From a virus: a stretch of DNA of 64,000 bases. The notes beneath the pieces were generated by a model that saw nothing but the letters and a program-made list of their open reading frames with translations, was not told where the DNA came from and made no database searches. Location: UHGV virus genome UHGV-1374671. One strand, written 5' to 3'. Both the position numbers and the translations under genes were made by a program. This document shows, piece after piece, positions 1 to 64,000 of the stretch; position 1 is the first letter of the stretch; each line of letters opens with the position of its first letter.

Positions 1-20
1 ATGTTTCGTCCGGTACCAAG

Positions 21-716
21 ATGAAGGCCACTGCTTGGGGAATCTGTGCCGGCAACGGCGCTACGTTCGATGTGAAGATCTACTTCGTGCCCACTCCTGG
101 AGCTTCCTCTCCTGCTCAAATCCCGTCTTCTCCGAGCGCGACCACCACGTTGTCGTTCTCAGGGCAGTCAGGACAGCTTACCTATGCGGAGACTCCTGCG
201 GTGGTTGAATTTGAAGGTGACGGGATGCTGGTTGCCTCGGTGGCGATCCAGAGTGCGCCGAATACCGACATCAGGTTGCTGCGCGTGGGTTTCAAACTGG
301 ATATTGTGAAGGCCGAATCCGGAGACGACGAGGAAGAACCGCCTGTGGACACCACGAATGCGATTACCGGTACGCTGGCGTCCGGATACACGGCGTCCAA
401 GTACGATCTCGTGTACGTAGTGGACGGCAGGCTCGCACTGTGCAGAAGCAATAATGTGGCCAGTGCAAACAGCTGCGTCGGCATGGCGCTGGCGAACGCA
501 AGCACCGGTGACTCTCTGGAGTACATCATCACCGGCATTGTACAGGACCCGTCCTTTGCGTTCAATCCAGGGCAGCCTGTCTATGTCGGGCTGGACGGCA
601 AGATGACTCAGGCCGACCTGTCGCAGACTGCCGCGTACGTGCAGAAGGTCGGCATGGCGCTCACTGCGGTGGCCGTGCAGATCAGACTGGAAACCGCTGT
701 AATCACGGAGAAATGA
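21..716 (+). CDS. hypothetical protein, first gene of a packed + strand operon (possible virion module); reading frame is open to the window edge so the true start may lie upstream
   Basis: ATG at 21; 231 aa ORF; next gene starts 4 nt after stop; no recognisable catalytic motifs; Ser/Thr/Ala/Gly rich. Confidence 0.45.
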   Translation: MKATAWGICAGNGATFDVKIYFVPTPGASSPAQIPSSPSATTTLSFSGQSGQLTYAETPAVVEFEGDGMLVASVAIQSAPNTDIRLLRVGFKLDIVKAESGDDEEEPPVDTTNAITGTLASGYTASKYDLVYVVDGRLALCRSNNVASANSCVGMALANASTGDSLEYIITGIVQDPSFAFNPGQPVYVGLDGKMTQADLSQTAAYVQKVGMALTAVAVQIRLETAVITEK

Positions 717-719
717 TAA

Positions 720-1718
720 ATGGGTTGGAACGCGCTGGAATGGCTGAACGAGAATATGCACCGCAACTATCCCATTGTGGACGATGCGGTAGTGAACGGA
801 GTAACTGGAGAGTCCCTGCCGTCCAGCCTTATCGTTGACTTCTCATTGCTGATCCCTCCGCTGGACGATACGGACGCTGCGAACAGGTTCTACGTGTCCG
901 AGGTTAACCAGACCGGAGGCTACGTACAGATCGCCATCTCCTACTGCATGCCGTCCGGAGGAGTGTTCGTGGTGGCCAGAACCCAGAACATCTCGATCGA
1001 CGTGCAGTCCGGCGATCCGGTGGAATCCAGAACGTTCCCGTTGATCGCAGCCAATACGATTCCTGATGGATACTCCCAACTGCGGGATCTCACCGGGCGC
1101 CTTATCATAGGCACCTGTCAGGACATCATAGGCAAGGGATCTTTCACGTTCAACTACGAGAACTCCACGCTGCTGAGCACGTTGATCACACAGTCAATTG
1201 CCGGTATCCAGCATATCACAGTGGTGGACAAGGACGACAACTCCACGTTGCTTGCAGGAGATTTTGTCATTCGCGCCGGGGACGGCATCAACTTCGCCGT
1301 ATCGCAGGAATACAATTCAGAGGCCGGTGAGTACATGGACGTTCTTACGATCAGCCGTGTACCGACGGAGGCGGAGACCAGTGCGGAATTCAAATCCGTG
1401 GACGACATTTTGAGAGCGCTGGCTGAGGAATACGGGAATCCGATCAAGAGCATCAACGGAGCCACTCCGGACTCGTCAGGAGCCATCGTCATCCAGGGAG
1501 GCGACTGCACCAGCATCACCACCACGGAGAACGGTATCGCGATCTCAAATCCGTGTTCCAAACCCTGCTGCTCGGAAGCGTCCACATCAGACGCGCAGAT
1601 GGCCTTGCAGCTGCTGGAGGAAGCTCGTACACGCCTGACCGGGTACTTCGAGTCCGTATCGACCAACATAAACGCGATCCAGTCCCGTCTGGCCTCCCTG
1701 ATCGCCTCCAGGAGGTGA
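720..1718 (+). CDS. hypothetical protein (possible virion structural protein)
   Basis: 332 aa ORF tightly coupled to neighbours; no motif recognised. Confidence 0.45.
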   Translation: MGWNALEWLNENMHRNYPIVDDAVVNGVTGESLPSSLIVDFSLLIPPLDDTDAANRFYVSEVNQTGGYVQIAISYCMPSGGVFVVARTQNISIDVQSGDPVESRTFPLIAANTIPDGYSQLRDLTGRLIIGTCQDIIGKGSFTFNYENSTLLSTLITQSIAGIQHITVVDKDDNSTLLAGDFVIRAGDGINFAVSQEYNSEAGEYMDVLTISRVPTEAETSAEFKSVDDILRALAEEYGNPIKSINGATPDSSGAIVIQGGDCTSITTTENGIAISNPCSKPCCSEASTSDAQMALQLLEEARTRLTGYFESVSTNINAIQSRLASLIASRR

Positions 1719-1721
1719 CCA

Positions 1722-3071
1722 ATGGCCATCAGACGCATTTACATCCAGGACAACAACAAGAACAACCTCAAGACCATCGACGGAAACTTGACGCTGAAGG
1801 GCACCAAGTCGGACTGGGAAACGCAGGACCTTAATCTTGAAGTGAACCAGGTCACGAAAGAGATCACCATCTCCAGTCCCGGATACAGCGATATCTATAC
1901 CCAGGCTTACGATTCGTTCACCGCCACGCAGATGATCACCAACATCAACGGGGTTCACGCCACCGACGACGGAAACTTCTTTATGCTGGGGTCTGAGTGC
2001 ACCAGCTGGAGGTACGGGAATTCGGATTCCGATCTGGAAGGGGCGGGCAGCATTATCTCCGTACTGGATCTGTGTCCCACCTGCGTCAGCTGCGACGCCG
2101 CCATCAAACTGAAGAAGCAGATCGAGTATTACAAGATGGTGTTCAACGCGCTAAAGGACGCCCAGCTGTATTACGATGATATTCTTCAGCTCAGAACTCA
2201 GTACCTGGCTGCGAACAGACTGGCACTGCCTTCCAACTGCGCGGAAGCCGTGGCCACACTGGATCCGAAGTTCCTGGAGTCACCGGAGATCAAGGGATTG
2301 AGCCTGTTCCAGCAGTATGCCACGTTGGTCCACATGTGGAACTACGTGGTGAGTCAGAACAACGCTTCCATTGAGATTCACAACACTCCTGAGGACTCTG
2401 CCGGATTCTACGTACAGACGAAAAGGTCGCTGCCGAGCTGCAATCGTCAGAGCACCATCAAGTGCACGATTGAAGTCAGGCTGAACAGCGGACAGGCCGG
2501 GCTCAGCATGTATGTGCATGAACCGGTGACTGAGTTCAAACCCTTCAAGGACGAGGGAGGCGTAACCGAGCACCAGGCGACTGTTACCCATGTCGGGTTC
2601 ACGGAAAAGCGTGTCGAAACCAATTTCGCACCTGCATCATGCGCCGGCACCTATGTGCTTACTGTGAAGTTCCTGCCTTTCATTTACTCGTTCATGCTGG
2701 ACAAGTACGGGAACCAGATCAACATCCGCGATTTTGCATGGAGCATCTTATCAGAGGAAGGCTCTGTTCCTGGAAGCGGGGGCGAGGACACTGACTTTGA
2801 GAACACCACGTACAATCTCGGCGCCAAATACACCACGGCTCAGATCATGCAACCGACGGAGAAGAATTATAACGACGCCAAGACGTATCCGTCCAAATCA
2901 GTCGCCACCAGAAACATCTGGGAAGTGCGCATAACCTGGCAGCTGGAAGGCAGCATCAACAAGACGTTCGTCGACACGTACTATTACGCATGCAACGGCG
3001 TTCGTGAGTATATGGACGGCATCTTGAAAGACTCCGACCTGATCTCTATTGCGTCTGGGAGCTACTTATGA
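1722..3071 (+). CDS. hypothetical protein (possible virion structural protein)
   Basis: 449 aa ORF; 4 nt after preceding stop; overlaps next start. Confidence 0.45.
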   Translation: MAIRRIYIQDNNKNNLKTIDGNLTLKGTKSDWETQDLNLEVNQVTKEITISSPGYSDIYTQAYDSFTATQMITNINGVHATDDGNFFMLGSECTSWRYGNSDSDLEGAGSIISVLDLCPTCVSCDAAIKLKKQIEYYKMVFNALKDAQLYYDDILQLRTQYLAANRLALPSNCAEAVATLDPKFLESPEIKGLSLFQQYATLVHMWNYVVSQNNASIEIHNTPEDSAGFYVQTKRSLPSCNRQSTIKCTIEVRLNSGQAGLSMYVHEPVTEFKPFKDEGGVTEHQATVTHVGFTEKRVETNFAPASCAGTYVLTVKFLPFIYSFMLDKYGNQINIRDFAWSILSEEGSVPGSGGEDTDFENTTYNLGAKYTTAQIMQPTEKNYNDAKTYPSKSVATRNIWEVRITWQLEGSINKTFVDTYYYACNGVREYMDGILKDSDLISIASGSYL

Positions 3072-3850
3072 TCAACACGTACATCAACGACAACGTAAAC
3101 GTACCGTATCCGTTTTTCGGTATGGGGTCCCTGCCGTTCCCCATGTGCTGCATCGTCGGGTTCGGCATCTGCATTCACGGACCGCTTACCGGGCTGATCT
3201 TCATATCGTCGCTGGAGATCACCAACAGCTCGATCAAGGCTGTCGTTGTAATGGGAAGCACCATCCTGGGTACCGTGGAGTGCCGGTCGTATTCCGGAAA
3301 CAGGACTTCGGCTATCCAGGCAACGCAGTCCGACGTTCAGCTGTCAGGGTTCATGACCATCGGTGACATCCCGAAGACGGCTATCGGTCACTATGATGGG
3401 GTGTTCCCGATCGATCCGTCTTGTATAACCAACATGCCTGATGCAGTGTTCGGATACCACAGGGCTGTGGAGATCAACGGAACATCTTACACGATCGGAC
3501 AGCAGTTGGAGATCTCGGCGTCCGGTCTGTTGTCGATCTCCGGAAACACCATTCAGGGAACGAACCAGGTCACGAGCGCCAACCTGACGACGTTCGACTA
3601 CATGAACGACTACTCCATGGTGAAGACCGTAAACGGCATGTCCTTTCATCCTCACACGGAGTCCAACATACCGACGCTGACCTTCAAGACGGACTATCCT
3701 GATTGTGTGAAGTTCGACGTGATAGGCGGGGCCGGCATGCCCGAAGAAGGAGATGTGGATGAAGGCATCGGGGACGTTACGGTACTGGTGATCAATGGAA
3801 CCAAGAAGTTTCCGAACTGCTACAAGCAGGAAGATGACGAGGCCCTGTAA
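3068..3850 (+). CDS. hypothetical protein
   Basis: 260 aa ORF with ATGA start/stop overlap with previous gene. Confidence 0.45.
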   Translation: MINTYINDNVNVPYPFFGMGSLPFPMCCIVGFGICIHGPLTGLIFISSLEITNSSIKAVVVMGSTILGTVECRSYSGNRTSAIQATQSDVQLSGFMTIGDIPKTAIGHYDGVFPIDPSCITNMPDAVFGYHRAVEINGTSYTIGQQLEISASGLLSISGNTIQGTNQVTSANLTTFDYMNDYSMVKTVNGMSFHPHTESNIPTLTFKTDYPDCVKFDVIGGAGMPEEGDVDEGIGDVTVLVINGTKKFPNCYKQEDDEAL

Positions 3851-3865
3851 GGAGACCTGACAGAA

Positions 3866-4603
3866 ATGCTGAACTCATTCAACATAGACAGATCCGATTC
3901 CGAGATCAACACCAATTTCCCATTCCAGTGGCAGTGCAGGCTGCAGCTTGGATCCGTACAGCTGCCATCAGGTCTGATACGCTCCATTCGAGTGCATTGC
4001 ACGGAAGGCATACTGCCCCCTGTGAGGCTTCACAAGGTCCAGATCAACGGCGACAACGGAACGGCCGAGTTTCGTGATTCACAGGGCGTATCCGTCTGCT
4101 TCTGGAAATTTTCTTACAAGTCATCCGACACTCGTATCAGTGCGTTTCTGACGAACAGTTACAACGTGATCAGCGGACATATCGTGTGCTCGGAAGAATT
4201 GCCGGCCATGCTGTTCTCGATTGCGGCTGCCAATAATAACGAGGTGACCACAGAGAGCGACGATTTCCTGTTGCTGCCCCAGTGTCACACCTCCAGTTTG
4301 TCCGGGTACTGCAAGGCGTTCAAGATCGGTGATACTGTTTACAACAGCGATCTTACAATCAAGTCAGGTGCTTACACCAGTTCAGAATTCAAGGGCGGCG
4401 TGTACTCCATAAGCCTGCTTGGCAAATACGCAGTAGACACGGATTCCGCCATGAACAGGGACGGTATCATGCAGTTGAGCGTGAACGGTGAGACCTATTA
4501 CGTTGGTGGACGACACCTGCTTATCCGGGCGGGAATGACGTCGAACCTGAGAGTGGTGATGGCGAACTCCGCAATAACGCTGAAGGGGGTGCAGGATGAT
4601 TGA
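3866..4603 (+). CDS. hypothetical protein
   Basis: 245 aa ORF in operon context. Confidence 0.45.
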   Translation: MLNSFNIDRSDSEINTNFPFQWQCRLQLGSVQLPSGLIRSIRVHCTEGILPPVRLHKVQINGDNGTAEFRDSQGVSVCFWKFSYKSSDTRISAFLTNSYNVISGHIVCSEELPAMLFSIAAANNNEVTTESDDFLLLPQCHTSSLSGYCKAFKIGDTVYNSDLTIKSGAYTSSEFKGGVYSISLLGKYAVDTDSAMNRDGIMQLSVNGETYYVGGRHLLIRAGMTSNLRVVMANSAITLKGVQDD

Positions 4604-5330
4604 GGCTGTAAAGGATCTTGCGGTCAGCTACCCGTTTATCCCTGGAAGCACGGTGCCTGAGGCGCTGAAGCACATCAAGGACGCCAGGATCATCTTTGAG
4701 CTGCCGGCAAACACGTATCGACAAGGCGACAGCAATACGATGCAGTTCTACGCCGAGCTGGTCAGCATTGATCCGAGCAAGGCTGTGTTCCATGTTGTGT
4801 GCACACCGTTCTCGGTGGACGAGAACGTGACAGTGCCTGTCAACGTGGGAATCTTCAATGTTCCGATGGGCAACAATTACGTGCTGGTGGACGAGCCTGT
4901 GACTTATACCGGGTCTCACACGCTGCATCCGGATTGCCTGATCTTCTTCCAGAAAGCTCCCAAGCTCAGTGCGGCTGATAGGACCGCTGTACGGTCTGAT
5001 GATTCGTATTCTTCGGAAGTGTACGGTTTTGGGCCAACCATAGCCTTTGCGGACGGGTACAATGTGAACGTGTCCGGCAACGAAAGCACGGTGGTGTTCA
5101 ACGGAGGAGAAGGAAGCGGACTCGGCATCTGGCTGACGTCTCCGTGGGTCGACGTTAAGGACTCCACCTTGAGAGCCGCAGTAGGCCTTCGCACCATAAA
5201 CGGAAAGAACGGCAACGTCCAGATCAACGGAAGCCAGTCAGTCGGCGTCGAGGGTACCGGAGGCATCGAGCTGGTGATTAACCCGCTGCCTTATCCAGAA
5301 GACGATGAGGACGAAGAGGTCACCCCATGA
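4596..5330 (+). CDS. hypothetical protein with acidic C-terminus
   Basis: 244 aa ORF overlapping neighbours by 8 and 4 nt. Confidence 0.45.
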   Translation: MIEAVKDLAVSYPFIPGSTVPEALKHIKDARIIFELPANTYRQGDSNTMQFYAELVSIDPSKAVFHVVCTPFSVDENVTVPVNVGIFNVPMGNNYVLVDEPVTYTGSHTLHPDCLIFFQKAPKLSAADRTAVRSDDSYSSEVYGFGPTIAFADGYNVNVSGNESTVVFNGGEGSGLGIWLTSPWVDVKDSTLRAAVGLRTINGKNGNVQINGSQSVGVEGTGGIELVINPLPYPEDDEDEEVTP

Positions 5331-6487
5331 TCAGGATCAAAGAGAACAGGTGCGGTTACGCCGGATACAAGTGCGTCGGTATTGAAGAGCTGAAAGAACC
5401 GTTCCGGTATAAAAAACTGGTGTGCGACACCGAGATAAACCGTACCGAGTTCCCTGTGCAGGACTGGTCCGAGGATACGCCTGACGAGGCCAAGTATCAT
5501 CTCATAGACAACTACAAGAACATCCCGACCCTGCTGAAGGGTTTCATGATGACCAGCAGCACTCTGATCGATATGGACGTTGCCGTGTCCTACCCTGAGA
5601 AAGAGTGCCGCACCAATGTGAACCCGTTCCTTACCGTTAATGGCGAGGTCGGATTCCTGGACATGTTCAACGAGTACAGCGACCGGGTCAAGGGCCGCAC
5701 CGAGGGCAGCGAATACGTTGATTTGAAGACCAACATGCTGTGCTTCAACACGAATCCAGGAACGGCTGAAACAGAGGGCACTGACGGGGATGAGTTGATG
5801 TTCGAGCCTGGCATCATTGAGCCCATGCTCGACACGGAATTTTCTCCTGTCGGAATTGAACTCAGCACAGGTGTGGACGCCAGTCTGGACGGTATCATGC
5901 TCGCGATTGCCATGCTTACCAAGTGGCGTACTGTCATCGAGGGCAAGATCAACGATATCTACACCCGGCTCGGTCATATCACCGGGATCAGAAACATGCT
6001 CATCTCGATGCAGATGGAAAGTATCTGCGACGACTTCCGGATTGAACTGGTATCAGGAGATCCTATTCAGTGGACCGGATCCAAACGCGAACCTCGGTAC
6101 CGCGTAGGGGATGGTTACGTATATGTGAACGGCAATCCGATATACGTCAGTGGACGGTCAGCAGAGGGAGAGTTCTACATGTACATAAACCTGTACAAGG
6201 AAGGAACCGACCCGGAAGCGACAATCACTGCAGAGATGGAGACCGAGCCGAAAGGAGACTTCTCTCTTGGCATAGGCGGCGTCAAGATGACGTACAAGAC
6301 TCAGCGCGGAGTGCCTACCTATCGTGTATATCAAATTTGGCAGGAAGGCTGCATGTTTGAAATCGACATGGTACGCACCAATGACGAGGGCTTCCTGTTC
6401 CGTACACTATCCGGTGATTCCCCGTACAAGGCATATCCATACGGTACCTGTCCGAAGGAAGGCGATGAAGACAATCCGAGCTCGTAA
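5327..6487 (+). CDS. hypothetical protein
   Basis: 386 aa ORF, ATGA overlap with previous gene. Confidence 0.45.
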   Translation: MIRIKENRCGYAGYKCVGIEELKEPFRYKKLVCDTEINRTEFPVQDWSEDTPDEAKYHLIDNYKNIPTLLKGFMMTSSTLIDMDVAVSYPEKECRTNVNPFLTVNGEVGFLDMFNEYSDRVKGRTEGSEYVDLKTNMLCFNTNPGTAETEGTDGDELMFEPGIIEPMLDTEFSPVGIELSTGVDASLDGIMLAIAMLTKWRTVIEGKINDIYTRLGHITGIRNMLISMQMESICDDFRIELVSGDPIQWTGSKREPRYRVGDGYVYVNGNPIYVSGRSAEGEFYMYINLYKEGTDPEATITAEMETEPKGDFSLGIGGVKMTYKTQRGVPTYRVYQIWQEGCMFEIDMVRTNDEGFLFRTLSGDSPYKAYPYGTCPKEGDEDNPSS

Positions 6488-6561
6488 ATATTGATAGTTG
6501 TGCTACATTATTGGGTATACGGAGTATACGCAATTTGGCTTAACTAGCAAAGGACACAGCT

Positions 6562-7299
6562 ATGGCGATTCATGGGTGTCACAGTTGTGGGGTAGACATT
6601 TCACAGTACAAGAGCTATGAAGAAAGTCCATGCGCCACATGCAAGCTGACAAAAGAGCACAACAAGACTCACCGTCCGGAGCTGTTTGACAGCGGTATTG
6701 ACGTCTCCACGGCGGAAGAGCAGGAAAAACTCGAAGTACAAGAGGACAGCGACACTGTATTGCTGCTTCAGCGACTGGGATGCGGTAAAGAGGACAAAGA
6801 CAAGGCCATCCATCTCCTGATGGAGGTCATACAGAACCAGGTTTACATTACCGCGTCCAACATCATCATCAAGATGTTGAAGCTGGCGAAGATCAGTCCG
6901 ATCATGTTTGAAGTCGTTCTTAAGAAAATGCAGTTCCCGTACATGAGCTACTCGGAAATAGGGGACAGCATGAATCCGCCATGCAGTAAACAGAACGTGC
7001 TCTATCATCTTAAGCACGCGGTTGAACTGTTCCCCGACCTGAACAACGCGCTGCTGACTGACACCAGATTCAGCGCCGGCAGGTACGCACTTCAAACCGT
7101 AGCCAATCGTTACCGCCAGATACAGGGCAAACGAAAAATACACGGCTTGATTTACAGCAACGACCCGGCTATGCGTGCCCATGCCATGACTGAGTTGAAT
7201 GCGATACTGTCTGCTCCGTTCATGATAAGTGACGCCATTGTAGATTTTGATCTGTACACCAAAGACGAGGAACATAATGAGCGCACCGCTGCGAATTGA
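6562..7299 (+). CDS. hypothetical protein
   Basis: 245 aa ORF after 74 nt intergenic gap. Confidence 0.4.
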   Translation: MAIHGCHSCGVDISQYKSYEESPCATCKLTKEHNKTHRPELFDSGIDVSTAEEQEKLEVQEDSDTVLLLQRLGCGKEDKDKAIHLLMEVIQNQVYITASNIIIKMLKLAKISPIMFEVVLKKMQFPYMSYSEIGDSMNPPCSKQNVLYHLKHAVELFPDLNNALLTDTRFSAGRYALQTVANRYRQIQGKRKIHGLIYSNDPAMRAHAMTELNAILSAPFMISDAIVDFDLYTKDEEHNERTAAN

Positions 7300-8473
7300 C
7301 GTAAACCAGGAAGTATTCAAAATCAAAGACCCCAGGGTGGACAAGTTGAAGGCCGGGAAGCTGTCCGCAGAGGGGTTCTCTTTTCTGTTGTCCGACAGGG
7401 ATCCTTTCGTGCTGATCGGACACACCATCTATGTGCTGACAGAGCAGGAGTTCTATGCGCTGCGCGCCGTGTATCCGATTAATGAAATCACTGAGGAAGG
7501 GTTTCACAAGATTCTCGAAATTGAAGACCTGTCGTTCATGCACCAGGTGGACAGAGAATTCATGGAGCTCGTGAAGCGCGAGCTTCCTACCTGTCCCAAA
7601 TGCAAGTACAAGCGTTACCAGGACGCCGTGTACAAGCTGGCTAAGAAATACAACCTCAAAATGATCAACGAGGTGCCTGGCGAGGATGCTCCTGACATGA
7701 ACAGCTGGGCTCAATATCCTGAGACCACTGAACCTGTCATCTCATACGTGTCCGCCTTGCTGGATCACATGTACAGGGTTCCGAAACAGCAGCGTCGCGA
7801 CTGTCTGGACTGTGTGGAAAAGCATGTGTCGCAGGCCTGGATACTCGGCAACGAGGCCCTTATGGGGTATCCGTCCCACCTTGCACTTGCCGTCGGACAT
7901 CTAAGTGAGGCGCTGGATGAGATGCCGAAGGACTTCACCGCGCTGCACGACACCATTGAGTTCTGCTTGGGCAAGACCAACGTAATGCGCCAGGCCTTCA
8001 TCCCTGTCGGTCTGATCCTGCCTCTCATAAACGCCGCCAGGCAGCACCAGGGTACGGAGTTCGAGAAGGAATCCGACGACGTCACTGAAGCCCGCAGCGC
8101 AGTGATGGAGATCGATTTCACGTTCCATATGCGTGAGGAGCTGGTAAATGCAGACAGGAACACGTTGTCCAGAGTGACGACCATGATAGCAGACGCCGAC
8201 AAAATTATACTGGAGTATAAAACCTCTCCAAGCTACAAGAACAGAATCATTTGGGAAGGTGCGTTGTCCTGTGCCGCCGACAACCTGGCATCAGTTGCCC
8301 CGGAGTTTGCAAATATGCTTCGCAACCGCAGGCTGTTATTCGTTGCCGATCCCAGCATTGCACAGGACGCCGGCTACAGATTCACCGATGTGCTGATCTA
8401 TCTGAAAGAACTGATGGATCAGAATGACGTGGAACCCTCGGAGTTCAGCTCGTCGTCCTCGAAGTCATTGTAG
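7277..8473 (+). CDS. hypothetical protein
   Basis: ORF 7247-8473; internal ATG at 7277 preceded by GAGGA; start choice uncertain. Confidence 0.4.
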   Translation: MSAPLRIDVNQEVFKIKDPRVDKLKAGKLSAEGFSFLLSDRDPFVLIGHTIYVLTEQEFYALRAVYPINEITEEGFHKILEIEDLSFMHQVDREFMELVKRELPTCPKCKYKRYQDAVYKLAKKYNLKMINEVPGEDAPDMNSWAQYPETTEPVISYVSALLDHMYRVPKQQRRDCLDCVEKHVSQAWILGNEALMGYPSHLALAVGHLSEALDEMPKDFTALHDTIEFCLGKTNVMRQAFIPVGLILPLINAARQHQGTEFEKESDDVTEARSAVMEIDFTFHMREELVNADRNTLSRVTTMIADADKIILEYKTSPSYKNRIIWEGALSCAADNLASVAPEFANMLRNRRLLFVADPSIAQDAGYRFTDVLIYLKELMDQNDVEPSEFSSSSSKSL

Positions 8474-8796
8474 GCGTTAACCAGGGTGCGGATGTCGTGC
8501 TGCACCCTGTCCAACACGGCACTGGCCAACGTGACCGTATCGAAGATCATCGTTATGTCGTCAGTGCGGAAGTAGCAGTTGTCGCCTGGAATGCTGTCCG
8601 GGAATTCAACCATCTCCGACGGGGAACATACGTGACTGAACCGGTATAAGGGCTTCAACTTGTCAGCGCTCCTGGGAAGAAGTTCGATGGCGAAAATTTT
8701 TGGGGAAATGCCTTCAGCCTCCACATACAAGTGCAGCTTCGTGTATCCCTTGCGGGCAGTGGTGATCTTGTGATTGAGTTTTATAGAGACGCTCAT
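8419..8796 (-). CDS. hypothetical protein (convergent with previous gene, 55 nt 3' overlap)
   Basis: 125 aa minus-strand ORF. Confidence 0.35.
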   Translation of the reverse strand: MSVSIKLNHKITTARKGYTKLHLYVEAEGISPKIFAIELLPRSADKLKPLYRFSHVCSPSEMVEFPDSIPGDNCYFRTDDITMIFDTVTLASAVLDRVQHDIRTLVNAYNDFEDDELNSEGSTSF

Positions 8797-8803
8797 GACA
8801 TCC

Positions 8804-9037
8804 TCACTTTATCAAGACTCCGCCGATCATGCACGGAAGCGGAAACAGCTGTCGGCACGCTTCCACAAATATCGGATCGTTAGCATATTTAGTCGCTGCC
8901 AGTCTCAATGCGGCGTTCACGTTCACATTAGCGTGCCCGCACTTTCCGCAACGCTTCCAGGCTGCTGACGCGGCACTTATCATAGGAAAGCCCTGTAGAT
9001 TGGCGTTGAGAAGAGTTTTCTCGGCATTGCTTAACAT
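8804..9037 (-). CDS. small Cys/His-containing protein, possible zinc ribbon / HNH-like remnant
   Basis: 77 aa; CGKCGHANVNVN segment; weak. Confidence 0.25.
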   Translation of the reverse strand: MLSNAEKTLLNANLQGFPMISAASAAWKRCGKCGHANVNVNAALRLAATKYANDPIFVEACRQLFPLPCMIGGVLIK

Positions 9038-9095
9038 AAGAACCTTTCAACCCTGACTTTATCTTAAAAATACAGTTTCCAGAAGGGACAATAAC

Positions 9096-10013
9096 ATGAA
9101 CAACTTGAGTGACAGCTGTTTCGCATACCAGTCCATGCGAAAATATCCGATCCATACCAAAGAGGCCGCGTGTAACTCGTATCAGGAGTTTTCCAAAGAG
9201 GCGAGCTGCTATCCGAAAGCGCTGGCCGACTCCATTAAGAAGCGCTTTCAAAAGGCCGCAGAGTATCACGAGATCGATCTGGAGTCCCTCACCAAGGAGG
9301 CTTCAACCACTCCCAGGGAAACGATCACCTTCAAGGGCGTTGATGGCAACATTACGATGTCCAAAATCGCGTCCGCAAGCGACATTCCGGCTGCAATGGA
9401 GAAAATCCTGGAATACAGAGCGGTAACCAAGCGAGCCAACCTCCAGGAGGCTGCAAAGTACGTTATTTGGGCTGCTGCGAACACTGATTTCGACATGGAC
9501 TCCGATGACATGCGCAAAATTGCCCATATCGCAGGGCTGGGAGTCGGTGACCGGGAGCAGATCCAGGCAGAATTTGAGAAACGGGCCACTTTGAACATTC
9601 TGGATGGCGAATCCAAGGACGCGTTTTGGAAATTTGCTTCCGAATTGAAGGATCTCAGCGACGAGGACTTCTATTCCGAGGGCAATTTGAACAAAATGTG
9701 CTCGATTTTGGAAGAAATCGACACGCTGTACGACAATACGCACAAGTACGGAACCCAGCTCAAGCGGCCTGAGGATATTGTTTTTGCCCAGACCATGGAC
9801 GATCTCATCAAAGAAGCGCATGATCTGCTCCTGATCCCGTCCATCGACGCCACAATCAGCAAAACGGCGCTCCTGGAGCGTGCCGACAAGGCGAATTCCT
9901 TCTTCAAGACCTATCTTGGACAGGAAAAAGAACTCTCCGGAGACGATTTGTTCGGAAAAGTGGCGTCTCTGGATGCTGAAATCGCAGCCGCGCTGCTGGA
10001 AAGGATCGCATGA
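9096..10013 (+). CDS. hypothetical protein
   Basis: 305 aa ORF; divergent from the minus-strand ORFs upstream. Confidence 0.45.
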   Translation: MNNLSDSCFAYQSMRKYPIHTKEAACNSYQEFSKEASCYPKALADSIKKRFQKAAEYHEIDLESLTKEASTTPRETITFKGVDGNITMSKIASASDIPAAMEKILEYRAVTKRANLQEAAKYVIWAAANTDFDMDSDDMRKIAHIAGLGVGDREQIQAEFEKRATLNILDGESKDAFWKFASELKDLSDEDFYSEGNLNKMCSILEEIDTLYDNTHKYGTQLKRPEDIVFAQTMDDLIKEAHDLLLIPSIDATISKTALLERADKANSFFKTYLGQEKELSGDDLFGKVASLDAEIAAALLERIA

Positions 10014-10630
10014 GCGAGCTTCCGATCAACAAAGACACGTTTGTGACCACCATGGCGCTGCTCGGGGTGCGCGAACTGGGGCTGGAATCCCTGGACTGGG
10101 AGCCGGAAATCCTCAGAGACGCCTTCGAGGACGCCTATGGGATCAAAAAACTGTCCCAAAAGCTGTTCGACAAGCTGAACTGCGGGTATACGCTGATCGG
10201 TACTGACTCGTTCACGTCGTCCATAGAGGCGTTTCTGGCGGCTACGGCGGTTATGAACAACCGCGTGTTCGAGGCGGACGAGATTCCCTACTGTACTTTT
10301 GAGATGTGCGCCTGGAGCGTGTGGGAATACATCAACCTGATGGGCGACATCGAGGACGGGAAACCAACTGATCAGTTCAGTCCTGACATCATTGAGTACA
10401 TTCGCCAGGCCGCAAACGAGAACGGGATCTCCAGATTCCCCTTGTGGCTAAAGTTTGCGGAGCCAGAGAACAACCTTCCTGACCTGTCCGGCGACATCGA
10501 CCAATTCGAGATGTATCAGGAGCGACAAAACGACCGTATCAGTGACATGAATGGGTTCGTTACCAAGCGTCAGGAAGATCTTACAGCTGAACTTACGAAA
10601 ATGCAGGAACTTGGTTTTCTGGGGAACTGA
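10010..10630 (+). CDS. hypothetical protein
   Basis: 206 aa ORF, ATGA overlap with previous gene. Confidence 0.45.
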   Translation: MSELPINKDTFVTTMALLGVRELGLESLDWEPEILRDAFEDAYGIKKLSQKLFDKLNCGYTLIGTDSFTSSIEAFLAATAVMNNRVFEADEIPYCTFEMCAWSVWEYINLMGDIEDGKPTDQFSPDIIEYIRQAANENGISRFPLWLKFAEPENNLPDLSGDIDQFEMYQERQNDRISDMNGFVTKRQEDLTAELTKMQELGFLGN

Positions 10631-10631
10631 C

Positions 10632-11057
10632 ATGATCAAACTTACCTACACGAAAGTGGCTGCTCTCAGGAAGTTGGCTTATGGCGGGGATATGGGAGAC
10701 GGTTCCTATTACGACCGCACGTACATCCCGCTTCCAGGACTGGATGAGTGGGACCCGGAGCTGAACAAGGAGTATAACAACGCTGATGCGCTCATCAAGG
10801 AGCTGGACAGTTGGCTCCCGATGTACAAAAGACATCTCAAGTCCTTTGCCAAGGACCCGGACAACTCCGTCATGGTCAGTCAGCACGCATACAACGTGAA
10901 CGACAATGGGGACGTGGACGAAATCCCTCTGTCGGAGTGGGTGGCCCGCTACAATGCTGCCAAAAAGGCAAAAGATCCGAAAGCGCTGCGGGATATCGGC
11001 TCATACGCCTTCTACAGGTACGCTGAGCCCAGGAAGAAATTTCTGGGCATTTTCTAA
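10632..11057 (+). CDS. hypothetical protein
   Basis: In-frame ATG 2 nt after previous stop (ORF track gives 10551 as frame start). Confidence 0.4.
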   Translation: MIKLTYTKVAALRKLAYGGDMGDGSYYDRTYIPLPGLDEWDPELNKEYNNADALIKELDSWLPMYKRHLKSFAKDPDNSVMVSQHAYNVNDNGDVDEIPLSEWVARYNAAKKAKDPKALRDIGSYAFYRYAEPRKKFLGIF

Positions 11058-11146
11058 CGAAAATAGCTTAAAATCGCCCACTTTTAGGGCATAATAAGGT
11101 GGATGGAATTTAACATCCGGTTGCTGGGACCTTAACCGGCTGATCT

Positions 11147-11179
11147 GCTCCTTCTCATCGAAGGAGCGTTTTCATTTTT
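11147..11179 (+). terminator. putative Rho-independent terminator
   Basis: GCTCCTT-ctcatcg-AAGGAGC stem-loop followed by GTTTTCATTTTT, about 90 nt after the stop at 11057. Confidence 0.55.
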
Positions 11180-11249
11180 ACACTGGCTTGATTTGATCGG
11201 TGATTCGCCGACCGTGTTGATCGTCACAAAGCGGTACTGAAGTCGCAGC

Positions 11250-11430
11250 ATGACGAACTGGATCCTGGTCAGGAACCGTTCTGAGAATCAGACGCTCATC
11301 CTTCCCAGCCTCGCTTGCGGAGCTGGGAAGGAACATCGTCTCTCAAAGAGTAAACTCTTCGAGTGAACTCTTCGAGTGAAGCGACACGCTTCAGATTCCC
11401 AGAACTTACTTCCGACCAGGATCCATATTT
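11250..11430. repeat. imperfect ~30 bp inverted repeats flanking ~150 bp that contain a 10/12 bp hairpin and a 2.5x tandem 13-mer (GAGTGAACTCTTC)
   Basis: GGATCCTGGTC...GTTCTGAGAATC at the left end is mirrored by GATTCCCAGAAC...GACCAGGATCC at the right end; CCTTCCCAGC/GCTGGGAAGG hairpin; tandem repeat 11357-11392. Confidence 0.5.
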
Positions 11431-11465
11431 ATACTGCGTGAAGCCAGATTTTCTGATTTGAGTTG

Positions 11466-12683
11466 TCCTATGCTTCGTAGGATTGAATGTTTAGTGCGTG
11501 AATGCATTGAAATTACAATCGTTCTTTCACACGCAGCGAACGGGATCCCTTCGTTTCCTTCCTCGGTAACGGCACGCCGTTACCGGATACGTCAACGAAA
11601 GGGATCCCTCACGCTGCATTGTTCATTCTCAGACTGCAAGAAATCAGAACAGCCGGTACGTTGGGGCTGTAAATCCAATGAGCAAACTGGAACTTTGCAT
11701 ATGCTTCGTATGCTGATGAACCTGGTAACTGACACCAGTAAGTATCGATGTGACATGGGCTGCGCTCTGAGTCGCGATCTGTTCACCGGGCTTAAAACTC
11801 GCAGCCTGGCGGCTGCGTGTTCACAGCCACGTTCACAAACGCGACTCAGAGCGCTTTTCGCCCTTGTCTTGAATATGTCACCGCCATCAATAGCAGTTTG
11901 CATTTTCTACTCCAGATATAAAATCCTCTATGACCCGGTATGTGGTTCGCATACAAGCCCAGCAGTCAGATTTGCCTGTTGAAATGTGAAACCCTGCGAG
12001 AACCATGAACCTTCCTGGAAGTGGTTTTCCAGGAAGTTCATTTCGTCTCGCTGTCTCGGGTTTCAGATAGAGGTGTGTTTGTTGAATTTCTGTATGATTC
12101 GTACAGGTGATGTAGTGTACGACTGTCCATGTAAACAGCATGGTCGTTACCACTATTACGACTCAACTGGACCTACCGTCTGGCGCCCGCTACCTTAACC
12201 GGAATGCGAGGCGCCTGACGACGGTCCATTGAGTCTACATAGTTATAACAACCGCTTCAGAACAAACACCGTCCTTACTGATTTTGAATTTTGCCGTGCT
12301 TCGCGGCAATGTGTGCGGCACCAAATCCAGTGTCGGAAACAAGGTTCTGCATACAAACCGGCTCCCTCCTGAATTTCTGCCTTAGATGCGGGGATCGCCC
12401 CCGCATCTACAGCCAAAATTCAGCGGGTTCCGGCTTGACTTTGAACCATTAGAAAATCAGTCGATTACTTGAATTCTTTGGTGCTTCGCCAAAGTGCGCG
12501 TATGTCTGGAATACGTGTTTAAACAAGAATGAGCTTGCATCAGTACGACGACCAGTCATGCAGCGCCTTCGTCTTCTTTCAGAAGTACAAAGGACGCATG
12601 CAGACTGGCGTCTCCCTATCCCCAAGCATATTCTTCAGAAGTAATCAAATTACGCGAATTGACTAGGTCAGTGCTTCGCTGAC
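11466..12683 (+). repeat. array of five stem-loops with invariant 7-nt loop TGCTTCG and covarying 5-6 bp stems
   Basis: tccta-TGCTTCG-tagga (~11466-11482); gcata-TGCTTCG-tatgc (~11697-11713); ttgccg-TGCTTCG-cggcaa (~12291-12309); ctttgg-TGCTTCG-ccaaag (~12476-12494); gtcag-TGCTTCG-ctgac (~12667-12683). TTGAAT/TTGACT-like hexamers lie 4-8 nt upstream of three of the five. Confidence 0.7.
12384..12408. other. very stable 11-bp perfect hairpin (TAGATGCGGGG-atcgc-CCCCGCATCTA) without U-tract
   Basis: seen directly in sequence. Confidence 0.6.
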
Positions 12684-12858
12684 ACGGGAAAACGTAGCGG
12701 CATCCCTGATGGAGTAATGACGTTCATTTACCTGCAGGATACCAGCCTACACGAACACATCGATCCCTTGGCTTCCGTCGAGCTTCGACGAAGCTCAGAC
12801 TCCACCAAGGAGATCTTATGTTATTCGTTACGGCCTGGACACCTGCTGGCAATTCATC

Positions 12859-13239
12859 TCATTTTGAATTCGCGTTCTTTCCGGCTTCCCGTTTCTCGAA
12901 TTCAAGCGCGACAGCGGGAATCGGCATGTTCAGCTTTCTGCGTTGCTCACAGGCCTCCAGAATGCGTATGCGGAAGTCCTTGGCGATGTCCGCCAGCGTA
13001 TCCCATCCTCTGATCCCGTACCTGAAATAGTGTGAGACAGTGAGCTGGGTGTCGTTGTACTTCTCGATAGCCTTTCCAAGCGGGAAGATCACGTCCCGCT
13101 GGCCTTGCCTTCCACGAAGCACGATATCGCCGTTCACAGCCTCCAGTAAACCGATTCCACCAAAGGTCTGCGTGGAATCCTGCAGACTGGAATATCTGTC
13201 TGCTTTCGGCTTTCCTGCTTCTTTTTTTACATTGTCCAT
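12859..13239 (-). CDS. hypothetical protein, translationally coupled downstream of terminase large subunit
   Basis: 126 aa minus-strand ORF starting 11 nt after the TerL stop. Confidence 0.4.
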   Translation of the reverse strand: MDNVKKEAGKPKADRYSSLQDSTQTFGGIGLLEAVNGDIVLRGRQGQRDVIFPLGKAIEKYNDTQLTVSHYFRYGIRGWDTLADIAKDFRIRILEACEQRRKLNMPIPAVALEFEKREAGKNANSK

Positions 13240-13250
13240 GCTGGCGCTCC

Positions 13251-15086
13251 TTATATGAACTGGTTGTCAGGTGTTATTACGGATGCTCTCAAATCCACGG
13301 CTTCCTTGAAGCGCTCGAAATCCCCTCTGGGACCAAACACTTCGTCGTCCATGATCTTGTTGTGGTTCTCGTCGAAGTCCAGTACGGACGCGTCGTATCT
13401 GGAGCCGATTTTGGGATATGCTCCGAAGTGGTCCCATATCTGGGAGCATCCGAAGTTGACGGCATGCGCGAAGTCGTCAGGCGCTCCCGGCTTCTTGATG
13501 ATCAGCACGACGGTTTCGTTCCCCATGGACTTTCTGGGATCCTCCCGAAGGGCCAGCAAATCGCGCTGGAAGGCCTTCTCATCGGTTTCGGCGAATCCGG
13601 GCAGTCTGACCCGGGTTGCCTTGATCGACATCACTGTGATCGCCAGAGAGCGGCTTTTATCAAGGGTGTAGTAGTACAGGTCCGACTCACGCATCCCGGT
13701 ATGGGGAACCATCACATCCCCGGCACGGGGCCTGACGTAGTTGATGGGAATGACGATCAGCCCGGGAATGTCCCGCAGCCCCTGGTGGTTCATGATCTCC
13801 AGCCGGGCGAACCCGGCCCCGCCGTTGTCGTAAGTGAAGGCGTCGGCACCGGTTCCCCGTATCCAGTCCATGATCTCGTTCGCTTCATCGGTAGGAGTGA
13901 CGCCGTGCTTGATGCGCTTCCCGTACAGCACGTCGATCACGTCCGAATCCCGCCGCAGCCCCAGCACGGCATACGCGGTGTACGAATCGCTGACCATGGA
14001 ACCGCCTGACCAGTCCACCGCAACCGTGATGTACGAGTACAGATGCTTCAGCCCACGTACATCGGCAGGACGCTGCACGGAGATGTCATGCGTGGCCTTC
14101 TGCAGGTCGGACATGGTCAATGGGCTGGTGGCCGCATCGTAGGGCCACCCGAACACTTCGTTGTACAGCGCCAGCGGCGCATAGTTCTCGATCTTGTCCA
14201 GCAGCTTGTTCCACTTGTCCTGCGACAGGATGTGAAGCGGGTGCACTGTCTGCGAGATGTGATATCCGGGAAACGACAACTGGCGTTCCGGTCTGGCGTG
14301 CACGTATCCGCCGTTCTTGGGAAACACCGGCTTTCCGCAGTGGGCGCATACCGGGCCGTGCTTGCCGATCATCTTCAGCAGGTGCTGTTCCGGGTTCGGG
14401 ATGTTGAACTTGTTGCAGTGCTCGCAGCGGATCACCCACTCGGCCTGGCTGGAGCGGTTCCACAGCAGCGCCAGTGTGGTATCGGTGGTTTTGGGTGTTC
14501 CGGTGTACCGGGCGAAGCCCCAGAAAATCGAGGCCGACATCATCTCGTTACCGATGTCAATGAACTCGTACTCAATGTCTTGCACTTCATCCCACGTGGT
14601 GCTGGCCACGTTCGAGATACCGCGAGCCCGATCCGGTGACTCGAACATATGTTCTGCATAACACATGGATCCATTTTTAAATTCGCGTAAAGCCATTTTC
14701 TGCAATTCCGTGCTCTGAATGAACTGGGTTCGGATAGGGCAGGAGGAAAGGAGGGGTCTGTAAACAGTATTCACTAAACGCTGCACCTGGTCCGCTCTGG
14801 GCTGGATCAGCACTGTGTGGTAGTAGGGAATCAGCATGTTCCTGAGTCCGATATCGGCGGATATGCTGTACGACTTACCAAGCTGGCGGCCGCACATGTA
14901 AACAGAATGGGGAGACTGGACTGTGCTGAACATCGGTGCGAACTGATAGTGCAGATGCAGCGTCATGGGCTTTCCATTCAGCCGGAACAAGCATAGGAAA
15001 GGGATCAACGTCTTCAGTGATCCCTTCCTGATCTTATCGTAGGCATCCGCAAAGATGCTGTTCAGTTTTGTCGTTGAATTCGTCAT
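13251..15086 (-). CDS. terL: terminase large subunit (ATPase + nuclease)
   Basis: 611 aa; Walker A-like CGRQLGKSY; Walker B-like WDEVQD; ARYTGTP; C-terminal RNaseH-like nuclease region (VAVDWSGG, DNGGAG); CxxC...CxxC. Confidence 0.85.
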   Translation of the reverse strand: MTNSTTKLNSIFADAYDKIRKGSLKTLIPFLCLFRLNGKPMTLHLHYQFAPMFSTVQSPHSVYMCGRQLGKSYSISADIGLRNMLIPYYHTVLIQPRADQVQRLVNTVYRPLLSSCPIRTQFIQSTELQKMALREFKNGSMCYAEHMFESPDRARGISNVASTTWDEVQDIEYEFIDIGNEMMSASIFWGFARYTGTPKTTDTTLALLWNRSSQAEWVIRCEHCNKFNIPNPEQHLLKMIGKHGPVCAHCGKPVFPKNGGYVHARPERQLSFPGYHISQTVHPLHILSQDKWNKLLDKIENYAPLALYNEVFGWPYDAATSPLTMSDLQKATHDISVQRPADVRGLKHLYSYITVAVDWSGGSMVSDSYTAYAVLGLRRDSDVIDVLYGKRIKHGVTPTDEANEIMDWIRGTGADAFTYDNGGAGFARLEIMNHQGLRDIPGLIVIPINYVRPRAGDVMVPHTGMRESDLYYYTLDKSRSLAITVMSIKATRVRLPGFAETDEKAFQRDLLALREDPRKSMGNETVVLIIKKPGAPDDFAHAVNFGCSQIWDHFGAYPKIGSRYDASVLDFDENHNKIMDDEVFGPRGDFERFKEAVDLRASVITPDNQFI

Positions 15087-15316
15087 AATTGCCTGCCTGG
15101 TATGTGTTCACGCTCTGCTTACAGTAGACTTGAACACAAACCCAGGAGCACTAAGATGCTGGTACAGGCACAGAAGTATATGAGATCCAAACATGTGATC
15201 CCGGCAGACAGATACCTGAAGAAAGACTCTTTGGGAACGGACCGAACGCAGGAGACAAGGAGGCCTGACAGAACGGACGTCGTGTCTGTGCAGAAACCGA
15301 ACAAACAAAGATCACA

Positions 15317-15703
15317 TTGAGCAGAACACTCAACAACAAAGTATGGGCACTGATCGGTCTGCTGATCGCAGTGCCCGTTTTCATTTCACCGGTAACGGTT
15401 GTCCTGACCGTCGGAATCATGCTGTACTGCCGCGCCAACATGGCGCGCGCACTGAACCCGTGGATCAAATCCGGGCTCATGTTCGTACTGGCTGTTCTGA
15501 TGCTCAGCGTACTCAGCGCTTACGACCCGACGTGGAAGATCTGGTTCTGGACCGTGAACACGGCACTCATGCTGACCGTCTGCATGCACTTCATCGGGGG
15601 CATACTGGATGAAGCCAGGAACAGAAGGGAAACCAGAAGACTCGACTCGGAGGTCGTGGATCCTGAGTGGTACAATCCGAAGACCGGTAAGTGGGAACGA
15701 TAA
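15317..15703 (+). CDS. small integral membrane protein (3-4 predicted TM helices)
   Basis: 128 aa; long hydrophobic stretches then charged C-terminus. Confidence 0.45.
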   Translation: MSRTLNNKVWALIGLLIAVPVFISPVTVVLTVGIMLYCRANMARALNPWIKSGLMFVLAVLMLSVLSAYDPTWKIWFWTVNTALMLTVCMHFIGGILDEARNRRETRRLDSEVVDPEWYNPKTGKWER

Positions 15704-15929
15704 CCTGATTCAAATGCAGGGCTCTGGAGGCCGGGATAGGTCTTACCCATACAATGAGAGGGGTAACGACCTAAGTCGCGCCACAGGGCCCTTTCCGTTG
15801 AATTCTGGGCATTTTGGACGACTACTGACGAAATTCATTGCAACGACAGTATCCGATCATGTCATTTTCAACATGCCTGGCAACAGGCGGAGAACAACAA
15901 GAGAAAACCATGAAGAAATTCACTTAGTA

Positions 15930-16700
15930 ACGCCTAAATTAGACGCGTCTAAAAAATTTTTACAAGAAAGAAGTGATCAAGAAAGAACTGGGTGCGAGAA
16001 TCCCCGCACTGTCCACGGCAAATCATCTGAGGATCCTTGCGAGCACTGCTTGGTTCACGGGGCTTGAGGGCAGTTCCGGCATAGCCCGACAAGACCCCCA
16101 CAAGTACGGTATACCCGGCACGCCTAGTGTACTTAAATAAATTTAAGTACCTTAGTCGCGCCCGTGCATACGTACACGTGAGAGCCAGTCCAGCCATGGC
16201 GGAGCTCTCCCCTCCCCCATGACCAATCAGCGCCGCAGGCTCTCGAGACGATTTCCGCCGGGACGGCGGAAATTCTCGCCGCGTAGCGCGCGCTAGCGCG
16301 CTGAATGCGCACGCGCAGGCGCGATAGAAGATCGCGCGATCTTCTACGCGCGCCTCCCCGGCGCATACCTGCGGATCTGCGCACGCATTATGCGTGCGCT
16401 ACCCGCATCGCAGGACTTGCGCGTGCGCATTATGCCTGCCGCCCGAAATACCGCACGCCTTGTAACACGCGAAACTGGTGATGCGCTTGCGCATACCGCG
16501 CAGCGCGCGAGGATGAAGCCCGGTCCAGCGCCTGACGAAGCCTCCAACCTGCGGTATACCCACCCTTGCCCCTTCGGGCACAACCGCTAGCGCGGTTGCC
16601 AAGGCATTGGGGATAACGCAGGTTTCGGCTTCTAACCCAGCCATGCCTGCTGACGCAGGATAGCTGGGAGCCAGAGGGTGGTTGGAAGAGAAAACTGACG
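15930..16700. repeat. palindrome-rich, GC-rich non-coding region
   Basis: TTAGACGCGTCTAA (~15938); GTACTTAAAT-aa-ATTTAAGTAC (~16129-16150); TTTCCGCCG-gga-CGGCGGAAA (~16251-16271); GCGCGCTAGCGCGC; AGAAGATCGC/GCGATCTTCT 20-bp perfect palindrome (~16326-16345); GCGCACGCA-tta-TGCGTGCGC; ATGCGC-tt-GCGCAT; direct repeat CTTAGTCGCGCC at ~15767 and ~16146. Confidence 0.6.
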
Positions 16701-16717
16701 GTCACATCAGGTGAAAC

Positions 16718-17120
16718 GCAAATAGAGCGATTTTGAGGCCCACATAGCTGTCACCCCATGTCGTTGCCCGGTTTTGAGACCGATCGCCATCAGAAGGGCC
16801 TCAGAATTGATTTATCTGGTATTCGCACCGGATACCTGACCCGGCTTTCGCACCACCATCAGCTGATCCAGGTCTAAGCGCCGGTGAAAACACCGGATTC
16901 AGACGCCGGAAAACGACCGATTCAGCGCCAGGAGAACCACCGGATTCAGCGACCCTGTTCACGACTGTTAATCCCTGCGCCAGGTTTTCATGCCAGGTTT
17001 ATCGGGATTCAAATAGAGCGATTTTGAGGCCCACATAGATCGACCCCTAGTGAGAGCCCGTTTTCGACCACGTCGTCGATCAGAGACAGTCAGGAATCGA
17101 TTTATCGGGCATTTCCATCA
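16718..17120. repeat. two ~110 bp direct repeat units starting CAAATAGAGCGATTTTGAGGCCCACATAG, plus 3x ~21 bp tandem repeats and 3x GATTTATC(G/T)GG (iteron-like)
   Basis: units at ~16718-16830 and ~17010-17120; AACACCGGATTCAGACGCCGG / AACGACCGATTCAGCGCCAGG / AACCACCGGATTCAGCGACCC at ~16886-16952. Confidence 0.65.
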
Positions 17121-17286
17121 AGTTGTTGATCCGGCAACTGTCCATCAGACCCGTACCAGGATGAAACCGGGTCGCCGACATGCGCTTCTCAACCGGGTTC
17201 AGGTTGTAGTGTATGTGCACGTCCGACGACCAGGTTCACGAGCCTGGTTATTTAGTCATAAAAAGTTTAACATAAGGAGGTTATAC

Positions 17287-18420
17287 ATGTTCGAGAAGAT
17301 ACTGTTCATGGCTGACTGTCACATCAGGTCACGCACATGGACGAACTTCATGCAGCTCCAGGGAGACGCCTACTGCGCGCTGCAGAAAGTGTCCGATCAG
17401 CTGGCCGCCATGAAGAGCCCGCCGAAGGTGCTCGTAGTCGGAGGAGACTGGTTCGACGGAAACCGACCCAGTTCGTGGGACGTCAGGGAGACGTTCCGGT
17501 TTCTGAGTCAGTTCGAGCTGGTGTTGTTCGTGAACGGGAATCATGACAAGGTCGAGCCTTCGTTTCTGGAGATTCTCCAGGGACTGGGCTGTACGAACGT
17601 CAGGGTCGAGAATCTGCAGAACCAGCCCGGTCGCGTACTCCAGTTCGATAACCAGTTTTTCATAGCTGGACTGAATTGGGTGGAGAACGCTGATCAGCTG
17701 AAAGCGGCGATAAGGGAGATCGCCGTGGAGTACAAATCGCTCGGTACAGACCAGCCGCTGTACCTGGTTCTGCACACCAGCTTTCAGCATCTGCTCGGTT
17801 ACGAGGGCTCGTACAAGCTCACGATTCAGGACGTCGAGGAGATCTTCGGAGACAGCCAGGTTCGTGTGCTTGTGGGAGACATTCATACCCGTGACCTGAC
17901 TCACATCAGCAACATGAACGGAAGCTACGTTCACAGTCCAGGATCGCTGTATCCCAGGAGCTTCGACAAGGTGAACGAGGAGTACGCCGTGTCGTTGATC
18001 GACACGGGCACGGGAGAGATCAGGGACCTCGACTGTCGTGTCAGGCTCTACTACCGATACGATTACAAGAGCCGTGACGAGCTCGATCAGCTGGTCGAGA
18101 TCGCGAAGCAGGAAAGCAAGGACCTTCCACTGCCGCCGTTTATCAGGGTCGTCGTTCCGAAGGATTCTGAAGTCAAGATTCTTCAGACGGACTACGAGGA
18201 CGTCGTCATCCAGGTCGTAACCGAGGATGTTGAGGACCAGGAGGAAGTCACCGCCAGACAGCTCCAGGAACAGTACACGCTTGCCCAGGCCGTTGCCGAG
18301 GAGGCGAACGAGGACGACGACATCAGGGATCTCGCCGTGGCGCTGATTTCAGCAGACGACCCGCTGGCCGAGATCGAGGGCTGGTTGAAGTTCTGGAATG
18401 TCGTCAGATCAACGATATGA
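17287..18420 (+). CDS. sbcD: SbcD/Mre11-like metallophosphoesterase nuclease (T4 gp47-like)
   Basis: AGGAGG RBS; phosphoesterase motifs ADCH, GGDWFD, NGNHD; followed directly by Rad50-like gene. Confidence 0.8.
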   Translation: MFEKILFMADCHIRSRTWTNFMQLQGDAYCALQKVSDQLAAMKSPPKVLVVGGDWFDGNRPSSWDVRETFRFLSQFELVLFVNGNHDKVEPSFLEILQGLGCTNVRVENLQNQPGRVLQFDNQFFIAGLNWVENADQLKAAIREIAVEYKSLGTDQPLYLVLHTSFQHLLGYEGSYKLTIQDVEEIFGDSQVRVLVGDIHTRDLTHISNMNGSYVHSPGSLYPRSFDKVNEEYAVSLIDTGTGEIRDLDCRVRLYYRYDYKSRDELDQLVEIAKQESKDLPLPPFIRVVVPKDSEVKILQTDYEDVVIQVVTEDVEDQEEVTARQLQEQYTLAQAVAEEANEDDDIRDLAVALISADDPLAEIEGWLKFWNVVRSTI

Positions 18421-18429
18421 GGTCATAGC

Positions 18430-20439
18430 ATGTTCAAGTTATCGAGAGTGCGTTTGCACAACATCTGCCAGTACGACGATGCGGACATTCCGATAGAGGG
18501 CGGACTGACTGCTGTGTGCGGCAAAAACGGGGCTGGCAAGAGCAACTGCATCAGGGCCATCGCCTACGGGCTCACCGGATTGGTGGACGGTTCCTGGGGC
18601 AATCAGCAGAAGCTCCAGAAGGACGGCACCGCCGATCCTGGCTGGGTTGAGGTGTACCTGACAGGAACCGAGGATCTGGTCGTCAGGAGATTTTCTACTT
18701 CGAGTACAAAATTTCCGGATCGGATTCTGAAGACGGTCAACGGAGTGGTAACCGAGGTCGCTGTCCGCCGCAAGGAGGTGGACAAGTACATGACGGGCGT
18801 GTTCGGCATTCCAGTGCCGCTCATGTTCCAGATCATGTGGGGAAGACAGGGCAGGCTGGACGATCTGCTTACGTCTCCTCCGGCGCTGGTGAACACGTTC
18901 CTGGCTGCGGTGTTCGACACCAAGAAGCTGGACAAGCTCAGAGAGAAGCTCAAGATCCAGATCGACACGATAGCTAACATCCCGGCCGACAGCGTGACCC
19001 TGCTTGAGCGATACAAGGCCGAGCGGGAAGCGCTGCCGTCAGTGGAGAGCCTGGCGGCGTCACTGGAGTCCAGCAAGGCAGCTCTGCATGATGCGGAGGC
19101 CAGACTGGAGGAGCTGAACGACACGATGAAAGCCGGCATCACGAAAGCGTCCCTGGATGGGTGCATCGCGATGTACACAGAAGAGCTTCAGACGTCCGAG
19201 AACTGGCTTTCCAGCAATCCTGAGACGCCTGAACCGTCTGTGCCGTCCATAGACGCGGCAACCGTTGATGTCAGCCTTGCAGGCGCTTCCAACGAGCTTT
19301 CCCAGCTGCAGAACCGGCGTAACCACACTGAGCTCACGCTGCGCAACCTGGAGGCAGGTCTTCCGGTCAAGAAGACCAATCTGCAGGATCTTCGTGACAG
19401 CCATCAGTCTATTCTGGACAAGATGTCGGTGCACGACTCCGAGTGCCGGCTGTGCAAGGGCCATATCGTGGACCACGTCAGTTACGACGCAGCGCGCTGG
19501 AAGATGCTGACCGGGTACACTACCCAGGAACAGTACGAGAAGGCCTTCACGGGCAAGGAAAGCACCCTTCTGGCCGTTATAAGCGCGGACGAGGATGCCA
19601 TCCGGACAGCCAGCCAGATGATCGATGCCATGGATGTGGAGATCTCGAAGCAGCAGGAGCTGCTTCAGAACCTGTCGGAATTGAAGGCGGCACATGAGGC
19701 GCATGCAAGATGGTCTGCGACCAACGAGCTGCGAATCATGCACACCGAGAAATCTAAAGGTCTTAATGAAGCACTTGACAAGTACAGGTCGATGACTCCG
19801 ATAGACGACTCGATTCCTCAGGACATCGCCGAGCTTTCCAGCAGAGTCGACCAGCTCAGAACCGAGGTGGAGACCAGGCAGAAAGCACTGTTCAAAACAG
19901 AGGCGGATTTGAAGTATTACGACAGGTCCATCCAGGACTACGAGAAAGCGGCTCAGAGCTACCAGATCAACTCAGAGGCCCGCAGAGTGCTCACTACGAT
20001 CCGTGACATATACTCTCAGGGACGGGCCCAGGCCAGGTACCTGCGTTCCAAGATCCAGCAGCTGAACAGGCGGATCGGTTCCTACATGGAACAGACCGGC
20101 ATGCCTTTCAGCCTGTATTTGAACGAGGACACCCACGTGTTCGAGTATGTGACTGACAGCGGATTCACGCACCCGGCAGCCCACCTGTCCGGAGCTCAGA
20201 AAAGCATCTCGTCTGTCGTTCTTCAGATGGCTATGCTGTCTGTAATCGGGCCCCAGATGAACCTGTTTCTCGTTGATGAGCCATCCGAGGCTCTTGATGA
20301 TGAAAACAAGATTGTCATGAGTTCGTTGTTCCAGAGGCTCAACAACTTACTACCGTCCATGGACGGAGTGATGCTGATTGTGACCCGAGATTCGCTCATT
20401 ATTGAGAGTTGTGAAAATGTCATAAATGTAGGAGATTGA
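18430..20439 (+). CDS. sbcC: SbcC/Rad50-like SMC ATPase (T4 gp46-like)
   Basis: Walker A GKNGAGKS; long coiled-coil middle with CRLCKG zinc-hook-like CxxC; C-terminal signature LSGAQKS and Walker B LFLVDEPSEALD. Confidence 0.85.
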   Translation: MFKLSRVRLHNICQYDDADIPIEGGLTAVCGKNGAGKSNCIRAIAYGLTGLVDGSWGNQQKLQKDGTADPGWVEVYLTGTEDLVVRRFSTSSTKFPDRILKTVNGVVTEVAVRRKEVDKYMTGVFGIPVPLMFQIMWGRQGRLDDLLTSPPALVNTFLAAVFDTKKLDKLREKLKIQIDTIANIPADSVTLLERYKAEREALPSVESLAASLESSKAALHDAEARLEELNDTMKAGITKASLDGCIAMYTEELQTSENWLSSNPETPEPSVPSIDAATVDVSLAGASNELSQLQNRRNHTELTLRNLEAGLPVKKTNLQDLRDSHQSILDKMSVHDSECRLCKGHIVDHVSYDAARWKMLTGYTTQEQYEKAFTGKESTLLAVISADEDAIRTASQMIDAMDVEISKQQELLQNLSELKAAHEAHARWSATNELRIMHTEKSKGLNEALDKYRSMTPIDDSIPQDIAELSSRVDQLRTEVETRQKALFKTEADLKYYDRSIQDYEKAAQSYQINSEARRVLTTIRDIYSQGRAQARYLRSKIQQLNRRIGSYMEQTGMPFSLYLNEDTHVFEYVTDSGFTHPAAHLSGAQKSISSVVLQMAMLSVIGPQMNLFLVDEPSEALDDENKIVMSSLFQRLNNLLPSMDGVMLIVTRDSLIIESCENVINVGD

Positions 20440-20458
20440 TAATCATGGAGTTGCAAAA

Positions 20459-21736
20459 ATGAAAATTGTACTGGCCGATACAGTGATCACTGTGTTCGGG
20501 TGGCTCAATGTGATGGATCAGATCGGAAAGTACAAGCTGAAGATCCGCAAGACTCCTCAGGAGATCCGTGAGGAGAAGGAGATCAGACGACAGCGGTACG
20601 GAAGCGACGCCCATAAGGTGAATCCTATGCGGTACGAAGATCGCACCGTGATCGCCAAGAATCCGTCTGATCCTACCATCGCATACTTTCTCCCAGGGCT
20701 GTGGCCACGGGTGAAAGGCTATCTGGATACGCAGAAGATTACATACGAAATCGAGGACAAAAGGGATCCTTCCATCAGGCCTGACCCGGACTATTCAAAA
20801 CTGGCCGGAGCGACATTGAGACCAGGACAGGATACCGCCTTGGCCCTGATTACGTCGTTGGATTGTGGGCTAATAAATACCAGCACGGCATGGGGAAAAA
20901 GCCATCTAATATCTTTTATATGCAAGGTTTATCCCACGCTTAACATTGTCGTCACCACTGGATCCACCACGGTGGTCTCAACTCTGTACGAATATCTGTG
21001 CAAGCAGCTGCCCGGCCAGGTCGGTTACCTGTACGCCAGGGGCAACACCACGCATGGAAAACGGGTGATTGTGACCACGCTGAAGTCGTTGCCGAACATC
21101 TCTCCTGAGCGCGTCCAGTTGCTGTTGTGCGACGAGTGTCATGCCTGCGGAGACAACGAGGCCGGCAGGGCAGTGTCCAAGTTTGTGTTCAGCCGCAGAT
21201 TTGGATTCTCCGCCAGTCCGATCCGCAATGACGGCTCCAGAATCGTTATGGAGTCCATCTTCGGACCTGAGATCATGAAGATGACCTACCAGGAGTCTGT
21301 TGACGTTGGAAACATCGTTCCCATGAAGTACCTGATGCTGCCTTGTCACAAAGGGCCAACCAGCTTGTGCGACAAGCCGGGCATGGACGATGTATTCAAG
21401 AAGCGCTTCGGGTACTGGTGCAACTACAACAGGAACAGGGCTATTGTGGAACTGGTCTACGACATCAAGCAGGTGTATGAGGGCCAGATTTTGATAATGG
21501 TCGGTTCACTGGAACACGCAATTCAGTTGCACATTATGCTGCCCTGGTTCAAGGTCGCTCATTATGGCGCAACTGACTTGGACGAACTCAAGAAAAAGAA
21601 GTTCTCCAAAGACAAATACTCCGACATTGACTTTTCTCAGTACAAGATGAGCCAGAAGCAGCTGGACATTATGCGGGCCGCCTTTGCAAAAGGTACGCTC
21701 AGGTACGTGATCTGCACCAAAGTGTTTAAACAAGGT
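20459..21736 (+). CDS. SF2 DExH-box helicase, exon 1 (interrupted by group I intron)
   Basis: motif I TSTAWGKSH; motif II LLCDECHACG; motif III FSASP; ORF runs into a stop at 21760 before motifs V/VI, which resume in the ORF at 22024. Confidence 0.7.
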
Positions 21737-22023
21737 AAACATCAATGCCTCGCAGCATAGGAATGTGCTGTCGTGAGCCGCTTAATTGCTGGGAACTCCG
21801 ACCGGGTAATGCCGAGGACAATCAGCAGCGAAGTCCTGAAAAGTAGGAAACGTTCAACGACTATCCCTGCGGGGAGTACACGCAAGTGCGTGGAAACAGC
21901 GGCCACCCAGAACGGGTGAAGATATAGTCTGACCTTGCATGGTAACATGCAGCTGGATTAACAATCCGGGCTGAGCGTAACGAACTCAGTTGAACACAAA
22001 AGGTTGATTTTAAAGCACTTACG
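21737..22023 (+). ncRNA. group I self-splicing intron (ORF-less, ~290 nt) in helicase gene
   Basis: P/Q/R/S-like elements: TAATTGCTGGGAACTCC, AATCAGCAGCG, GTTCAACGACTATCC, GAAGATATAGTCTGACC; exon 1 ends on T (ggt); G immediately precedes exon 2. Confidence 0.7.
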
Positions 22024-22284
22024 GTGTTGTTCCGTGGAGACGGCGACGTGTCTGGTGTGGAATGTATCCAGATCCCTGGCCGAGTTGCCCGTCTGTCGGA
22101 AGGCAAGGACTGCGGTTACCTGATCGACGTCAATGACACGTTCAGCACTTGGTCCAGAGAGCGGTCACAGGCCAGAGAGAAGCAATATCAGGAGCAGAAA
22201 TGGACGAAGATAACAAGGGAGGATCTGCTGGATGATCTCCGTAGACTCACTGAAGGCAACCCTGACAGGGCTTCTGGGGAGTAG
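22024..22284 (+). CDS. SF2 helicase, exon 2 (motif VI QIPGRVAR)
   Basis: ECIQIPGRVARL matches helicase motif VI Q-x-x-G-R-x-x-R; exact 3' splice site among 22024/22027/22030 unresolved. Confidence 0.65.
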   Translation: MLFRGDGDVSGVECIQIPGRVARLSEGKDCGYLIDVNDTFSTWSRERSQAREKQYQEQKWTKITREDLLDDLRRLTEGNPDRASGE

Positions 22285-22756
22285 GGTTCCCAGTGGATTC
22301 CCGTTCGAGTTGGTTGCCAAATCCCTGTTGAAGCAGGAGAAGGCAAGGGACATCAAGCTCAGTTCCTATGGGTATCTGATGTATGCCATCGATCACTACG
22401 GCGCCGGCATCCTGTACCGGAACATACTGGCGTCCAACAAGACGATCGAGGGCTATGCAGCGGAGGCCGACAAGTACAGAACCGACATGCCTGTCATGCT
22501 GGTCAATGCGGCACAGTACGTGGAGCATATCTTCAATCTGATTCCTGACATGGAAACATGCTTCAGGAAGCTGGAGGATATGACATTCCCGTATGTGCTG
22601 TATGTGCTGTTCACAGCCGGAGGCCAAGAGGAGCTTGTCACAAAGTACAAGGAGGACTTCGAGGAGCATATGCACAGATACCCGTCCACGCTGGATCTGC
22701 TGCCTGAGTCCTATAAGAAAGTCGGTACGGAGGTCAGCGATGCAGACGTTAAGTAA
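22232..22756 (+). CDS. hypothetical protein
   Basis: 174 aa ORF between the two helicase genes. Confidence 0.4.
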   Translation: MISVDSLKATLTGLLGSRVPSGFPFELVAKSLLKQEKARDIKLSSYGYLMYAIDHYGAGILYRNILASNKTIEGYAAEADKYRTDMPVMLVNAAQYVEHIFNLIPDMETCFRKLEDMTFPYVLYVLFTAGGQEELVTKYKEDFEEHMHRYPSTLDLLPESYKKVGTEVSDADVK

Positions 22757-24215
22757 GGTTGAGCTGGCGTTCCTGTCCGTGATCGGATATCCTGAACTCA
22801 CTTCCAAGGCGCTGAAGCTGTGTGCTGACAAGGTGATCCTGTTCGATAAGAACACGCACCCTCATGTGAGCATGATGTGGTCTGTTTACCTGAACACGTT
22901 GAAGAAGTACAAGAAGAAGTTCGGGTTGAAGGTATCCCATGATCTCATTGCAGGCGACCTGGACGAGGCGATCAAGAACGACGAGGACATGCCTGAGGAG
23001 GTGTTGTCCAGTTGTGAGACCATTCTCAACCGACTGGTAACTGGTCAGCTGCCGTCCAGGGAGGAAGGCATCGCGTTGATCCAGTCTCTGGTGAACCTGG
23101 ATGCCAACCGCAAGATCAGCGCCCAGGTGCTGAAGAACGCGGATCTGGAGGCCATCCAGAAAACCCTGGATTCGTCGAAGCGGGTCATGACCATACTGGA
23201 CAACACAGAGGATCTGAACAAGGGCAGGATCCTGTTCAATCCGTTCAATGAGATCCAGAACCTGGCCAAGCACGTGGTGCGGATCCCGACAGGCATCAAC
23301 TTCCTGGACATCGCATCCAGCGGTGGAGGCCGGTCCCAGGAGCTGTGGCTTCTTCTTGGTCCGTCAGGAGGAGGCAAGTCGACGTTCTCTGTTCAGTATT
23401 CCGCATCGCAGGCTCTGATGGGCAACAATACGCTGTGGGTCACTTACGAGCAGAGCATGGAAGGAGACTTGGCCGAGCGACTTATCGCCAACGTGACGGA
23501 CTGCAGTCTGGATGACATCCGTGATATCGGGTTCGACAATTTGAGCCAGGATATCAGGAACAAGTTCTGGGCTGCTGTGAACGGCTCCGAGGAGCACCTG
23601 AAAGTGTTGGACATGACCAGAATGGAGTTCGACCAGGAAGATCCTGCCGATGACTCCGGCATCTACTCGGTATGGAAGCGCATCAAGGAGCTGAAAGCGG
23701 AGGGATGGAGCCCGAAGACGGTCCTCATAGACTGGTTCGGCGCAATGATGTCCATGATCGGAACTGTAACCGGTCAGGACTTGTCCAAGGCGTACAGGTT
23801 CCTGGCTCAGCATCAGATCGACATTGCCCGCAAGATGGTCAAGGACGAGGATATCATGTGCATCTTCACACATCAGACCGACATGCAGACACAGCATGCC
23901 AGGCCGACCTATCCTCCCGACAAGACCAACTCGAAGGACATGAAAGACCTGTGCAACTACATGGACATCGTTCTCACACTTGGAAACAGGGACAAGAACG
24001 ACATCCAGTATTTCAATGCGGCCAAAGCCCGTAAGGGCGCGTCCGTCCTGCAGACGGTGCAGCTCATTGGAGAGAAGGCCAGGTTCAAGAAAGCCGACGG
24101 CTGGCTTCCAAACCGGGATGGGAACTTCTACCGACCCTCGGATGAGTACACATCAGACGAGGACGACGATATACAAGACGAGACTGCAAGGTCGTATACA
24201 AGAGAGATCATGTAG
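22740..24215 (+). CDS. DnaB-like replicative helicase (RecA-fold ATPase)
   Basis: Walker A GPSGGGKST; Walker B-like VLIDWFGAMM; overall DnaB/gp41-like C-terminal domain layout. Confidence 0.7.
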   Translation: MQTLSKVELAFLSVIGYPELTSKALKLCADKVILFDKNTHPHVSMMWSVYLNTLKKYKKKFGLKVSHDLIAGDLDEAIKNDEDMPEEVLSSCETILNRLVTGQLPSREEGIALIQSLVNLDANRKISAQVLKNADLEAIQKTLDSSKRVMTILDNTEDLNKGRILFNPFNEIQNLAKHVVRIPTGINFLDIASSGGGRSQELWLLLGPSGGGKSTFSVQYSASQALMGNNTLWVTYEQSMEGDLAERLIANVTDCSLDDIRDIGFDNLSQDIRNKFWAAVNGSEEHLKVLDMTRMEFDQEDPADDSGIYSVWKRIKELKAEGWSPKTVLIDWFGAMMSMIGTVTGQDLSKAYRFLAQHQIDIARKMVKDEDIMCIFTHQTDMQTQHARPTYPPDKTNSKDMKDLCNYMDIVLTLGNRDKNDIQYFNAAKARKGASVLQTVQLIGEKARFKKADGWLPNRDGNFYRPSDEYTSDEDDDIQDETARSYTREIM

Positions 24216-24227
24216 TTTGGTTCGATT

Positions 24228-24256
24228 GTGACTTGACTTTTTTTCGTTTTGGTGTT
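24228..24256 (+). promoter_or_regulatory. possible sigma70-like promoter (TTGACT-17-TATGTT) followed by 10-bp hairpin GTTATGTTGC/GCAACATAAC
   Basis: hexamers and spacing read directly; hairpin at ~24250-24276 just upstream of the RBS of the 24300 gene. Confidence 0.3.
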
Positions 24257-24299
24257 ATGTTGCGAACGAGCAACATAACCTGAACGAAGGAGGTCGGTC

Positions 24300-24701
24300 A
24301 TGAAACAACCCGAGTTCGAGAAGCTCTGTAAGGATCTGGCCCGCATATGGACCAGAAAAGACGGGGCCCTGGCGAAGCTGGGCAGCTGCTCTGAGAGCAC
24401 TGGCTCGTACATCTTGTGCATCGGAGCGAAGAACAATACAGGGTTCTCCGCTCACTATTGCGTTGTGTGGGAAGGAGACAACAAGGCGTTTGAAGGCCGT
24501 CTCCATTCCATCGAACTCAGAAAATTCCTCACATCGAAACACCTCTGTTTCGCAGAGGTAACCACTTCACGCATGCTGGATCAGAACAAGAAAGGTCTGA
24601 TCAACTGCTACGGAAAGAAGGAGTCGTGCTGCAAGCTGAACTGCTCTGTACGCGACAGGAAGCCGTTCCAGGTGACTGAGACGGTGGCAACCACTCTGTA
24701 G
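24300..24701 (+). CDS. hypothetical protein (between helicase and primase; possible loader/accessory)
   Basis: 133 aa; GGAGG RBS. Confidence 0.4.
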   Translation: MKQPEFEKLCKDLARIWTRKDGALAKLGSCSESTGSYILCIGAKNNTGFSAHYCVVWEGDNKAFEGRLHSIELRKFLTSKHLCFAEVTTSRMLDQNKKGLINCYGKKESCCKLNCSVRDRKPFQVTETVATTL

Positions 24702-24747
24702 CGCTCCCGGTATTGCCGGGCAGCGTGCATGTCCGGGAGGAAAGCAA

Positions 24748-25878
24748 GTGTTGAACAAACCACTCTATGACACGCTTGTGCGCATGTTCAAGCGTGTCGA
24801 AATCGCCAACGAAGGGCAGCATGCACGGGTCAGCAGGAAAGCGGGTACCGTGTCGGCGTGGTGTATTGAAAGGAACAACGAACACGGTGAGCAGTACCGT
24901 GTGAATTGTCCTTTCTGCGACGACCGGAACAAGCACCTCTACATTTCGTATCTGTCCTACATTCGTCCAGTCGTGAACGGTCAGGTGCTTCAGGTAGGCA
25001 AATTGAGAGCCCAGTGCTTTCGCAGAGGCTGTCTGAAGAAGATTGAGAACAGAGAATGGCTCGAAGGGCAGATCGCTATGTACAGGTTAGCTCTTGGAGC
25101 AGGTGCGGAAATTCCAAACATTGAAATCTCGGAAACAGACTCGGAAACCCTTCCCAGATACGAGGTGTCGGACGACATTTCCGTGGATGGGTTCAAGACA
25201 TGGGTACCTGATTATGAGCCGATCACAGCGCAGTCCAGGAGTGACATTCTGGAGTACCTGGCGGCTCGTCGTGTGTCCATGGATGACGTGGAATGGATGA
25301 GACTCGGCTGGGGGCCTGTCAAGTCCCCGCGTTCAGGCAACTACCTGAACAACGGCAGTCCGTTCATTCTGATTCCGATGATACAGAACAACCAAGTGAA
25401 GGGCATCCAGGGCAGGTGCCTTCCCCAGTACCTGAAGGAGGACGGCATCAAATACTGGATTCACCCTGCCTGCAGAAAACGTACTGTTGTGCTGAACATC
25501 GACATTGCCAGACAGCTCGGCCTTGGTGTCGTCTGTGAAGGCGCTTTCGATGTGCTCAGCATTGGTAAACCGGGCGTATGCACCTTTGGACATACACCAT
25601 CAGAAACGCAAAGGCGGTTGCTTACCACGTTCTCACAGGGCATCATATGGTGTCCTGACACGGACGTGACGCCGAGGCTGAATCCTATTCAGATCGCCAG
25701 GGAGCATGTTGCTGTCTGGAACGCGTCCAATGCGTTTCCGAAAGGTGCGCACGTCGTAGAACTGTCCCAGAAAGATGCCGGCAGTATGTCCCGGCAGCAA
25801 GTATGGGAGGAGATCGTTTCCCAGGTTCCTGCTCATATGCAGGACTTCCTGCTGGAGAGGATCATCCCAAACCTATAG
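24748..25878 (+). CDS. DNA primase (zinc-binding + TOPRIM)
   Basis: GTG start with GGAGG RBS; N-terminal CPFCDD...C..C zinc motif; TOPRIM acidic motif VVCEGAFDVLS. Confidence 0.7.
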   Translation: MLNKPLYDTLVRMFKRVEIANEGQHARVSRKAGTVSAWCIERNNEHGEQYRVNCPFCDDRNKHLYISYLSYIRPVVNGQVLQVGKLRAQCFRRGCLKKIENREWLEGQIAMYRLALGAGAEIPNIEISETDSETLPRYEVSDDISVDGFKTWVPDYEPITAQSRSDILEYLAARRVSMDDVEWMRLGWGPVKSPRSGNYLNNGSPFILIPMIQNNQVKGIQGRCLPQYLKEDGIKYWIHPACRKRTVVLNIDIARQLGLGVVCEGAFDVLSIGKPGVCTFGHTPSETQRRLLTTFSQGIIWCPDTDVTPRLNPIQIAREHVAVWNASNAFPKGAHVVELSQKDAGSMSRQQVWEEIVSQVPAHMQDFLLERIIPNL

Positions 25879-25895
25879 GAACAGAGGAGATCGAG

Positions 25896-26921
25896 ATGCA
25901 AGACTTAGGCGTCGTCGACGTCAGCATGCGGCACTTTGTCGGGCCGGTTCACATCCGGGTATGGGAGCCCGGAGATCCGTTCCCGACACTGGGGCCTTCC
26001 GTTGGCGTTGACACAGAAACCGAGCTGATCACGGACACGGTGAAGGACCCGCCGGTAGTTGTTACCGGCGTGTTCGACCCTGCGAACTCGAATTGCTGGA
26101 TCGTTTACTGGCAGCATACCGCAGCGTTCATGCGGGAGCTGAACAAGCGCGACATCCAGCAGAGGTACTTCAACGTCGGGTTCGACGAACAGGTGCTCGA
26201 CAACGAGGACGAGGAGAAGAGCCTTCTGACGGCTGTCGACGCAAGGCGGGTGCGTGATATGCAGATCCGCATTCACCTGCACGAGATCGCCACGCTGGGT
26301 TGGATCCGAGGCAATCTGTACAACCTGGCGGACTGTGCTCTGCACTTCCTGAATGTGACGCTGGACAAGGGTGATCCGGACGACTACGAGAACTCTGCAC
26401 GAATGACGTTTCGGCGGCATAATAAAGATGGGAGCGTTTATCGCATAACGGATGAACAGGCCAAATACCTGTGTTATGACTGCGCTTCCACCTGGGGTCT
26501 CGGAGAATCGGTACCGGAACAGCCAACCGAGGTGGAACATACCAAGGGCATGATCGTCCTGGCACACATCAGCACCAACGGCATTCAGGTCGACCCTGTA
26601 GTGTTCGACGCCATGGAGGAGAAGCTGTTCAAAGCCAGGGACGAGGCCAGGCTTCGTCTGCTGGCGTTTGGATTCCCAGATCCGTACAAGGACGTCAAGA
26701 AGGAGGCCGCAGCCGAGCGTCAGCTTTTCTACTCGGAATACAAAAAGCTGTGTGAATCGGCAGGACTGGAGTGCCATCTCGGCATGGAGGAACAGACACT
26801 CGATGACGAAGACGAAACCGTCATTCAGGTTCCTAAAATACCAAAGAAGGACTCTCTCAGGCTGATGGTCTGCTACCTGTATCGATGCTTCACGTTCGTA
26901 CACAATACCAAGAACGCGGCG
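25896..26921 (+). CDS. polA: family A DNA polymerase, exon 1 (3'-5' exonuclease domain)
   Basis: Exo I VGVDTETE; Exo II/III-like YLCYDCAS; frame hits a stop at 26924 immediately before an intron core. Confidence 0.7.
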
Positions 26922-28478
26922 TAGGTACCTTTGCGGCGTGAGCCGCATCGAAGAAGAAAGTGAATTGCTGGAAGCCTAAACCGGGAGTGTAGCCCGGCAT
27001 GGTAATCAGCAGCCAATCAACCGGATCGCTAAACTGGATTCAACCATCCAGCATGCACCGGGGAAAAGGTTCAACGATCATCGGGGTGTCCACCTGATAA
27101 GCGGCCCCGTTAGCGTGCAAGCGTGCGCGAAGTGCTCCGTGACGGGAAACCGTCACGATGATATGATCTGTGCTACCCGAAAGGGATAGGAAGCCCCAGC
27201 CTGATCAGCTGGATAAGCCGGGTGAGCGTAGCGAACTCACTTGAACAAGAACCATGAGGTCTTATGAATCGACGTAAATTCTCACATTTACGCTTGATAT
27301 TGTTGACGTACATGCTATATTAGAACCAGGTACTATAATACACGGAAGTTTTGAAGTGATAAGCAGAGCTCATACAATCAAGCTGAAACCCAATAAAGCA
27401 CAGGCGATCATGCTGGCCAAGACGGCCGGTACTGCCAGGTATGCCTACAACTGGGGATTGGCCAAGTGGAATGAGCTGTACGAAGCCGGTGAGAAGTGCA
27501 GTGCTTACAGCCTGATGAAACTTTGGCAAGAAGGCAGACCTGACTGGGCATTGGAAGTGGGCGCTGCGTGTTTGCAGCGCCCGTTCATGCACCTGGAAGG
27601 CGCCTTCAAAGCGTTCTTCAGAGGACAGCGTAAGCACCCAACCTTTCACAAGAAGGGTTTGCGGGACGGGTTCTACGTCCCGAATACTCATTTCAAACTC
27701 CGTGGTAACAAGGTTCAGCTACCCAAGTGCGGACTTGTCAGAATGACCGAGCGTATTCGTTACGCGGATGTGAAGGTTGTTTCTTCGGCAGTCAAGCACC
27801 AGGCAGACGGCTGGTATGTCGTAATCCAGGTCGAGCTTGAAGAGGAACACAGAACCGAATCCGACTCTTTTGTCGGAGTCGATGTCGGATGTACCCAGCT
27901 CGCAACAGCGAGCGACGGTACGACCTGCTGCTCACCGGCCAAGCTCAAAGACCTGGAACGTCAGCTGAAACGTAGACAGCGCTTGCTGGCACGCAAAGCC
28001 AAGGGCTCCAACAATCGAGCGAAAGCGAGATTGAAGGTAGCCCGTACCTGGCAACGAATCAACAATATCAAACAAGACACAGCTCACAAGTTCACTGCAC
28101 TCATTGCCAAGAACCACGGCACTGTTTGCATTGAAAAGCTGGATGTGAAGAGTATGCAATCAGGAGACAACGCCCTCGTAAGAAAGGGCGTGCATAACTC
28201 CTGCATGTCGGAAATCCTGAGACAACTCAAGTACAAGTGTAACAACTTTATTGAAGTTGACAAGTATTTCCCGTCCAGTAAGACTTGTTCGAACTGTGGG
28301 CACATAAACGCTGAACTGACCCTTGGGGATCGCACGTATAATTGTCCGGGCTGCGGACTGAAAATCGACAGGGATCTGAACGCAGCGTTGAACCTCCGTA
28401 AGGAGGGTCTGAGGATTTACACGGTGGGTCACACCGGCAGTGCCTGTGGAGTTGCCCGGTAACGGGCGGCGCTGAAGC
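26922..28478 (+). mobile_element. IStron-like element: group I intron ribozyme core fused to an IS605-family (TnpB-only) module, inserted in the DNA polymerase gene
   Basis: ribozyme core ~26950-27290 shares P/Q/R/S elements with the helicase intron (GAATTGCTGGAAGCC, AATCAGCAGCC, GTTCAACGATCATC, GATATGATCTG); IS left-end-like hairpin CGTAAAT-tctcac-ATTTACG (~27268-27289); tnpB 27356-28462; right-end hairpin GCCCG-gtaa-CGGGC spanning the tnpB stop; the polymerase frame reopens right after a TGA at 28473-28475. Confidence 0.7.
27356..28462 (+). CDS. tnpB: TnpB (IS605 OrfB-family RuvC-like RNA-guided nuclease)
   Basis: 368 aa; RuvC-I GVDVG; CSNCG...CPGCG zinc finger; RuvC-III DRDLNAALNL. Confidence 0.85.
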   Translation: MISRAHTIKLKPNKAQAIMLAKTAGTARYAYNWGLAKWNELYEAGEKCSAYSLMKLWQEGRPDWALEVGAACLQRPFMHLEGAFKAFFRGQRKHPTFHKKGLRDGFYVPNTHFKLRGNKVQLPKCGLVRMTERIRYADVKVVSSAVKHQADGWYVVIQVELEEEHRTESDSFVGVDVGCTQLATASDGTTCCSPAKLKDLERQLKRRQRLLARKAKGSNNRAKARLKVARTWQRINNIKQDTAHKFTALIAKNHGTVCIEKLDVKSMQSGDNALVRKGVHNSCMSEILRQLKYKCNNFIEVDKYFPSSKTCSNCGHINAELTLGDRTYNCPGCGLKIDRDLNAALNLRKEGLRIYTVGHTGSACGVAR

Positions 28479-29453
28479 AGGAAGATTCATAAGAATCGTG
28501 AACAGAACCACTCGGACGAGCCTGACGAGCTCCAGCTGTGTGCCGAGAACGTCAAAATCGTGTGCGAAATGGAGAAACCGTCACTGCGGAAAGACGCCAG
28601 GAACATGTACTCGAAGCTCCTGGAGGACTACGAGATCATGGCGTTCGACCAGGCCACCAAGGGAATCGTCATGCCGTCGTTTGTGGCGCATCTGATGGAG
28701 CACTACAACAAGCAGCGTGATTCCGGAGAGGTCGCAGCAAAGGGCTACGACTTCGGAGCCGCAGTCAAGTACGCCAGCGAGTACATCGACGATCATCCTG
28801 AATGGCTGTCGAAATCCGAGCAGATAGGTCCCAGCAAATTCTTCCAGAATCATGTGAAGGGCATCATGGAGGCCAATCCGAAGCTGGAGCTGGAGACCAC
28901 TCCCAAGAGTGGGGCAGTCAAGCTGACACTCAAGGACAAGTGGCGGTTGGAGGACAACGGCATCAAGGACAAGTTCTTGGATGCTTACATTGACTTCAAT
29001 CATTGCCAGAAATATTTAAGTACCTATATGAACCGTTTGTTCATCAAAGGGGATAATCGGATACATGCCAGGTTCACAAATATTTTGCGGACCGGACGTA
29101 CCAGCTGCACCGGACCTAACTTGCAGAATTATCCCAGCAGGGACAAGGTGTTTCCGTTGAAGAACATCTTCTGTCCTTACGATGGCATGCTGTTGTGTGC
29201 TACCGACTTCTCGTTTATTGAGTTGTGTGGCTTTGCCCAGTCCTGTTACAGCAGGTTTGGGTTCAGCGTTATGCGCGACGTCATCAACGCAGGTCTGGAT
29301 CCGCACCGCTGGTTCGCAGCGGTGATGGACAAGCTGATCAAGCCGGACCTGACGCACAAGGACGACCCGAAATGGGTCGCGGAACTGAAAGGATTTTTGA
29401 AAGCAAATGTAGACGATTCAAGACGACAAAAGGCCAAAATGGCCAATTTCGGT
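28479..29453 (+). CDS. polA: family A DNA polymerase, exon 2 (fingers/palm, motifs A and start of B)
   Basis: RTGRTSCTGPNLQNYP and DFSFIELC (motif A); RRQKAKMANFG (motif B start); frame then breaks after NFG. Confidence 0.7.
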
Positions 29454-29680
29454 CGACCATCAAGGCCGAATTAAAACTGCGGAATTAAGCGGGGAACTCT
29501 CATTGAGACGATCCGAACCGAAGCCTGGAAGGGATTCCAGTCAGGGACAGAGCATACCGGCAGGGGAAGAACTCCCATCAGCCGACACGAGGCCGCAGCA
29601 ACTGGAGAAACAACTCTGGTTGAAAAGATATGCCGAGCTGTGTGGCGACATACAGAAGTGCTGGATAAAAAGCCGGCACG
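29454..29680 (+). ncRNA. putative small group I-like intron (~227 nt) splitting polA motif B
   Basis: exon ends TTCGGT; GCCGAA 12 nt downstream can form a 6-bp P1 with a G-U pair at the splice site; GAATTAAGCGGGGAACTCT resembles the P element of the other introns; AAAGATATGCC is S-like; a G at 29680 precedes an in-frame continuation ITKLFPGALGV...EEAEF. Confidence 0.5.
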
Positions 29681-30328
29681 ATAACAAAACTGTTTCCAGG
29701 AGCACTGGGTGTCAAGACTTTCTACAGGAACTGCAGGGAGTCCGGCGTACACCTGACCATGGAAGAAGCTGAATTCATGCGGGATGCGTGGATCAGCACT
29801 TTCAAGGAAATGAAGTTCCACATGAAGCCAGAGAAGTTGCGTAACTCGACAGGGTTCGGCAACCAGTTCGGCTTCAGGGACGACGAAGAAGAGTACATCG
29901 ACCCGTCCGAGCAGGACAGGCAGTTGTACAGGGCAAAATTAATTAATGGAATGGTTAGAAACAGGTGCAGTTTCAATGCGGCCTGTAATATGCAATTCCA
30001 AGGGCTCGTGGCATTTGGCGCGAAGCTGGCAGGCTGGAATCTAGTAACTCACGGATACGAACATAGAGTAGTCAATTTCGTACACGACGAATTTCTGTAC
30101 TGCCTGTATCCGGAGGAGCTCAAGGTCCACATCCCTGTCATTGAGCGCCTGATGATCGACGGGATGAGAGTTGCCATCCCGGATGTTAAAGTAGGAGTGG
30201 AATCCAGCGTCATGCGTCATTGGGACAAGAAGGCGACGGAATTCCACGACGTGAAGTGGGACGAGCAGGGAAGACCGCTCATTGAAGAGCCGCTGTTCGT
30301 CCAGAGTGTTCTCAAAATGGCCCAGTAG
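29681..30328 (+). CDS. polA: family A DNA polymerase, exon 3 (motif C, C-terminus)
   Basis: ESGVHLTMEEAEFMRDAW (post-motif-B helix); NAACNMQFQG; NFVHDEFLY (motif C HDE). Confidence 0.7.
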   Translation: MTKLFPGALGVKTFYRNCRESGVHLTMEEAEFMRDAWISTFKEMKFHMKPEKLRNSTGFGNQFGFRDDEEEYIDPSEQDRQLYRAKLINGMVRNRCSFNAACNMQFQGLVAFGAKLAGWNLVTHGYEHRVVNFVHDEFLYCLYPEELKVHIPVIERLMIDGMRVAIPDVKVGVESSVMRHWDKKATEFHDVKWDEQGRPLIEEPLFVQSVLKMAQ

Positions 30329-30356
30329 GGCGAACGAAAACGAAAGGTACGCAAGA

Positions 30357-31862
30357 ATGAAAACGACAATTGGTGCAACCACCCGCAGCAACCGCAGCGA
30401 GTACGTATCCATCGTCAAGAAGGAGTTCCGCAAGGGCTACACCATCCCCATGATTCCCTATCAGACGAACGGCATCATCAGCAAGTCGCTGTGGCCGTCC
30501 CGGGATCAGATGGTCCGGATCGTTCCAGGATACGATCCCGTCACCGGCCAGGTGTTCAGCCAGAACATCAACGCCAACGAATACTGCACGGACGCCAACC
30601 TGCAGGACTACCTCAGCGACACGTTTATCCTGTCCACCGTTGTGAACGGATTCGGCGCTTCCCGTCAGACCTTCATCACTGACTTCGCTCCCGGTTCCCC
30701 GGACGAGGAGAAGTGGGGAGGCGACACTCCGATTCACTGGTTTATCCGTAACATGTTCTACAGCGTGAACAGCAAGAGTAAACGGAAACCCAAGTACCAG
30801 CCCATCAATGAATGGAACATCTGGTGCGGCAAGAACGGGACCATTTCGTTCGACAAGGCTGCCCTCATGTTCCAGGCGCTGATGTACAAGATCAACGGCA
30901 AGGAGATGCAGGACGAGAACGAGCAGCCGCTGGTGGACGAGTATGGCAATGCGTTGCCGCTGTTCGGCATTGTGACCATCGACAACGTGGCATCGATCAA
31001 CCTGCTGATGCAGGCGCTGGTCGAGCCTACGAATCCTGCCCTGCCGCTGGATGCCATCAACAATAACAAGTATGGGGGTCTCGCTGAAATGAACGGCAAT
31101 ATGTTGTTCCTGAACAGCGTGAAGGATCCGGAATCCGGCAAGAGCATGATGCGCCCGTCCGTTCAGCTTCCCGGCAAGGGCTGGACTGCGACACCGCTCC
31201 CGTTGTCCGAGGATAATGTTAAGGCGCTGTGGCGTCCGTGGGAGCAGATCCTGCACTACATGACCGCTGAGGAACAGCTGAAGCTGCTGGCTGCGGAATT
31301 CGGAGCTGACACCGTGAACTATCTGATCGGTACTGATCCGAAGTTCGCGGATCTGCAGATGCCGGATGAAATTGCCAAGGCAGGTTTCGGCCGGTATGCG
31401 CAGTTCTGCGGCGGTGTGTCTGTACCGCAGAAGATCACGCTCCAGCAGAACACTGCTCCGGCTGCGAATGGCGGACTTGCTGCTCCCGGGATTGCGATGC
31501 CTGGTGCCAGTGTGGCTATTCCCGCCGTTCCTGCTGCTCCTGCCGCTCCTGCTGCTCCGGCAGTTCCCAAGGCTGCTGGCTTGGCTGCTCCCAGGCCGGC
31601 CGTTCCGGTGCCTCCATCCCCGGTTGCAAAGCCGGCGGTATCGGTGCCCGGTATGGCTGTGAGTAACGCAGTCGATCCCAAGAAGATCGCCGAGGAGGTC
31701 AGGAAGATGAAGGCGGCTGGAATCAATACCCCGGTTACCCCGGCCTCCAGAGAGCTCGAGGATCAGGCTGCCGCAGCTGCCACGCTGCTCGAAGGAGATG
31801 ACGAGGATCTGGAACAGGTTGTTCCCGAGTTTGTAGAAGACCCCACTGAAACCGAGGAATGA
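30357..31862 (+). CDS. hypothetical protein with Ala/Pro-rich linker and strongly acidic C-terminal tail; possible ssDNA-binding protein
   Basis: 502 aa; AVPAAPAAPAAPAVP repeats; C-terminal EGDDEDLEQVVPEFVEDPTETEE; position in replication module. Confidence 0.3.
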   Translation: MKTTIGATTRSNRSEYVSIVKKEFRKGYTIPMIPYQTNGIISKSLWPSRDQMVRIVPGYDPVTGQVFSQNINANEYCTDANLQDYLSDTFILSTVVNGFGASRQTFITDFAPGSPDEEKWGGDTPIHWFIRNMFYSVNSKSKRKPKYQPINEWNIWCGKNGTISFDKAALMFQALMYKINGKEMQDENEQPLVDEYGNALPLFGIVTIDNVASINLLMQALVEPTNPALPLDAINNNKYGGLAEMNGNMLFLNSVKDPESGKSMMRPSVQLPGKGWTATPLPLSEDNVKALWRPWEQILHYMTAEEQLKLLAAEFGADTVNYLIGTDPKFADLQMPDEIAKAGFGRYAQFCGGVSVPQKITLQQNTAPAANGGLAAPGIAMPGASVAIPAVPAAPAAPAAPAVPKAAGLAAPRPAVPVPPSPVAKPAVSVPGMAVSNAVDPKKIAEEVRKMKAAGINTPVTPASRELEDQAAAAATLLEGDDEDLEQVVPEFVEDPTETEE

Positions 31863-33259
31863 AAATGGCCGTGAGCTTCATTGACTCATTGATGGACGAT
31901 CTTGTCAAGGACGACAAGGAAGGCGCCATCATGACAGTTCAGGAGCTCCGTGAGCATCAGTACGGGATACCGTTGCGTTACTATGCGCAGCGGTATCTTT
32001 TTGGAGCTACCGGACTCCGTTTGAAAGTCTTTCACTCCATCTCAGGATTGCCTCAGTCGTGCAAGAGTCCCCTGTTGTTCGATCTCATGGGACATGTCTG
32101 CGCGGACTCTGAGCATCATGGGATGGGTGGAATCGGGTTCATCTACGAGCTCGAGGACAAGATCAGCCCCACGCTGCTTGCCAGCATCATGAGCCAGTAC
32201 GGGGATATCGTCGGGAACTCCTTTCGCGTGGTCAAGAACATGACCATCGAGGAAGCGTTCTCGCATATCTGCAGAAAGCTGATTCCGATGTATAACAAGC
32301 ACATGCGGGATTACGACATCCCGATCATCGTCGGGTTGGACTCCATTGGAGGAGCCGCAGCCAAGGATACCGTCGCCAAGCTCAGGGAGGACGGCGTAGC
32401 AGGCAAGGGCTTCTACGACAAGGCGCACTTCATGAAGTATTTCTGTGAGAACGCAGGCCAGGTGATCGGGGACATCCCGATGGTGGTAATCTGCATCAAT
32501 CAGGAAAAGGAGGCTGCAGCCACTACTCCAGGATCCTATGGTCCTCCCCAGAAGAAGATCACTGGGGGAGCGAGCCAGGTCTTCAAGGACGGGCACATGA
32601 TCAGCGCGTCGTTCCGAACTCTGGCGTCCGGCGACGGGAAGATCATCACCCTGCGCACCACCAAGACCTCCTTCAGCGACGCAAGAAAGCTGGAGGTCGA
32701 GTTCAGGTGGAACAAGTTCGGGTCCAGTCTTGCGGATTCCTATGGGCATCACTTCGAGTGGGCCCTGGCGTCTGCTAAGTGTCTGGCAGCCCCGGACAAG
32801 GGCGTGGGTGATCTTAGGGATATCGCCAATGTGTCCGTCAGCGAGAAGAATCTGGTTACATGTCCTCAGCTGGACTGCAGGTCGGTCCCGCCGGAGGAGT
32901 TCGAGGCCGCGCTCAATGCTCCCGAGTATGAGAAGGTCCTGAATGATCTGTACATGTACCAGAAGATCGAGCGCATCAAGGACATGGCCGCCTACGGGGA
33001 ATACATGAAGACCCGCAAGGAGCGCATGAAGACCAAGAAGGAAAAGGAAGAGGAAGAGAAAGCGAGCAAGGTGAAGGTAACCAAGGTCAAGGCCGCAGCC
33101 AAGCCTGCGAAGACCACCAAGGTCAAGACCGTGAAGGTGGCTAACCAGCCTGTCAAGTTTTCTCAACCGTTACTGGGAGGAATGAAGGATGGGGGACAGG
33201 AATCAGCTGAAGGCGTTTCTGGACTCGATACCTCAGCAGGCGAAACGACAGAGTCGTAA
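31859..33259 (+). CDS. RecA-superfamily ATPase (recombinase-like) with Lys-rich C-terminal tail
   Basis: Walker A-like GLPQSCKS; Walker B-like IIVGLDSIGG; ICINQ; tail KKEKEEEEKASKVKVTKVKAAAKPAKTTKVKTVKV. Confidence 0.45.
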   Translation: MKMAVSFIDSLMDDLVKDDKEGAIMTVQELREHQYGIPLRYYAQRYLFGATGLRLKVFHSISGLPQSCKSPLLFDLMGHVCADSEHHGMGGIGFIYELEDKISPTLLASIMSQYGDIVGNSFRVVKNMTIEEAFSHICRKLIPMYNKHMRDYDIPIIVGLDSIGGAAAKDTVAKLREDGVAGKGFYDKAHFMKYFCENAGQVIGDIPMVVICINQEKEAAATTPGSYGPPQKKITGGASQVFKDGHMISASFRTLASGDGKIITLRTTKTSFSDARKLEVEFRWNKFGSSLADSYGHHFEWALASAKCLAAPDKGVGDLRDIANVSVSEKNLVTCPQLDCRSVPPEEFEAALNAPEYEKVLNDLYMYQKIERIKDMAAYGEYMKTRKERMKTKKEKEEEEKASKVKVTKVKAAAKPAKTTKVKTVKVANQPVKFSQPLLGGMKDGGQESAEGVSGLDTSAGETTES

Positions 33260-33707
33260 TCGCAAGAGCGACGACATTATCGAGTTCATAAAGAAATACT
33301 GGCGGCTGTTCTGCTCCAGCCGGTATGATATGCGGAATGCCGTGGAGCAGCTTGGCACCACGGTTCCGTACTCGGTGGACGCGCTGTGCGATCTGCTCGG
33401 GGTACCTACCAACGTGCTGTTCAAGAAAGTCAAGGTCATCGACACCAGCGCCGCTCTTCTTGACTTCGAGAAGAGCGAGCTGTTCAACCAGTTCGTGAAC
33501 TTGTGCCAGTCGTTCAAGAGCGGAGAGGTGTGCCTGTTCGCTGTTGCAGGACAGAGGTCGCTTATCATTACGAACATGCAGACCGACTATGTTGAAGGTC
33601 GAATGCATCTGCTGTTCAAATCCATGGGGAATCTGCCTGACATCCACGTGTTCAGACCGGAGGACGCTCCTCTCAGAATCCCCACGTTATTCGATCATAC
33701 AATCTGA
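33189..33707 (+). CDS. hypothetical protein
   Basis: 172 aa ORF; start choice uncertain (overlaps previous gene by 71 nt). Confidence 0.35.
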   Translation: MGDRNQLKAFLDSIPQQAKRQSRNRKSDDIIEFIKKYWRLFCSSRYDMRNAVEQLGTTVPYSVDALCDLLGVPTNVLFKKVKVIDTSAALLDFEKSELFNQFVNLCQSFKSGEVCLFAVAGQRSLIITNMQTDYVEGRMHLLFKSMGNLPDIHVFRPEDAPLRIPTLFDHTI

Positions 33708-33721
33708 AAGGAAACAATAAA

Positions 33722-34744
33722 ATGGAAGAATTACAGGAAGTATCCGTTGAGAACGAACTTCCGGCTATTCTGGAAGAGGGCGAGGACCGCGATCTTGTTG
33801 TCGGCATCTCGCTTCCGTCCTATGACGACGTAGACGACAAGAAGGCCGCAGGATACATCAAGGACGTGTTCAAGGGTTTCACGTTCGACGCATCAGCGGA
33901 CTTCGCCAAGAAGTTCTCGAGCATGGACATGCTTGCCAACTACGTGCAGGAGTCCCTGACCGACATCCGCAAGGTGCGTAATCAGGCGGAGATGTCCGAG
34001 GTGCTTCAGCGCGGAGCCTGCCTGGCCCGTTTCTGGTGCCTCGGCAAGGCGTTGTCCAAAGCGCTGAACGAGGGTGAATACGGTACCGGCGCCGGCAGCC
34101 GTCTGGCCACCCAGCTCGGCAAGTCGGTTCCGTACATCTACCAGATCAAGGCAGTTGGCGAGCGTCTCACGCTGACCGACTGCTTCCTGCTCGGCGTTCG
34201 TGGATGCGACACCACAACGCTGAGAGGGCTGGCCCAGATCAAGGACGACGACACCAGAAAGAACATCATCCAGGCGTTCGTGGACAGCTTCATGGAATAT
34301 ACGGACGAGGCTTCCCGTATGCGGGCTAAGGCCAGCCTGGTGGCATCCATCAACATGAACCGCAAGGCGAAGGCCGGGTATATTGAGGAAGCGAACTCGG
34401 ACCCGGCTACCGGCGCGTCACCGGTGATGGTGAGCGAGATCTACCAGGAGACGATGGAGAACATCAACGCCTGGAAGAAATACTTGCTCAAACCATCCAA
34501 CGCCTCCGTGACGGAGGCGCTTATCCGGGCGCTTACCAACTTCTTCATCACGGAGTCTACACCGGATGCGCAGTCCCACCTGACTGCGATCAAGGGAGAG
34601 GCCGACCAGCTCAAGGTCACTATCCAGGCAGTCAAGAACAACCTGGACGATATCCTGATCCAGCTGGACAGCTTTGCTGCCAATGAAGTCCTGGTGGATA
34701 CGGACGACGAAGGAGAGCTCGAAGATGAGGGAGCCGAGCAGTAA
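33722..34744 (+). CDS. hypothetical protein
   Basis: 340 aa ORF. Confidence 0.45.
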   Translation: MEELQEVSVENELPAILEEGEDRDLVVGISLPSYDDVDDKKAAGYIKDVFKGFTFDASADFAKKFSSMDMLANYVQESLTDIRKVRNQAEMSEVLQRGACLARFWCLGKALSKALNEGEYGTGAGSRLATQLGKSVPYIYQIKAVGERLTLTDCFLLGVRGCDTTTLRGLAQIKDDDTRKNIIQAFVDSFMEYTDEASRMRAKASLVASINMNRKAKAGYIEEANSDPATGASPVMVSEIYQETMENINAWKKYLLKPSNASVTEALIRALTNFFITESTPDAQSHLTAIKGEADQLKVTIQAVKNNLDDILIQLDSFAANEVLVDTDDEGELEDEGAEQ

Positions 34745-35465
34745 GGTCATTGCTGCCAGGCTTTCCAATGTGCTGACCAGCGTGTCAGACCTGAATGGCA
34801 GTGTCTGTGATGAGCGGGCACTGTCATTTTTGTCCGGACGCATACGAGATGCCAGCCTTACCAGGGGAAAGCATCTGACAGCGGAACAGGAAACTGCCCT
34901 TTACAACAGCTTGAGCCACCTGCTTGGCAGAATACTTTCACCAGAACTACTGAGAGCCAACGTCCACCGTGTGGTTGCCAACTGGCACTTCATCATGGAA
35001 GGCATGGATATCCCGGAGTGGGGCGGTGAAAGGATCGACGCCAAGATCATATTCATCGGCGTTCGCAGGGCCAAAGTCAAGGATGGTGATCGTCCCAGGT
35101 ACCATGTTCGATTCAAATTAAAAAGCGGGCTTGGGGCTGGCATAATACTGTGTGCAGTGCTTTATGAGGCGGCCATGTACAGGTTCCTGGACAAGTTCTC
35201 AGGGGCCAGATCCTTCAACTGTCCGGCCGAGGAGATCGCCGGAATGGAGGCCAGAGTCCAGTTGTCCATCACCGAGAAGACGGTGACGATACACGACTGG
35301 AACTGTACAGCGGAGCAGCGTAAGCATAATGCAGAGCTTGCCACCCTTCGCAGCAATGTAGCGAAGTGCCGGCTGGGCGTTCCATGTAACACATGTCGAA
35401 AGAACATACTTCAATGCAACCTGGCGGTATGGCTGCCGGCTGCAAGAAAGGAATCAAATGAGTGA
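34725..35465 (+). CDS. hypothetical protein
   Basis: internal ATG chosen to limit overlap; frame start 34674. Confidence 0.35.
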   Translation: MREPSSKVIAARLSNVLTSVSDLNGSVCDERALSFLSGRIRDASLTRGKHLTAEQETALYNSLSHLLGRILSPELLRANVHRVVANWHFIMEGMDIPEWGGERIDAKIIFIGVRRAKVKDGDRPRYHVRFKLKSGLGAGIILCAVLYEAAMYRFLDKFSGARSFNCPAEEIAGMEARVQLSITEKTVTIHDWNCTAEQRKHNAELATLRSNVAKCRLGVPCNTCRKNILQCNLAVWLPAARKESNE

Positions 35466-36207
35466 AAAGACGAAACTTCACTTCACAAGGATCAGGGCCA
35501 AAGGGGAACCGTCGTTCTTCGATCCACAGACCGATATCAGGCAGCTGTTTCCTGCTGTGGCCAAAGCGGCGATCATGACGCTGCAGGACCAGAACCCAGG
35601 GGACAAGGAACTGCAGCACGACCTGACCTACATTCACAACTGTCTCTGCATTTTCCAGATCAGGATTGCTGAGGACACCGCTCCGGTTGCCGATCAGGTT
35701 GCCGCGTTTTGCAAGGCGCTGGACAAGTGCCGCAGCTCGACCGTGTCATTGTTGAAGTCCAGATTCTTCACGATGATCATGATGCTGTTCGCGTTGTTCT
35801 GCCGGCGTGACGCCAAGGTGGATAAGGACCAGCTGTCAACCATGATGTCCATGATCCAGCTCGCACCGCTGTCCACCATGATCAGCAAGGAGCTGTTTCA
35901 GCAGGTGCAGGAGGAGCTGACGGCCAATGCTCCGGCAAAGCTGCATGACGTCTGTTATCCGGACGGGTGCAACATCATGTGCGAGGAGACCCAACAGCAG
36001 CTCAAGGGAGCAAAAGACATTATTCGTCTTTTCGTCTCTGCTTCCGGTGACACCAGCTGGGAGGCCCTGGCTGCGGCCTGTGACGAGGCATTTTCTACTC
36101 CGGGTATAAAATCCGACGCCCAGAACATTGCTCTGGCGTTGGCGTATCCGGATTACGAACACCCGTCCCTGTCTGTTGAAGTGGAGGCGGAGCATGACTC
36201 TCTATGA
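35458..36207 (+). CDS. hypothetical protein
   Basis: 249 aa ORF. Confidence 0.4.
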   Translation: MSEKTKLHFTRIRAKGEPSFFDPQTDIRQLFPAVAKAAIMTLQDQNPGDKELQHDLTYIHNCLCIFQIRIAEDTAPVADQVAAFCKALDKCRSSTVSLLKSRFFTMIMMLFALFCRRDAKVDKDQLSTMMSMIQLAPLSTMISKELFQQVQEELTANAPAKLHDVCYPDGCNIMCEETQQQLKGAKDIIRLFVSASGDTSWEALAAACDEAFSTPGIKSDAQNIALALAYPDYEHPSLSVEVEAEHDSL

Positions 36208-37003
36208 CAAGTTGCAAAGACTGAAACGGATGCAGGACCTGGTGCTGTTCAAGTGGGTTTGCGGTCAGAAACGAGTGGCCAGCAATTTCATCATGCTCAG
36301 CGATCTCAGGCTGAATACGCTTACCTGTCACGCCGGTCGCGTCGTGTTCTCCAGTGCGGCTCCTATTCTGTTCATGGAGAAAGGCAGACCGGTGATCCAG
36401 TTCCGTGACTCGGACATCATGACTGTACTGAACGGACCAAGAAAGGGGATCAACATCCTTAGCCGTTTTTTGCAGCCTGGTGAGGAGGCTTCTGCTTGCA
36501 GATATTGCGACTGGCGTGAGGTCGTGGATTCCAGCTACTGTCCTAAGTGGTTGGAAGATAAGATCATGTCCATGGGAAACAGCCCGACGTATCCGGTCAG
36601 CAAGATCATCATGCCGGAACTGTTTCGCATCAGTAAGAAGCCGGAGACTCTGAAACCGATCTTCAGCTCCAGTTTCATCGAGGACATTGGAGGCTCCAAA
36701 ACGGACTCGATGCAGGAGCTGCTGCAGAAGTTCTACAACAATTTGGACCTGTTTGGATATCACACCGACGAGGGTTATGTGATCAGCAACGATTACATCG
36801 CCACTGGAGGATGCTGCGTAGCCGCCTCCAAGGGAATCAACGCACGTACAGGAAGCAGCGTGCACATGATGACCTTGAGAGCGTTCGCAGCGGACGTAGC
36901 CAGACGTCATTGGAGTATCCAACTGGCCAGACAAACCAAGCAATCAGGAGGCAACAACAATGGAGATGTGGAAAGATCTGATACTGTCCGTAACACCAGG
37001 TGA
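36194..37003 (+). CDS. hypothetical protein
   Basis: frame start 36128; ATG at 36194 gives 14 nt overlap. Confidence 0.35.
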   Translation: MTLYDKLQRLKRMQDLVLFKWVCGQKRVASNFIMLSDLRLNTLTCHAGRVVFSSAAPILFMEKGRPVIQFRDSDIMTVLNGPRKGINILSRFLQPGEEASACRYCDWREVVDSSYCPKWLEDKIMSMGNSPTYPVSKIIMPELFRISKKPETLKPIFSSSFIEDIGGSKTDSMQELLQKFYNNLDLFGYHTDEGYVISNDYIATGGCCVAASKGINARTGSSVHMMTLRAFAADVARRHWSIQLARQTKQSGGNNNGDVERSDTVRNTR

Positions 37004-37586
37004 TATCTGTTTCCTGGCTACTGCCACCACAGGACTGAATCCGGGGCCTGACAAGCTGTTGGGAGTGTCCTTGTGCAGATACAGTCCCCAGGAAGAGGCA
37101 GGGCAGACACTGCAGTTGATTCACAGCGTGGATCGGCTGCTGCTTTTGAAAGGCGAACGGTATCACAAGATATCGGAGAGCCTGATGCAGTCCGACGGAC
37201 TCGATACACGGGAGTTCAGCGACCGATTCGACGAGTTCACCCAGGACTGTACGTTCCTGTCGTACAATCCGGAGTTCCAGGAGAAGTTCCTGAACACCAT
37301 ACTCAGGAATCCTGTCCACATCTACGATCTGCCGTTGCTGCTGCGCGGCGCGGAGACCAGGATGGTGTGGGACAGGGAAGAACTGTCGTCCCTGGACGAG
37401 ATCACCAAGACGTTCTCGAAGGTGGTCGGAAAGGTTCCCAGCTTGAAGCAGTTGCTCAGACTGAACAACATGGTTGCCGAGCCGCCGTTCAACATGCTGC
37501 CTATGACCTACTTTTGCGCAGCCCTGTCCGGGCTCTGGGAGAAGTTCGACCTGATCCCTTTGGCAGTGCAAGAGTCGTTGGCTTGA
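36960..37586 (+). CDS. DnaQ-like 3'-5' exonuclease-fold protein with substituted catalytic residues (predicted inactive)
   Basis: FLATATTGLNPGPDKLLGVSL versus canonical FDTETTGLNP..D (Asp and Glu replaced by Ala); Exo II-like YNPEFQEKFL. Confidence 0.35.
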   Translation: MEMWKDLILSVTPGDICFLATATTGLNPGPDKLLGVSLCRYSPQEEAGQTLQLIHSVDRLLLLKGERYHKISESLMQSDGLDTREFSDRFDEFTQDCTFLSYNPEFQEKFLNTILRNPVHIYDLPLLLRGAETRMVWDREELSSLDEITKTFSKVVGKVPSLKQLLRLNNMVAEPPFNMLPMTYFCAALSGLWEKFDLIPLAVQESLA

Positions 37587-38061
37587 CGAGGTTGCGCATG
37601 CCTGCGGCAGCGGCCAGCAGATTGGCCCGGTTCACAAAACCGATCGCAGGCACGGCTTCCTTCGTTATGACCAGGCACTTGTTGGACTGCTTGCGGTTCA
37701 GCAACCCTGTGCTGGCGCCGGCAGGATAGTACAGCAGTACCTTTCCTCCCAGCCCGCACGGGTCGATGGCGCAGGATTTGTCGTCAGGTCCTGAGAGCTG
37801 CCATTTGGTCATGTCCACGGCAATGAATACGCCTTGCCTCTTTGTTCTTGGTGGTTTGCTGCAAGCGAGCAGGAAGCACAGGGATATCGGGGCAAGGTCT
37901 TCTATTTCCGTGTCCTTTGTCTCAAACAGAGGGCATGTCTGCAGAGTAGCGTACCGAATCACATCCGTTCCGGTTGCCTCTGTTATAATGCTCTCAAAGT
38001 CAGCTACACGGATTCCTTTTGTGAGCTGATCCGCAAGCGTATAACACTCTAAACAATCCAT
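37501..38061 (-). CDS. hypothetical protein, convergent with and overlapping the previous gene by 85 nt; weak LOG/nucleoside-deoxyribosyltransferase-like segment
   Basis: 186 aa minus-strand ORF; DPCGLGGKVLLYYPAGASTG; diverse composition argues against a spurious ORF. Confidence 0.35.
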   Translation of the reverse strand: MDCLECYTLADQLTKGIRVADFESIITEATGTDVIRYATLQTCPLFETKDTEIEDLAPISLCFLLACSKPPRTKRQGVFIAVDMTKWQLSGPDDKSCAIDPCGLGGKVLLYYPAGASTGLLNRKQSNKCLVITKEAVPAIGFVNRANLLAAAAGMRNLVKPTTLALPKGSGRTSPRARTGLRKSRS

Positions 38062-38070
38062 GAGGTCCCA

Positions 38071-39024
38071 ATGTTCGATTTTGACATGCCGCCCCTTGAC
38101 TGGAGAACGGCATTTATCCCAAAAAAGTCAGGAGGGATGCGTAAGCTGCGAATCCCCAATGACGAGCTCAAGCGCGTTCAGCGCGACATCTTAAACTACC
38201 TGTACACTGTAAAGGAGTTGAGGCCGTCAGGCTTCGCTCACGGCTTTGTTCCGTTCAGAAGTACCTGTACAGGAGCCATGCGACATGATAGAAAGGCCGA
38301 GGTCATCCTGTGTATGGACGTACAGGATTTCTTTGACAACTTCCCGGTGGAACCGGTAAGGCAGGCCTTGCTGAATGCCCATATCGGTCGGGTTCTCACT
38401 GACAAGATCATCACAGCCTGCACCTGTGACGGGTCCTTTCCGCAAGGTGGACCGTGCAGTCCGTACCTGACCAACATCGGCATGAAGGAAGTGGACTTGT
38501 TGATCTCCGCGTATGCGGCCAACAACGGGTTCAATTACTCAAGGTATGCCGATGACATCGCCCTCAGTCGTGATCCGCATACGACAGTTCCAGAGAAGCG
38601 CAACTACAAGCACATTTTCTTCGGAGTCGAAAAGATTCTGAAGGAACGACTGGGGCTTCACCTGAAGCACAAGAAAGATCACACGATCTGGCTTCACAGC
38701 AAGAAGGCGCCCAGACGTATCACAGGTGTGGTGATCCGGAAAGACGGCACAGGCTACAACGCTCCGATGAAGATGCGCAAGCTGGGCCGTGCCATGTTGC
38801 ACCGTCTGTATCAGAGAATCTCGGACCGCAACGGTGTGGTGCTGGATTCGGACTGGGCGGACTGGAGAAAGGTGCTGGGCTATGTCCAGTATTTCGACCG
38901 TATCCGTGCTTACAGCGAACCGGAGTCCGCCACTGCGGATCCCAAGATACCGGAGAATCAATTCAACTATATGGCAGCCAGATTTGGCATGAAGAGGAGA
39001 ACAAACAATGAAAACATACAGTGA
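38071..39024 (+). CDS. reverse transcriptase, retron-type (no maturase/endonuclease domains)
   Basis: FIPKKSGGMRKLRIP (RT1/2); HGFVPFRSTCTGAMRH; LCMDVQDFFDNF (motif A, retron-like DFF); FPQGGPCSPYLTNI (motif B'); YSRYADDIALS (YADD); RRITGVVIR (retron VTG-like); N-terminal patterning close to retron-Ec86 RT. Confidence 0.8.
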   Translation: MFDFDMPPLDWRTAFIPKKSGGMRKLRIPNDELKRVQRDILNYLYTVKELRPSGFAHGFVPFRSTCTGAMRHDRKAEVILCMDVQDFFDNFPVEPVRQALLNAHIGRVLTDKIITACTCDGSFPQGGPCSPYLTNIGMKEVDLLISAYAANNGFNYSRYADDIALSRDPHTTVPEKRNYKHIFFGVEKILKERLGLHLKHKKDHTIWLHSKKAPRRITGVVIRKDGTGYNAPMKMRKLGRAMLHRLYQRISDRNGVVLDSDWADWRKVLGYVQYFDRIRAYSEPESATADPKIPENQFNYMAARFGMKRRTNNENIQ

Positions 39025-40981
39025 ACTCCTGCAGGAAGCCTGGGACGCCGACCGGGACTACTACGTCCTGGACAAGCCCACGCTCACCGACGAGGAGTAC
39101 GACAAACTCATTCGCAGCATAGAGGCCTATGAGATGCAGCACCCGGACGAGATCGATCCCAACAGCCCGACTCAGCGCATCGGCGGCAAGGTCTCAGGCG
39201 CGTTCCAGAAGGTAAAGCATCCGCAGAAGATGTTAAGCCTGAACAACGCGTTCACGCTGACAGAGCTTCAGCTGTTCGCCACCAAGGCCAACAGGACGGC
39301 GCCAGATGGTGTGACGTTCCTGGTGGAGCCGAAGCTGGACGGGCTCACGTTGGTCTGCTTCTACGAGGAAGGAAAGCTGATCAGGGCGGTAACCCGTGGC
39401 AACGGCGTAGAAGGAGAGGACGTCACCGCGACAGCCAGGACGATCCGCAATCTTCCGTTGACAGTTCCGTATGCCGAATCGTTCCAGGTGCGCGGCGAGT
39501 GCGTCATGCCCATCCAGGTGTTCATGGAGCTGAATGCGAAACTGACGGACGCCGGTGAGGAACCGTTCGCCAATCCCAGGAACGCGGCTGCCGGCAGCAT
39601 TCGGCAGAAGGATCCGGCATTGGCTGCCGAGCGCAGGTTGTCCGTGTGCTTCTACGATCTCATCAACGGACCGGCAGACCGGATTTATACTGAATCCGAC
39701 AAGCTGGACTGGATGGAGGAGATCGGACTGCCCACCGTGAGATCAGCGTCCGAGGCGTTCGAGGACATCGAGGGCGCCTTCGAGTTCTGCACCCAGTGTG
39801 GAAAGGTTCGCTCCGATATGCCTATCGAAATCGACGGCATGGTTATCAAGGTGAATCGCATCTTCGTACAGGACAAGATGGGAGTCGGAACCAAGTTCCC
39901 GAACTGGGCCGTGGCTTATAAGTTCCCTGCGGAGCACAAGGCGACCAGCCTGACCTCAGTCGAGTGGCAGGTGGGGCGCACCGGAAAGGTGACTCCCGTG
40001 GCAGTGGTGGACGCCGTCAACATGAACGGCATCTTGCTCACTCACGCCAGCCTTCACAACCCGGCCTACATTGAAGCCCTGGACCTTCGTATCGGGGACA
40101 AGGTGACGGTGTACAAGGCGGCTGAGATCATCCCGCAGGTAGGCACGGTACTGGAACACGGCGACGGGCAGAAGGTGAAGATCGCGGATCAGTGTCCCAG
40201 CTGCGGAACCAAACTGGTGCAGGACGGTGCCGATCTCATGTGCACGAATCCGAAGTGCATTGGACGCCTGGTCACCTGGCTGTACTATTTCGGAGCCAGG
40301 GCCAACATGTACATCAAGGGTCTCGGTGTTGCCGTTATCAAGCAGCTGGTGGACTCAGGTATGTGCAAGGATCCTGCAGATCTGTACGCGCTGACCAGGG
40401 ATCAGCTGCTGAAGCTGGACGGGTTCAGCGACAAGAAAGCTGACTCGCTGCTGGCCTCCATCCAGGAGTCCAAGGCGCGTCCGTACCACAGAGTGCTCGC
40501 ATCCCTGGGCATCGAGATGCTGGGCGATTCCACTGCCGTTGACGTGGCTGCCCAATTTCCCACCATGGAGGCCCTTCTGGCTGCGACTGTGTCCGACCTG
40601 ATGGAAATACCTGGGATCGCACAAAAGACAGCCACAGCGATCTATGCGGGCCTGCATGACGATTCCATGGAGGACATCATAACCAGACTCGGAAAACAGG
40701 GTCTGTCGATGGTCAGCGAGTCGTCCAAGGAGCCGCAGACGCTGTCCGGGCTTTCCATCTGCATCACCGGAACTCTCACCAGGGATCGTGATTCCTACAA
40801 GGACGAGATCCAGTCGCATGGTGGAAAATTCGCAACCTCGGTGTCATCCAAGACCAGCTACCTGGTCGTAGGCGAGAACGTTGGTGAAACAAAACTGACA
40901 AAAGCAAGGAAGCTCGGCATCCCGATGATATCGGAGGACCAGCTTCAGGAGTTGATCAAACATGGAAAACAACAAAATTGA
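39008..40981 (+). CDS. ligA: NAD-dependent DNA ligase (LigA), full length with C-terminal BRCT
   Basis: EPKLDGL (KxDG adenylation lysine); RGNGVEGEDVT; OB, Zn (CPSCGTKL...C..C), HhH and BRCT regions; start overlaps RT stop by 17 nt. Confidence 0.9.
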   Translation: MKTYSELLQEAWDADRDYYVLDKPTLTDEEYDKLIRSIEAYEMQHPDEIDPNSPTQRIGGKVSGAFQKVKHPQKMLSLNNAFTLTELQLFATKANRTAPDGVTFLVEPKLDGLTLVCFYEEGKLIRAVTRGNGVEGEDVTATARTIRNLPLTVPYAESFQVRGECVMPIQVFMELNAKLTDAGEEPFANPRNAAAGSIRQKDPALAAERRLSVCFYDLINGPADRIYTESDKLDWMEEIGLPTVRSASEAFEDIEGAFEFCTQCGKVRSDMPIEIDGMVIKVNRIFVQDKMGVGTKFPNWAVAYKFPAEHKATSLTSVEWQVGRTGKVTPVAVVDAVNMNGILLTHASLHNPAYIEALDLRIGDKVTVYKAAEIIPQVGTVLEHGDGQKVKIADQCPSCGTKLVQDGADLMCTNPKCIGRLVTWLYYFGARANMYIKGLGVAVIKQLVDSGMCKDPADLYALTRDQLLKLDGFSDKKADSLLASIQESKARPYHRVLASLGIEMLGDSTAVDVAAQFPTMEALLAATVSDLMEIPGIAQKTATAIYAGLHDDSMEDIITRLGKQGLSMVSESSKEPQTLSGLSICITGTLTRDRDSYKDEIQSHGGKFATSVSSKTSYLVVGENVGETKLTKARKLGIPMISEDQLQELIKHGKQQN

Positions 40982-41945
40982 ACTGGACGACATCACGCCG
41001 GCCTCGTTCGCGCATCTGATCGAGCGACGTGACGACATCCTCCTTCAGCACGGAGGTGTGGTTACCCGCATGTATTTCGACAAGGTCGAGCTGATGGATC
41101 TGGACGCTTTCCTTCAGCAGGAGGTGCCCAGGCTGAAGCGACAGCAGCAGGAGCTCACGATCATACGTGACTCCGTCAGCAAATCCGTCAGCCTGATTAC
41201 CGGAGACCAGGTGATCAAGTACCACCTCACGAACATGGAGGAGTGCTTCGCGGACGAGCTGGCCAAGCTGATCAAGGTGGATGAGGTGAAGACGTTCATC
41301 CCGGACATTCACTATCCGTTGATCGGGTATGTGGACAAGGCCGATTACAAGGTGATAACTGTTCTTATCGAGAACAAATCGTTCACGTACAGAACCAAGA
41401 TGTTCGGCGGCGATCAGAAGGAATACGCCACGCGTGTTCACCTTCCACCGATATGGCTGGCTGTCCGCGTCAACAGGGCCGGTACGGTTCTCGGGGCCAG
41501 GATCGCTGCAGTACCGGAGAAGTCGTTGAAGACGGAGGACACGGTGCTGTACCGGCTCCCGCTTCCGAACATACACGTCAACGGAGAACTGTGTCTTGGC
41601 ACAGCTGCAGTAAAGGACGCATTTGCGCACGTGGAGCAGCCTACTGATGGCATGATTATTCAGGTCGTTGTTGATCAGATCTTCAACAGTCTGTGGAACT
41701 ATGACCTTATAGATCGCGATCTCGCCGAAGTGGTGAATGACGCCTACAGGAAAGCGCGTGTCAACAACCGTGACGCGTTCGACTCGTTTATTTCATATGC
41801 TGCTGGTAACCAGGCTGTTGCGATGCAGATCCGTATTGTTGGAATCCTGACCGATCCCAATGGTTGGAAGTTATTGAAGTACCGCAAGATGAACAAATAC
41901 GGCGGTGGAGACAGGATGCCTGTTACGCAGTTTCTGGAGGGCTGA
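40962..41945 (+). CDS. hypothetical protein
   Basis: 327 aa ORF overlapping ligA end by 20 nt. Confidence 0.4.
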   Translation: MENNKIELDDITPASFAHLIERRDDILLQHGGVVTRMYFDKVELMDLDAFLQQEVPRLKRQQQELTIIRDSVSKSVSLITGDQVIKYHLTNMEECFADELAKLIKVDEVKTFIPDIHYPLIGYVDKADYKVITVLIENKSFTYRTKMFGGDQKEYATRVHLPPIWLAVRVNRAGTVLGARIAAVPEKSLKTEDTVLYRLPLPNIHVNGELCLGTAAVKDAFAHVEQPTDGMIIQVVVDQIFNSLWNYDLIDRDLAEVVNDAYRKARVNNRDAFDSFISYAAGNQAVAMQIRIVGILTDPNGWKLLKYRKMNKYGGGDRMPVTQFLEG

Positions 41946-41948
41946 CAG

Positions 41949-42188
41949 ATGCGGGAACCCTTGTTTAAAAGGAAGCGGCCGATCAGGGTCGTCCTGCAGC
42001 GCGCCCCGTATTACGGGTACGCTCCGATCGGCAAAGAGGGGAACAGCGGAATGAACGCGTTCAACGCAGCCTTCGAGCAGGCTGTGAAAGCCACCAAGAT
42101 GACGGTGATGGCCAACGCCATGAAACAAATCCAAAAAGAGGCCGAGCATGTAGACTCGGATCTCGATATCCGAACAATTGAGGTGTAA
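41949..42188 (+). CDS. small hypothetical protein
   Basis: 79 aa ORF filling the gap between neighbouring genes. Confidence 0.3.
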   Translation: MREPLFKRKRPIRVVLQRAPYYGYAPIGKEGNSGMNAFNAAFEQAVKATKMTVMANAMKQIQKEAEHVDSDLDIRTIEV

Positions 42189-43344
42189 GATGAGAAGTTA
42201 TCTGATTGGGAGCGACAGGTGTCTTGTGCACACCAAATCTCCCATGCTGGAAGGGTGGGAGCCTTGCAAGGACCTGGAGGTCATCAAGGCGTTCGCCCCC
42301 AAGTGCAACCCCAAGTACCAGCCTGGGATGGTCTGGGTAGGCAGCAAGATGCCGTCCGAGCTCTTCCAGAAGGTGCTTGGCACGTTTGCGCAGTTCCCGA
42401 AGATGGAAACAGCGTACTCGATCTATTACCGGCTCAGCGACAGAAGCTGGCACATTAAAGTTCCTTCCCAGTGCGGGGCAGGGGCGTCCGTGCAGTTCGA
42501 GGACAAGGGGGATGGCGTACCGGCAGGCTATGCTCTGATCGGGTCCATTCATACGCATCCAGAAATGGGTGCGTTCTGGAGCGGTACCGACATGAACGAC
42601 CAGAAAAGCAAGTACGGGCTGCATATGGTATTCGGTCTCAAGGACGGAAAGGTGGCTCATCACAAGTGCTCCATCTTCACTCCCACGGACAAGTATGACC
42701 AGGAGATCTGGAACGTGGTCGAGGAAACCGACTTGGACGCCGACTATGAAGCTCCCCCGGAGTGGGTCGAGAAGATCAGGGCCCAGGATTACAAGCCGGT
42801 GAGGCAGTCCTGGGTGCAGCCTCTTCCGTACGACGTTTCCGGCAAGTACAGGTCTCCGGGTCAGTTTATGCGACCCCGTTACAACGTCCTCAGGCCTGTC
42901 ACGTACACCTGGGATGCCGGCAGCGGCTGGCACAAGAATGATCCAGACGTGGCACAGCCCACTTGGGAAGCCGGCACTTTCTCTTATCATGAGCCTGACG
43001 TCAATGCCCAGGAGCAAGTGTCCGACGCTGTTCTGAAAGCGCGTAAGGAATTTGAGAACGCACTGGACGTCCTTGTATGCGAGGCCGACTCCGAATACGT
43101 TCAGGAACTTCTGGACAGCTACGGGTTCTCCACGATGGACATGGAAACCGGCGCCATTGCCGGCGACGACGAGGACATCTCCTGGGAGGAGTCCCTGGAC
43201 GAAGCTCTGGCAGTGGCTGCGGAGTTCGCCGACGCGGACCCCAACCCGGAGACCAGGGATACTATGCGGGCCATCCTGCAGAAGTACGGGTTTGTCAGTG
43301 TCCATGCTCTGGATGAACAGGAAGAGGAGGCTCCATCATGCTGA
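42178..43344 (+). CDS. JAB/MPN (JAMM) metallopeptidase-domain protein with acidic C-terminal region
   Basis: IGSIHTHPEMGAFWSGTDMND matches H-x-H-x7-S-x2-D JAMM zinc motif. Confidence 0.6.
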   Translation: MRCKMRSYLIGSDRCLVHTKSPMLEGWEPCKDLEVIKAFAPKCNPKYQPGMVWVGSKMPSELFQKVLGTFAQFPKMETAYSIYYRLSDRSWHIKVPSQCGAGASVQFEDKGDGVPAGYALIGSIHTHPEMGAFWSGTDMNDQKSKYGLHMVFGLKDGKVAHHKCSIFTPTDKYDQEIWNVVEETDLDADYEAPPEWVEKIRAQDYKPVRQSWVQPLPYDVSGKYRSPGQFMRPRYNVLRPVTYTWDAGSGWHKNDPDVAQPTWEAGTFSYHEPDVNAQEQVSDAVLKARKEFENALDVLVCEADSEYVQELLDSYGFSTMDMETGAIAGDDEDISWEESLDEALAVAAEFADADPNPETRDTMRAILQKYGFVSVHALDEQEEEAPSC

Positions 43345-44234
43345 ACATCTATGTGATCGGCTGTGGAGGCATCGGAGGGTACCTGACTGAGATGCTGCCG
43401 ATGGCGATCGCCAGTCTGTCCCTGGACATTCTCCAGAGCAAGGGCATGTCCATTCAGGCGTACTTGGACAAGGCCGGCAACATCGCACTGCCTTGTGTCG
43501 CTGACCGGCTCACTCTGGTAGACGGGGATATCTTCAACGCCAGGAACTCCCTGCGACAGGGAGCAGGCGCCGGCAGCAAATTGGCCCAGCGAATGCAGGA
43601 CATCCAGCACTCCGTGGTCAGGCTCAGCTATCTGCAGAACATGAAGCTAGTCGGGTATAACGCCTATGTGAACCCGGCCAACATGTCACAGATCATACCT
43701 GAGCATCCGGAAATCAACCCGGACAACGCGGACGCCGCCATGAAGTACGGTAGCGATAGGCCTGCAGACTGTCCGAGACTGTTGGACAACTCGGTAGTGT
43801 TCCTGTGCGTGGACAACCTCAAGACCAGGTACGAGGTTTCCAAGTACATGGAAAACTTCCAGAACTGCCTTGTCATCAATGGCGGGAATGAGAAGACCTC
43901 AGGACACGTCACTCTCTATGAGCGCCGGAACGGGGAAGCACTTGATCCCAACATCTACGACGTGTATCCCAACATCACACCGGACGCGGACAAGCGTCCC
44001 GACGAGGAGGCATGCACCGAGATGTCTCCCAAACACGATCAGATTGCGGTGACGAACAGCATCGTCGCCAACATCATGATAGCCAGCTTCAACCGGTGGG
44101 CCAGATCAGGACTGACCCAGACGGAGGGAACCGGCGAAAGAAAGCGCACGGTGCGCAAAAACGAGGTGATCATTGACACTGACAGGATGTCCATGATTTC
44201 CGTGTATCACCCGCTGGGAACGCCCAGCAAGTAA
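43338..44234 (+). CDS. ThiF/MoeB/E1-like adenylyltransferase
   Basis: Rossmann VIGCGGIGGYL; E1 signature LTLVDGDIFNARNSLRQ (h-D-x-D-x-V-x-x-S-N-L-x-R-Q). Confidence 0.65.
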   Translation: MLNIYVIGCGGIGGYLTEMLPMAIASLSLDILQSKGMSIQAYLDKAGNIALPCVADRLTLVDGDIFNARNSLRQGAGAGSKLAQRMQDIQHSVVRLSYLQNMKLVGYNAYVNPANMSQIIPEHPEINPDNADAAMKYGSDRPADCPRLLDNSVVFLCVDNLKTRYEVSKYMENFQNCLVINGGNEKTSGHVTLYERRNGEALDPNIYDVYPNITPDADKRPDEEACTEMSPKHDQIAVTNSIVANIMIASFNRWARSGLTQTEGTGERKRTVRKNEVIIDTDRMSMISVYHPLGTPSK

Positions 44235-44260
44235 CCAGGCAAACGAAAGGAAAAACAATC

Positions 44261-44689
44261 ATGCCTACCACCCTGTTCAACGTCTATTCCGACCGTACCC
44301 GTGACATCCAGCTGAATCCCGGCACCACTGTCGGGCAGCTTCGTCGCATTCTCAAGGAGGGCGGATACGACGTCGTCGAAGCAACCGCCCACGTGGATCG
44401 TGCCGACGGCAGCGTCCTGCATGGCTACGTGGACAACTACGTACTCAAGGAGGGCGATGGCGTTCGCTTCAACACCGTCGTTCATGAGTACCCCGCCGAG
44501 GACTACCTCCAGAAGCAGGAGGAAGCCCGCAAGGCGGCTCATGCCTGCACCTGCCACGAGTGCAAGTGCGACGCCGCCGAGCAGTCCGTCAGCGTCGATA
44601 CGCTGAAGTCCGGTGACCGCACCATTGTCGTCGGCAAGGCCAAGATCACCATGAACGGTGATACGGTCACCATCGTTATCGGCAAGTAA
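44261..44689 (+). CDS. ThiS/MoaD-like beta-grasp (ubiquitin-like) protein with Cys-rich C-terminal extension
   Basis: N-terminal ~75 aa follows a ThiS-like pattern (YVLKEGDGVRFNTVV); then CTCHECKC; no terminal GG. Confidence 0.4.
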   Translation: MPTTLFNVYSDRTRDIQLNPGTTVGQLRRILKEGGYDVVEATAHVDRADGSVLHGYVDNYVLKEGDGVRFNTVVHEYPAEDYLQKQEEARKAAHACTCHECKCDAAEQSVSVDTLKSGDRTIVVGKAKITMNGDTVTIVIGK

Positions 44690-44794
44690 ATGTCAGTCGA
44701 TAGAGTAAAAACAACGTCAACAACAAACAATCAAGTCATGGAGACGGGTATGGTATCCGTCTCCGAATCCAAAAACAAAGAAGGAAACAGTATC

Positions 44795-45382
44795 ATGAAA
44801 GAGATCATCATCAACGGCATCAACGGCGCTTCCATCAACTTCGCGGCGGAGGACAACACCACTCTGGCTCAGATCTGCGAGCACGAGACGGTCATGGCGT
44901 TCTTCGACGAGGAAGCCGATACCATCAAGGAGAGCCTGCTGGAGATGAACGGCGGTGACGTCAGCGCGTTCCGCTCCTCCCTGCTCACCGCTCAGCCGTC
45001 GGACGGTGACTCTCTCCTGTTCGATCTGGACGGAGAGGTTGAGGAGGATAACTCCGATGAGGACGGCGAGGATGGCGTGGTCGTCGTGGCCACCAGCGGC
45101 GGTCTGCAGACCACCAACGTGGACATCGTCTGCGGCCGCACCACGGTCCATGACGCGATTTACTGTGACGTGGTCCGTGCCCGCAGCGGTATGACCGACG
45201 CCCAGCTGTCGAACTGCACCATCCTCCTGAACGAGGAGGAGATCTCCGACGAGGTGTCCCGTACCCGCACTCTGCGCAACGGCGACACCATTACGCTGTC
45301 CGCCCGTGCTGCGTCTTCCAAGGGCAAGACCTCGAAGAAGGTCGGGTTGCTGAAGGCCTTTGTCAAGGTCGTCTGCCGGTAA
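44795..45382 (+). CDS. tandem ThiS-like beta-grasp protein (two Ubl domains, internal Gly-Gly sites)
   Basis: MKEIIINGINGASINFAAEDNTTLAQI (ThiS-like start); internal GG at LEMNGG and VVVATSGG; second domain ...TLRNGDTITLSARA; hairpin GGAGACGG/CCGTCTCC just upstream. Confidence 0.4.
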   Translation: MKEIIINGINGASINFAAEDNTTLAQICEHETVMAFFDEEADTIKESLLEMNGGDVSAFRSSLLTAQPSDGDSLLFDLDGEVEEDNSDEDGEDGVVVVATSGGLQTTNVDIVCGRTTVHDAIYCDVVRARSGMTDAQLSNCTILLNEEEISDEVSRTRTLRNGDTITLSARAASSKGKTSKKVGLLKAFVKVVCR

Positions 45383-45388
45383 CCAACC

Positions 45389-45907
45389 ATGGAGGACAGT
45401 CGGATGAGAACGTGGAAGATTGAGATCCCTTTGAGGGTTCGCTGTGTTCAGAGCACCAGAGGAGGGCGAGGTCATTTTCACGTCGATCCGGCTGTCCGCA
45501 AGTGGAAGGAAGCCATTGCTCCGTACATCCGTGCCTGCAGTCCTGGACGACCGTCCAAGATGCCTATCCGGGTGAAATCCTTCGTGTACTACTTCCGCTG
45601 CCCGAAATCGGCAAAGGCTCCCGTCGTCCGCTACATCAAGGACGGCGGCGAGGTCCCGTACATGGGCGTTGCAGACATCACGGACAACATGAACAAAGGT
45701 GTTGTGGACGTCTGCAAGGGAGTGGTGTTCGAGGACGATTCTCAGATATGGCACGTCTGCGGCATCAAGAAGTTGTATGGACTTACCGATCACATCTTGC
45801 TGGAGTTCGAGGAAACACCTGACGTTGTCCTGATCAACGGCAAAAGAGGAAGTTCTCTCAGTGACGATCAAGACGAGATTCAAGACGACACCTGCTCTCT
45901 TATCTGA
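45389..45907 (+). CDS. hypothetical protein (member of Ubl/E1/JAB gene cluster)
   Basis: 172 aa ORF directly after the Ubl genes. Confidence 0.4.
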   Translation: MEDSRMRTWKIEIPLRVRCVQSTRGGRGHFHVDPAVRKWKEAIAPYIRACSPGRPSKMPIRVKSFVYYFRCPKSAKAPVVRYIKDGGEVPYMGVADITDNMNKGVVDVCKGVVFEDDSQIWHVCGIKKLYGLTDHILLEFEETPDVVLINGKRGSSLSDDQDEIQDDTCSLI

Positions 45908-46343
45908 GAGAGGTGCGTTGCATGTCCTGGTTGACATGCTTTGGAAAAACGGAGAGTACACCCGATCAGAAGTGTACTCGCTCCTGTCCCGTATTCTGCA
46001 GCAAGACAACCCGGTGCACATCTCTGATCTTGATCACAGCGAGATGTTGAAGGTAAGCCTGCGGATACAGAGGATGTTGGAGCAGGACGGGATAGCGCCC
46101 TGCCGTCAGTGCAAGTTTTGCGGCGCCGAGTGCACAACGCTCGGTATGCGGATCTGCGCACTGACCGGCAGGCCTTTCTGCTATCGGTATCAGAACAGTG
46201 AATTGATGCTCGCTCCTTGCGAGCGATACACAGAGGCCAGACATGCGAAGATTCTGCAATCTGAAGAAGCCGTCATTTTCCGAGAGGAAAATCGTGTATA
46301 TGAACGTAATGGGGATACCGCTACCTGTTGCCGTTCCCAGTGA
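45861..46343 (+). CDS. Cys-rich hypothetical protein (zinc-ribbon-like CRQCKFCGAEC)
   Basis: start uncertain (45861 or 45936). Confidence 0.3.
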   Translation: MTIKTRFKTTPALLSERGALHVLVDMLWKNGEYTRSEVYSLLSRILQQDNPVHISDLDHSEMLKVSLRIQRMLEQDGIAPCRQCKFCGAECTTLGMRICALTGRPFCYRYQNSELMLAPCERYTEARHAKILQSEEAVIFREENRVYERNGDTATCCRSQ

Positions 46344-47469
46344 AAGAGAATTGGCCAAATACCAGGAGCAGGACTGCACGCTGGAAGATCTGCTGATTTT
46401 TCAGGTGTCAGAGCTCAATGCGACATTCCCCAATAACCCGTACCAGCTGCTGTGCAAGGCAATGGATCCGGTGCGTGATTCTTACTGGCTGCTCGGTAAA
46501 ACAGACTGTGAAGCTACACGCCGAATAAGGGGCGAGGTCGAGGCTTCCTGCGTGCGCAAATACAGAAGTTTCGTCCACATCTTTGATGGGCGTCTCTGGG
46601 GCAACGACCACATAGTGCGGGTAGACCGCACCTTAAGTGTGGCCGACTTCCGGGAGATGCTGAACCGGACGATTTACTACATCGACGGTAAGAGCGACCT
46701 GCCGAAGTGCGATCAGTTGCTTGGGTTGCCGTACAACGTCTCTCCGTCTACTGGAGATACATCTGCCGATGACATGCTGGATCAATCTTTCGTGTTCGTC
46801 GTTGACTGGTTTAAAGCCTGGTTCAGTTACCTGCAGATCGATGCGGTAAGCATGATGTGCGATTCCTTCAGCTCAAACGTGAAGTACGACGACCGTTATG
46901 TCAAGTCCTTTATCGGGCATTATCTGCTCGGTATCAAAGAGCCTGAACCTGATCCTGAGGCTGAGCCAGTCGAAGAGATCAGGACAGACGCTGAGGTACC
47001 GGAGGTTGAGAACCAACCCCAGGAGCCTGTTATTCAGCAGGAAGAAGAGGAAGTGCTCGATCCGGTTGTCTACCCGGATGGAATCCACATGCTGGAGACC
47101 ATGTCCGGCCAGGAACAGCAGTTCTTCCGGGTCAAGGCCGAGGCCACAGTCAACTTCAGCATGCAATTCAGCTTCACGGAGCACTACCTGAAGCAGTACG
47201 TCGACACATTCAACGCAACGCTCGCTCCGGCAGGAGTCACAGTCAGGGCGACAGGCGCGAACTTCGCCTGTGTCGAGTTCGATCGCCTGGAGGTGTGCGA
47301 CGGATATCCGACAGCCGAGTCCATGAACTTTGAGAGCATCAAGGAGAAGGCGGCGTTGGTGGACATGATCTACAAGATTTTGGTCGACATGCACCGGCGC
47401 AACCGGCTGTACAAGCAGGTCGTAGCCACAGGCAAAACCCAGTTGCTCGATGGAGCACAGAAAGGATGA
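46300..47469 (+). CDS. hypothetical acidic protein
   Basis: ATG at 46300 with GAGGAAAA RBS; frame start 46243. Confidence 0.4.
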   Translation: MNVMGIPLPVAVPSERELAKYQEQDCTLEDLLIFQVSELNATFPNNPYQLLCKAMDPVRDSYWLLGKTDCEATRRIRGEVEASCVRKYRSFVHIFDGRLWGNDHIVRVDRTLSVADFREMLNRTIYYIDGKSDLPKCDQLLGLPYNVSPSTGDTSADDMLDQSFVFVVDWFKAWFSYLQIDAVSMMCDSFSSNVKYDDRYVKSFIGHYLLGIKEPEPDPEAEPVEEIRTDAEVPEVENQPQEPVIQQEEEEVLDPVVYPDGIHMLETMSGQEQQFFRVKAEATVNFSMQFSFTEHYLKQYVDTFNATLAPAGVTVRATGANFACVEFDRLEVCDGYPTAESMNFESIKEKAALVDMIYKILVDMHRRNRLYKQVVATGKTQLLDGAQKG

Positions 47470-47470
47470 G

Positions 47471-47926
47471 ATGATTCTTCTGTTCACAGATGGAAGCGCC
47501 ATCCGGAATCCTGGGCCGTCAGGTTGGGCGTGGGTCGCCGTCCGGGAAGGACAGCGACTCGCCTATCATGCCGGCTACATTCCGAACGGCACCAACAACC
47601 GGGGAGAGCTCACGGCCGCCATCAACGCATTGAAGTTCGTTTCCGGCATCCGTGGGCAGTACCCGAATGAGCGCATCGTTCTGGTGTCTGACAGCCGGTA
47701 TGTCATCGGCGGGCTCAGTCAGTGCGACGAATGGGCTGTGGAGCCGGGAAAGCCGAACTCCGATCTGTGGGAGCAGGCCTACGATGCGCTTTTGAATGTC
47801 GGATGCCCGATCTCCATGAAATGGGTGAGAGGGCATACCGGAAACAAGAACAACGAACTTTGTGACCGGCTGGCCAGGAACGCGGCCAAGACCGGTGAGG
47901 AGGATCAATGGCGGCTTTCCAAATGA
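47471..47926 (+). CDS. rnhA: ribonuclease HI
   Basis: TDGSAIRNPGPSG (Asp); NRGELTA (Glu); VSDSRYV (Asp); WVRGHTGNKNNELCDRLA (His/Asp). Confidence 0.8.
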   Translation: MILLFTDGSAIRNPGPSGWAWVAVREGQRLAYHAGYIPNGTNNRGELTAAINALKFVSGIRGQYPNERIVLVSDSRYVIGGLSQCDEWAVEPGKPNSDLWEQAYDALLNVGCPISMKWVRGHTGNKNNELCDRLARNAAKTGEEDQWRLSK

Positions 47927-49308
47927 CAGCTGCAGAGAAGGAAAAGGACGACGCCATGCGTCAACTTTTCCACGGGGTGGCGATGCGGACGGCCGGTGTG
48001 CGGGGTGCCTGCAAGGTACTGGTTCAGGGTGAGATTTACCACCTGTGCCCGGCCTGCGTTTACAAGGGCATCCCGAACGAGGAAGAAATCAACCAGGCGG
48101 AGGACAAGTTCGTTCCATACGATGACGAGCTCCCCTGCCTGACAACGTCCGAGTTGTCCAGCTTTCGACCGGAGGTGCTTCTGGATTACGGGTCCATTCC
48201 CGTAACGCAGGAAACCTGCCCGGAGCTGCTTACCGTGCCTGAAGACGTCTTTCTTGTTCCGTGCAGGAAAGCGCCGTCAGGTGTACCTGGCGTCGTGGTT
48301 GTGAAGAAGTCCACAAGGGCACAATACGAGCTCCTGCGTGAGATCCCGTACCCTGAGGGAACGTTCTTTCACACTCTGCCGGTTCGCGTCGTGTCGATGC
48401 CGTCCGAAATAAGCTCCACTTTGAAGGACTTCAATCTCACATTGCAGGACTTCAAGGCCGAACTTCGTAGAGCCAAGCTGAAAGACTTTATAGTGCTCAT
48501 GCTGCGTTCCGAGACCAGTATGGTGTACGTAACCACAAGCCACATGAACGAACCAAACTCACTTGACTCAGTATTTGATCCTGCAAGCGGGATCACGTAC
48601 TGCGGTGATGGGTGGGACGATAAATCGAGATCATACAAAAATCTTGTCAAGAAGAAAGGAACGAAGAAAGTGAAAGGATTGGCGAATCCGTTAATCGGGG
48701 CTCGTAGCGCGAAGGCTGCCCCGCTGCCCTCTCCGAAAGCGACTGTGGAAGCACAGCCCGCAGAGAGCATTCCCATGGGACCCAAAGCCGACGCCAATGC
48801 AGCTGCTCAGGCTGCTGAAACCAAAGCTGTTCCGGCAGTGCCGGCGGCCGCGCTGGCAGTCGAGGTCCCGGATACTGACGCGGAAGTGAACAAGGCCATG
48901 GAACAGGCGTCTGCTGCTCCGGAACCCGCTGTTCAGGGGTCAGTGGCTGTCCCTCAGGAAGCCACTGCTCAGGAGACCGCTCCCCAGGAGGAACCTGTCA
49001 AGGAGGAGCCGGTGCAGGAACCTAAACAGGAAGATCCTGCCCAGCTGCGCAAGCCCTCCAGGCGCCGCAAGGAGCCTGCCAAGGTCGGCTACGACTTCAC
49101 CACCGTCATGGAGTACATAGGTGCTCCGGTGGATGAGATCAAGGCCGAGGACATCGAGAAGGCCGAGACCGAGATGCGCAACCTGCGTGATCTGATGATC
49201 GCGGCAGCCAGGCGAATGGCCAATATCTCCCTGAAGATCACCGAGTCTTCCAAGGACGCTGTCATCAGCATGGCCAAGGTTCAGGAACTTCTTGGTGGGC
49301 GCAAGTAA
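47908..49308 (+). CDS. hypothetical protein with long Ala/Pro/Glu-rich disordered region
   Basis: 466 aa ORF. Confidence 0.4.
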   Translation: MAAFQMTAAEKEKDDAMRQLFHGVAMRTAGVRGACKVLVQGEIYHLCPACVYKGIPNEEEINQAEDKFVPYDDELPCLTTSELSSFRPEVLLDYGSIPVTQETCPELLTVPEDVFLVPCRKAPSGVPGVVVVKKSTRAQYELLREIPYPEGTFFHTLPVRVVSMPSEISSTLKDFNLTLQDFKAELRRAKLKDFIVLMLRSETSMVYVTTSHMNEPNSLDSVFDPASGITYCGDGWDDKSRSYKNLVKKKGTKKVKGLANPLIGARSAKAAPLPSPKATVEAQPAESIPMGPKADANAAAQAAETKAVPAVPAAALAVEVPDTDAEVNKAMEQASAAPEPAVQGSVAVPQEATAQETAPQEEPVKEEPVQEPKQEDPAQLRKPSRRRKEPAKVGYDFTTVMEYIGAPVDEIKAEDIEKAETEMRNLRDLMIAAARRMANISLKITESSKDAVISMAKVQELLGGRK

Positions 49309-49329
49309 ACAGTCAACCATTAACAAACG

Positions 49330-49372
49330 AGAACGCTGGATTCCTTTCTGGGTTTCCGGCGTTCTCTTTTTG
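49330..49372 (+). terminator. putative Rho-independent terminator
   Basis: GAGAACGC...GCGTTCTC stem followed by TTTTTGA. Confidence 0.5.
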
Positions 49373-49379
49373 AGGGATT

Positions 49380-50480
49380 ATGCTCACATTTTTACACAGG
49401 AACACAAGGAGATACATAGCGGCCATCCAGCATGCTATCACTACTCATTTGAAGTATCCAGACTGTTCCGGGCGCTTCTCTGACGATCCTATGGTGATCG
49501 TAGGAGAGGACGGCAGACTGGACAAGGCCCCGTCCGCTAAAGTGACGAACTGCACGATATGGGGAACGCTGATCGTCGAAGACGATTGCACCGTGTCCAA
49601 CATCGTTGTTCAGAACAACACGACAGTCATTGTCAAAAGAGGGTCCACGGTGCTTGGCGCCGCGTTTTCCGGAGTCAGTGATACACCTGCCGTCCATATC
49701 ATAGACGAGAACTCGTTTGTGATGCACTTCATTGTCGTGGCAACCGGAGCGCACATCAGACGAGACGCTCTTATCCTGGAGGGTGTGGTGCAGGGAGGCT
49801 GCATTGATCTCGGAGAGCACTGCGTCATGCTGGCAGGGCAGTTGCAGTCAACAAACATGACTGTAGGGAAAGAGTTCGTGTTGTACAGCAGTCGGCTGGT
49901 GACGTGTCGTGGGTGCGACCATGCCTGCGTTGGAGATAATGTGTGCATAGCACCATATGCCAACGAGTCCTATGAAAAGCCTGCTGCCAGGGCGGATCAG
50001 ATCATTACTGCGGTGTCCCATGGCGAAGGAGTCGCAGCCAGTATGAACACGACCTGTCAGTTTGAAGCGTCATCTGTTTATGTAGCGAATTCAGTGGTCA
50101 TGACCACAGGTTGCTGCATGATGGCGCACAAGCAGATCGTCGTCGGGGAAGGCAGTGTGATCACGAGCAGCACGCACGGCATCGGAGGCTCGTTCTCGTT
50201 ACGGCTGATATCCGGAGACATTCGTATCGGCAAGAAGAACCAGCTGATCAAACAAAGCACTGGCAATTACACTGCTTACCATCTCGGCAACACGGAGGTG
50301 GAACGTTTCTCCTGTCTCCATACAGGCGATAACGTAACCGTGTTGGACTGCGGAGCCTACAGAAACTTGACCGATTCGCTGTATTTTCAGTACGGAGCGA
50401 AGAGCCGCAGCGTCCGCTTGCGACCCATATCCCAGGTGTGCAGGATCAAGGTCAATCCTGGTGGCACAATCATTTTGTAG
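49380..50480 (+). CDS. hypothetical protein, beta-helix-like repeats
   Basis: repetitive T/V/N/G-rich short segments (TNCTIWGTLIVEDDCTVSNIVVQNNTTVIV...). Confidence 0.4.
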   Translation: MLTFLHRNTRRYIAAIQHAITTHLKYPDCSGRFSDDPMVIVGEDGRLDKAPSAKVTNCTIWGTLIVEDDCTVSNIVVQNNTTVIVKRGSTVLGAAFSGVSDTPAVHIIDENSFVMHFIVVATGAHIRRDALILEGVVQGGCIDLGEHCVMLAGQLQSTNMTVGKEFVLYSSRLVTCRGCDHACVGDNVCIAPYANESYEKPAARADQIITAVSHGEGVAASMNTTCQFEASSVYVANSVVMTTGCCMMAHKQIVVGEGSVITSSTHGIGGSFSLRLISGDIRIGKKNQLIKQSTGNYTAYHLGNTEVERFSCLHTGDNVTVLDCGAYRNLTDSLYFQYGAKSRSVRLRPISQVCRIKVNPGGTIIL

Positions 50481-50489
50481 GAGGTAGAA

Positions 50490-51074
50490 ATGGCACTGAC
50501 TGAACAGGCCAGAAAGTCTTTGAATGCCAAGATAGTCGGGCATGAAGGCGTCGCCAACGGCGTCGTCCTTGCATCAGGACTGACAAAGATATCAGGAGGT
50601 CTGGTTGCCAGACCTTCCACGGATACCACGAACACCAGAACCGGTGCATTAGTGGACGCTTCCGACCAGCCCATAGCGGAGCAGCCGGAGGCGCAACCCC
50701 AGCCGCAGCAGCCGGTGATTGAGACTGTTCCTGTCGAACAGTCCAGGAAAAAGACAAGAGGCGGCAGGAAGACCTCGGAACCGGCAAGGGCAGTGAGGGT
50801 AGAGCTGGAGATCCAGGGGATTGGAATCCTGCCTTCCCAGTACACGCACTGCTATGTCGGAACCGGAGTGGTCGTGCTGGGGCTGAACGAGTATTCGTAT
50901 GTGCCGGCGGAAGCCCACTATGAAGGTGACCGGCTGATGGGAGTCATTCAGCTCAAGATCGTCCCGGGGCGTTACGGATACCTGGGGAATTCATTCACGG
51001 ATTCGTCAGGAATCCGCAATATCATCCTGGCCGAAATCAAGGAGGAAAGCTATGATGGAGAAGAACTCGGCTGA
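50490..51074 (+). CDS. hypothetical protein
   Basis: 194 aa ORF. Confidence 0.4.
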   Translation: MALTEQARKSLNAKIVGHEGVANGVVLASGLTKISGGLVARPSTDTTNTRTGALVDASDQPIAEQPEAQPQPQQPVIETVPVEQSRKKTRGGRKTSEPARAVRVELEIQGIGILPSQYTHCYVGTGVVVLGLNEYSYVPAEAHYEGDRLMGVIQLKIVPGRYGYLGNSFTDSSGIRNIILAEIKEESYDGEELG

Positions 51075-51190
51075 GAACAAGGTGTGCACTTACTGTGACC
51101 GGGACGCGCTCCCGGACACGTACCCGCCGGTGTGCGAAGAGCACATTCATACCAAGCAGGCCGCCGGAGAGGCCACTACGTTGAAGGAGC

Positions 51191-52219
51191 TTGAGACCAA
51201 AGATGAATAAACCACAGGAAATGCTCCTGTGGCTGTTGTCCTGCATGGTACCCCGGTTTGATCAGTATTTTCTGGTCAAGCTGGGGTGCCCGGCAATAAC
51301 ACCACAGGTGGTGTCTGCTTCAGGGGTCCGGGTTCCGGACTCCTTTTCTGTTTCTGATGACAAGGAGGACGATGGCGCCGTCATTGCCGGCATGTTCAAC
51401 AAGACGAGCACGGAGCCTTGTTCTGCATCCAGATACAAGGCATTGCTGCATCTTATGGAATGTGGCAGCACCCCGTCCGCCGTGCTGCGTCAGGTGCAGA
51501 CTGTTTACAACAACTTCTTTGGGAACTCCACAATCTGTGACAGTAACCAAAGACCGGCAGAGAGCCTGAATGTGATCACTTATCCCAGCTTTGACAGGGA
51601 TGGCAATTCACTGGCCTACACGATTCCCAGGGACAAGATCCTGAGCACGGACTGGGTCACTACCGGAATCAAAACGGCAGACCTGGCGTTTGTCTGGTAT
51701 GTGCGCATGATGCTGGAACTGTGCCCGTCCATGTGCACTTTTCAGGTGATCGCGCATATCTGGGACGGCGCACTCAAGCAGGTGGCGGTATCTATCGTCA
51801 GGCTGTATCCGTACATGGAAGAGGACTCCGACGGTGTTCAGGATCTTACACTGGACAGGAATGCGCAGATCACATGTTATCAGAGGACCATAAACGGCAT
51901 GTTGGATCATCTCGGAAATCTTGCCGTTTTCGCGGACTTCTCCAGAAACGACAAATACATCAGAGACCACAATCCCTGGTCCATGGATTCCTTCCTGCCA
52001 ATGCTTAACCAGATGAAGAACAACAAGGCCTTCGCTTATATGTGGCTGCAGCAGTTCGATAATCTGGGATCAGGCTTGTGGTCAGGTTTCAATGGCTTCC
52101 TGGATACTGCCGACCGTTTGGCGGCTGTTGTCAAGCGCGGCAGCAAAGTACCTGAAGTGCAGTCCTTGCTGGACGACGTGAAGCAACAGTTCAACGCATT
52201 CGCTGCACATGCTGAATAG
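51191..52219 (+). CDS. hypothetical protein
   Basis: 342 aa ORF. Confidence 0.4.
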   Translation: MRPKMNKPQEMLLWLLSCMVPRFDQYFLVKLGCPAITPQVVSASGVRVPDSFSVSDDKEDDGAVIAGMFNKTSTEPCSASRYKALLHLMECGSTPSAVLRQVQTVYNNFFGNSTICDSNQRPAESLNVITYPSFDRDGNSLAYTIPRDKILSTDWVTTGIKTADLAFVWYVRMMLELCPSMCTFQVIAHIWDGALKQVAVSIVRLYPYMEEDSDGVQDLTLDRNAQITCYQRTINGMLDHLGNLAVFADFSRNDKYIRDHNPWSMDSFLPMLNQMKNNKAFAYMWLQQFDNLGSGLWSGFNGFLDTADRLAAVVKRGSKVPEVQSLLDDVKQQFNAFAAHAE

Positions 52220-52228
52220 GAGGGTGTC

Positions 52229-52351
52229 ATGTCATTCTGGGAATTTTGTCAGATGCTGTTCGGATTCTGGCTTGCTTTCGTACTGTTGGGTATTCCGGCA
52301 GGTATTCTGAAGTCATTGCTGGAGTCTATCGGAAGAAAATCAAAGATATGA
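52229..52351 (+). CDS. possible 40-aa single-pass membrane peptide
   Basis: GGAGGG RBS 5 nt upstream of ATG; MSFWEFCQMLFGFWLAFVLLGIPAGILKSLLESIGRKSKI; below the ORF-track size cutoff. Confidence 0.3.
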   Translation: MSFWEFCQMLFGFWLAFVLLGIPAGILKSLLESIGRKSKI

Positions 52352-52359
52352 GGTTACAA

Positions 52360-53331
52360 ATGAACATCATAGATCAGAGCGTCGAATCTGTGTTGATGGA
52401 CAACGCCATGGAGCGCATCGAGTTCGCCGGCCGGGTGTGTTACAACAGCACGGATCGGATCAAGAAAGGCGAGACAGCCCTTCCGTTTGTGAAAGGGCTT
52501 ATCCAGGCAGGGCACGGTACACCGCTGGAGGCGGCCCGTGTCGGGATCGTTGTTTCCGATCTGCTGGAGTTTGTGCGCTGGCACAAAGGGGACGAGGCCG
52601 CCAAGGTGGCGGACACTATCATTCAAGACTTCCGTGTAAACAGGAACCATCGTGTGTACTTTGTGTGCGACGATGCTTTGTCCATCACGGTGCGCGACTA
52701 CCTGATGGAAGGGTTTCCGTTGGAGTTCCTGGAGAATCCGGATAACTACTGCATGGACCCGTCGTTCGCCACAGTGGTGATTGTCACGGATCGAGGCATA
52801 GCCAATGAGTGCGTCAGGCATCGTGTGCTGCACTATGACGATGACGGGTATCCGACTGTCTGGAACGATCCTCCTGCCGGAAACCAGGAGGACATGTCCA
52901 TGGTGCAGGCCAGTACGCGGTACATCAATTACGGCAAGAAGCCGTTCAGTCTTGTGCGCCCGTCTCCGGCTCCCTGGGCCACTCAGGAGGACAGCAAGGA
53001 GTACCAGCTTTGGTATGCATCCTGCAAGCAGTCGTTCGACACCTACAAGATCATGCTTGAGTCCGGTGTTCCCCAGCAGTTCGCCAGAAACGTGCTTCCT
53101 CTCAGTACCGCCACTACGGTAGTGATGTCAGGAACTAGCACACAATGGACCGATTTCCTGAAACTCAGACTGGATACGGCTGCGCATCCGCAGATGATCG
53201 TACTTGCAAATATGATTCTCAGATCTGAGGCCGTGAAGCAGGCAATCCCCACCCTGGTGTATGCGGATTTGCTGGAGCTCGCCAAGCCAGGAATTGAAAA
53301 GGTAAACAAGATACAGGAAGGACTGTTATGA
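52360..53331 (+). CDS. thyX: FAD-dependent thymidylate synthase (ThyX), with insertion inside the RHR motif
   Basis: ECVRHRVLH ... SMVQASTRY (RHR-x-S...Q-x-S-x-R-Y with ~25 aa insert); GAGG RBS before ATG 52360; frame open from 52246. Confidence 0.55.
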   Translation: MNIIDQSVESVLMDNAMERIEFAGRVCYNSTDRIKKGETALPFVKGLIQAGHGTPLEAARVGIVVSDLLEFVRWHKGDEAAKVADTIIQDFRVNRNHRVYFVCDDALSITVRDYLMEGFPLEFLENPDNYCMDPSFATVVIVTDRGIANECVRHRVLHYDDDGYPTVWNDPPAGNQEDMSMVQASTRYINYGKKPFSLVRPSPAPWATQEDSKEYQLWYASCKQSFDTYKIMLESGVPQQFARNVLPLSTATTVVMSGTSTQWTDFLKLRLDTAAHPQMIVLANMILRSEAVKQAIPTLVYADLLELAKPGIEKVNKIQEGLL

Positions 53332-53600
53332 GCGCAAAAGGATATGGCGGATTCAACAGAATCCCCATGCATGGAGCCGCCGGCACGGTGATCGCCGGCA
53401 AACACGTCGTCGAGGAACCCAAACCGGTGGAGTCTCCCACGGTCGTGGATACGCCTACTAAGGCGACCAATACGCTGTTGGTTCCGTACGAAGACCGGCA
53501 GAGCCGGATTCGGTATCTGCGGCACATCAAGGACTATCTCACGGTTCAGCTTGCGATTGTGGAGCAGCAGCTCACGTTTGAGGAGGAACACGTGGGCTGA
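53328..53600 (+). CDS. hypothetical protein
   Basis: 90 aa ORF. Confidence 0.35.
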   Translation: MSAKGYGGFNRIPMHGAAGTVIAGKHVVEEPKPVESPTVVDTPTKATNTLLVPYEDRQSRIRYLRHIKDYLTVQLAIVEQQLTFEEEHVG

Positions 53601-53649
53601 GATTTTCTACTTGAAGTAGAAAACCGAGGCTATACTAAGGGAGCCCCGG

Positions 53650-53720
53650 GCCGAATGGATCAGCGGTGTGACCGACCTCTGCTCTTGTTCAGCGGCCCGG
53701 GGCTCTTTATGTAAGGAGGC
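53650..53720 (+). terminator. strong stem-loop (13-bp perfect GC-rich stem GAGCCCCGGGCCG / CGGCCCGGGGCTC, ~36 nt loop) followed by CTTTATGT; possible terminator/attenuator
   Basis: read directly; lies between the stop at 53600 and the RBS of the 53725 gene; preceded by palindrome TTTTCTAC-ttgaa-GTAGAAAA at ~53594-53614. Confidence 0.4.
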
Positions 53721-53724
53721 CACC

Positions 53725-54255
53725 ATGGCATCAAAGAAACCAATATCAGGAAGGAAATCCTTTCCGATCAAAAAACACGAGCTTGACCTGGTGATGAGCT
53801 TCCCGACTGCCGAGCACGCCGCCAGTGCCCTGAATATCAGCCTGGCCAAGGCCAAGCGCATCCGGCACGACAAGGAAAACACCAGGCTCAGCTGGGACAC
53901 CAAACTGTGGCTGAAGATGACCTCAACCACCACCAGGTACAGATATCTGGAACGGTACCTGATGCGTATTGCCCCGTTCAACTACGGAAACATCGTGTTC
54001 CAGAGGTTGAACGCGTTGGCCAGAATCGTTGATCAGTACGATGGCGTCTTCCGGTTCACCACCAAGCGACAGGGCAACCTTGACCAGCCTCGAAAGGAGT
54101 TCAAGGTTATGGACGATGCCATCCGAACTGCCAGGAGGCTGCTCAAGAAAGCATACTTTGGGTGTCCTACGTTGCGTGACCGCATCTTCTATGACACCAG
54201 GCTGCCGGAACAATTCGAGCAGGAGCAGAGCGACGACGATGACGACAATTCTTAA
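53725..54255 (+). CDS. hypothetical protein
   Basis: GGAGG RBS then ATG 53725. Confidence 0.4.
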   Translation: MASKKPISGRKSFPIKKHELDLVMSFPTAEHAASALNISLAKAKRIRHDKENTRLSWDTKLWLKMTSTTTRYRYLERYLMRIAPFNYGNIVFQRLNALARIVDQYDGVFRFTTKRQGNLDQPRKEFKVMDDAIRTARRLLKKAYFGCPTLRDRIFYDTRLPEQFEQEQSDDDDDNS

Positions 54256-54487
54256 GTTCGAGCTGCCGTCGTGCAGAGACTGCAGAGAGCTGGACAAATT
54301 GGTGGACAGTCTTGTCAGGAAGCATCCGGACATCAAGGTGGAAACGCATAACCTGATGCTGAGCCTGGAGGCCAGGCAAAGGCGCGTTCGGGTGGTTCCC
54401 ACAGTTATCGTGTTGAAGGAGGGCCTTGAGATCGTCCGCATCGAAAGACTTCCTTCCATGGAGGAGCTGGAAGCCTCATGCACGTGA
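54239..54487 (+). CDS. thioredoxin/glutaredoxin-fold small protein (CxxC)
   Basis: 82 aa; ELPSCRDCREL (CxxC) and VVPTVIVLKEG (cis-Pro region). Confidence 0.4.
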   Translation: MTTILKFELPSCRDCRELDKLVDSLVRKHPDIKVETHNLMLSLEARQRRVRVVPTVIVLKEGLEIVRIERLPSMEELEASCT

Positions 54488-55416
54488 ACGTATTGAATTC
54501 TGCTGTCGGAGTCCAGGAGGATCTTCCTCTCAGTGGTGCCACTGTCAGGACGACCAGCAGAGGCATTTTCGGCATCGAGCATTACGTCGGTGTCAGTGAA
54601 CAACTTAAACAGGATCAGAAAATGAAGACATTCGCATATAAACTCGAGATGGTGCCTGGAGTAGAAGATCCGGACAAGTACATACTCGATATTCATTGCG
54701 CTTGGTGCGGGATGAAATGCCCGCACTGCAACGACTGGGAAAAGAGATCGGACGACCCGTTTCGCTGCAATATCAGGGCGTCGCTTATCGGCAACTACAT
54801 ACGGGACCACGCGCATGAGCTGGAGGCTGTTCGTATCATTGGTCCCCGCGTTTTTGAGATACCCACCATGTATCTCAGAGAGATCTATTATTGGACTTCC
54901 GAGAACAACCTGCGTCTGTTCGGCGAGTCCAATGGCATTGGCTATCAAAACTTATACAACTCGTTTACAGATGCGGTTACTGACTTCTGTGTACATATCC
55001 ATGGTCCTGCCGGCACCTATTACAAGTGGTTCGGATACACGCTGGAACAGTACACAAACAACGGACTGGCTGCGCACCTGGTGAATGATACAGTTTCCAA
55101 TTTGGACTCGATGCTGCGCGTCATTGACACTGTATTCGCGGCCCGGGAGACTGAAGCCAATCTGCCTATGCACTTCCGTGGATTGAGGAATCTCAGGATA
55201 CAGACAAGGGTGAGCAAGGCGCTGCATCCTACGTGTGATCTGGAGAGAATCAAGACTGACTGGATTCCTGACAGATTACTGAAGTACTGGGTTCTAGTGC
55301 CGGCGTCTGCTGAGGAAGGCCAAGACGAATATACCCATGACGAGCTTCAGATCATTGCTGATGCTCTGGGTTGCAAAGTAGAATTCCAAATAAAGAAAGG
55401 AAATCAAAATGAGTGA
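54478..55416 (+). CDS. hypothetical protein with Cys cluster CAWCGMKCPHCNDW (possible Fe-S / radical-SAM-like)
   Basis: 312 aa; C-x3-C-x2-C reading WCGMKCPHC; otherwise no clear motifs. Confidence 0.3.
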   Translation: MHVNVLNSAVGVQEDLPLSGATVRTTSRGIFGIEHYVGVSEQLKQDQKMKTFAYKLEMVPGVEDPDKYILDIHCAWCGMKCPHCNDWEKRSDDPFRCNIRASLIGNYIRDHAHELEAVRIIGPRVFEIPTMYLREIYYWTSENNLRLFGESNGIGYQNLYNSFTDAVTDFCVHIHGPAGTYYKWFGYTLEQYTNNGLAAHLVNDTVSNLDSMLRVIDTVFAARETEANLPMHFRGLRNLRIQTRVSKALHPTCDLERIKTDWIPDRLLKYWVLVPASAEEGQDEYTHDELQIIADALGCKVEFQIKKGNQNE

Positions 55417-55858
55417 ACAGGAACAGTTCAAGTTCTGCGTGACCGACCCCGGTCTCGATCAGCTTACCCGCAAGCGCGTGGACGATGCTGGATACGACAT
55501 TCGCTGCGCCGAGCACAACGTCGTGGTTCCGGCACGGGAATCGGCTGCCGTCAGCACCGGCCTGTACGTGGCTATTCCGCATGGTTATGTCGGTCTGGTG
55601 AAGAGCCGTTCCGGTTCCGCGTTCAACTACTGCGTGGAAGCAGGTGCCGGTGTCATCGACGCGTCCTATCGCGGAGAGGTGAAGGTGTTGCTGCACAATC
55701 ACGGCGACGTGGACTTCAACATCGGCTACGGTGAGCGCATTGCCCAGCTGGTGCTCATGCGGGTCTATACTGACGATCCTGTGGCAGTCGCCAGTGTGGA
55801 TGCTCTGGGAACCACTGATCGCGGAGACAAGGGCTTTGGAAGCTCCGGAACCAAGTAA
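55409..55858 (+). CDS. dut: dUTP diphosphatase
   Basis: AGYDIR; KSRSGSA; IDASYRGEV; TDRGDKGFGSSG. Confidence 0.85.
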   Translation: MSEQEQFKFCVTDPGLDQLTRKRVDDAGYDIRCAEHNVVVPARESAAVSTGLYVAIPHGYVGLVKSRSGSAFNYCVEAGAGVIDASYRGEVKVLLHNHGDVDFNIGYGERIAQLVLMRVYTDDPVAVASVDALGTTDRGDKGFGSSGTK

Positions 55859-55888
55859 TCATACGAAATCAGCAACAAACACAAGGGC

Positions 55889-55918
55889 GCCATTATGGCG
55901 CCCTTTCTTAATCCTAAG
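55889..55918 (+). terminator. putative Rho-independent terminator after dut
   Basis: AAGGGCGCCA-tta-TGGCGCCCTT followed by TCTTAAT. Confidence 0.5.
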
Positions 55919-55929
55919 GAGAATACATC

Positions 55930-56298
55930 ATGAACGAACTCAAAGCAATCCTGATCGATCCCACCACCAGAACCATCAAAGACACAGTCGTTGACTATGA
56001 TCTGCAGGCCTGGTACGACAAGCTGGACTGTGACGCTGTCCAGATTACTACTCTTCCGCTCGAAGCTGGACGGTTCCAGATGATTATCGATGAGGAAGGA
56101 CTGTTCAAGCCGGAGCTGGACCAGTTCAGGTTTGAAGAGGTGTTCGCCCAGCAGTACGCCGGCAAAGCACTGCTGGTTCAGTTCGACGAGACTGAGGACG
56201 AGGACGGCAACGTGATCATCAAGGACCGTATGGAGGCCACGGCAGAGGACGTCGAGGATTCCGTCATCTGGTGCGATACCAAGATGGTGCTGGAATGA
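55930..56298 (+). CDS. hypothetical protein
   Basis: 122 aa ORF. Confidence 0.4.
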   Translation: MNELKAILIDPTTRTIKDTVVDYDLQAWYDKLDCDAVQITTLPLEAGRFQMIIDEEGLFKPELDQFRFEEVFAQQYAGKALLVQFDETEDEDGNVIIKDRMEATAEDVEDSVIWCDTKMVLE

Positions 56299-56369
56299 GC
56301 GCGGTTGCAACCGGTTTCTTGATAGGCGTCATCGTACTGTTCCTGTACACGGTAACGGAGGGCTGGTAA

Positions 56370-57317
56370 ATGGTTATAGTGCCAAAGCCTGAAGTCAGTG
56401 ATCTTACGTGCAATACGTTCGCTGATTTCGATACGTTCGATCTCCGCCGGGTGGAATGTCCACCCCTTCCGGTTTCGGACCTCGGCAACAGAAAGATATT
56501 GGGCATTCACAAGGTGCACAAGCAGTGGAGACTCAGCACGGAGGAACAGCAGTGGACAGATCCTGCCGCATCTGTTGACCATATGCTTGCACCTATCCGG
56601 ATCGAGTATCTGCTGGGGATGCCGAAGGATCTCAACGGGAAGTGGCAGCTGCTGTCTACCTGCGAGCTGCAGTCCGTCAGCGAGAAAAGCGCTACGATAT
56701 CCTGGACGGGTCTGAACGGAAGCAAGCACAGCTACACCAGTAACGCGATGGATGTGGTGCTGAAGATCCAGCAATACCTAAGCGCCGGACTCAATATTTG
56801 TCAGTACACTTCCCATGCACATGACGTCGAGTCGCATGTCGAGAGACTCAAGGCGTTCCGGGAAAAGATCGGATACAAGTTGGAAGGGGTGCCTCCTTCC
56901 GCGTATGTCAACAGAAACGCGTCTCTTCAGGTTTCCGGCATGCTGACTGCTGGAGTCACAATTCCCTGTGACCTGCTTTCAGAATATGGGCTGTTCGACG
57001 CTGATCGGCTGCATGTGCCGTGTTCGACCCCGTTCCGCGCGGCCGCTGCGTTCAAGACGCGCAACGTGGTGCTTGACATCATCCCGTTCAAAGATCTGAA
57101 CAAGTTGGACAGCACCACGCTGCCTCTTACCAGGCTCCCTGATGAGACCGACGAGCAGTACGCTGCTCGCAGACAGGAACGGTTTTCCGATCTGCTTACG
57201 AATATCGTACATGGCGGGTTGGTTGCGGTGGTCAAGGTGGAAACCAGGACCATCGACAATGAGCTCATTCTTCGCAGATTGAAACGCCAGGACGAGCGGA
57301 GCGACGACTGGGAATGA
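56370..57317 (+). CDS. hypothetical protein
   Basis: 315 aa ORF. Confidence 0.4.
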   Translation: MVIVPKPEVSDLTCNTFADFDTFDLRRVECPPLPVSDLGNRKILGIHKVHKQWRLSTEEQQWTDPAASVDHMLAPIRIEYLLGMPKDLNGKWQLLSTCELQSVSEKSATISWTGLNGSKHSYTSNAMDVVLKIQQYLSAGLNICQYTSHAHDVESHVERLKAFREKIGYKLEGVPPSAYVNRNASLQVSGMLTAGVTIPCDLLSEYGLFDADRLHVPCSTPFRAAAAFKTRNVVLDIIPFKDLNKLDSTTLPLTRLPDETDEQYAARRQERFSDLLTNIVHGGLVAVVKVETRTIDNELILRRLKRQDERSDDWE

Positions 57318-57808
57318 GCTGTCCGTGGCTTTCCCATTACCTGACTCTGGTCAGGAACAAAGGTCAGTGCAAACGTCCACGAGGGTGTTACTACAACAGG
57401 CTTCAGGGCTACTGTCCTGACAGATGCACTCTGGGACTATGCACTGACTACGATGGCATCATGTGGAACGGGGAGCTGTTCGTAGCCCTCGAATCGCAGT
57501 CCGTGTATCACAATGCCGACGGCACTTACCGATTGATCCAACCTTATGCCAGTGAACGCAAGGCATTGCGTACGCTGTCCTGGAGGCTCCTCCCAGGAGA
57601 GGATGCCTTCAAGGACACCTTTGAGCTGCTGCAGTTCATTGCCCGCAAAAGCGGGTGCAACCTGTATACCCGTCATGGCGCGGTCATGTACGCCGACTGG
57701 CAGAACAGACACAGCAAGCTGGAAATCGGCAAGTGGTACCGCTGTTTCAACTACATGTTCGAGGAGCGCAGTGACGCTCCCAACTATCCAACCTCAAGGA
57801 GAATATGA
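57314..57808 (+). CDS. hypothetical Cys-rich protein
   Basis: 164 aa ORF, ATGA overlap. Confidence 0.4.
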   Translation: MSCPWLSHYLTLVRNKGQCKRPRGCYYNRLQGYCPDRCTLGLCTDYDGIMWNGELFVALESQSVYHNADGTYRLIQPYASERKALRTLSWRLLPGEDAFKDTFELLQFIARKSGCNLYTRHGAVMYADWQNRHSKLEIGKWYRCFNYMFEERSDAPNYPTSRRI

Positions 57809-58449
57809 TGAGTGAATTCATTACCGGGCAAACCGTGTTTGTGCCAGACGACACTGGCGGGTCCATCAAACAGGGAACGTTGCTCGCAATCAGAGGCGAG
57901 GTGGCGCTCGTTGCCTATCCTCAGGAGAGCAAGCCAGTATGGGTCTCCACTGACCAGCTTCGCAATCAGGTTCCTGTTACAGTTTCACAGGAGGAAACCG
58001 AACAGGAAACTGAGCAGGAAACAGATGCGAATGGTCTCGATGTCGAACGGCTTTCGTTCATGGTGATGTACGACGGGCAACCGGATCAGGTGTTGATAGT
58101 TGATCATGACGGGTTCAAATTGAAGGAACATGGCTGGGTGTATGCCGAGGATCCGAAGCTGGCTCCGTATGTTCAGCCTGCTTTAGAGTCTCCTGCATCG
58201 GAGCCCGACAGCGGCAGCTATCTTGACGGCACCGACTACCTCGGCCTTATGGCAGTGTCCAAAGACAACATGAACTATGCCTGGATCATCACCGGTGCGT
58301 CATTTATGTCCGTCAATAAGAAGCGCAAGCAGTGGTACTTCTCGTTCGGCAGCCGGAAGGCAGTGTCGTTGCAGCTCTTGCTGAAGGACTTCAACTTGTA
58401 TCGCAGAAACGCGGACGGGTACTGGGTACTTGTTCATGTAAATCCTTAA
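57805..58449 (+). CDS. hypothetical protein
   Basis: 214 aa ORF. Confidence 0.4.
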   Translation: MMSEFITGQTVFVPDDTGGSIKQGTLLAIRGEVALVAYPQESKPVWVSTDQLRNQVPVTVSQEETEQETEQETDANGLDVERLSFMVMYDGQPDQVLIVDHDGFKLKEHGWVYAEDPKLAPYVQPALESPASEPDSGSYLDGTDYLGLMAVSKDNMNYAWIITGASFMSVNKKRKQWYFSFGSRKAVSLQLLLKDFNLYRRNADGYWVLVHVNP

Positions 58450-58530
58450 TCTTAAATGGATTACGTGGCAAAATACAGTAGAATATAAAAATAAACTCGT
58501 AGATTTTCTACGGGTGTTCAGGAGGACAGA

Positions 58531-58740
58531 ATGGAAAACAACCGTTCACGCAACTTGGAAGAGAAAGCCAAGTACGCTCATCTTGTCGGCCAGGCGGTGA
58601 GACCGTCAAGCGACCCCACAGCCGACTGGCTGGTCGTCACTGCATGCACCGACGTCGGTATCACGTTGATCACAGATGCCGTGATTCCGTGGAACGAGCT
58701 CAACAAATGGTCAACATTGAAAGGGCCCATTCATGGATGA
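58531..58740 (+). CDS. small hypothetical protein
   Basis: 69 aa; GGAGG RBS. Confidence 0.3.
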   Translation: MENNRSRNLEEKAKYAHLVGQAVRPSSDPTADWLVVTACTDVGITLITDAVIPWNELNKWSTLKGPIHG

Positions 58741-59239
58741 CGAGTTTGGAACCTGCAGTGTCTGCGGCCAGTGCAAGGACACTGCCGACGGCTGCTACGA
58801 CTGGTTCATGTTCGAGGAGCTGACTGAAGATCGGTATCCAGCCGTTCGTGTCGGTGACGAGGATCGTGGAGACTTCTGCAAAGGGCAGTGCCCGGAATGC
58901 GGAGCAAAAGAAGGCTACGTTCATCACCATGAATGTCGCAACGAGGTGTGCCCGTACTGCGGTGAATTGCTTAATGTCGGCAATCACCAGCACACACAGG
59001 TGACCGCTGAGTTCCGTCATCGCAGCGGTCTTCCGCTTCCGTTGACGAGCCCGGTCAGGTGCTGTCTGAACTGCAAGTACGCCAGGAACATCGTAGCCTA
59101 CATCTGGGACCAGGGACGCTGGGCCTGCTATCTGGATCAGTCCAGGAACCTGGAGCCTGCGGAGCTGATCGAACAGAACAGGCTTCGCGGAGACGGCTTG
59201 TTTGTCTGCTCTCATTGGGATCCGAAACCCATTGATTGA
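58733..59239 (+). CDS. Cys-rich hypothetical protein (multiple CxxC)
   Basis: 168 aa; CSVCGQC, CPECG, CPYCG, CLNC. Confidence 0.4.
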   Translation: MDDEFGTCSVCGQCKDTADGCYDWFMFEELTEDRYPAVRVGDEDRGDFCKGQCPECGAKEGYVHHHECRNEVCPYCGELLNVGNHQHTQVTAEFRHRSGLPLPLTSPVRCCLNCKYARNIVAYIWDQGRWACYLDQSRNLEPAELIEQNRLRGDGLFVCSHWDPKPID

Positions 59240-59366
59240 GCTTATCCGATAATCACGCAACCCACGCCGGCGTAGGAGGACCGGCGTGACCAGTATCCGA
59301 ATGTGTACAGGGACAGCGATGAGATATCCTGTCCGACCCAATCCAATAACATCATAGGAAAAGTAA

Positions 59367-60020
59367 ATGGCTGAAGAATTCAAGTCCGAACTCGAAGCTG
59401 GCATTGCCCAGTTCAATCTTCTGTACAAGAAATCCACAGAGACCCGCAAGAAGGCCTGTGAGATCTACGCCACGCTCTCAAATGGTGATCCGGTTGCTGA
59501 TGCCGCGTTTCGTGCTCAGCATCCGGAATGGACGACCACTCAGTGGCGCATTCTGTTTCTGGTCGGCACCGGTGTGCTGTACGAGGAGTATTTGAATCTG
59601 CATGTGTTCTCGGTGTCGCTGTATATCAGCAAGCTGCCGATCGATCAGCAGAAGAAATACTACCACGAGGGAGTTCCCTGTCTGCTTCCCGCCGGCTCCG
59701 TGCGCAATATCAAGATCGGCAACGTGCACGGTGAGATGATCCGTCAGCTCTTTTGCGATGACGGTCATTTGCGCACTGTCAAGGAGCAGGAGGCGTATCT
59801 CAACGAGCTGGAGGAGCACAAGAAGGCCGCCATCAAGAACGACGTCAACTGGACGGTGTACAACGGCGGCATCCTGGTGCGCCGCGCCAACATCAAGCTC
59901 ACTCCTGATGATCTCAGGGAAGCGCTGATGCGCCGGCGCAAGAAGCCGTTGCTGTCTCCTGCCGTGCTGCGCGAGATTGCGGACTTCTGGGAAGAACGCG
60001 AAAGAAAGGCCAATCGGTAA
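59367..60020 (+). CDS. hypothetical protein
   Basis: 217 aa ORF. Confidence 0.4.
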   Translation: MAEEFKSELEAGIAQFNLLYKKSTETRKKACEIYATLSNGDPVADAAFRAQHPEWTTTQWRILFLVGTGVLYEEYLNLHVFSVSLYISKLPIDQQKKYYHEGVPCLLPAGSVRNIKIGNVHGEMIRQLFCDDGHLRTVKEQEAYLNELEEHKKAAIKNDVNWTVYNGGILVRRANIKLTPDDLREALMRRRKKPLLSPAVLREIADFWEERERKANR

Positions 60021-60029
60021 GGGCATGCT

Positions 60030-60308
60030 ATGAACAATGATGCTGTGTGGTTGCAGCAGAATTGGTCCAGCATGCCTCTGGCGTTACAGGCAAAGGCGAG
60101 AGCGCTCCAACGAACGGAGGAGCGCTTTTCTCCTGAAGCCTGGTACGCCCTGATGCAGGAGGGTAGGAAGGAATTCAACCTCCCTCCGATCCATCCCTGG
60201 TCCAACTTCTGCATTCTGATGATGAAGTCCCTGTCGTCCGGTCAGGAAAAGCAGGTGGCCCCTGCCGCACTGCTCGACTCGTTAGGAGGCGACAATGGCG
60301 CATCATAA
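60030..60308 (+). CDS. hypothetical protein
   Basis: 92 aa ORF. Confidence 0.3.
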   Translation: MNNDAVWLQQNWSSMPLALQAKARALQRTEERFSPEAWYALMQEGRKEFNLPPIHPWSNFCILMMKSLSSGQEKQVAPAALLDSLGGDNGAS

Positions 60309-60900
60309 ATCACCAATCAGGATGCTCTCCACGTGGGAGCCTCCTGACTACATCCAGGAGGAAGTCTGGTACTACCTGGAGGTGGAAGGCGTCCAGCTGT
60401 GTTACCGGTACATGGTGTCCGACCACGGTCGGGTGTACAATCCTCAAACTGAGAGACTGGTCAGGGCTGAAGGTCTTGCCTGGGGCGTGGAGATGTACCG
60501 GCTGCGCGCTGTGAACGTGGACACTTACGGGTCCGTAGTCACTATCAGCCAGGGACCGCTCCGCAGGATGCTGCGAACTCAGAAGCCCAAGCCGTTCGAC
60601 ACGGTGGTGTACCCGTATCGACCAAACAAGCCTCGCATGGCTCAGTCCCGTACTCAGGTGCAGGAACCGCAGGTAGAGGTAAAACCTAAACCTGAGGTGT
60701 TGAAGGAACGCACCGAACAACTGGCTGCAAAGGTCGCTTTTCCGGATCCTCATTCACAGGACCTTCCGTGGATGAAAATCACCCCGGAGGAACTTACCGT
60801 GGTGCGGATGATGCTGGCCTCGCTTGAAGATCATGAAGCTGTGCACGTCGTTCAGGCAGCCAGACAGGGGCTGAAGCGATTACTGGAGGAAAATCCATGA
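60295..60900 (+). CDS. hypothetical protein
   Basis: 201 aa ORF. Confidence 0.4.
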   Translation: MAHHKSPIRMLSTWEPPDYIQEEVWYYLEVEGVQLCYRYMVSDHGRVYNPQTERLVRAEGLAWGVEMYRLRAVNVDTYGSVVTISQGPLRRMLRTQKPKPFDTVVYPYRPNKPRMAQSRTQVQEPQVEVKPKPEVLKERTEQLAAKVAFPDPHSQDLPWMKITPEELTVVRMMLASLEDHEAVHVVQAARQGLKRLLEENP

Positions 60901-61427
60901 CAGGACAGAATAAACTCAGACTGGTGATGACGTTGGCGTGTCCCAGGCAGTGCGCCGGGTGTTGTAACAAGCAATGGGACTGGAACCAGGTGCCGACGTT
61001 CGACGGCGACTACTCCAAGTTCGACATGGTTATGTTCACGGGTGGAGAACCCATGCTTATACAGGACAGGATCATGGAGGAAGCATTGAAGGCCCGTAAG
61101 CAGAATCCCGACATCCGGCTCGTTCTTTATACGGCCAAGCTGGATGATCCTGTTGCCATTCGTGATGTGATGAACGTCATGGACGGGCTCACTGTCACGC
61201 TGCACGACCCGCAGGACGTGCCGTTGTTCCGTGAACTGGACGCATATCTCAGCCACAATTTGAATTACGTCTTGGAGAAATATCTGAGATGTAACGTATT
61301 CAAGGAGGCCGGCAAGATTGAGTCCAGCTCGTTGTGGCATCTCAAGACTGACATGGAGTGGATCCCTGATTGTCCGCTGCCTGCCGGCGAGGCGTTGATG
61401 AAACACGAGAAATTCTACTCGAAGTAG
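60897..61427 (+). CDS. radical SAM enzyme, NrdG/QueE-like small activase
   Basis: CPRQCAGCCNK (C-x3-C-x2-C) and FTGGEP SAM-binding motif; 176 aa. Confidence 0.6.
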   Translation: MTGQNKLRLVMTLACPRQCAGCCNKQWDWNQVPTFDGDYSKFDMVMFTGGEPMLIQDRIMEEALKARKQNPDIRLVLYTAKLDDPVAIRDVMNVMDGLTVTLHDPQDVPLFRELDAYLSHNLNYVLEKYLRCNVFKEAGKIESSSLWHLKTDMEWIPDCPLPAGEALMKHEKFYSK

Positions 61428-61444
61428 AAAACAGGAGGACACAC

Positions 61445-61669
61445 ATGACTTGGGTATGGTGGTATCTGGGCGTCGGCCTGTCACTTGGACTGCTTCGTGG
61501 GATTCTGCACAGGAGCTTCTGGGCAGTTCCCCTGGTCATGGTGTTCTGGCTCCCGTTTGTGCTGGCCGTCATGGGGCTGGCCCTGTTGTTTCTTCTGGCT
61601 GACTCGTTTCAGGCTGAGGAAACTTACAAAGACATCGAAGAAGGAGATTACGATGGACGAGATCAATAG
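61445..61669 (+). CDS. small membrane protein (2 TM)
   Basis: AGGAGG RBS; hydrophobic core then acidic tail; palindrome TTCTAC-tcga-GTAGAA immediately upstream. Confidence 0.35.
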   Translation: MTWVWWYLGVGLSLGLLRGILHRSFWAVPLVMVFWLPFVLAVMGLALLFLLADSFQAEETYKDIEEGDYDGRDQ

Positions 61670-62030
61670 TCAGATCCCCAGCGGGGAGTTCTGTGAGAAG
61701 CTCATCAAAGGAGACGACTTTCAGGATTCAGCTCTGATCTGGATTAAGGATCCGAAAGGAAATCATTACCAGGCGCGTCTGAGAGAGTCGGTGCACAAGC
61801 GCACGTTGGAGGTCTTTCAGGCGTTTCCTGCGCCGTTACCGTTCGAGATCATGGACGCATTGCACAAGCTGGGCTGTGCGATCAGGATCGAACAGAACGA
61901 GAGCTTATCAGCGTACCGCATCGAGGCTGAGAGAGGGGACCGCGTGTTCACCGCATACACACAGCGAGGAGCTGAAGGGCTTCTCGAAGTGTGGAGCGAT
62001 GTTAAGCAGGCCATCACCGAAGTCCAGTGA
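61653..62030 (+). CDS. hypothetical protein
   Basis: AAGGAG RBS then ATG 61653. Confidence 0.4.
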   Translation: MDEINSQIPSGEFCEKLIKGDDFQDSALIWIKDPKGNHYQARLRESVHKRTLEVFQAFPAPLPFEIMDALHKLGCAIRIEQNESLSAYRIEAERGDRVFTAYTQRGAEGLLEVWSDVKQAITEVQ

Positions 62031-62090
62031 GCATACCGTATGCAAGGACCCTGTCGCAAGGCAGGGTCTTTTTGCGTCTTCAAAACAACA

Positions 62091-62300
62091 ATGGAGGTGC
62101 TCGTGCACAAGATGACAAAAACCAAAATGGTTGTTGAGCTCGCGTTCAGCAACGAAGACTGGAATAAGATGGTCCAGAAAGAATCCGACAGCGAAACGAC
62201 AGCGCTGCTCAAACTGGGATCCAAGATAGAGTGGCTGCTGGAAGATGCCGCTATTGCCGAAGACGTCACGGTCAGCATGCCGTATGTCGATCACGAATAA
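62091..62300 (+). CDS. small hypothetical protein
   Basis: start uncertain. Confidence 0.25.
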   Translation: MEVLVHKMTKTKMVVELAFSNEDWNKMVQKESDSETTALLKLGSKIEWLLEDAAIAEDVTVSMPYVDHE

Positions 62301-62329
62301 TCCAACCAATCAAAACAAAGGAAATCAAA

Positions 62330-62809
62330 ATGAACAGAGAACAGCGCAAGTATTTCTTCAATCGTCTTGAGAGCACCTATATGAAGGCTGTCAATGAGAT
62401 CAACAAAAAGGCCAACGAGGCGATCGAGAAGCTGGAAGGACCGAACATCAGAATCGCCCGCCTCATGCTGGATCCCGACATTCAGCGTAGGATGATCCAG
62501 TGCATGGCCGAGTTCTTCTCCAATAAGGATCACCAGCAGGATCCCATTCGTATGGGCGTGAATCTGGATCGCTATTACAGGGGCCTGGATTTCATGCTTT
62601 ACATTCCGGAGATCCGGGAGGCGTTCGAGGATCACCAAAAGGAAATGGACAGCATCAACGCCAGGCGCAACTCGATGTCAGAGCAGCTGCATCGTGAACA
62701 GCAGCGGATCAAGGACAACGTTATGTTCGGTGAAGATGCGAAAGAACTTCTGAACGCAATCCAGTCATTTTCAAAGCTGGCCACGGAGTTGGTAGGTCGT
62801 TTCGAGTAA
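62330..62809 (+). CDS. hypothetical protein
   Basis: RBS context AAAGGAAATCAAAATG, identical to that of dut. Confidence 0.4.
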   Translation: MNREQRKYFFNRLESTYMKAVNEINKKANEAIEKLEGPNIRIARLMLDPDIQRRMIQCMAEFFSNKDHQQDPIRMGVNLDRYYRGLDFMLYIPEIREAFEDHQKEMDSINARRNSMSEQLHREQQRIKDNVMFGEDAKELLNAIQSFSKLATELVGRFE

Positions 62810-62884
62810 ACAACTTCATGAAGCAGGGCGGCGCGCAATGCTGCTCTGTTTTCAGAAAACAACAATCAACATGGAGGAAACAAA

Positions 62885-63577
62885 ATGATCCAATTGTCGA
62901 AAGAACTGATGCACAGCTTTGTCTCCGCAGCCGTGCAACCCATGAAGCCGTATTACCAGCTCACACCCGGAAAGCACTACCACACGCTTCAGCACATCCA
63001 GAACATGCTGGAGTTTTGTCTGGAGCATGCCGACACCCTGGGAAAGTTGTACCCCGTGCTTACCGCTGCGGACGGCTTCAAGCAGCTCATCACCGCCATC
63101 CTGTGGCATGATGCGGATTACAGACCAGGAGATCAGGGCAACGAGATTCGGGCTGCCGCCTTGTACATGGAGCACAACGGCAAGGACGCCGACATTGTAG
63201 TCGGCAAGGCTGTTCTCAGTACCATGATCGGCAACAGCACTTTCAACAACGCCGTGGAGCTGGTGCTGCACGATCTTGACTACAGCAACTTCCTGGACGA
63301 GATCAAAATGGCGGAAGCCGAGGAGCAGCTGTATCAGGAATATCTGGATACGGTTCATCCGGACGGATCTGATCCGACTCTGGAAGATCGCAGGGACTTC
63401 CTGAAACGTCAGCGTGCATTTTACCACACCATGTGCGGGCCCTGCATATTTGTGTCCTTGTTTGCGGAGCACGATGAGCAGGCCCAGGTCAACGTAGCCA
63501 AGCGCATTGACAGCCTGTCAGATGCTATTAAACTGTGCGAGGAAGCCATTGCCACGTGCAGCAATGGACCGTTCTGA
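62885..63577 (+). CDS. hypothetical protein, possible HD-domain phosphohydrolase
   Basis: HYHTLQH ... WHDADY (H..H...HD..D spacing); weak. Confidence 0.3.
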   Translation: MIQLSKELMHSFVSAAVQPMKPYYQLTPGKHYHTLQHIQNMLEFCLEHADTLGKLYPVLTAADGFKQLITAILWHDADYRPGDQGNEIRAAALYMEHNGKDADIVVGKAVLSTMIGNSTFNNAVELVLHDLDYSNFLDEIKMAEAEEQLYQEYLDTVHPDGSDPTLEDRRDFLKRQRAFYHTMCGPCIFVSLFAEHDEQAQVNVAKRIDSLSDAIKLCEEAIATCSNGPF

Positions 63578-63580
63578 CGA

Positions 63581-64000
63581 TGACAGCTAAAGCCAGAGAC
63601 AGGATGCTGTCCACCAAACGGCATCTCTACGTCACAGCCAGGGACGTGCGCGGCATACTGAGCGGAGAGCTGACAGCGCTCCTTCAGCCGTTGCGCGGCC
63701 CCAGGCTGATCCCTGGAGCAGTTCAAAGAGCTCCGGACAAAGACAAGAAGCGCTGGATGGCCTTTGCAGACGGCAGCGAGGTTTTGATTACTTCTGGCAA
63801 GGATCTGCAGTGGTACTCCCTGGTGGAACCTGTCATGCTGGACGCCGGAAACGGGAATCCCGTGTACGAGGCTGACTATCCGGCCGGAGGACTGCCCATA
63901 CAGCGGTTTGGAGGTGCCGCACGCAGAGTGGTAGCGCAGCCGGAAGCGTACGTCAGGTTGCAGGTGCAGCTTGCCGCTCCTCGTTATTTCCCAATCTCCG
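63581..64000 (+). CDS. hypothetical protein, 3' end truncated by window
   Basis: ORF open to the window end. Confidence 0.35.

Follow-up and report, generated by a model that had tools for sequence, protein, structure and literature searches.

The window analysed here, a stretch of 64,000 nucleotides of the virus genome UHGV-1374671, contains six tightly packed, co-oriented genes (40962-45382, plus strand) that make up a ubiquitin-like (Ubl) conjugation-type module. The module likely encodes a functional phage Ubl-conjugation cascade, and we put the probability at roughly 70% that the six genes would act as a self-contained cascade expressed alongside the replication and recombination genes of the phage. 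The gene order is E2, a small protein of 79 aa, JAB peptidase, E1, an accessory protein of 142 aa and the Ubl precursor, followed by RusA; no E3-like component was recognised. The genes overlap or nearly abut throughout, resembling the packing of an operon, and no plus-strand terminator-like site was found within the module. This spacing suggests that all six genes are co-transcribed. The initial annotation had described co-oriented, overlapping genes and a phage-borne E1/JAB/Ubl conjugation-type module in the replication region, and both descriptions hold, with a genuine E2 now added.

The window is phage DNA and carries marker genes for the large terminase, primase, helicases, SbcCD, RusA, RNase H and ThyX. 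Within it, the module occupies the early/replication region between the genes of NAD-ligase and RusA, and the neighbours over 38071-47926 comprise an RT-like polymerase, NAD-ligase, RusA, DUF3268 and RNase H.

The E1-like gene (43338-44234, +) encodes a minimal adenylating enzyme of 298 aa with a single Rossmann-type domain, which begins at residue 1; the gene overlaps that of the JAB peptidase by 7 nt. The protein matched Pfam ThiF with 33.2 bits (E 3.9e-08), above the cut-off of 28.1, and NCBIfam PRTRC_ThiF with 5.2e-06, where PRTRC denotes ParB-related, ThiF-related cassettes (NCBIfam TIGR03735-03738). The E1 profile aligned with a plasmid PRTRC ThiF in hhalign at 97.3% (E 2.7e-11), and the family profile found no match among PDB sequences. 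Landmarks of the enzyme are GCGGIGG (43359-43379), LVDGDIFNARNSLRQ, D159 (43812-43814) and C226 in RPDEEACT (44013-44015). The 39 orthologs share residues G8-G13, D62, D64, N70, R73, Q74, K81, D159, N160 and R164 without exception, so that the ThiF/E1-like enzyme annotated initially at this position is borne out, and the full set of predicted E1 adenylation residues is present in a protein of this size. C226 is invariant in the orthologs as well and aligns in hhalign with a Cys of the plasmid PRTRC ThiF.

The E2-like conjugating enzyme, a protein of 327 aa and Prok-E2_D type, is encoded at 40962-41945 (+), and its first 20 nt are shared with the end of the NAD-ligase gene. Its assignment is based on Pfam Prok-E2_D and on the ortholog alignment: the copy in the window scored 24.2 bits (E 3.1e-05), just below the cut-off of 25, and the model was matched by 17 of 20 orthologs with a best E of 5.5e-11. 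NCBIfam PRTRC_B was matched with 6e-04. The motif PLPNIHVNGELCLG includes N203 (41568-41570) and the putative catalytic C211 (41592-41594), and the spacing of 8 between them is UBC-like. P162, N203, C211 and G213 are invariant in the orthologs (PN…C; PN-x7-C-x-G), while the alignment showed no invariant or near-invariant His, S243 and N246 being conserved instead. Judged by these residues and the Pfam matches, 40962-41945 encodes a bona fide E2 of the UBC superfamily with a predicted catalytic Cys. A possible E2 had been suggested for 45389-45907, downstream of the module. This gene was rejected as an E2, since it encodes a RusA Holliday-junction resolvase (Pfam 1e-09, PHROG 3e-15), and the real E2 lies upstream of the interval that had been annotated.

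The JAB/JAMM metallopeptidase (42178-43344, +) is 388 aa long if translation starts at TTG 42178 and 384 aa long if it starts at ATG 42190. A complete JAMM site is formed by HTHPEMGAFWSGTD at 42550-42591 together with E77 at 42406-42408, and E77, H125, H127, S135 and D138 are invariant across 21 orthologs, which confirms the JAMM peptidase proposed for this gene. Pfam Prok-JAB was matched by all 21 orthologs, the copy in the window scoring 24.6 bits, just below the cut-off of 25, and NCBIfam PRTRC_A was matched with 1.6e-06. The C-terminal ~180 aa are acidic and variable.

The Ubl modifier precursor (44795-45382, +) comprises 195 aa from ATG 44795, in a reading frame open from 44690. It consists of a first beta-grasp domain, an acidic linker, a second beta-grasp domain and a flexible ARAASSKG end; it is a modifier of the beta-grasp type whose conserved C-terminal Gly is carried by a flexible tail. 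An invariant Lys-Gly closes the second domain at 45320-45325 (...SSKG/KTSKK, the Gly being Gly177) and is followed by an 18-aa tail, KTSKKVGLLKAFVKVVCR, at 45326-45379. Removal of this tail after the Lys-Gly is predicted and would leave a mature form of ~177 aa. Of 129 units in the family, 118 have x-Gly as their last residues, in 88 cases KG, while GG ends were found in 7 of the 129. Of the last units ending in Gly (n=93), 21 stop exactly there and 72 carry tails, mostly of 1-4 aa; over the whole family, tail lengths are variable and mostly 0-4 residues, compared to 18 in the window. A scan of 106 family members found tandem poly-Ubl precursors in 26, or about a quarter, whose junctions carry the motif R-K-A-G-x-K-G and then A, S or C. 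Unit ends and tandem junctions together show the pattern expected of a peptidase-matured, C-terminally activated modifier. The internal Gly-Gly sites LEMNGG and VVVATSGG, previously taken for cleavage sites, were rejected: they lie in beta-turns within folded domains, TSGGL being an invariant hairpin, and the real site would be the Lys-Gly.

Two further conserved proteins are probably accessory factors, perhaps for targeting or for bridging E1 and E2. The small protein of 79 aa between E2 and JAB (41949-42188, +) has a basic N-terminus ('MR...') and a weakly conserved C-terminal half, and searches against family models gave no match. At 16 of 20 loci, an ORF of 62-93 aa occupies the interval between E2 and JAB, the sequences being weakly similar. 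The protein of 142 aa (44261-44689, +) starts with a conserved small alpha/beta domain of ~72 aa, which is beta-grasp-like or RCK_C-like, beyond which come a linker, two conserved Cys residues (C98 and C103) and a C-terminus that varies. It was rejected as a second modifier, having neither a confident beta-grasp prediction nor a conserved C-terminal Gly. Of the two ThiS-like beta-grasp proteins of the initial annotation, only the one at 44795-45382 is kept as a modifier.

The gene order of the module, with RusA at its end, is kept at ~30 related metagenomic loci with E1 identities of 38-87%, and because of this recurrence the whole arrangement is considered more than chance. The catalytic residues of E1, E2 and JAB and the Ubl terminus are intact and invariant among 20-39 orthologs; these residues, the gene content and order, the Ubl fold and the terminal Gly with its variable tails were observed directly. 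Altogether, 147 homologs of E1 were found. The carriers of the module are a clade of large uncultured gut and rumen phages of roughly 130-190 kb. In a second viral lineage (L009-type), Ubl-like, E2, E1 and JAB genes occur as well but are arranged differently. Close relatives of the module were not found among reference phage and bacterial genomes, nor did the literature searched contain an account of a comparable phage Ubl-conjugation system.

The chemical steps, the direction of transfer, the JAB cleavage site and the biological role are inferred as follows. The JAB would trim the two-domain Ubl precursor just after the invariant Lys-Gly, whereby the 18-residue tail is lost, and where relatives have tandem units, it would also release single modifiers from the poly-Ubl. 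The exposed C-terminal Gly would be adenylated by the minimal E1 with ATP, and a thioester would probably be formed on the invariant Cys226 of E1. The Ubl would then be handed on to Cys211 of the E2, which would attach it to lysines of proteins of the phage or the host; the JAB may, in addition, undo this modification. Since the module sits between ligase and RusA, and related PRTRC cassettes lie beside dnaN/parB, the favoured role is in replication or replicon maintenance, or in neutralising host factors early in infection. The counter-defence role suggested in the initial annotation was neither supported nor contradicted by the analysis.

Three other explanations have to be weighed against this cascade. 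The Ubl could be a sulfur carrier of the ThiS/MoaD/CysO/TtuB type, which E1 adenylates and which, as thiocarboxylate, serves as the source of sulfur in making a cofactor or cysteine or in tRNA/DNA thiolation, the JAB removing a C-terminal residue like Mec+. In M. tuberculosis, Mec+ cleaves the CysO-Cys adduct, and the Cys that follows the terminal Gly in 16 of the 72 Ubl tails recalls this adduct. The E1 is also minimal and of ThiF/MoeB size, and JGI gives the name MoaD to one homolog of the 142-aa protein. However, the module conserves an E2 with an invariant putative catalytic Cys, for which sulfur-carrier systems have no use, the terminus is Lys-Gly with Gly-Gly in just 7 of 129 units, and we know of no sulfur carrier with a tandem poly-Ubl precursor. 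Moreover, the neighbours scanned within ~10 kb, many of which have no family match, did not include a recognisable rhodanese, cysteine desulfurase, ThiG, MoaE, CysM or PP-loop thiolase. A sulfur-carrier pathway is thus improbable. Still less credence is given to a non-conjugative C-terminal modification by E1, such as the MccB- or PaaA-like adenylation or cyclisation of a peptide or protein, with the beta-grasp proteins as substrates or chaperones and the 'E2' as a non-catalytic scaffold. E1-like enzymes do act in this way elsewhere, and the E1 of the phage is very divergent, without a match to PDB sequences. Nonetheless, the invariant Cys in the UBC-like PN-x7-C-x-G motif points to a catalytic E2, the JAB and a conserved terminal Gly with disposable tails suit Ubl maturation, and the E1 has its closest relative in that of the PRTRC cassettes, where E2, JAB and Ubl genes are present too.

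Somewhat less remote, but unlikely too, is counter-defence by interference, in which the JAB would strip host Ubl conjugates of the Bil/CBASS type from proteins of the phage or the host while the phage Ubl, E1 and E2 serve as decoys that jam the host enzymes. In its favour, the tail proteins of phages are modified with a Ubl by bacterial Bil systems, Cap2/Cap3 operate in type II CBASS (PMC11601603; 10.1101/2023.09.04.556158; PMC10557695), and the module lies in an early/replication region. A deconjugase alone would be sufficient for this purpose, yet purifying selection acts on the complete enzyme set, in which residues of E1, E2 and the Ubl terminus are invariant. PADLOC gave no match for E2, JAB and Ubl, and for E1 matches to Cap2-type models over the first ~20 residues only, with the reservation that PADLOC 2.0 may not include Bil models. 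Since no match extends beyond the GxGxxG stretch of E1, no close mimicry of the host's components is apparent.

Ubl machinery in bacteria has been studied so far as anti-phage defence and not as phage equipment. We consider the chances about even that phages run their own ubiquitination-like cascade, with a Ubl matured from tailed or tandem, polyubiquitin-like precursors that tags host or phage proteins during the replication phase, in the gut/rumen clade of 130-190 kb and at least one other viral lineage. If true, this would be a virus-side counterpart to the Bil and CBASS conjugation defences of bacteria and would offer a tractable model in which to study the unexplained PRTRC cassettes that plasmids and ICEs carry.

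Compared to ThiS/MoaD-type carriers, the phage Ubl ends mainly in KG, and no sulfur-transfer partner was recognised within ~10 kb. In contrast to Cap2/Cap3 of type II CBASS, where a fused E1-E2 protein acts on a CD-NTase, E1 and E2 are unfused with the 79-aa and JAB genes between them, and no CD-NTase was detected among the neighbours of the module. The only earlier pairing of Ubl and JAB in phages found in the literature searched is that of TAPI (Ubl) and TAPK (JAB and NlpC/P60) in the tail assembly of lambda and T1 (PMC1779556). This pair lacks E1 and E2, lies in a tail-gene cluster and has its JAB fused to NlpC/P60, whereas the present module lies among replication genes and has the full predicted activating and conjugating machinery. 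Eukaryotic ubiquitin, SUMO, NEDD8 and ISG15 share with the phage Ubl the beta-grasp fold, precursors with a short C-terminal extension or head-to-tail repeats, and a C-terminal Gly exposed by a dedicated peptidase, as predicted for the phage; ISG15 also shares the two-domain architecture. Sequence similarity to the eukaryotic precursors was not detected, and the phage Ubl differs in its Lys-Gly instead of Gly-Gly terminus, in a repeat unit that pairs two different beta-grasp domains, and in its predicted maturing enzyme, a JAMM metalloprotease.

Bil (bacterial ISG15-like; BilABCD), too, has its Ubl, E2, JAB deubiquitinase and E1 as four separate proteins, and the naming order of its enzymes (BilB E2, BilC JAB, BilD E1) matches the order of the phage genes. 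Type I BilA Ubls comprise two beta-grasp domains (PMC11601603), as does the phage Ubl. While BilD contains tandem inactive and active adenylation domains and a mobile inserted CYS domain (PMC10557695), the phage E1 has one domain in 298 aa. Furthermore, Bil is a host defence and the module is phage-encoded, with poly-Ubl precursors and two accessory proteins that are absent from Bil.

Among known systems, the PRTRC cassettes, themselves uncharacterised, come closest to the module, although it misses their membership thresholds, with 27.8 compared to 101.8 bits for PRTRC_A, 19.2 to 131.45 for PRTRC_B and 26.0 to 144.75 for PRTRC_ThiF. These cassettes probably correspond to the '6d' operons that Iyer, Burroughs and Aravind described in 2006. 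In the E2 of type 6d, the His of HPN is missing and a downstream His is absolutely conserved (PMC1779556), whereas the phage E2 has no invariant downstream His. The phage Ubl is a two-domain or poly-unit protein of ~177 aa, compared to ~72 aa and a single domain for PRTRC_C, and no similarity to the plasmid PRTRC_C was detectable (hhalign 2%; no NCBIfam match). The module also has two extra conserved small proteins, is carried by a large phage instead of a plasmid or ICE, and has no ParB-family gene adjacent to it (neighbours over 38071-47926). On the other hand, both have E2, JAB and E1 as separate genes together with a Ubl with C-terminal Gly, and both are carried by mobile elements beside replication or partition genes (dnaN and parB at locus L063). 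The phage E2 HMM picks the gene directly upstream of ThiF in plasmid and Flavobacteriaceae PRTRC-like loci, and the 97.3% hhalign match between the phage E1 profile and the plasmid ThiF includes the Cys-containing motif. PRTRC_B (E2), PRTRC_A (JAB) and PRTRC_ThiF are the only named families matched by all three phage enzymes.

The module consists of six ORFs, all located on the plus strand and tightly packed head to tail. They encode a putative E2-type conjugating enzyme (40962-41945, 327 aa), a small conserved protein (41949-42188, 79 aa), a JAB peptidase of the JAMM type (42178-43344, 388 aa), the ThiF-like E1 (43338-44234, 298 aa), an accessory protein (44261-44689, 142 aa) and the precursor of a ubiquitin-like modifier (Ubl; 44690-45382, 230 aa as the longest ORF). 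Since GAAGGAAA precedes the ATG at 44795 and the orthologs begin with MK.I.I, the Ubl gene most likely starts at this ATG. The upstream ligase gene overlaps the E2 gene by 20 nt and the JAB gene overlaps the E1 gene by 7 nt, while the other spacings range from 3 to 105 nt; the co-oriented, overlapping arrangement described in the initial annotation was thus confirmed. Due to these overlaps and short gaps, and since no plus-strand terminator-like site was found within the module, a co-transcription of its genes is plausible. Promoter-like sites were not above chance.

The window is phage DNA. It carries a large terminase gene on the minus strand (13251-15086) and genes for SbcCD-like nuclease subunits, helicases, a DnaB-like helicase, a primase and ThyX; its base composition is uniform and no tRNA genes were detected in it. 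On its upstream side the module directly borders on genes for an NAD-dependent ligase and, ahead of it, an RT-like polymerase; those for RusA and RNase H lie downstream. The RT-like protein (38071-39024, plus strand, 317 aa; Pfam RVT_1; PHROG 2825 'polymerase', 5.8e-34) is encoded directly 5' of the ligase, and its gene occupies the same position in L002, a related locus with 47% E1 identity. A 160-aa protein with a weak match to the zinc finger DUF3268 (45861-46343, plus strand; Pfam 1.7e-04; PHROG 1934) overlaps the end of RusA, and the corresponding gene comes after RusA in most related loci. The replication region also contains a gene for a transposase-family protein of 368 aa (27356-28462, plus strand; PHROG 506, 8e-103), possibly a TnpB/IS605-type element.

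For JAB, the motif HTHPEMGAFWSGTD was located at 42550-42591. The residues E77, H125, H127, S135 and D138, which comprise the full JAMM site, are invariant among 21 orthologs, and all 21 match Pfam Prok-JAB, which bears out the JAMM metallopeptidase proposed before. The window protein itself scored 24.6 bits, slightly below the cut-off of 25, and conservation is confined to the first ~210 residues.

The assignment of a ThiF/E1-like adenylyltransferase was likewise upheld, since E1 exceeds the Pfam ThiF cut-off and its adenylation residues are invariant in 39 sequences. The Rossmann strand begins at residue 2, and the invariant positions are G8, C9, G10, G11, G13, D62, D64, N70, R73, Q74 and K81, followed by D159, N160, R164 and C226, the latter within RPDExxCT. 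A comparison of the E1 profile with the ThiF protein of one plasmid PRTRC cassette (PRTRC cassettes being gene sets of plasmids and ICEs with ParB- and ThiF-related proteins) gave a probability of 97.3% (E 2.7e-11, 199 columns), with C226 aligned to a Cys of the PRTRC protein. Judged by sequence, E1 is very divergent. PDB sequences contained no match to it, neither by protein nor by family profile, and searches of the same sequences with the profiles of E1, E2, Ubl and the accessory protein returned nothing significant; a RecA 'hit' was rejected as an artefact of weak repeats summed over concatenated RecA chains. About one quarter of the orthologs in the E1 alignment carry an insertion of ~40-75 residues after residue ~88 of the window E1 (about position 43600), which is absent from the window copy and contains no conserved Cys.

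As E2, the initial annotation had tentatively named 45389-45907 (plus strand). This gene was rejected as a candidate, because its product matches the Holliday-junction resolvase RusA in Pfam (1e-09) and PHROG (3.2e-15). The true E2 is predicted to be the product of 40962-41945, beyond the 42178-45907 range considered before. This protein scored 24.2 bits against Pfam Prok-E2_D (cut-off 25) and 6e-04 against NCBIfam PRTRC_B, while 17 of 20 orthologs match Prok-E2_D with a best E of 5.5e-11. Only D9, P162, N203, C211 and G213 are invariant. UBC enzymes carry an HPN...C signature, and the spacing from Asn to Cys in the phage motif PN-x7-C-x-G (PLPNIHVNGELCLG, 41559-41600) would correspond to that of these enzymes.

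The two beta-grasp proteins of the earlier description were retained in the case of Ubl only. An AlphaFold2 model based on 16 sequences (mean pLDDT 81.8) comprises two beta-grasp domains at residues 1-78 and 94-172 with pLDDT of 82-95, whereas the acidic linker and the C-terminal tail are both disordered. For the 142-aa protein, the AF2 model was of low confidence (mean 53.6; residues 20-73 at 65-83), an hhalign comparison with Ubl was insignificant, and the variable C-terminus shows no conserved terminal Gly. Its conservation is limited to the first ~72 residues and the Cys pair C98/C103. One homolog bears the JGI label MoaD, and the gene is absent from L019 and from the two loci with a duplicated Ubl gene (L036, L040). 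We consider it a conserved accessory protein. In 16 of 20 loci, the E2 and JAB genes flank an ORF of 62-93 aa at the position of the 79-aa protein, with weak sequence conservation.

No Pfam family matched Ubl at threshold. Comparing its model with known structures, the listed values were 9.1 for MoaD2/ThiS, 8.8 for RnfH, 8.5 for the BilA Ubl of a bacterial E1-E2-Ubl complex, 8.4 for SAMP1 and 7.4-7.8 for ubiquitin, SUMO and ISG15; in a Foldseek search against viral models, ubiquitin inserts and giant-virus ubiquitins were matched. The model also argues against the internal Gly-Gly sites previously suggested for processing, which were rejected as cleavage sites: 'LEMNGG' is the turn joining two strands of domain 1, and 'VVVATSGG' belongs to the first hairpin of domain 2, where TSGGL is an invariant structural motif. 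Instead, domain 2 ends with ...L-S-A-R-A-A-S-S-K-G, of which K and G are invariant. When 1.84 billion representative proteins were searched by profile, a closed family of only 96 members emerged; these were pooled with earlier matches for an analysis of the ends. An x-Gly end was found in 118 of 129 domain-2 units (KG 88, HG 8, GG 7, NG 7, DG 5). Of the 93 last units with a Gly end, 21 have this Gly as the final residue of the protein and 72 carry a tail, mostly of 1-4 residues; the window tail comprises 18 residues (45326-45379). Two units are present in 26 of 106 family members scanned, with internal junctions of R-K-A-G-x-K-G followed by A, S or C. Taken together, the x-Gly unit ends, the variable tails and the tandem units with their junction motif appear typical of a modifier that undergoes maturation by a peptidase and activation through the C-terminal Gly, and the tandem forms are predicted to be polyubiquitin-like precursors.

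The tails following the terminal Gly are strongly enriched in Cys, which occurs in 29 of 70 short tails compared to 1.3% Cys overall (family proteins P0121-P0262). It is the last or second-last residue in 26 short tails (KGC, KGCRR, ...VVCR, ...IYCW) and the commonest residue directly after the Gly (16 of 72), reminiscent of the CysO-Cys adduct cut by the JAMM protease Mec+. An enlarged Ubl gene of ~605 aa was found in L041 (8226-10046), L039 and L042, the last from a record with the name human gut metagenome; it comprises two units of domain 1 and domain 2, each with a KG end, and ~160 more residues past the second KG that resemble additional beta-grasp-like domains.

Altogether, a complete Ubl-conjugation cascade is the best-supported interpretation of the module. 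The Ubl precursor would be trimmed by JAB after Lys-Gly, the exposed Gly would be adenylated by E1 and probably then carried on C226, and Ubl would be handed to C211 of E2 and from there to target amines; JAB could possibly act in deconjugation as well. We infer all of these chemical steps from conserved residues and the workings of homologous families. A sulfur-carrier pathway, in which Ubl would serve sulfur transfer instead of conjugation, is weakened by the conservation of E2 in the module, by a Ubl terminus of KG rather than GG, and by the lack of a recognisable sulfur-transfer partner among the neighbours within about 10 kb, many of which have no family match. With regard to the role of a conjugation cascade, the location among replication genes and a retrieved plasmid PRTRC cassette directly after dnaN and parB suggest a possible link to replicon functions; a counter-defence role, which the module may equally have, is of the same standing.

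No DNA-level match to the window was found in 50,697 deposited phage genomes, and a tblastn search of them with E1 gave a remote Bacillus phage ThiF (24.5% identity) as the sole match. All 147 E1 homologs in a large protein collection are metagenomic, and the longest contigs bearing them reach about 188 kb, many having 150-188 kb. In IMG/VR, E1 as a single protein found nothing, while a profile scan did detect loci; the related loci stem from IMG/VR and JGI/ENA metagenomes; among them are a contig of 191.6 kb and a record with the name human gut metagenome. Since representative bacterial and archaeal genomes of GTDB contained only PRTRC-like relatives of <=25% identity, they offer no prophage or host clue. 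Based on the metagenome-only homologs on large contigs and these remote relatives, the family seems confined to a clade of large phages that have not been cultured. Loci at 47% E1 identity share with the window the gene order RT-like polymerase, ligase, E2, small protein, JAB, E1, accessory protein, Ubl, RusA and DUF3268, and the core order is retained in about 30 loci with E1 identities down to 38%.

Rearranged sets were observed on four IMG/VR viral contigs. Three of 55-56 kb (L009, L011, L012) show the order E2, 114-aa ORF, E1, 284-aa ORF and JAB; in L009 (5581-9763) an 80-aa beta-grasp-like ORF lies just upstream of E2, whose motif is LPLGNLYETCQVCMG. In the fourth (L010, 149 kb; 4772-9296), JAB and an E1 of 542 aa are encoded ahead of a polynucleotide kinase-phosphatase. 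A distant JAB of 463 aa, paired with a 251-aa E1 that shares 25.7% identity with that of the window, was found at 6499-8642 of L064, the unannotated Subdoligranulum variabile 'plasmid 47' (OY725881.1), which due to its size of 167.8 kb may be a large phage or phage-plasmid.

Full-text literature searches did not reveal a description of a phage-encoded E1/E2/JAB/Ubl cascade, an earlier mention being possible, and a review comparing the conflict systems of jumbo phages contained no occurrence of JAB, ThiF, E1-like or Ubl. Studies since 2023 have regarded bacterial Ubl conjugation as host machinery directed against viruses (Bil, type II CBASS, Bub). If true, a complete conserved cascade in virulent-looking phages would place the same chemistry on both sides, in parallel to eukaryotic virus-host conflicts. 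With the tandem poly-Ubl forms, polyprotein-style Ubl maturation would gain an example from prokaryotic viruses, and the compactness of the system (298-aa E1, separate E2, Ubl with an obvious cleavage site) suits biochemical reconstitution.

By sequence, all parts of the module belong to known superfamilies, and PRTRC families are the only named ones matched by all three phage enzymes. PRTRC cassettes, which we take to be operon type '6d', were predicted in 2006 and are common on plasmids and ICEs; to our knowledge they still have no known function, and the phage module is a possible handle on them. The HMMs of phage E2 and JAB detected the corresponding genes in PRTRC-like bacterial loci, such as the E2 homolog in a Pseudoalteromonas PRTRC locus (L063, 4982-5683). 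In type '6d', the Ubl is small and has a Gly end, the E2 lacks the HPN His and the JAB bears an N-terminal domain; an E1 is also present (Iyer et al. 2006; PMC1779556). Nonetheless, the module fails PRTRC membership on several tests: the phage enzymes score 4-7 times lower than the equivalog cut-offs, the Ubls share neither sequence similarity nor architecture, ParB is not encoded next to the phage module, and the downstream His of the type 6d/PRTRC E2 is not conserved in the phage E2. The comparison with Bil, which the initial annotation had proposed, held in part: both have a layout of four proteins and a Ubl with two domains (PMC11601603), whereas the E1 architecture differs (PMC10557695), and PADLOC models gave no useful match to the module proteins beyond the GxGxxG stretch of E1. 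The only phage Ubl-JAB pairing found described, TAPI/TAPK of lambda/T1 tail assembly, comes without E1 and E2. Compared to these systems, the module is set apart by its carriage on a phage, an E1 of minimal size, a Ubl that has two domains or tandem units and ends in Lys-Gly, and two extra conserved proteins.
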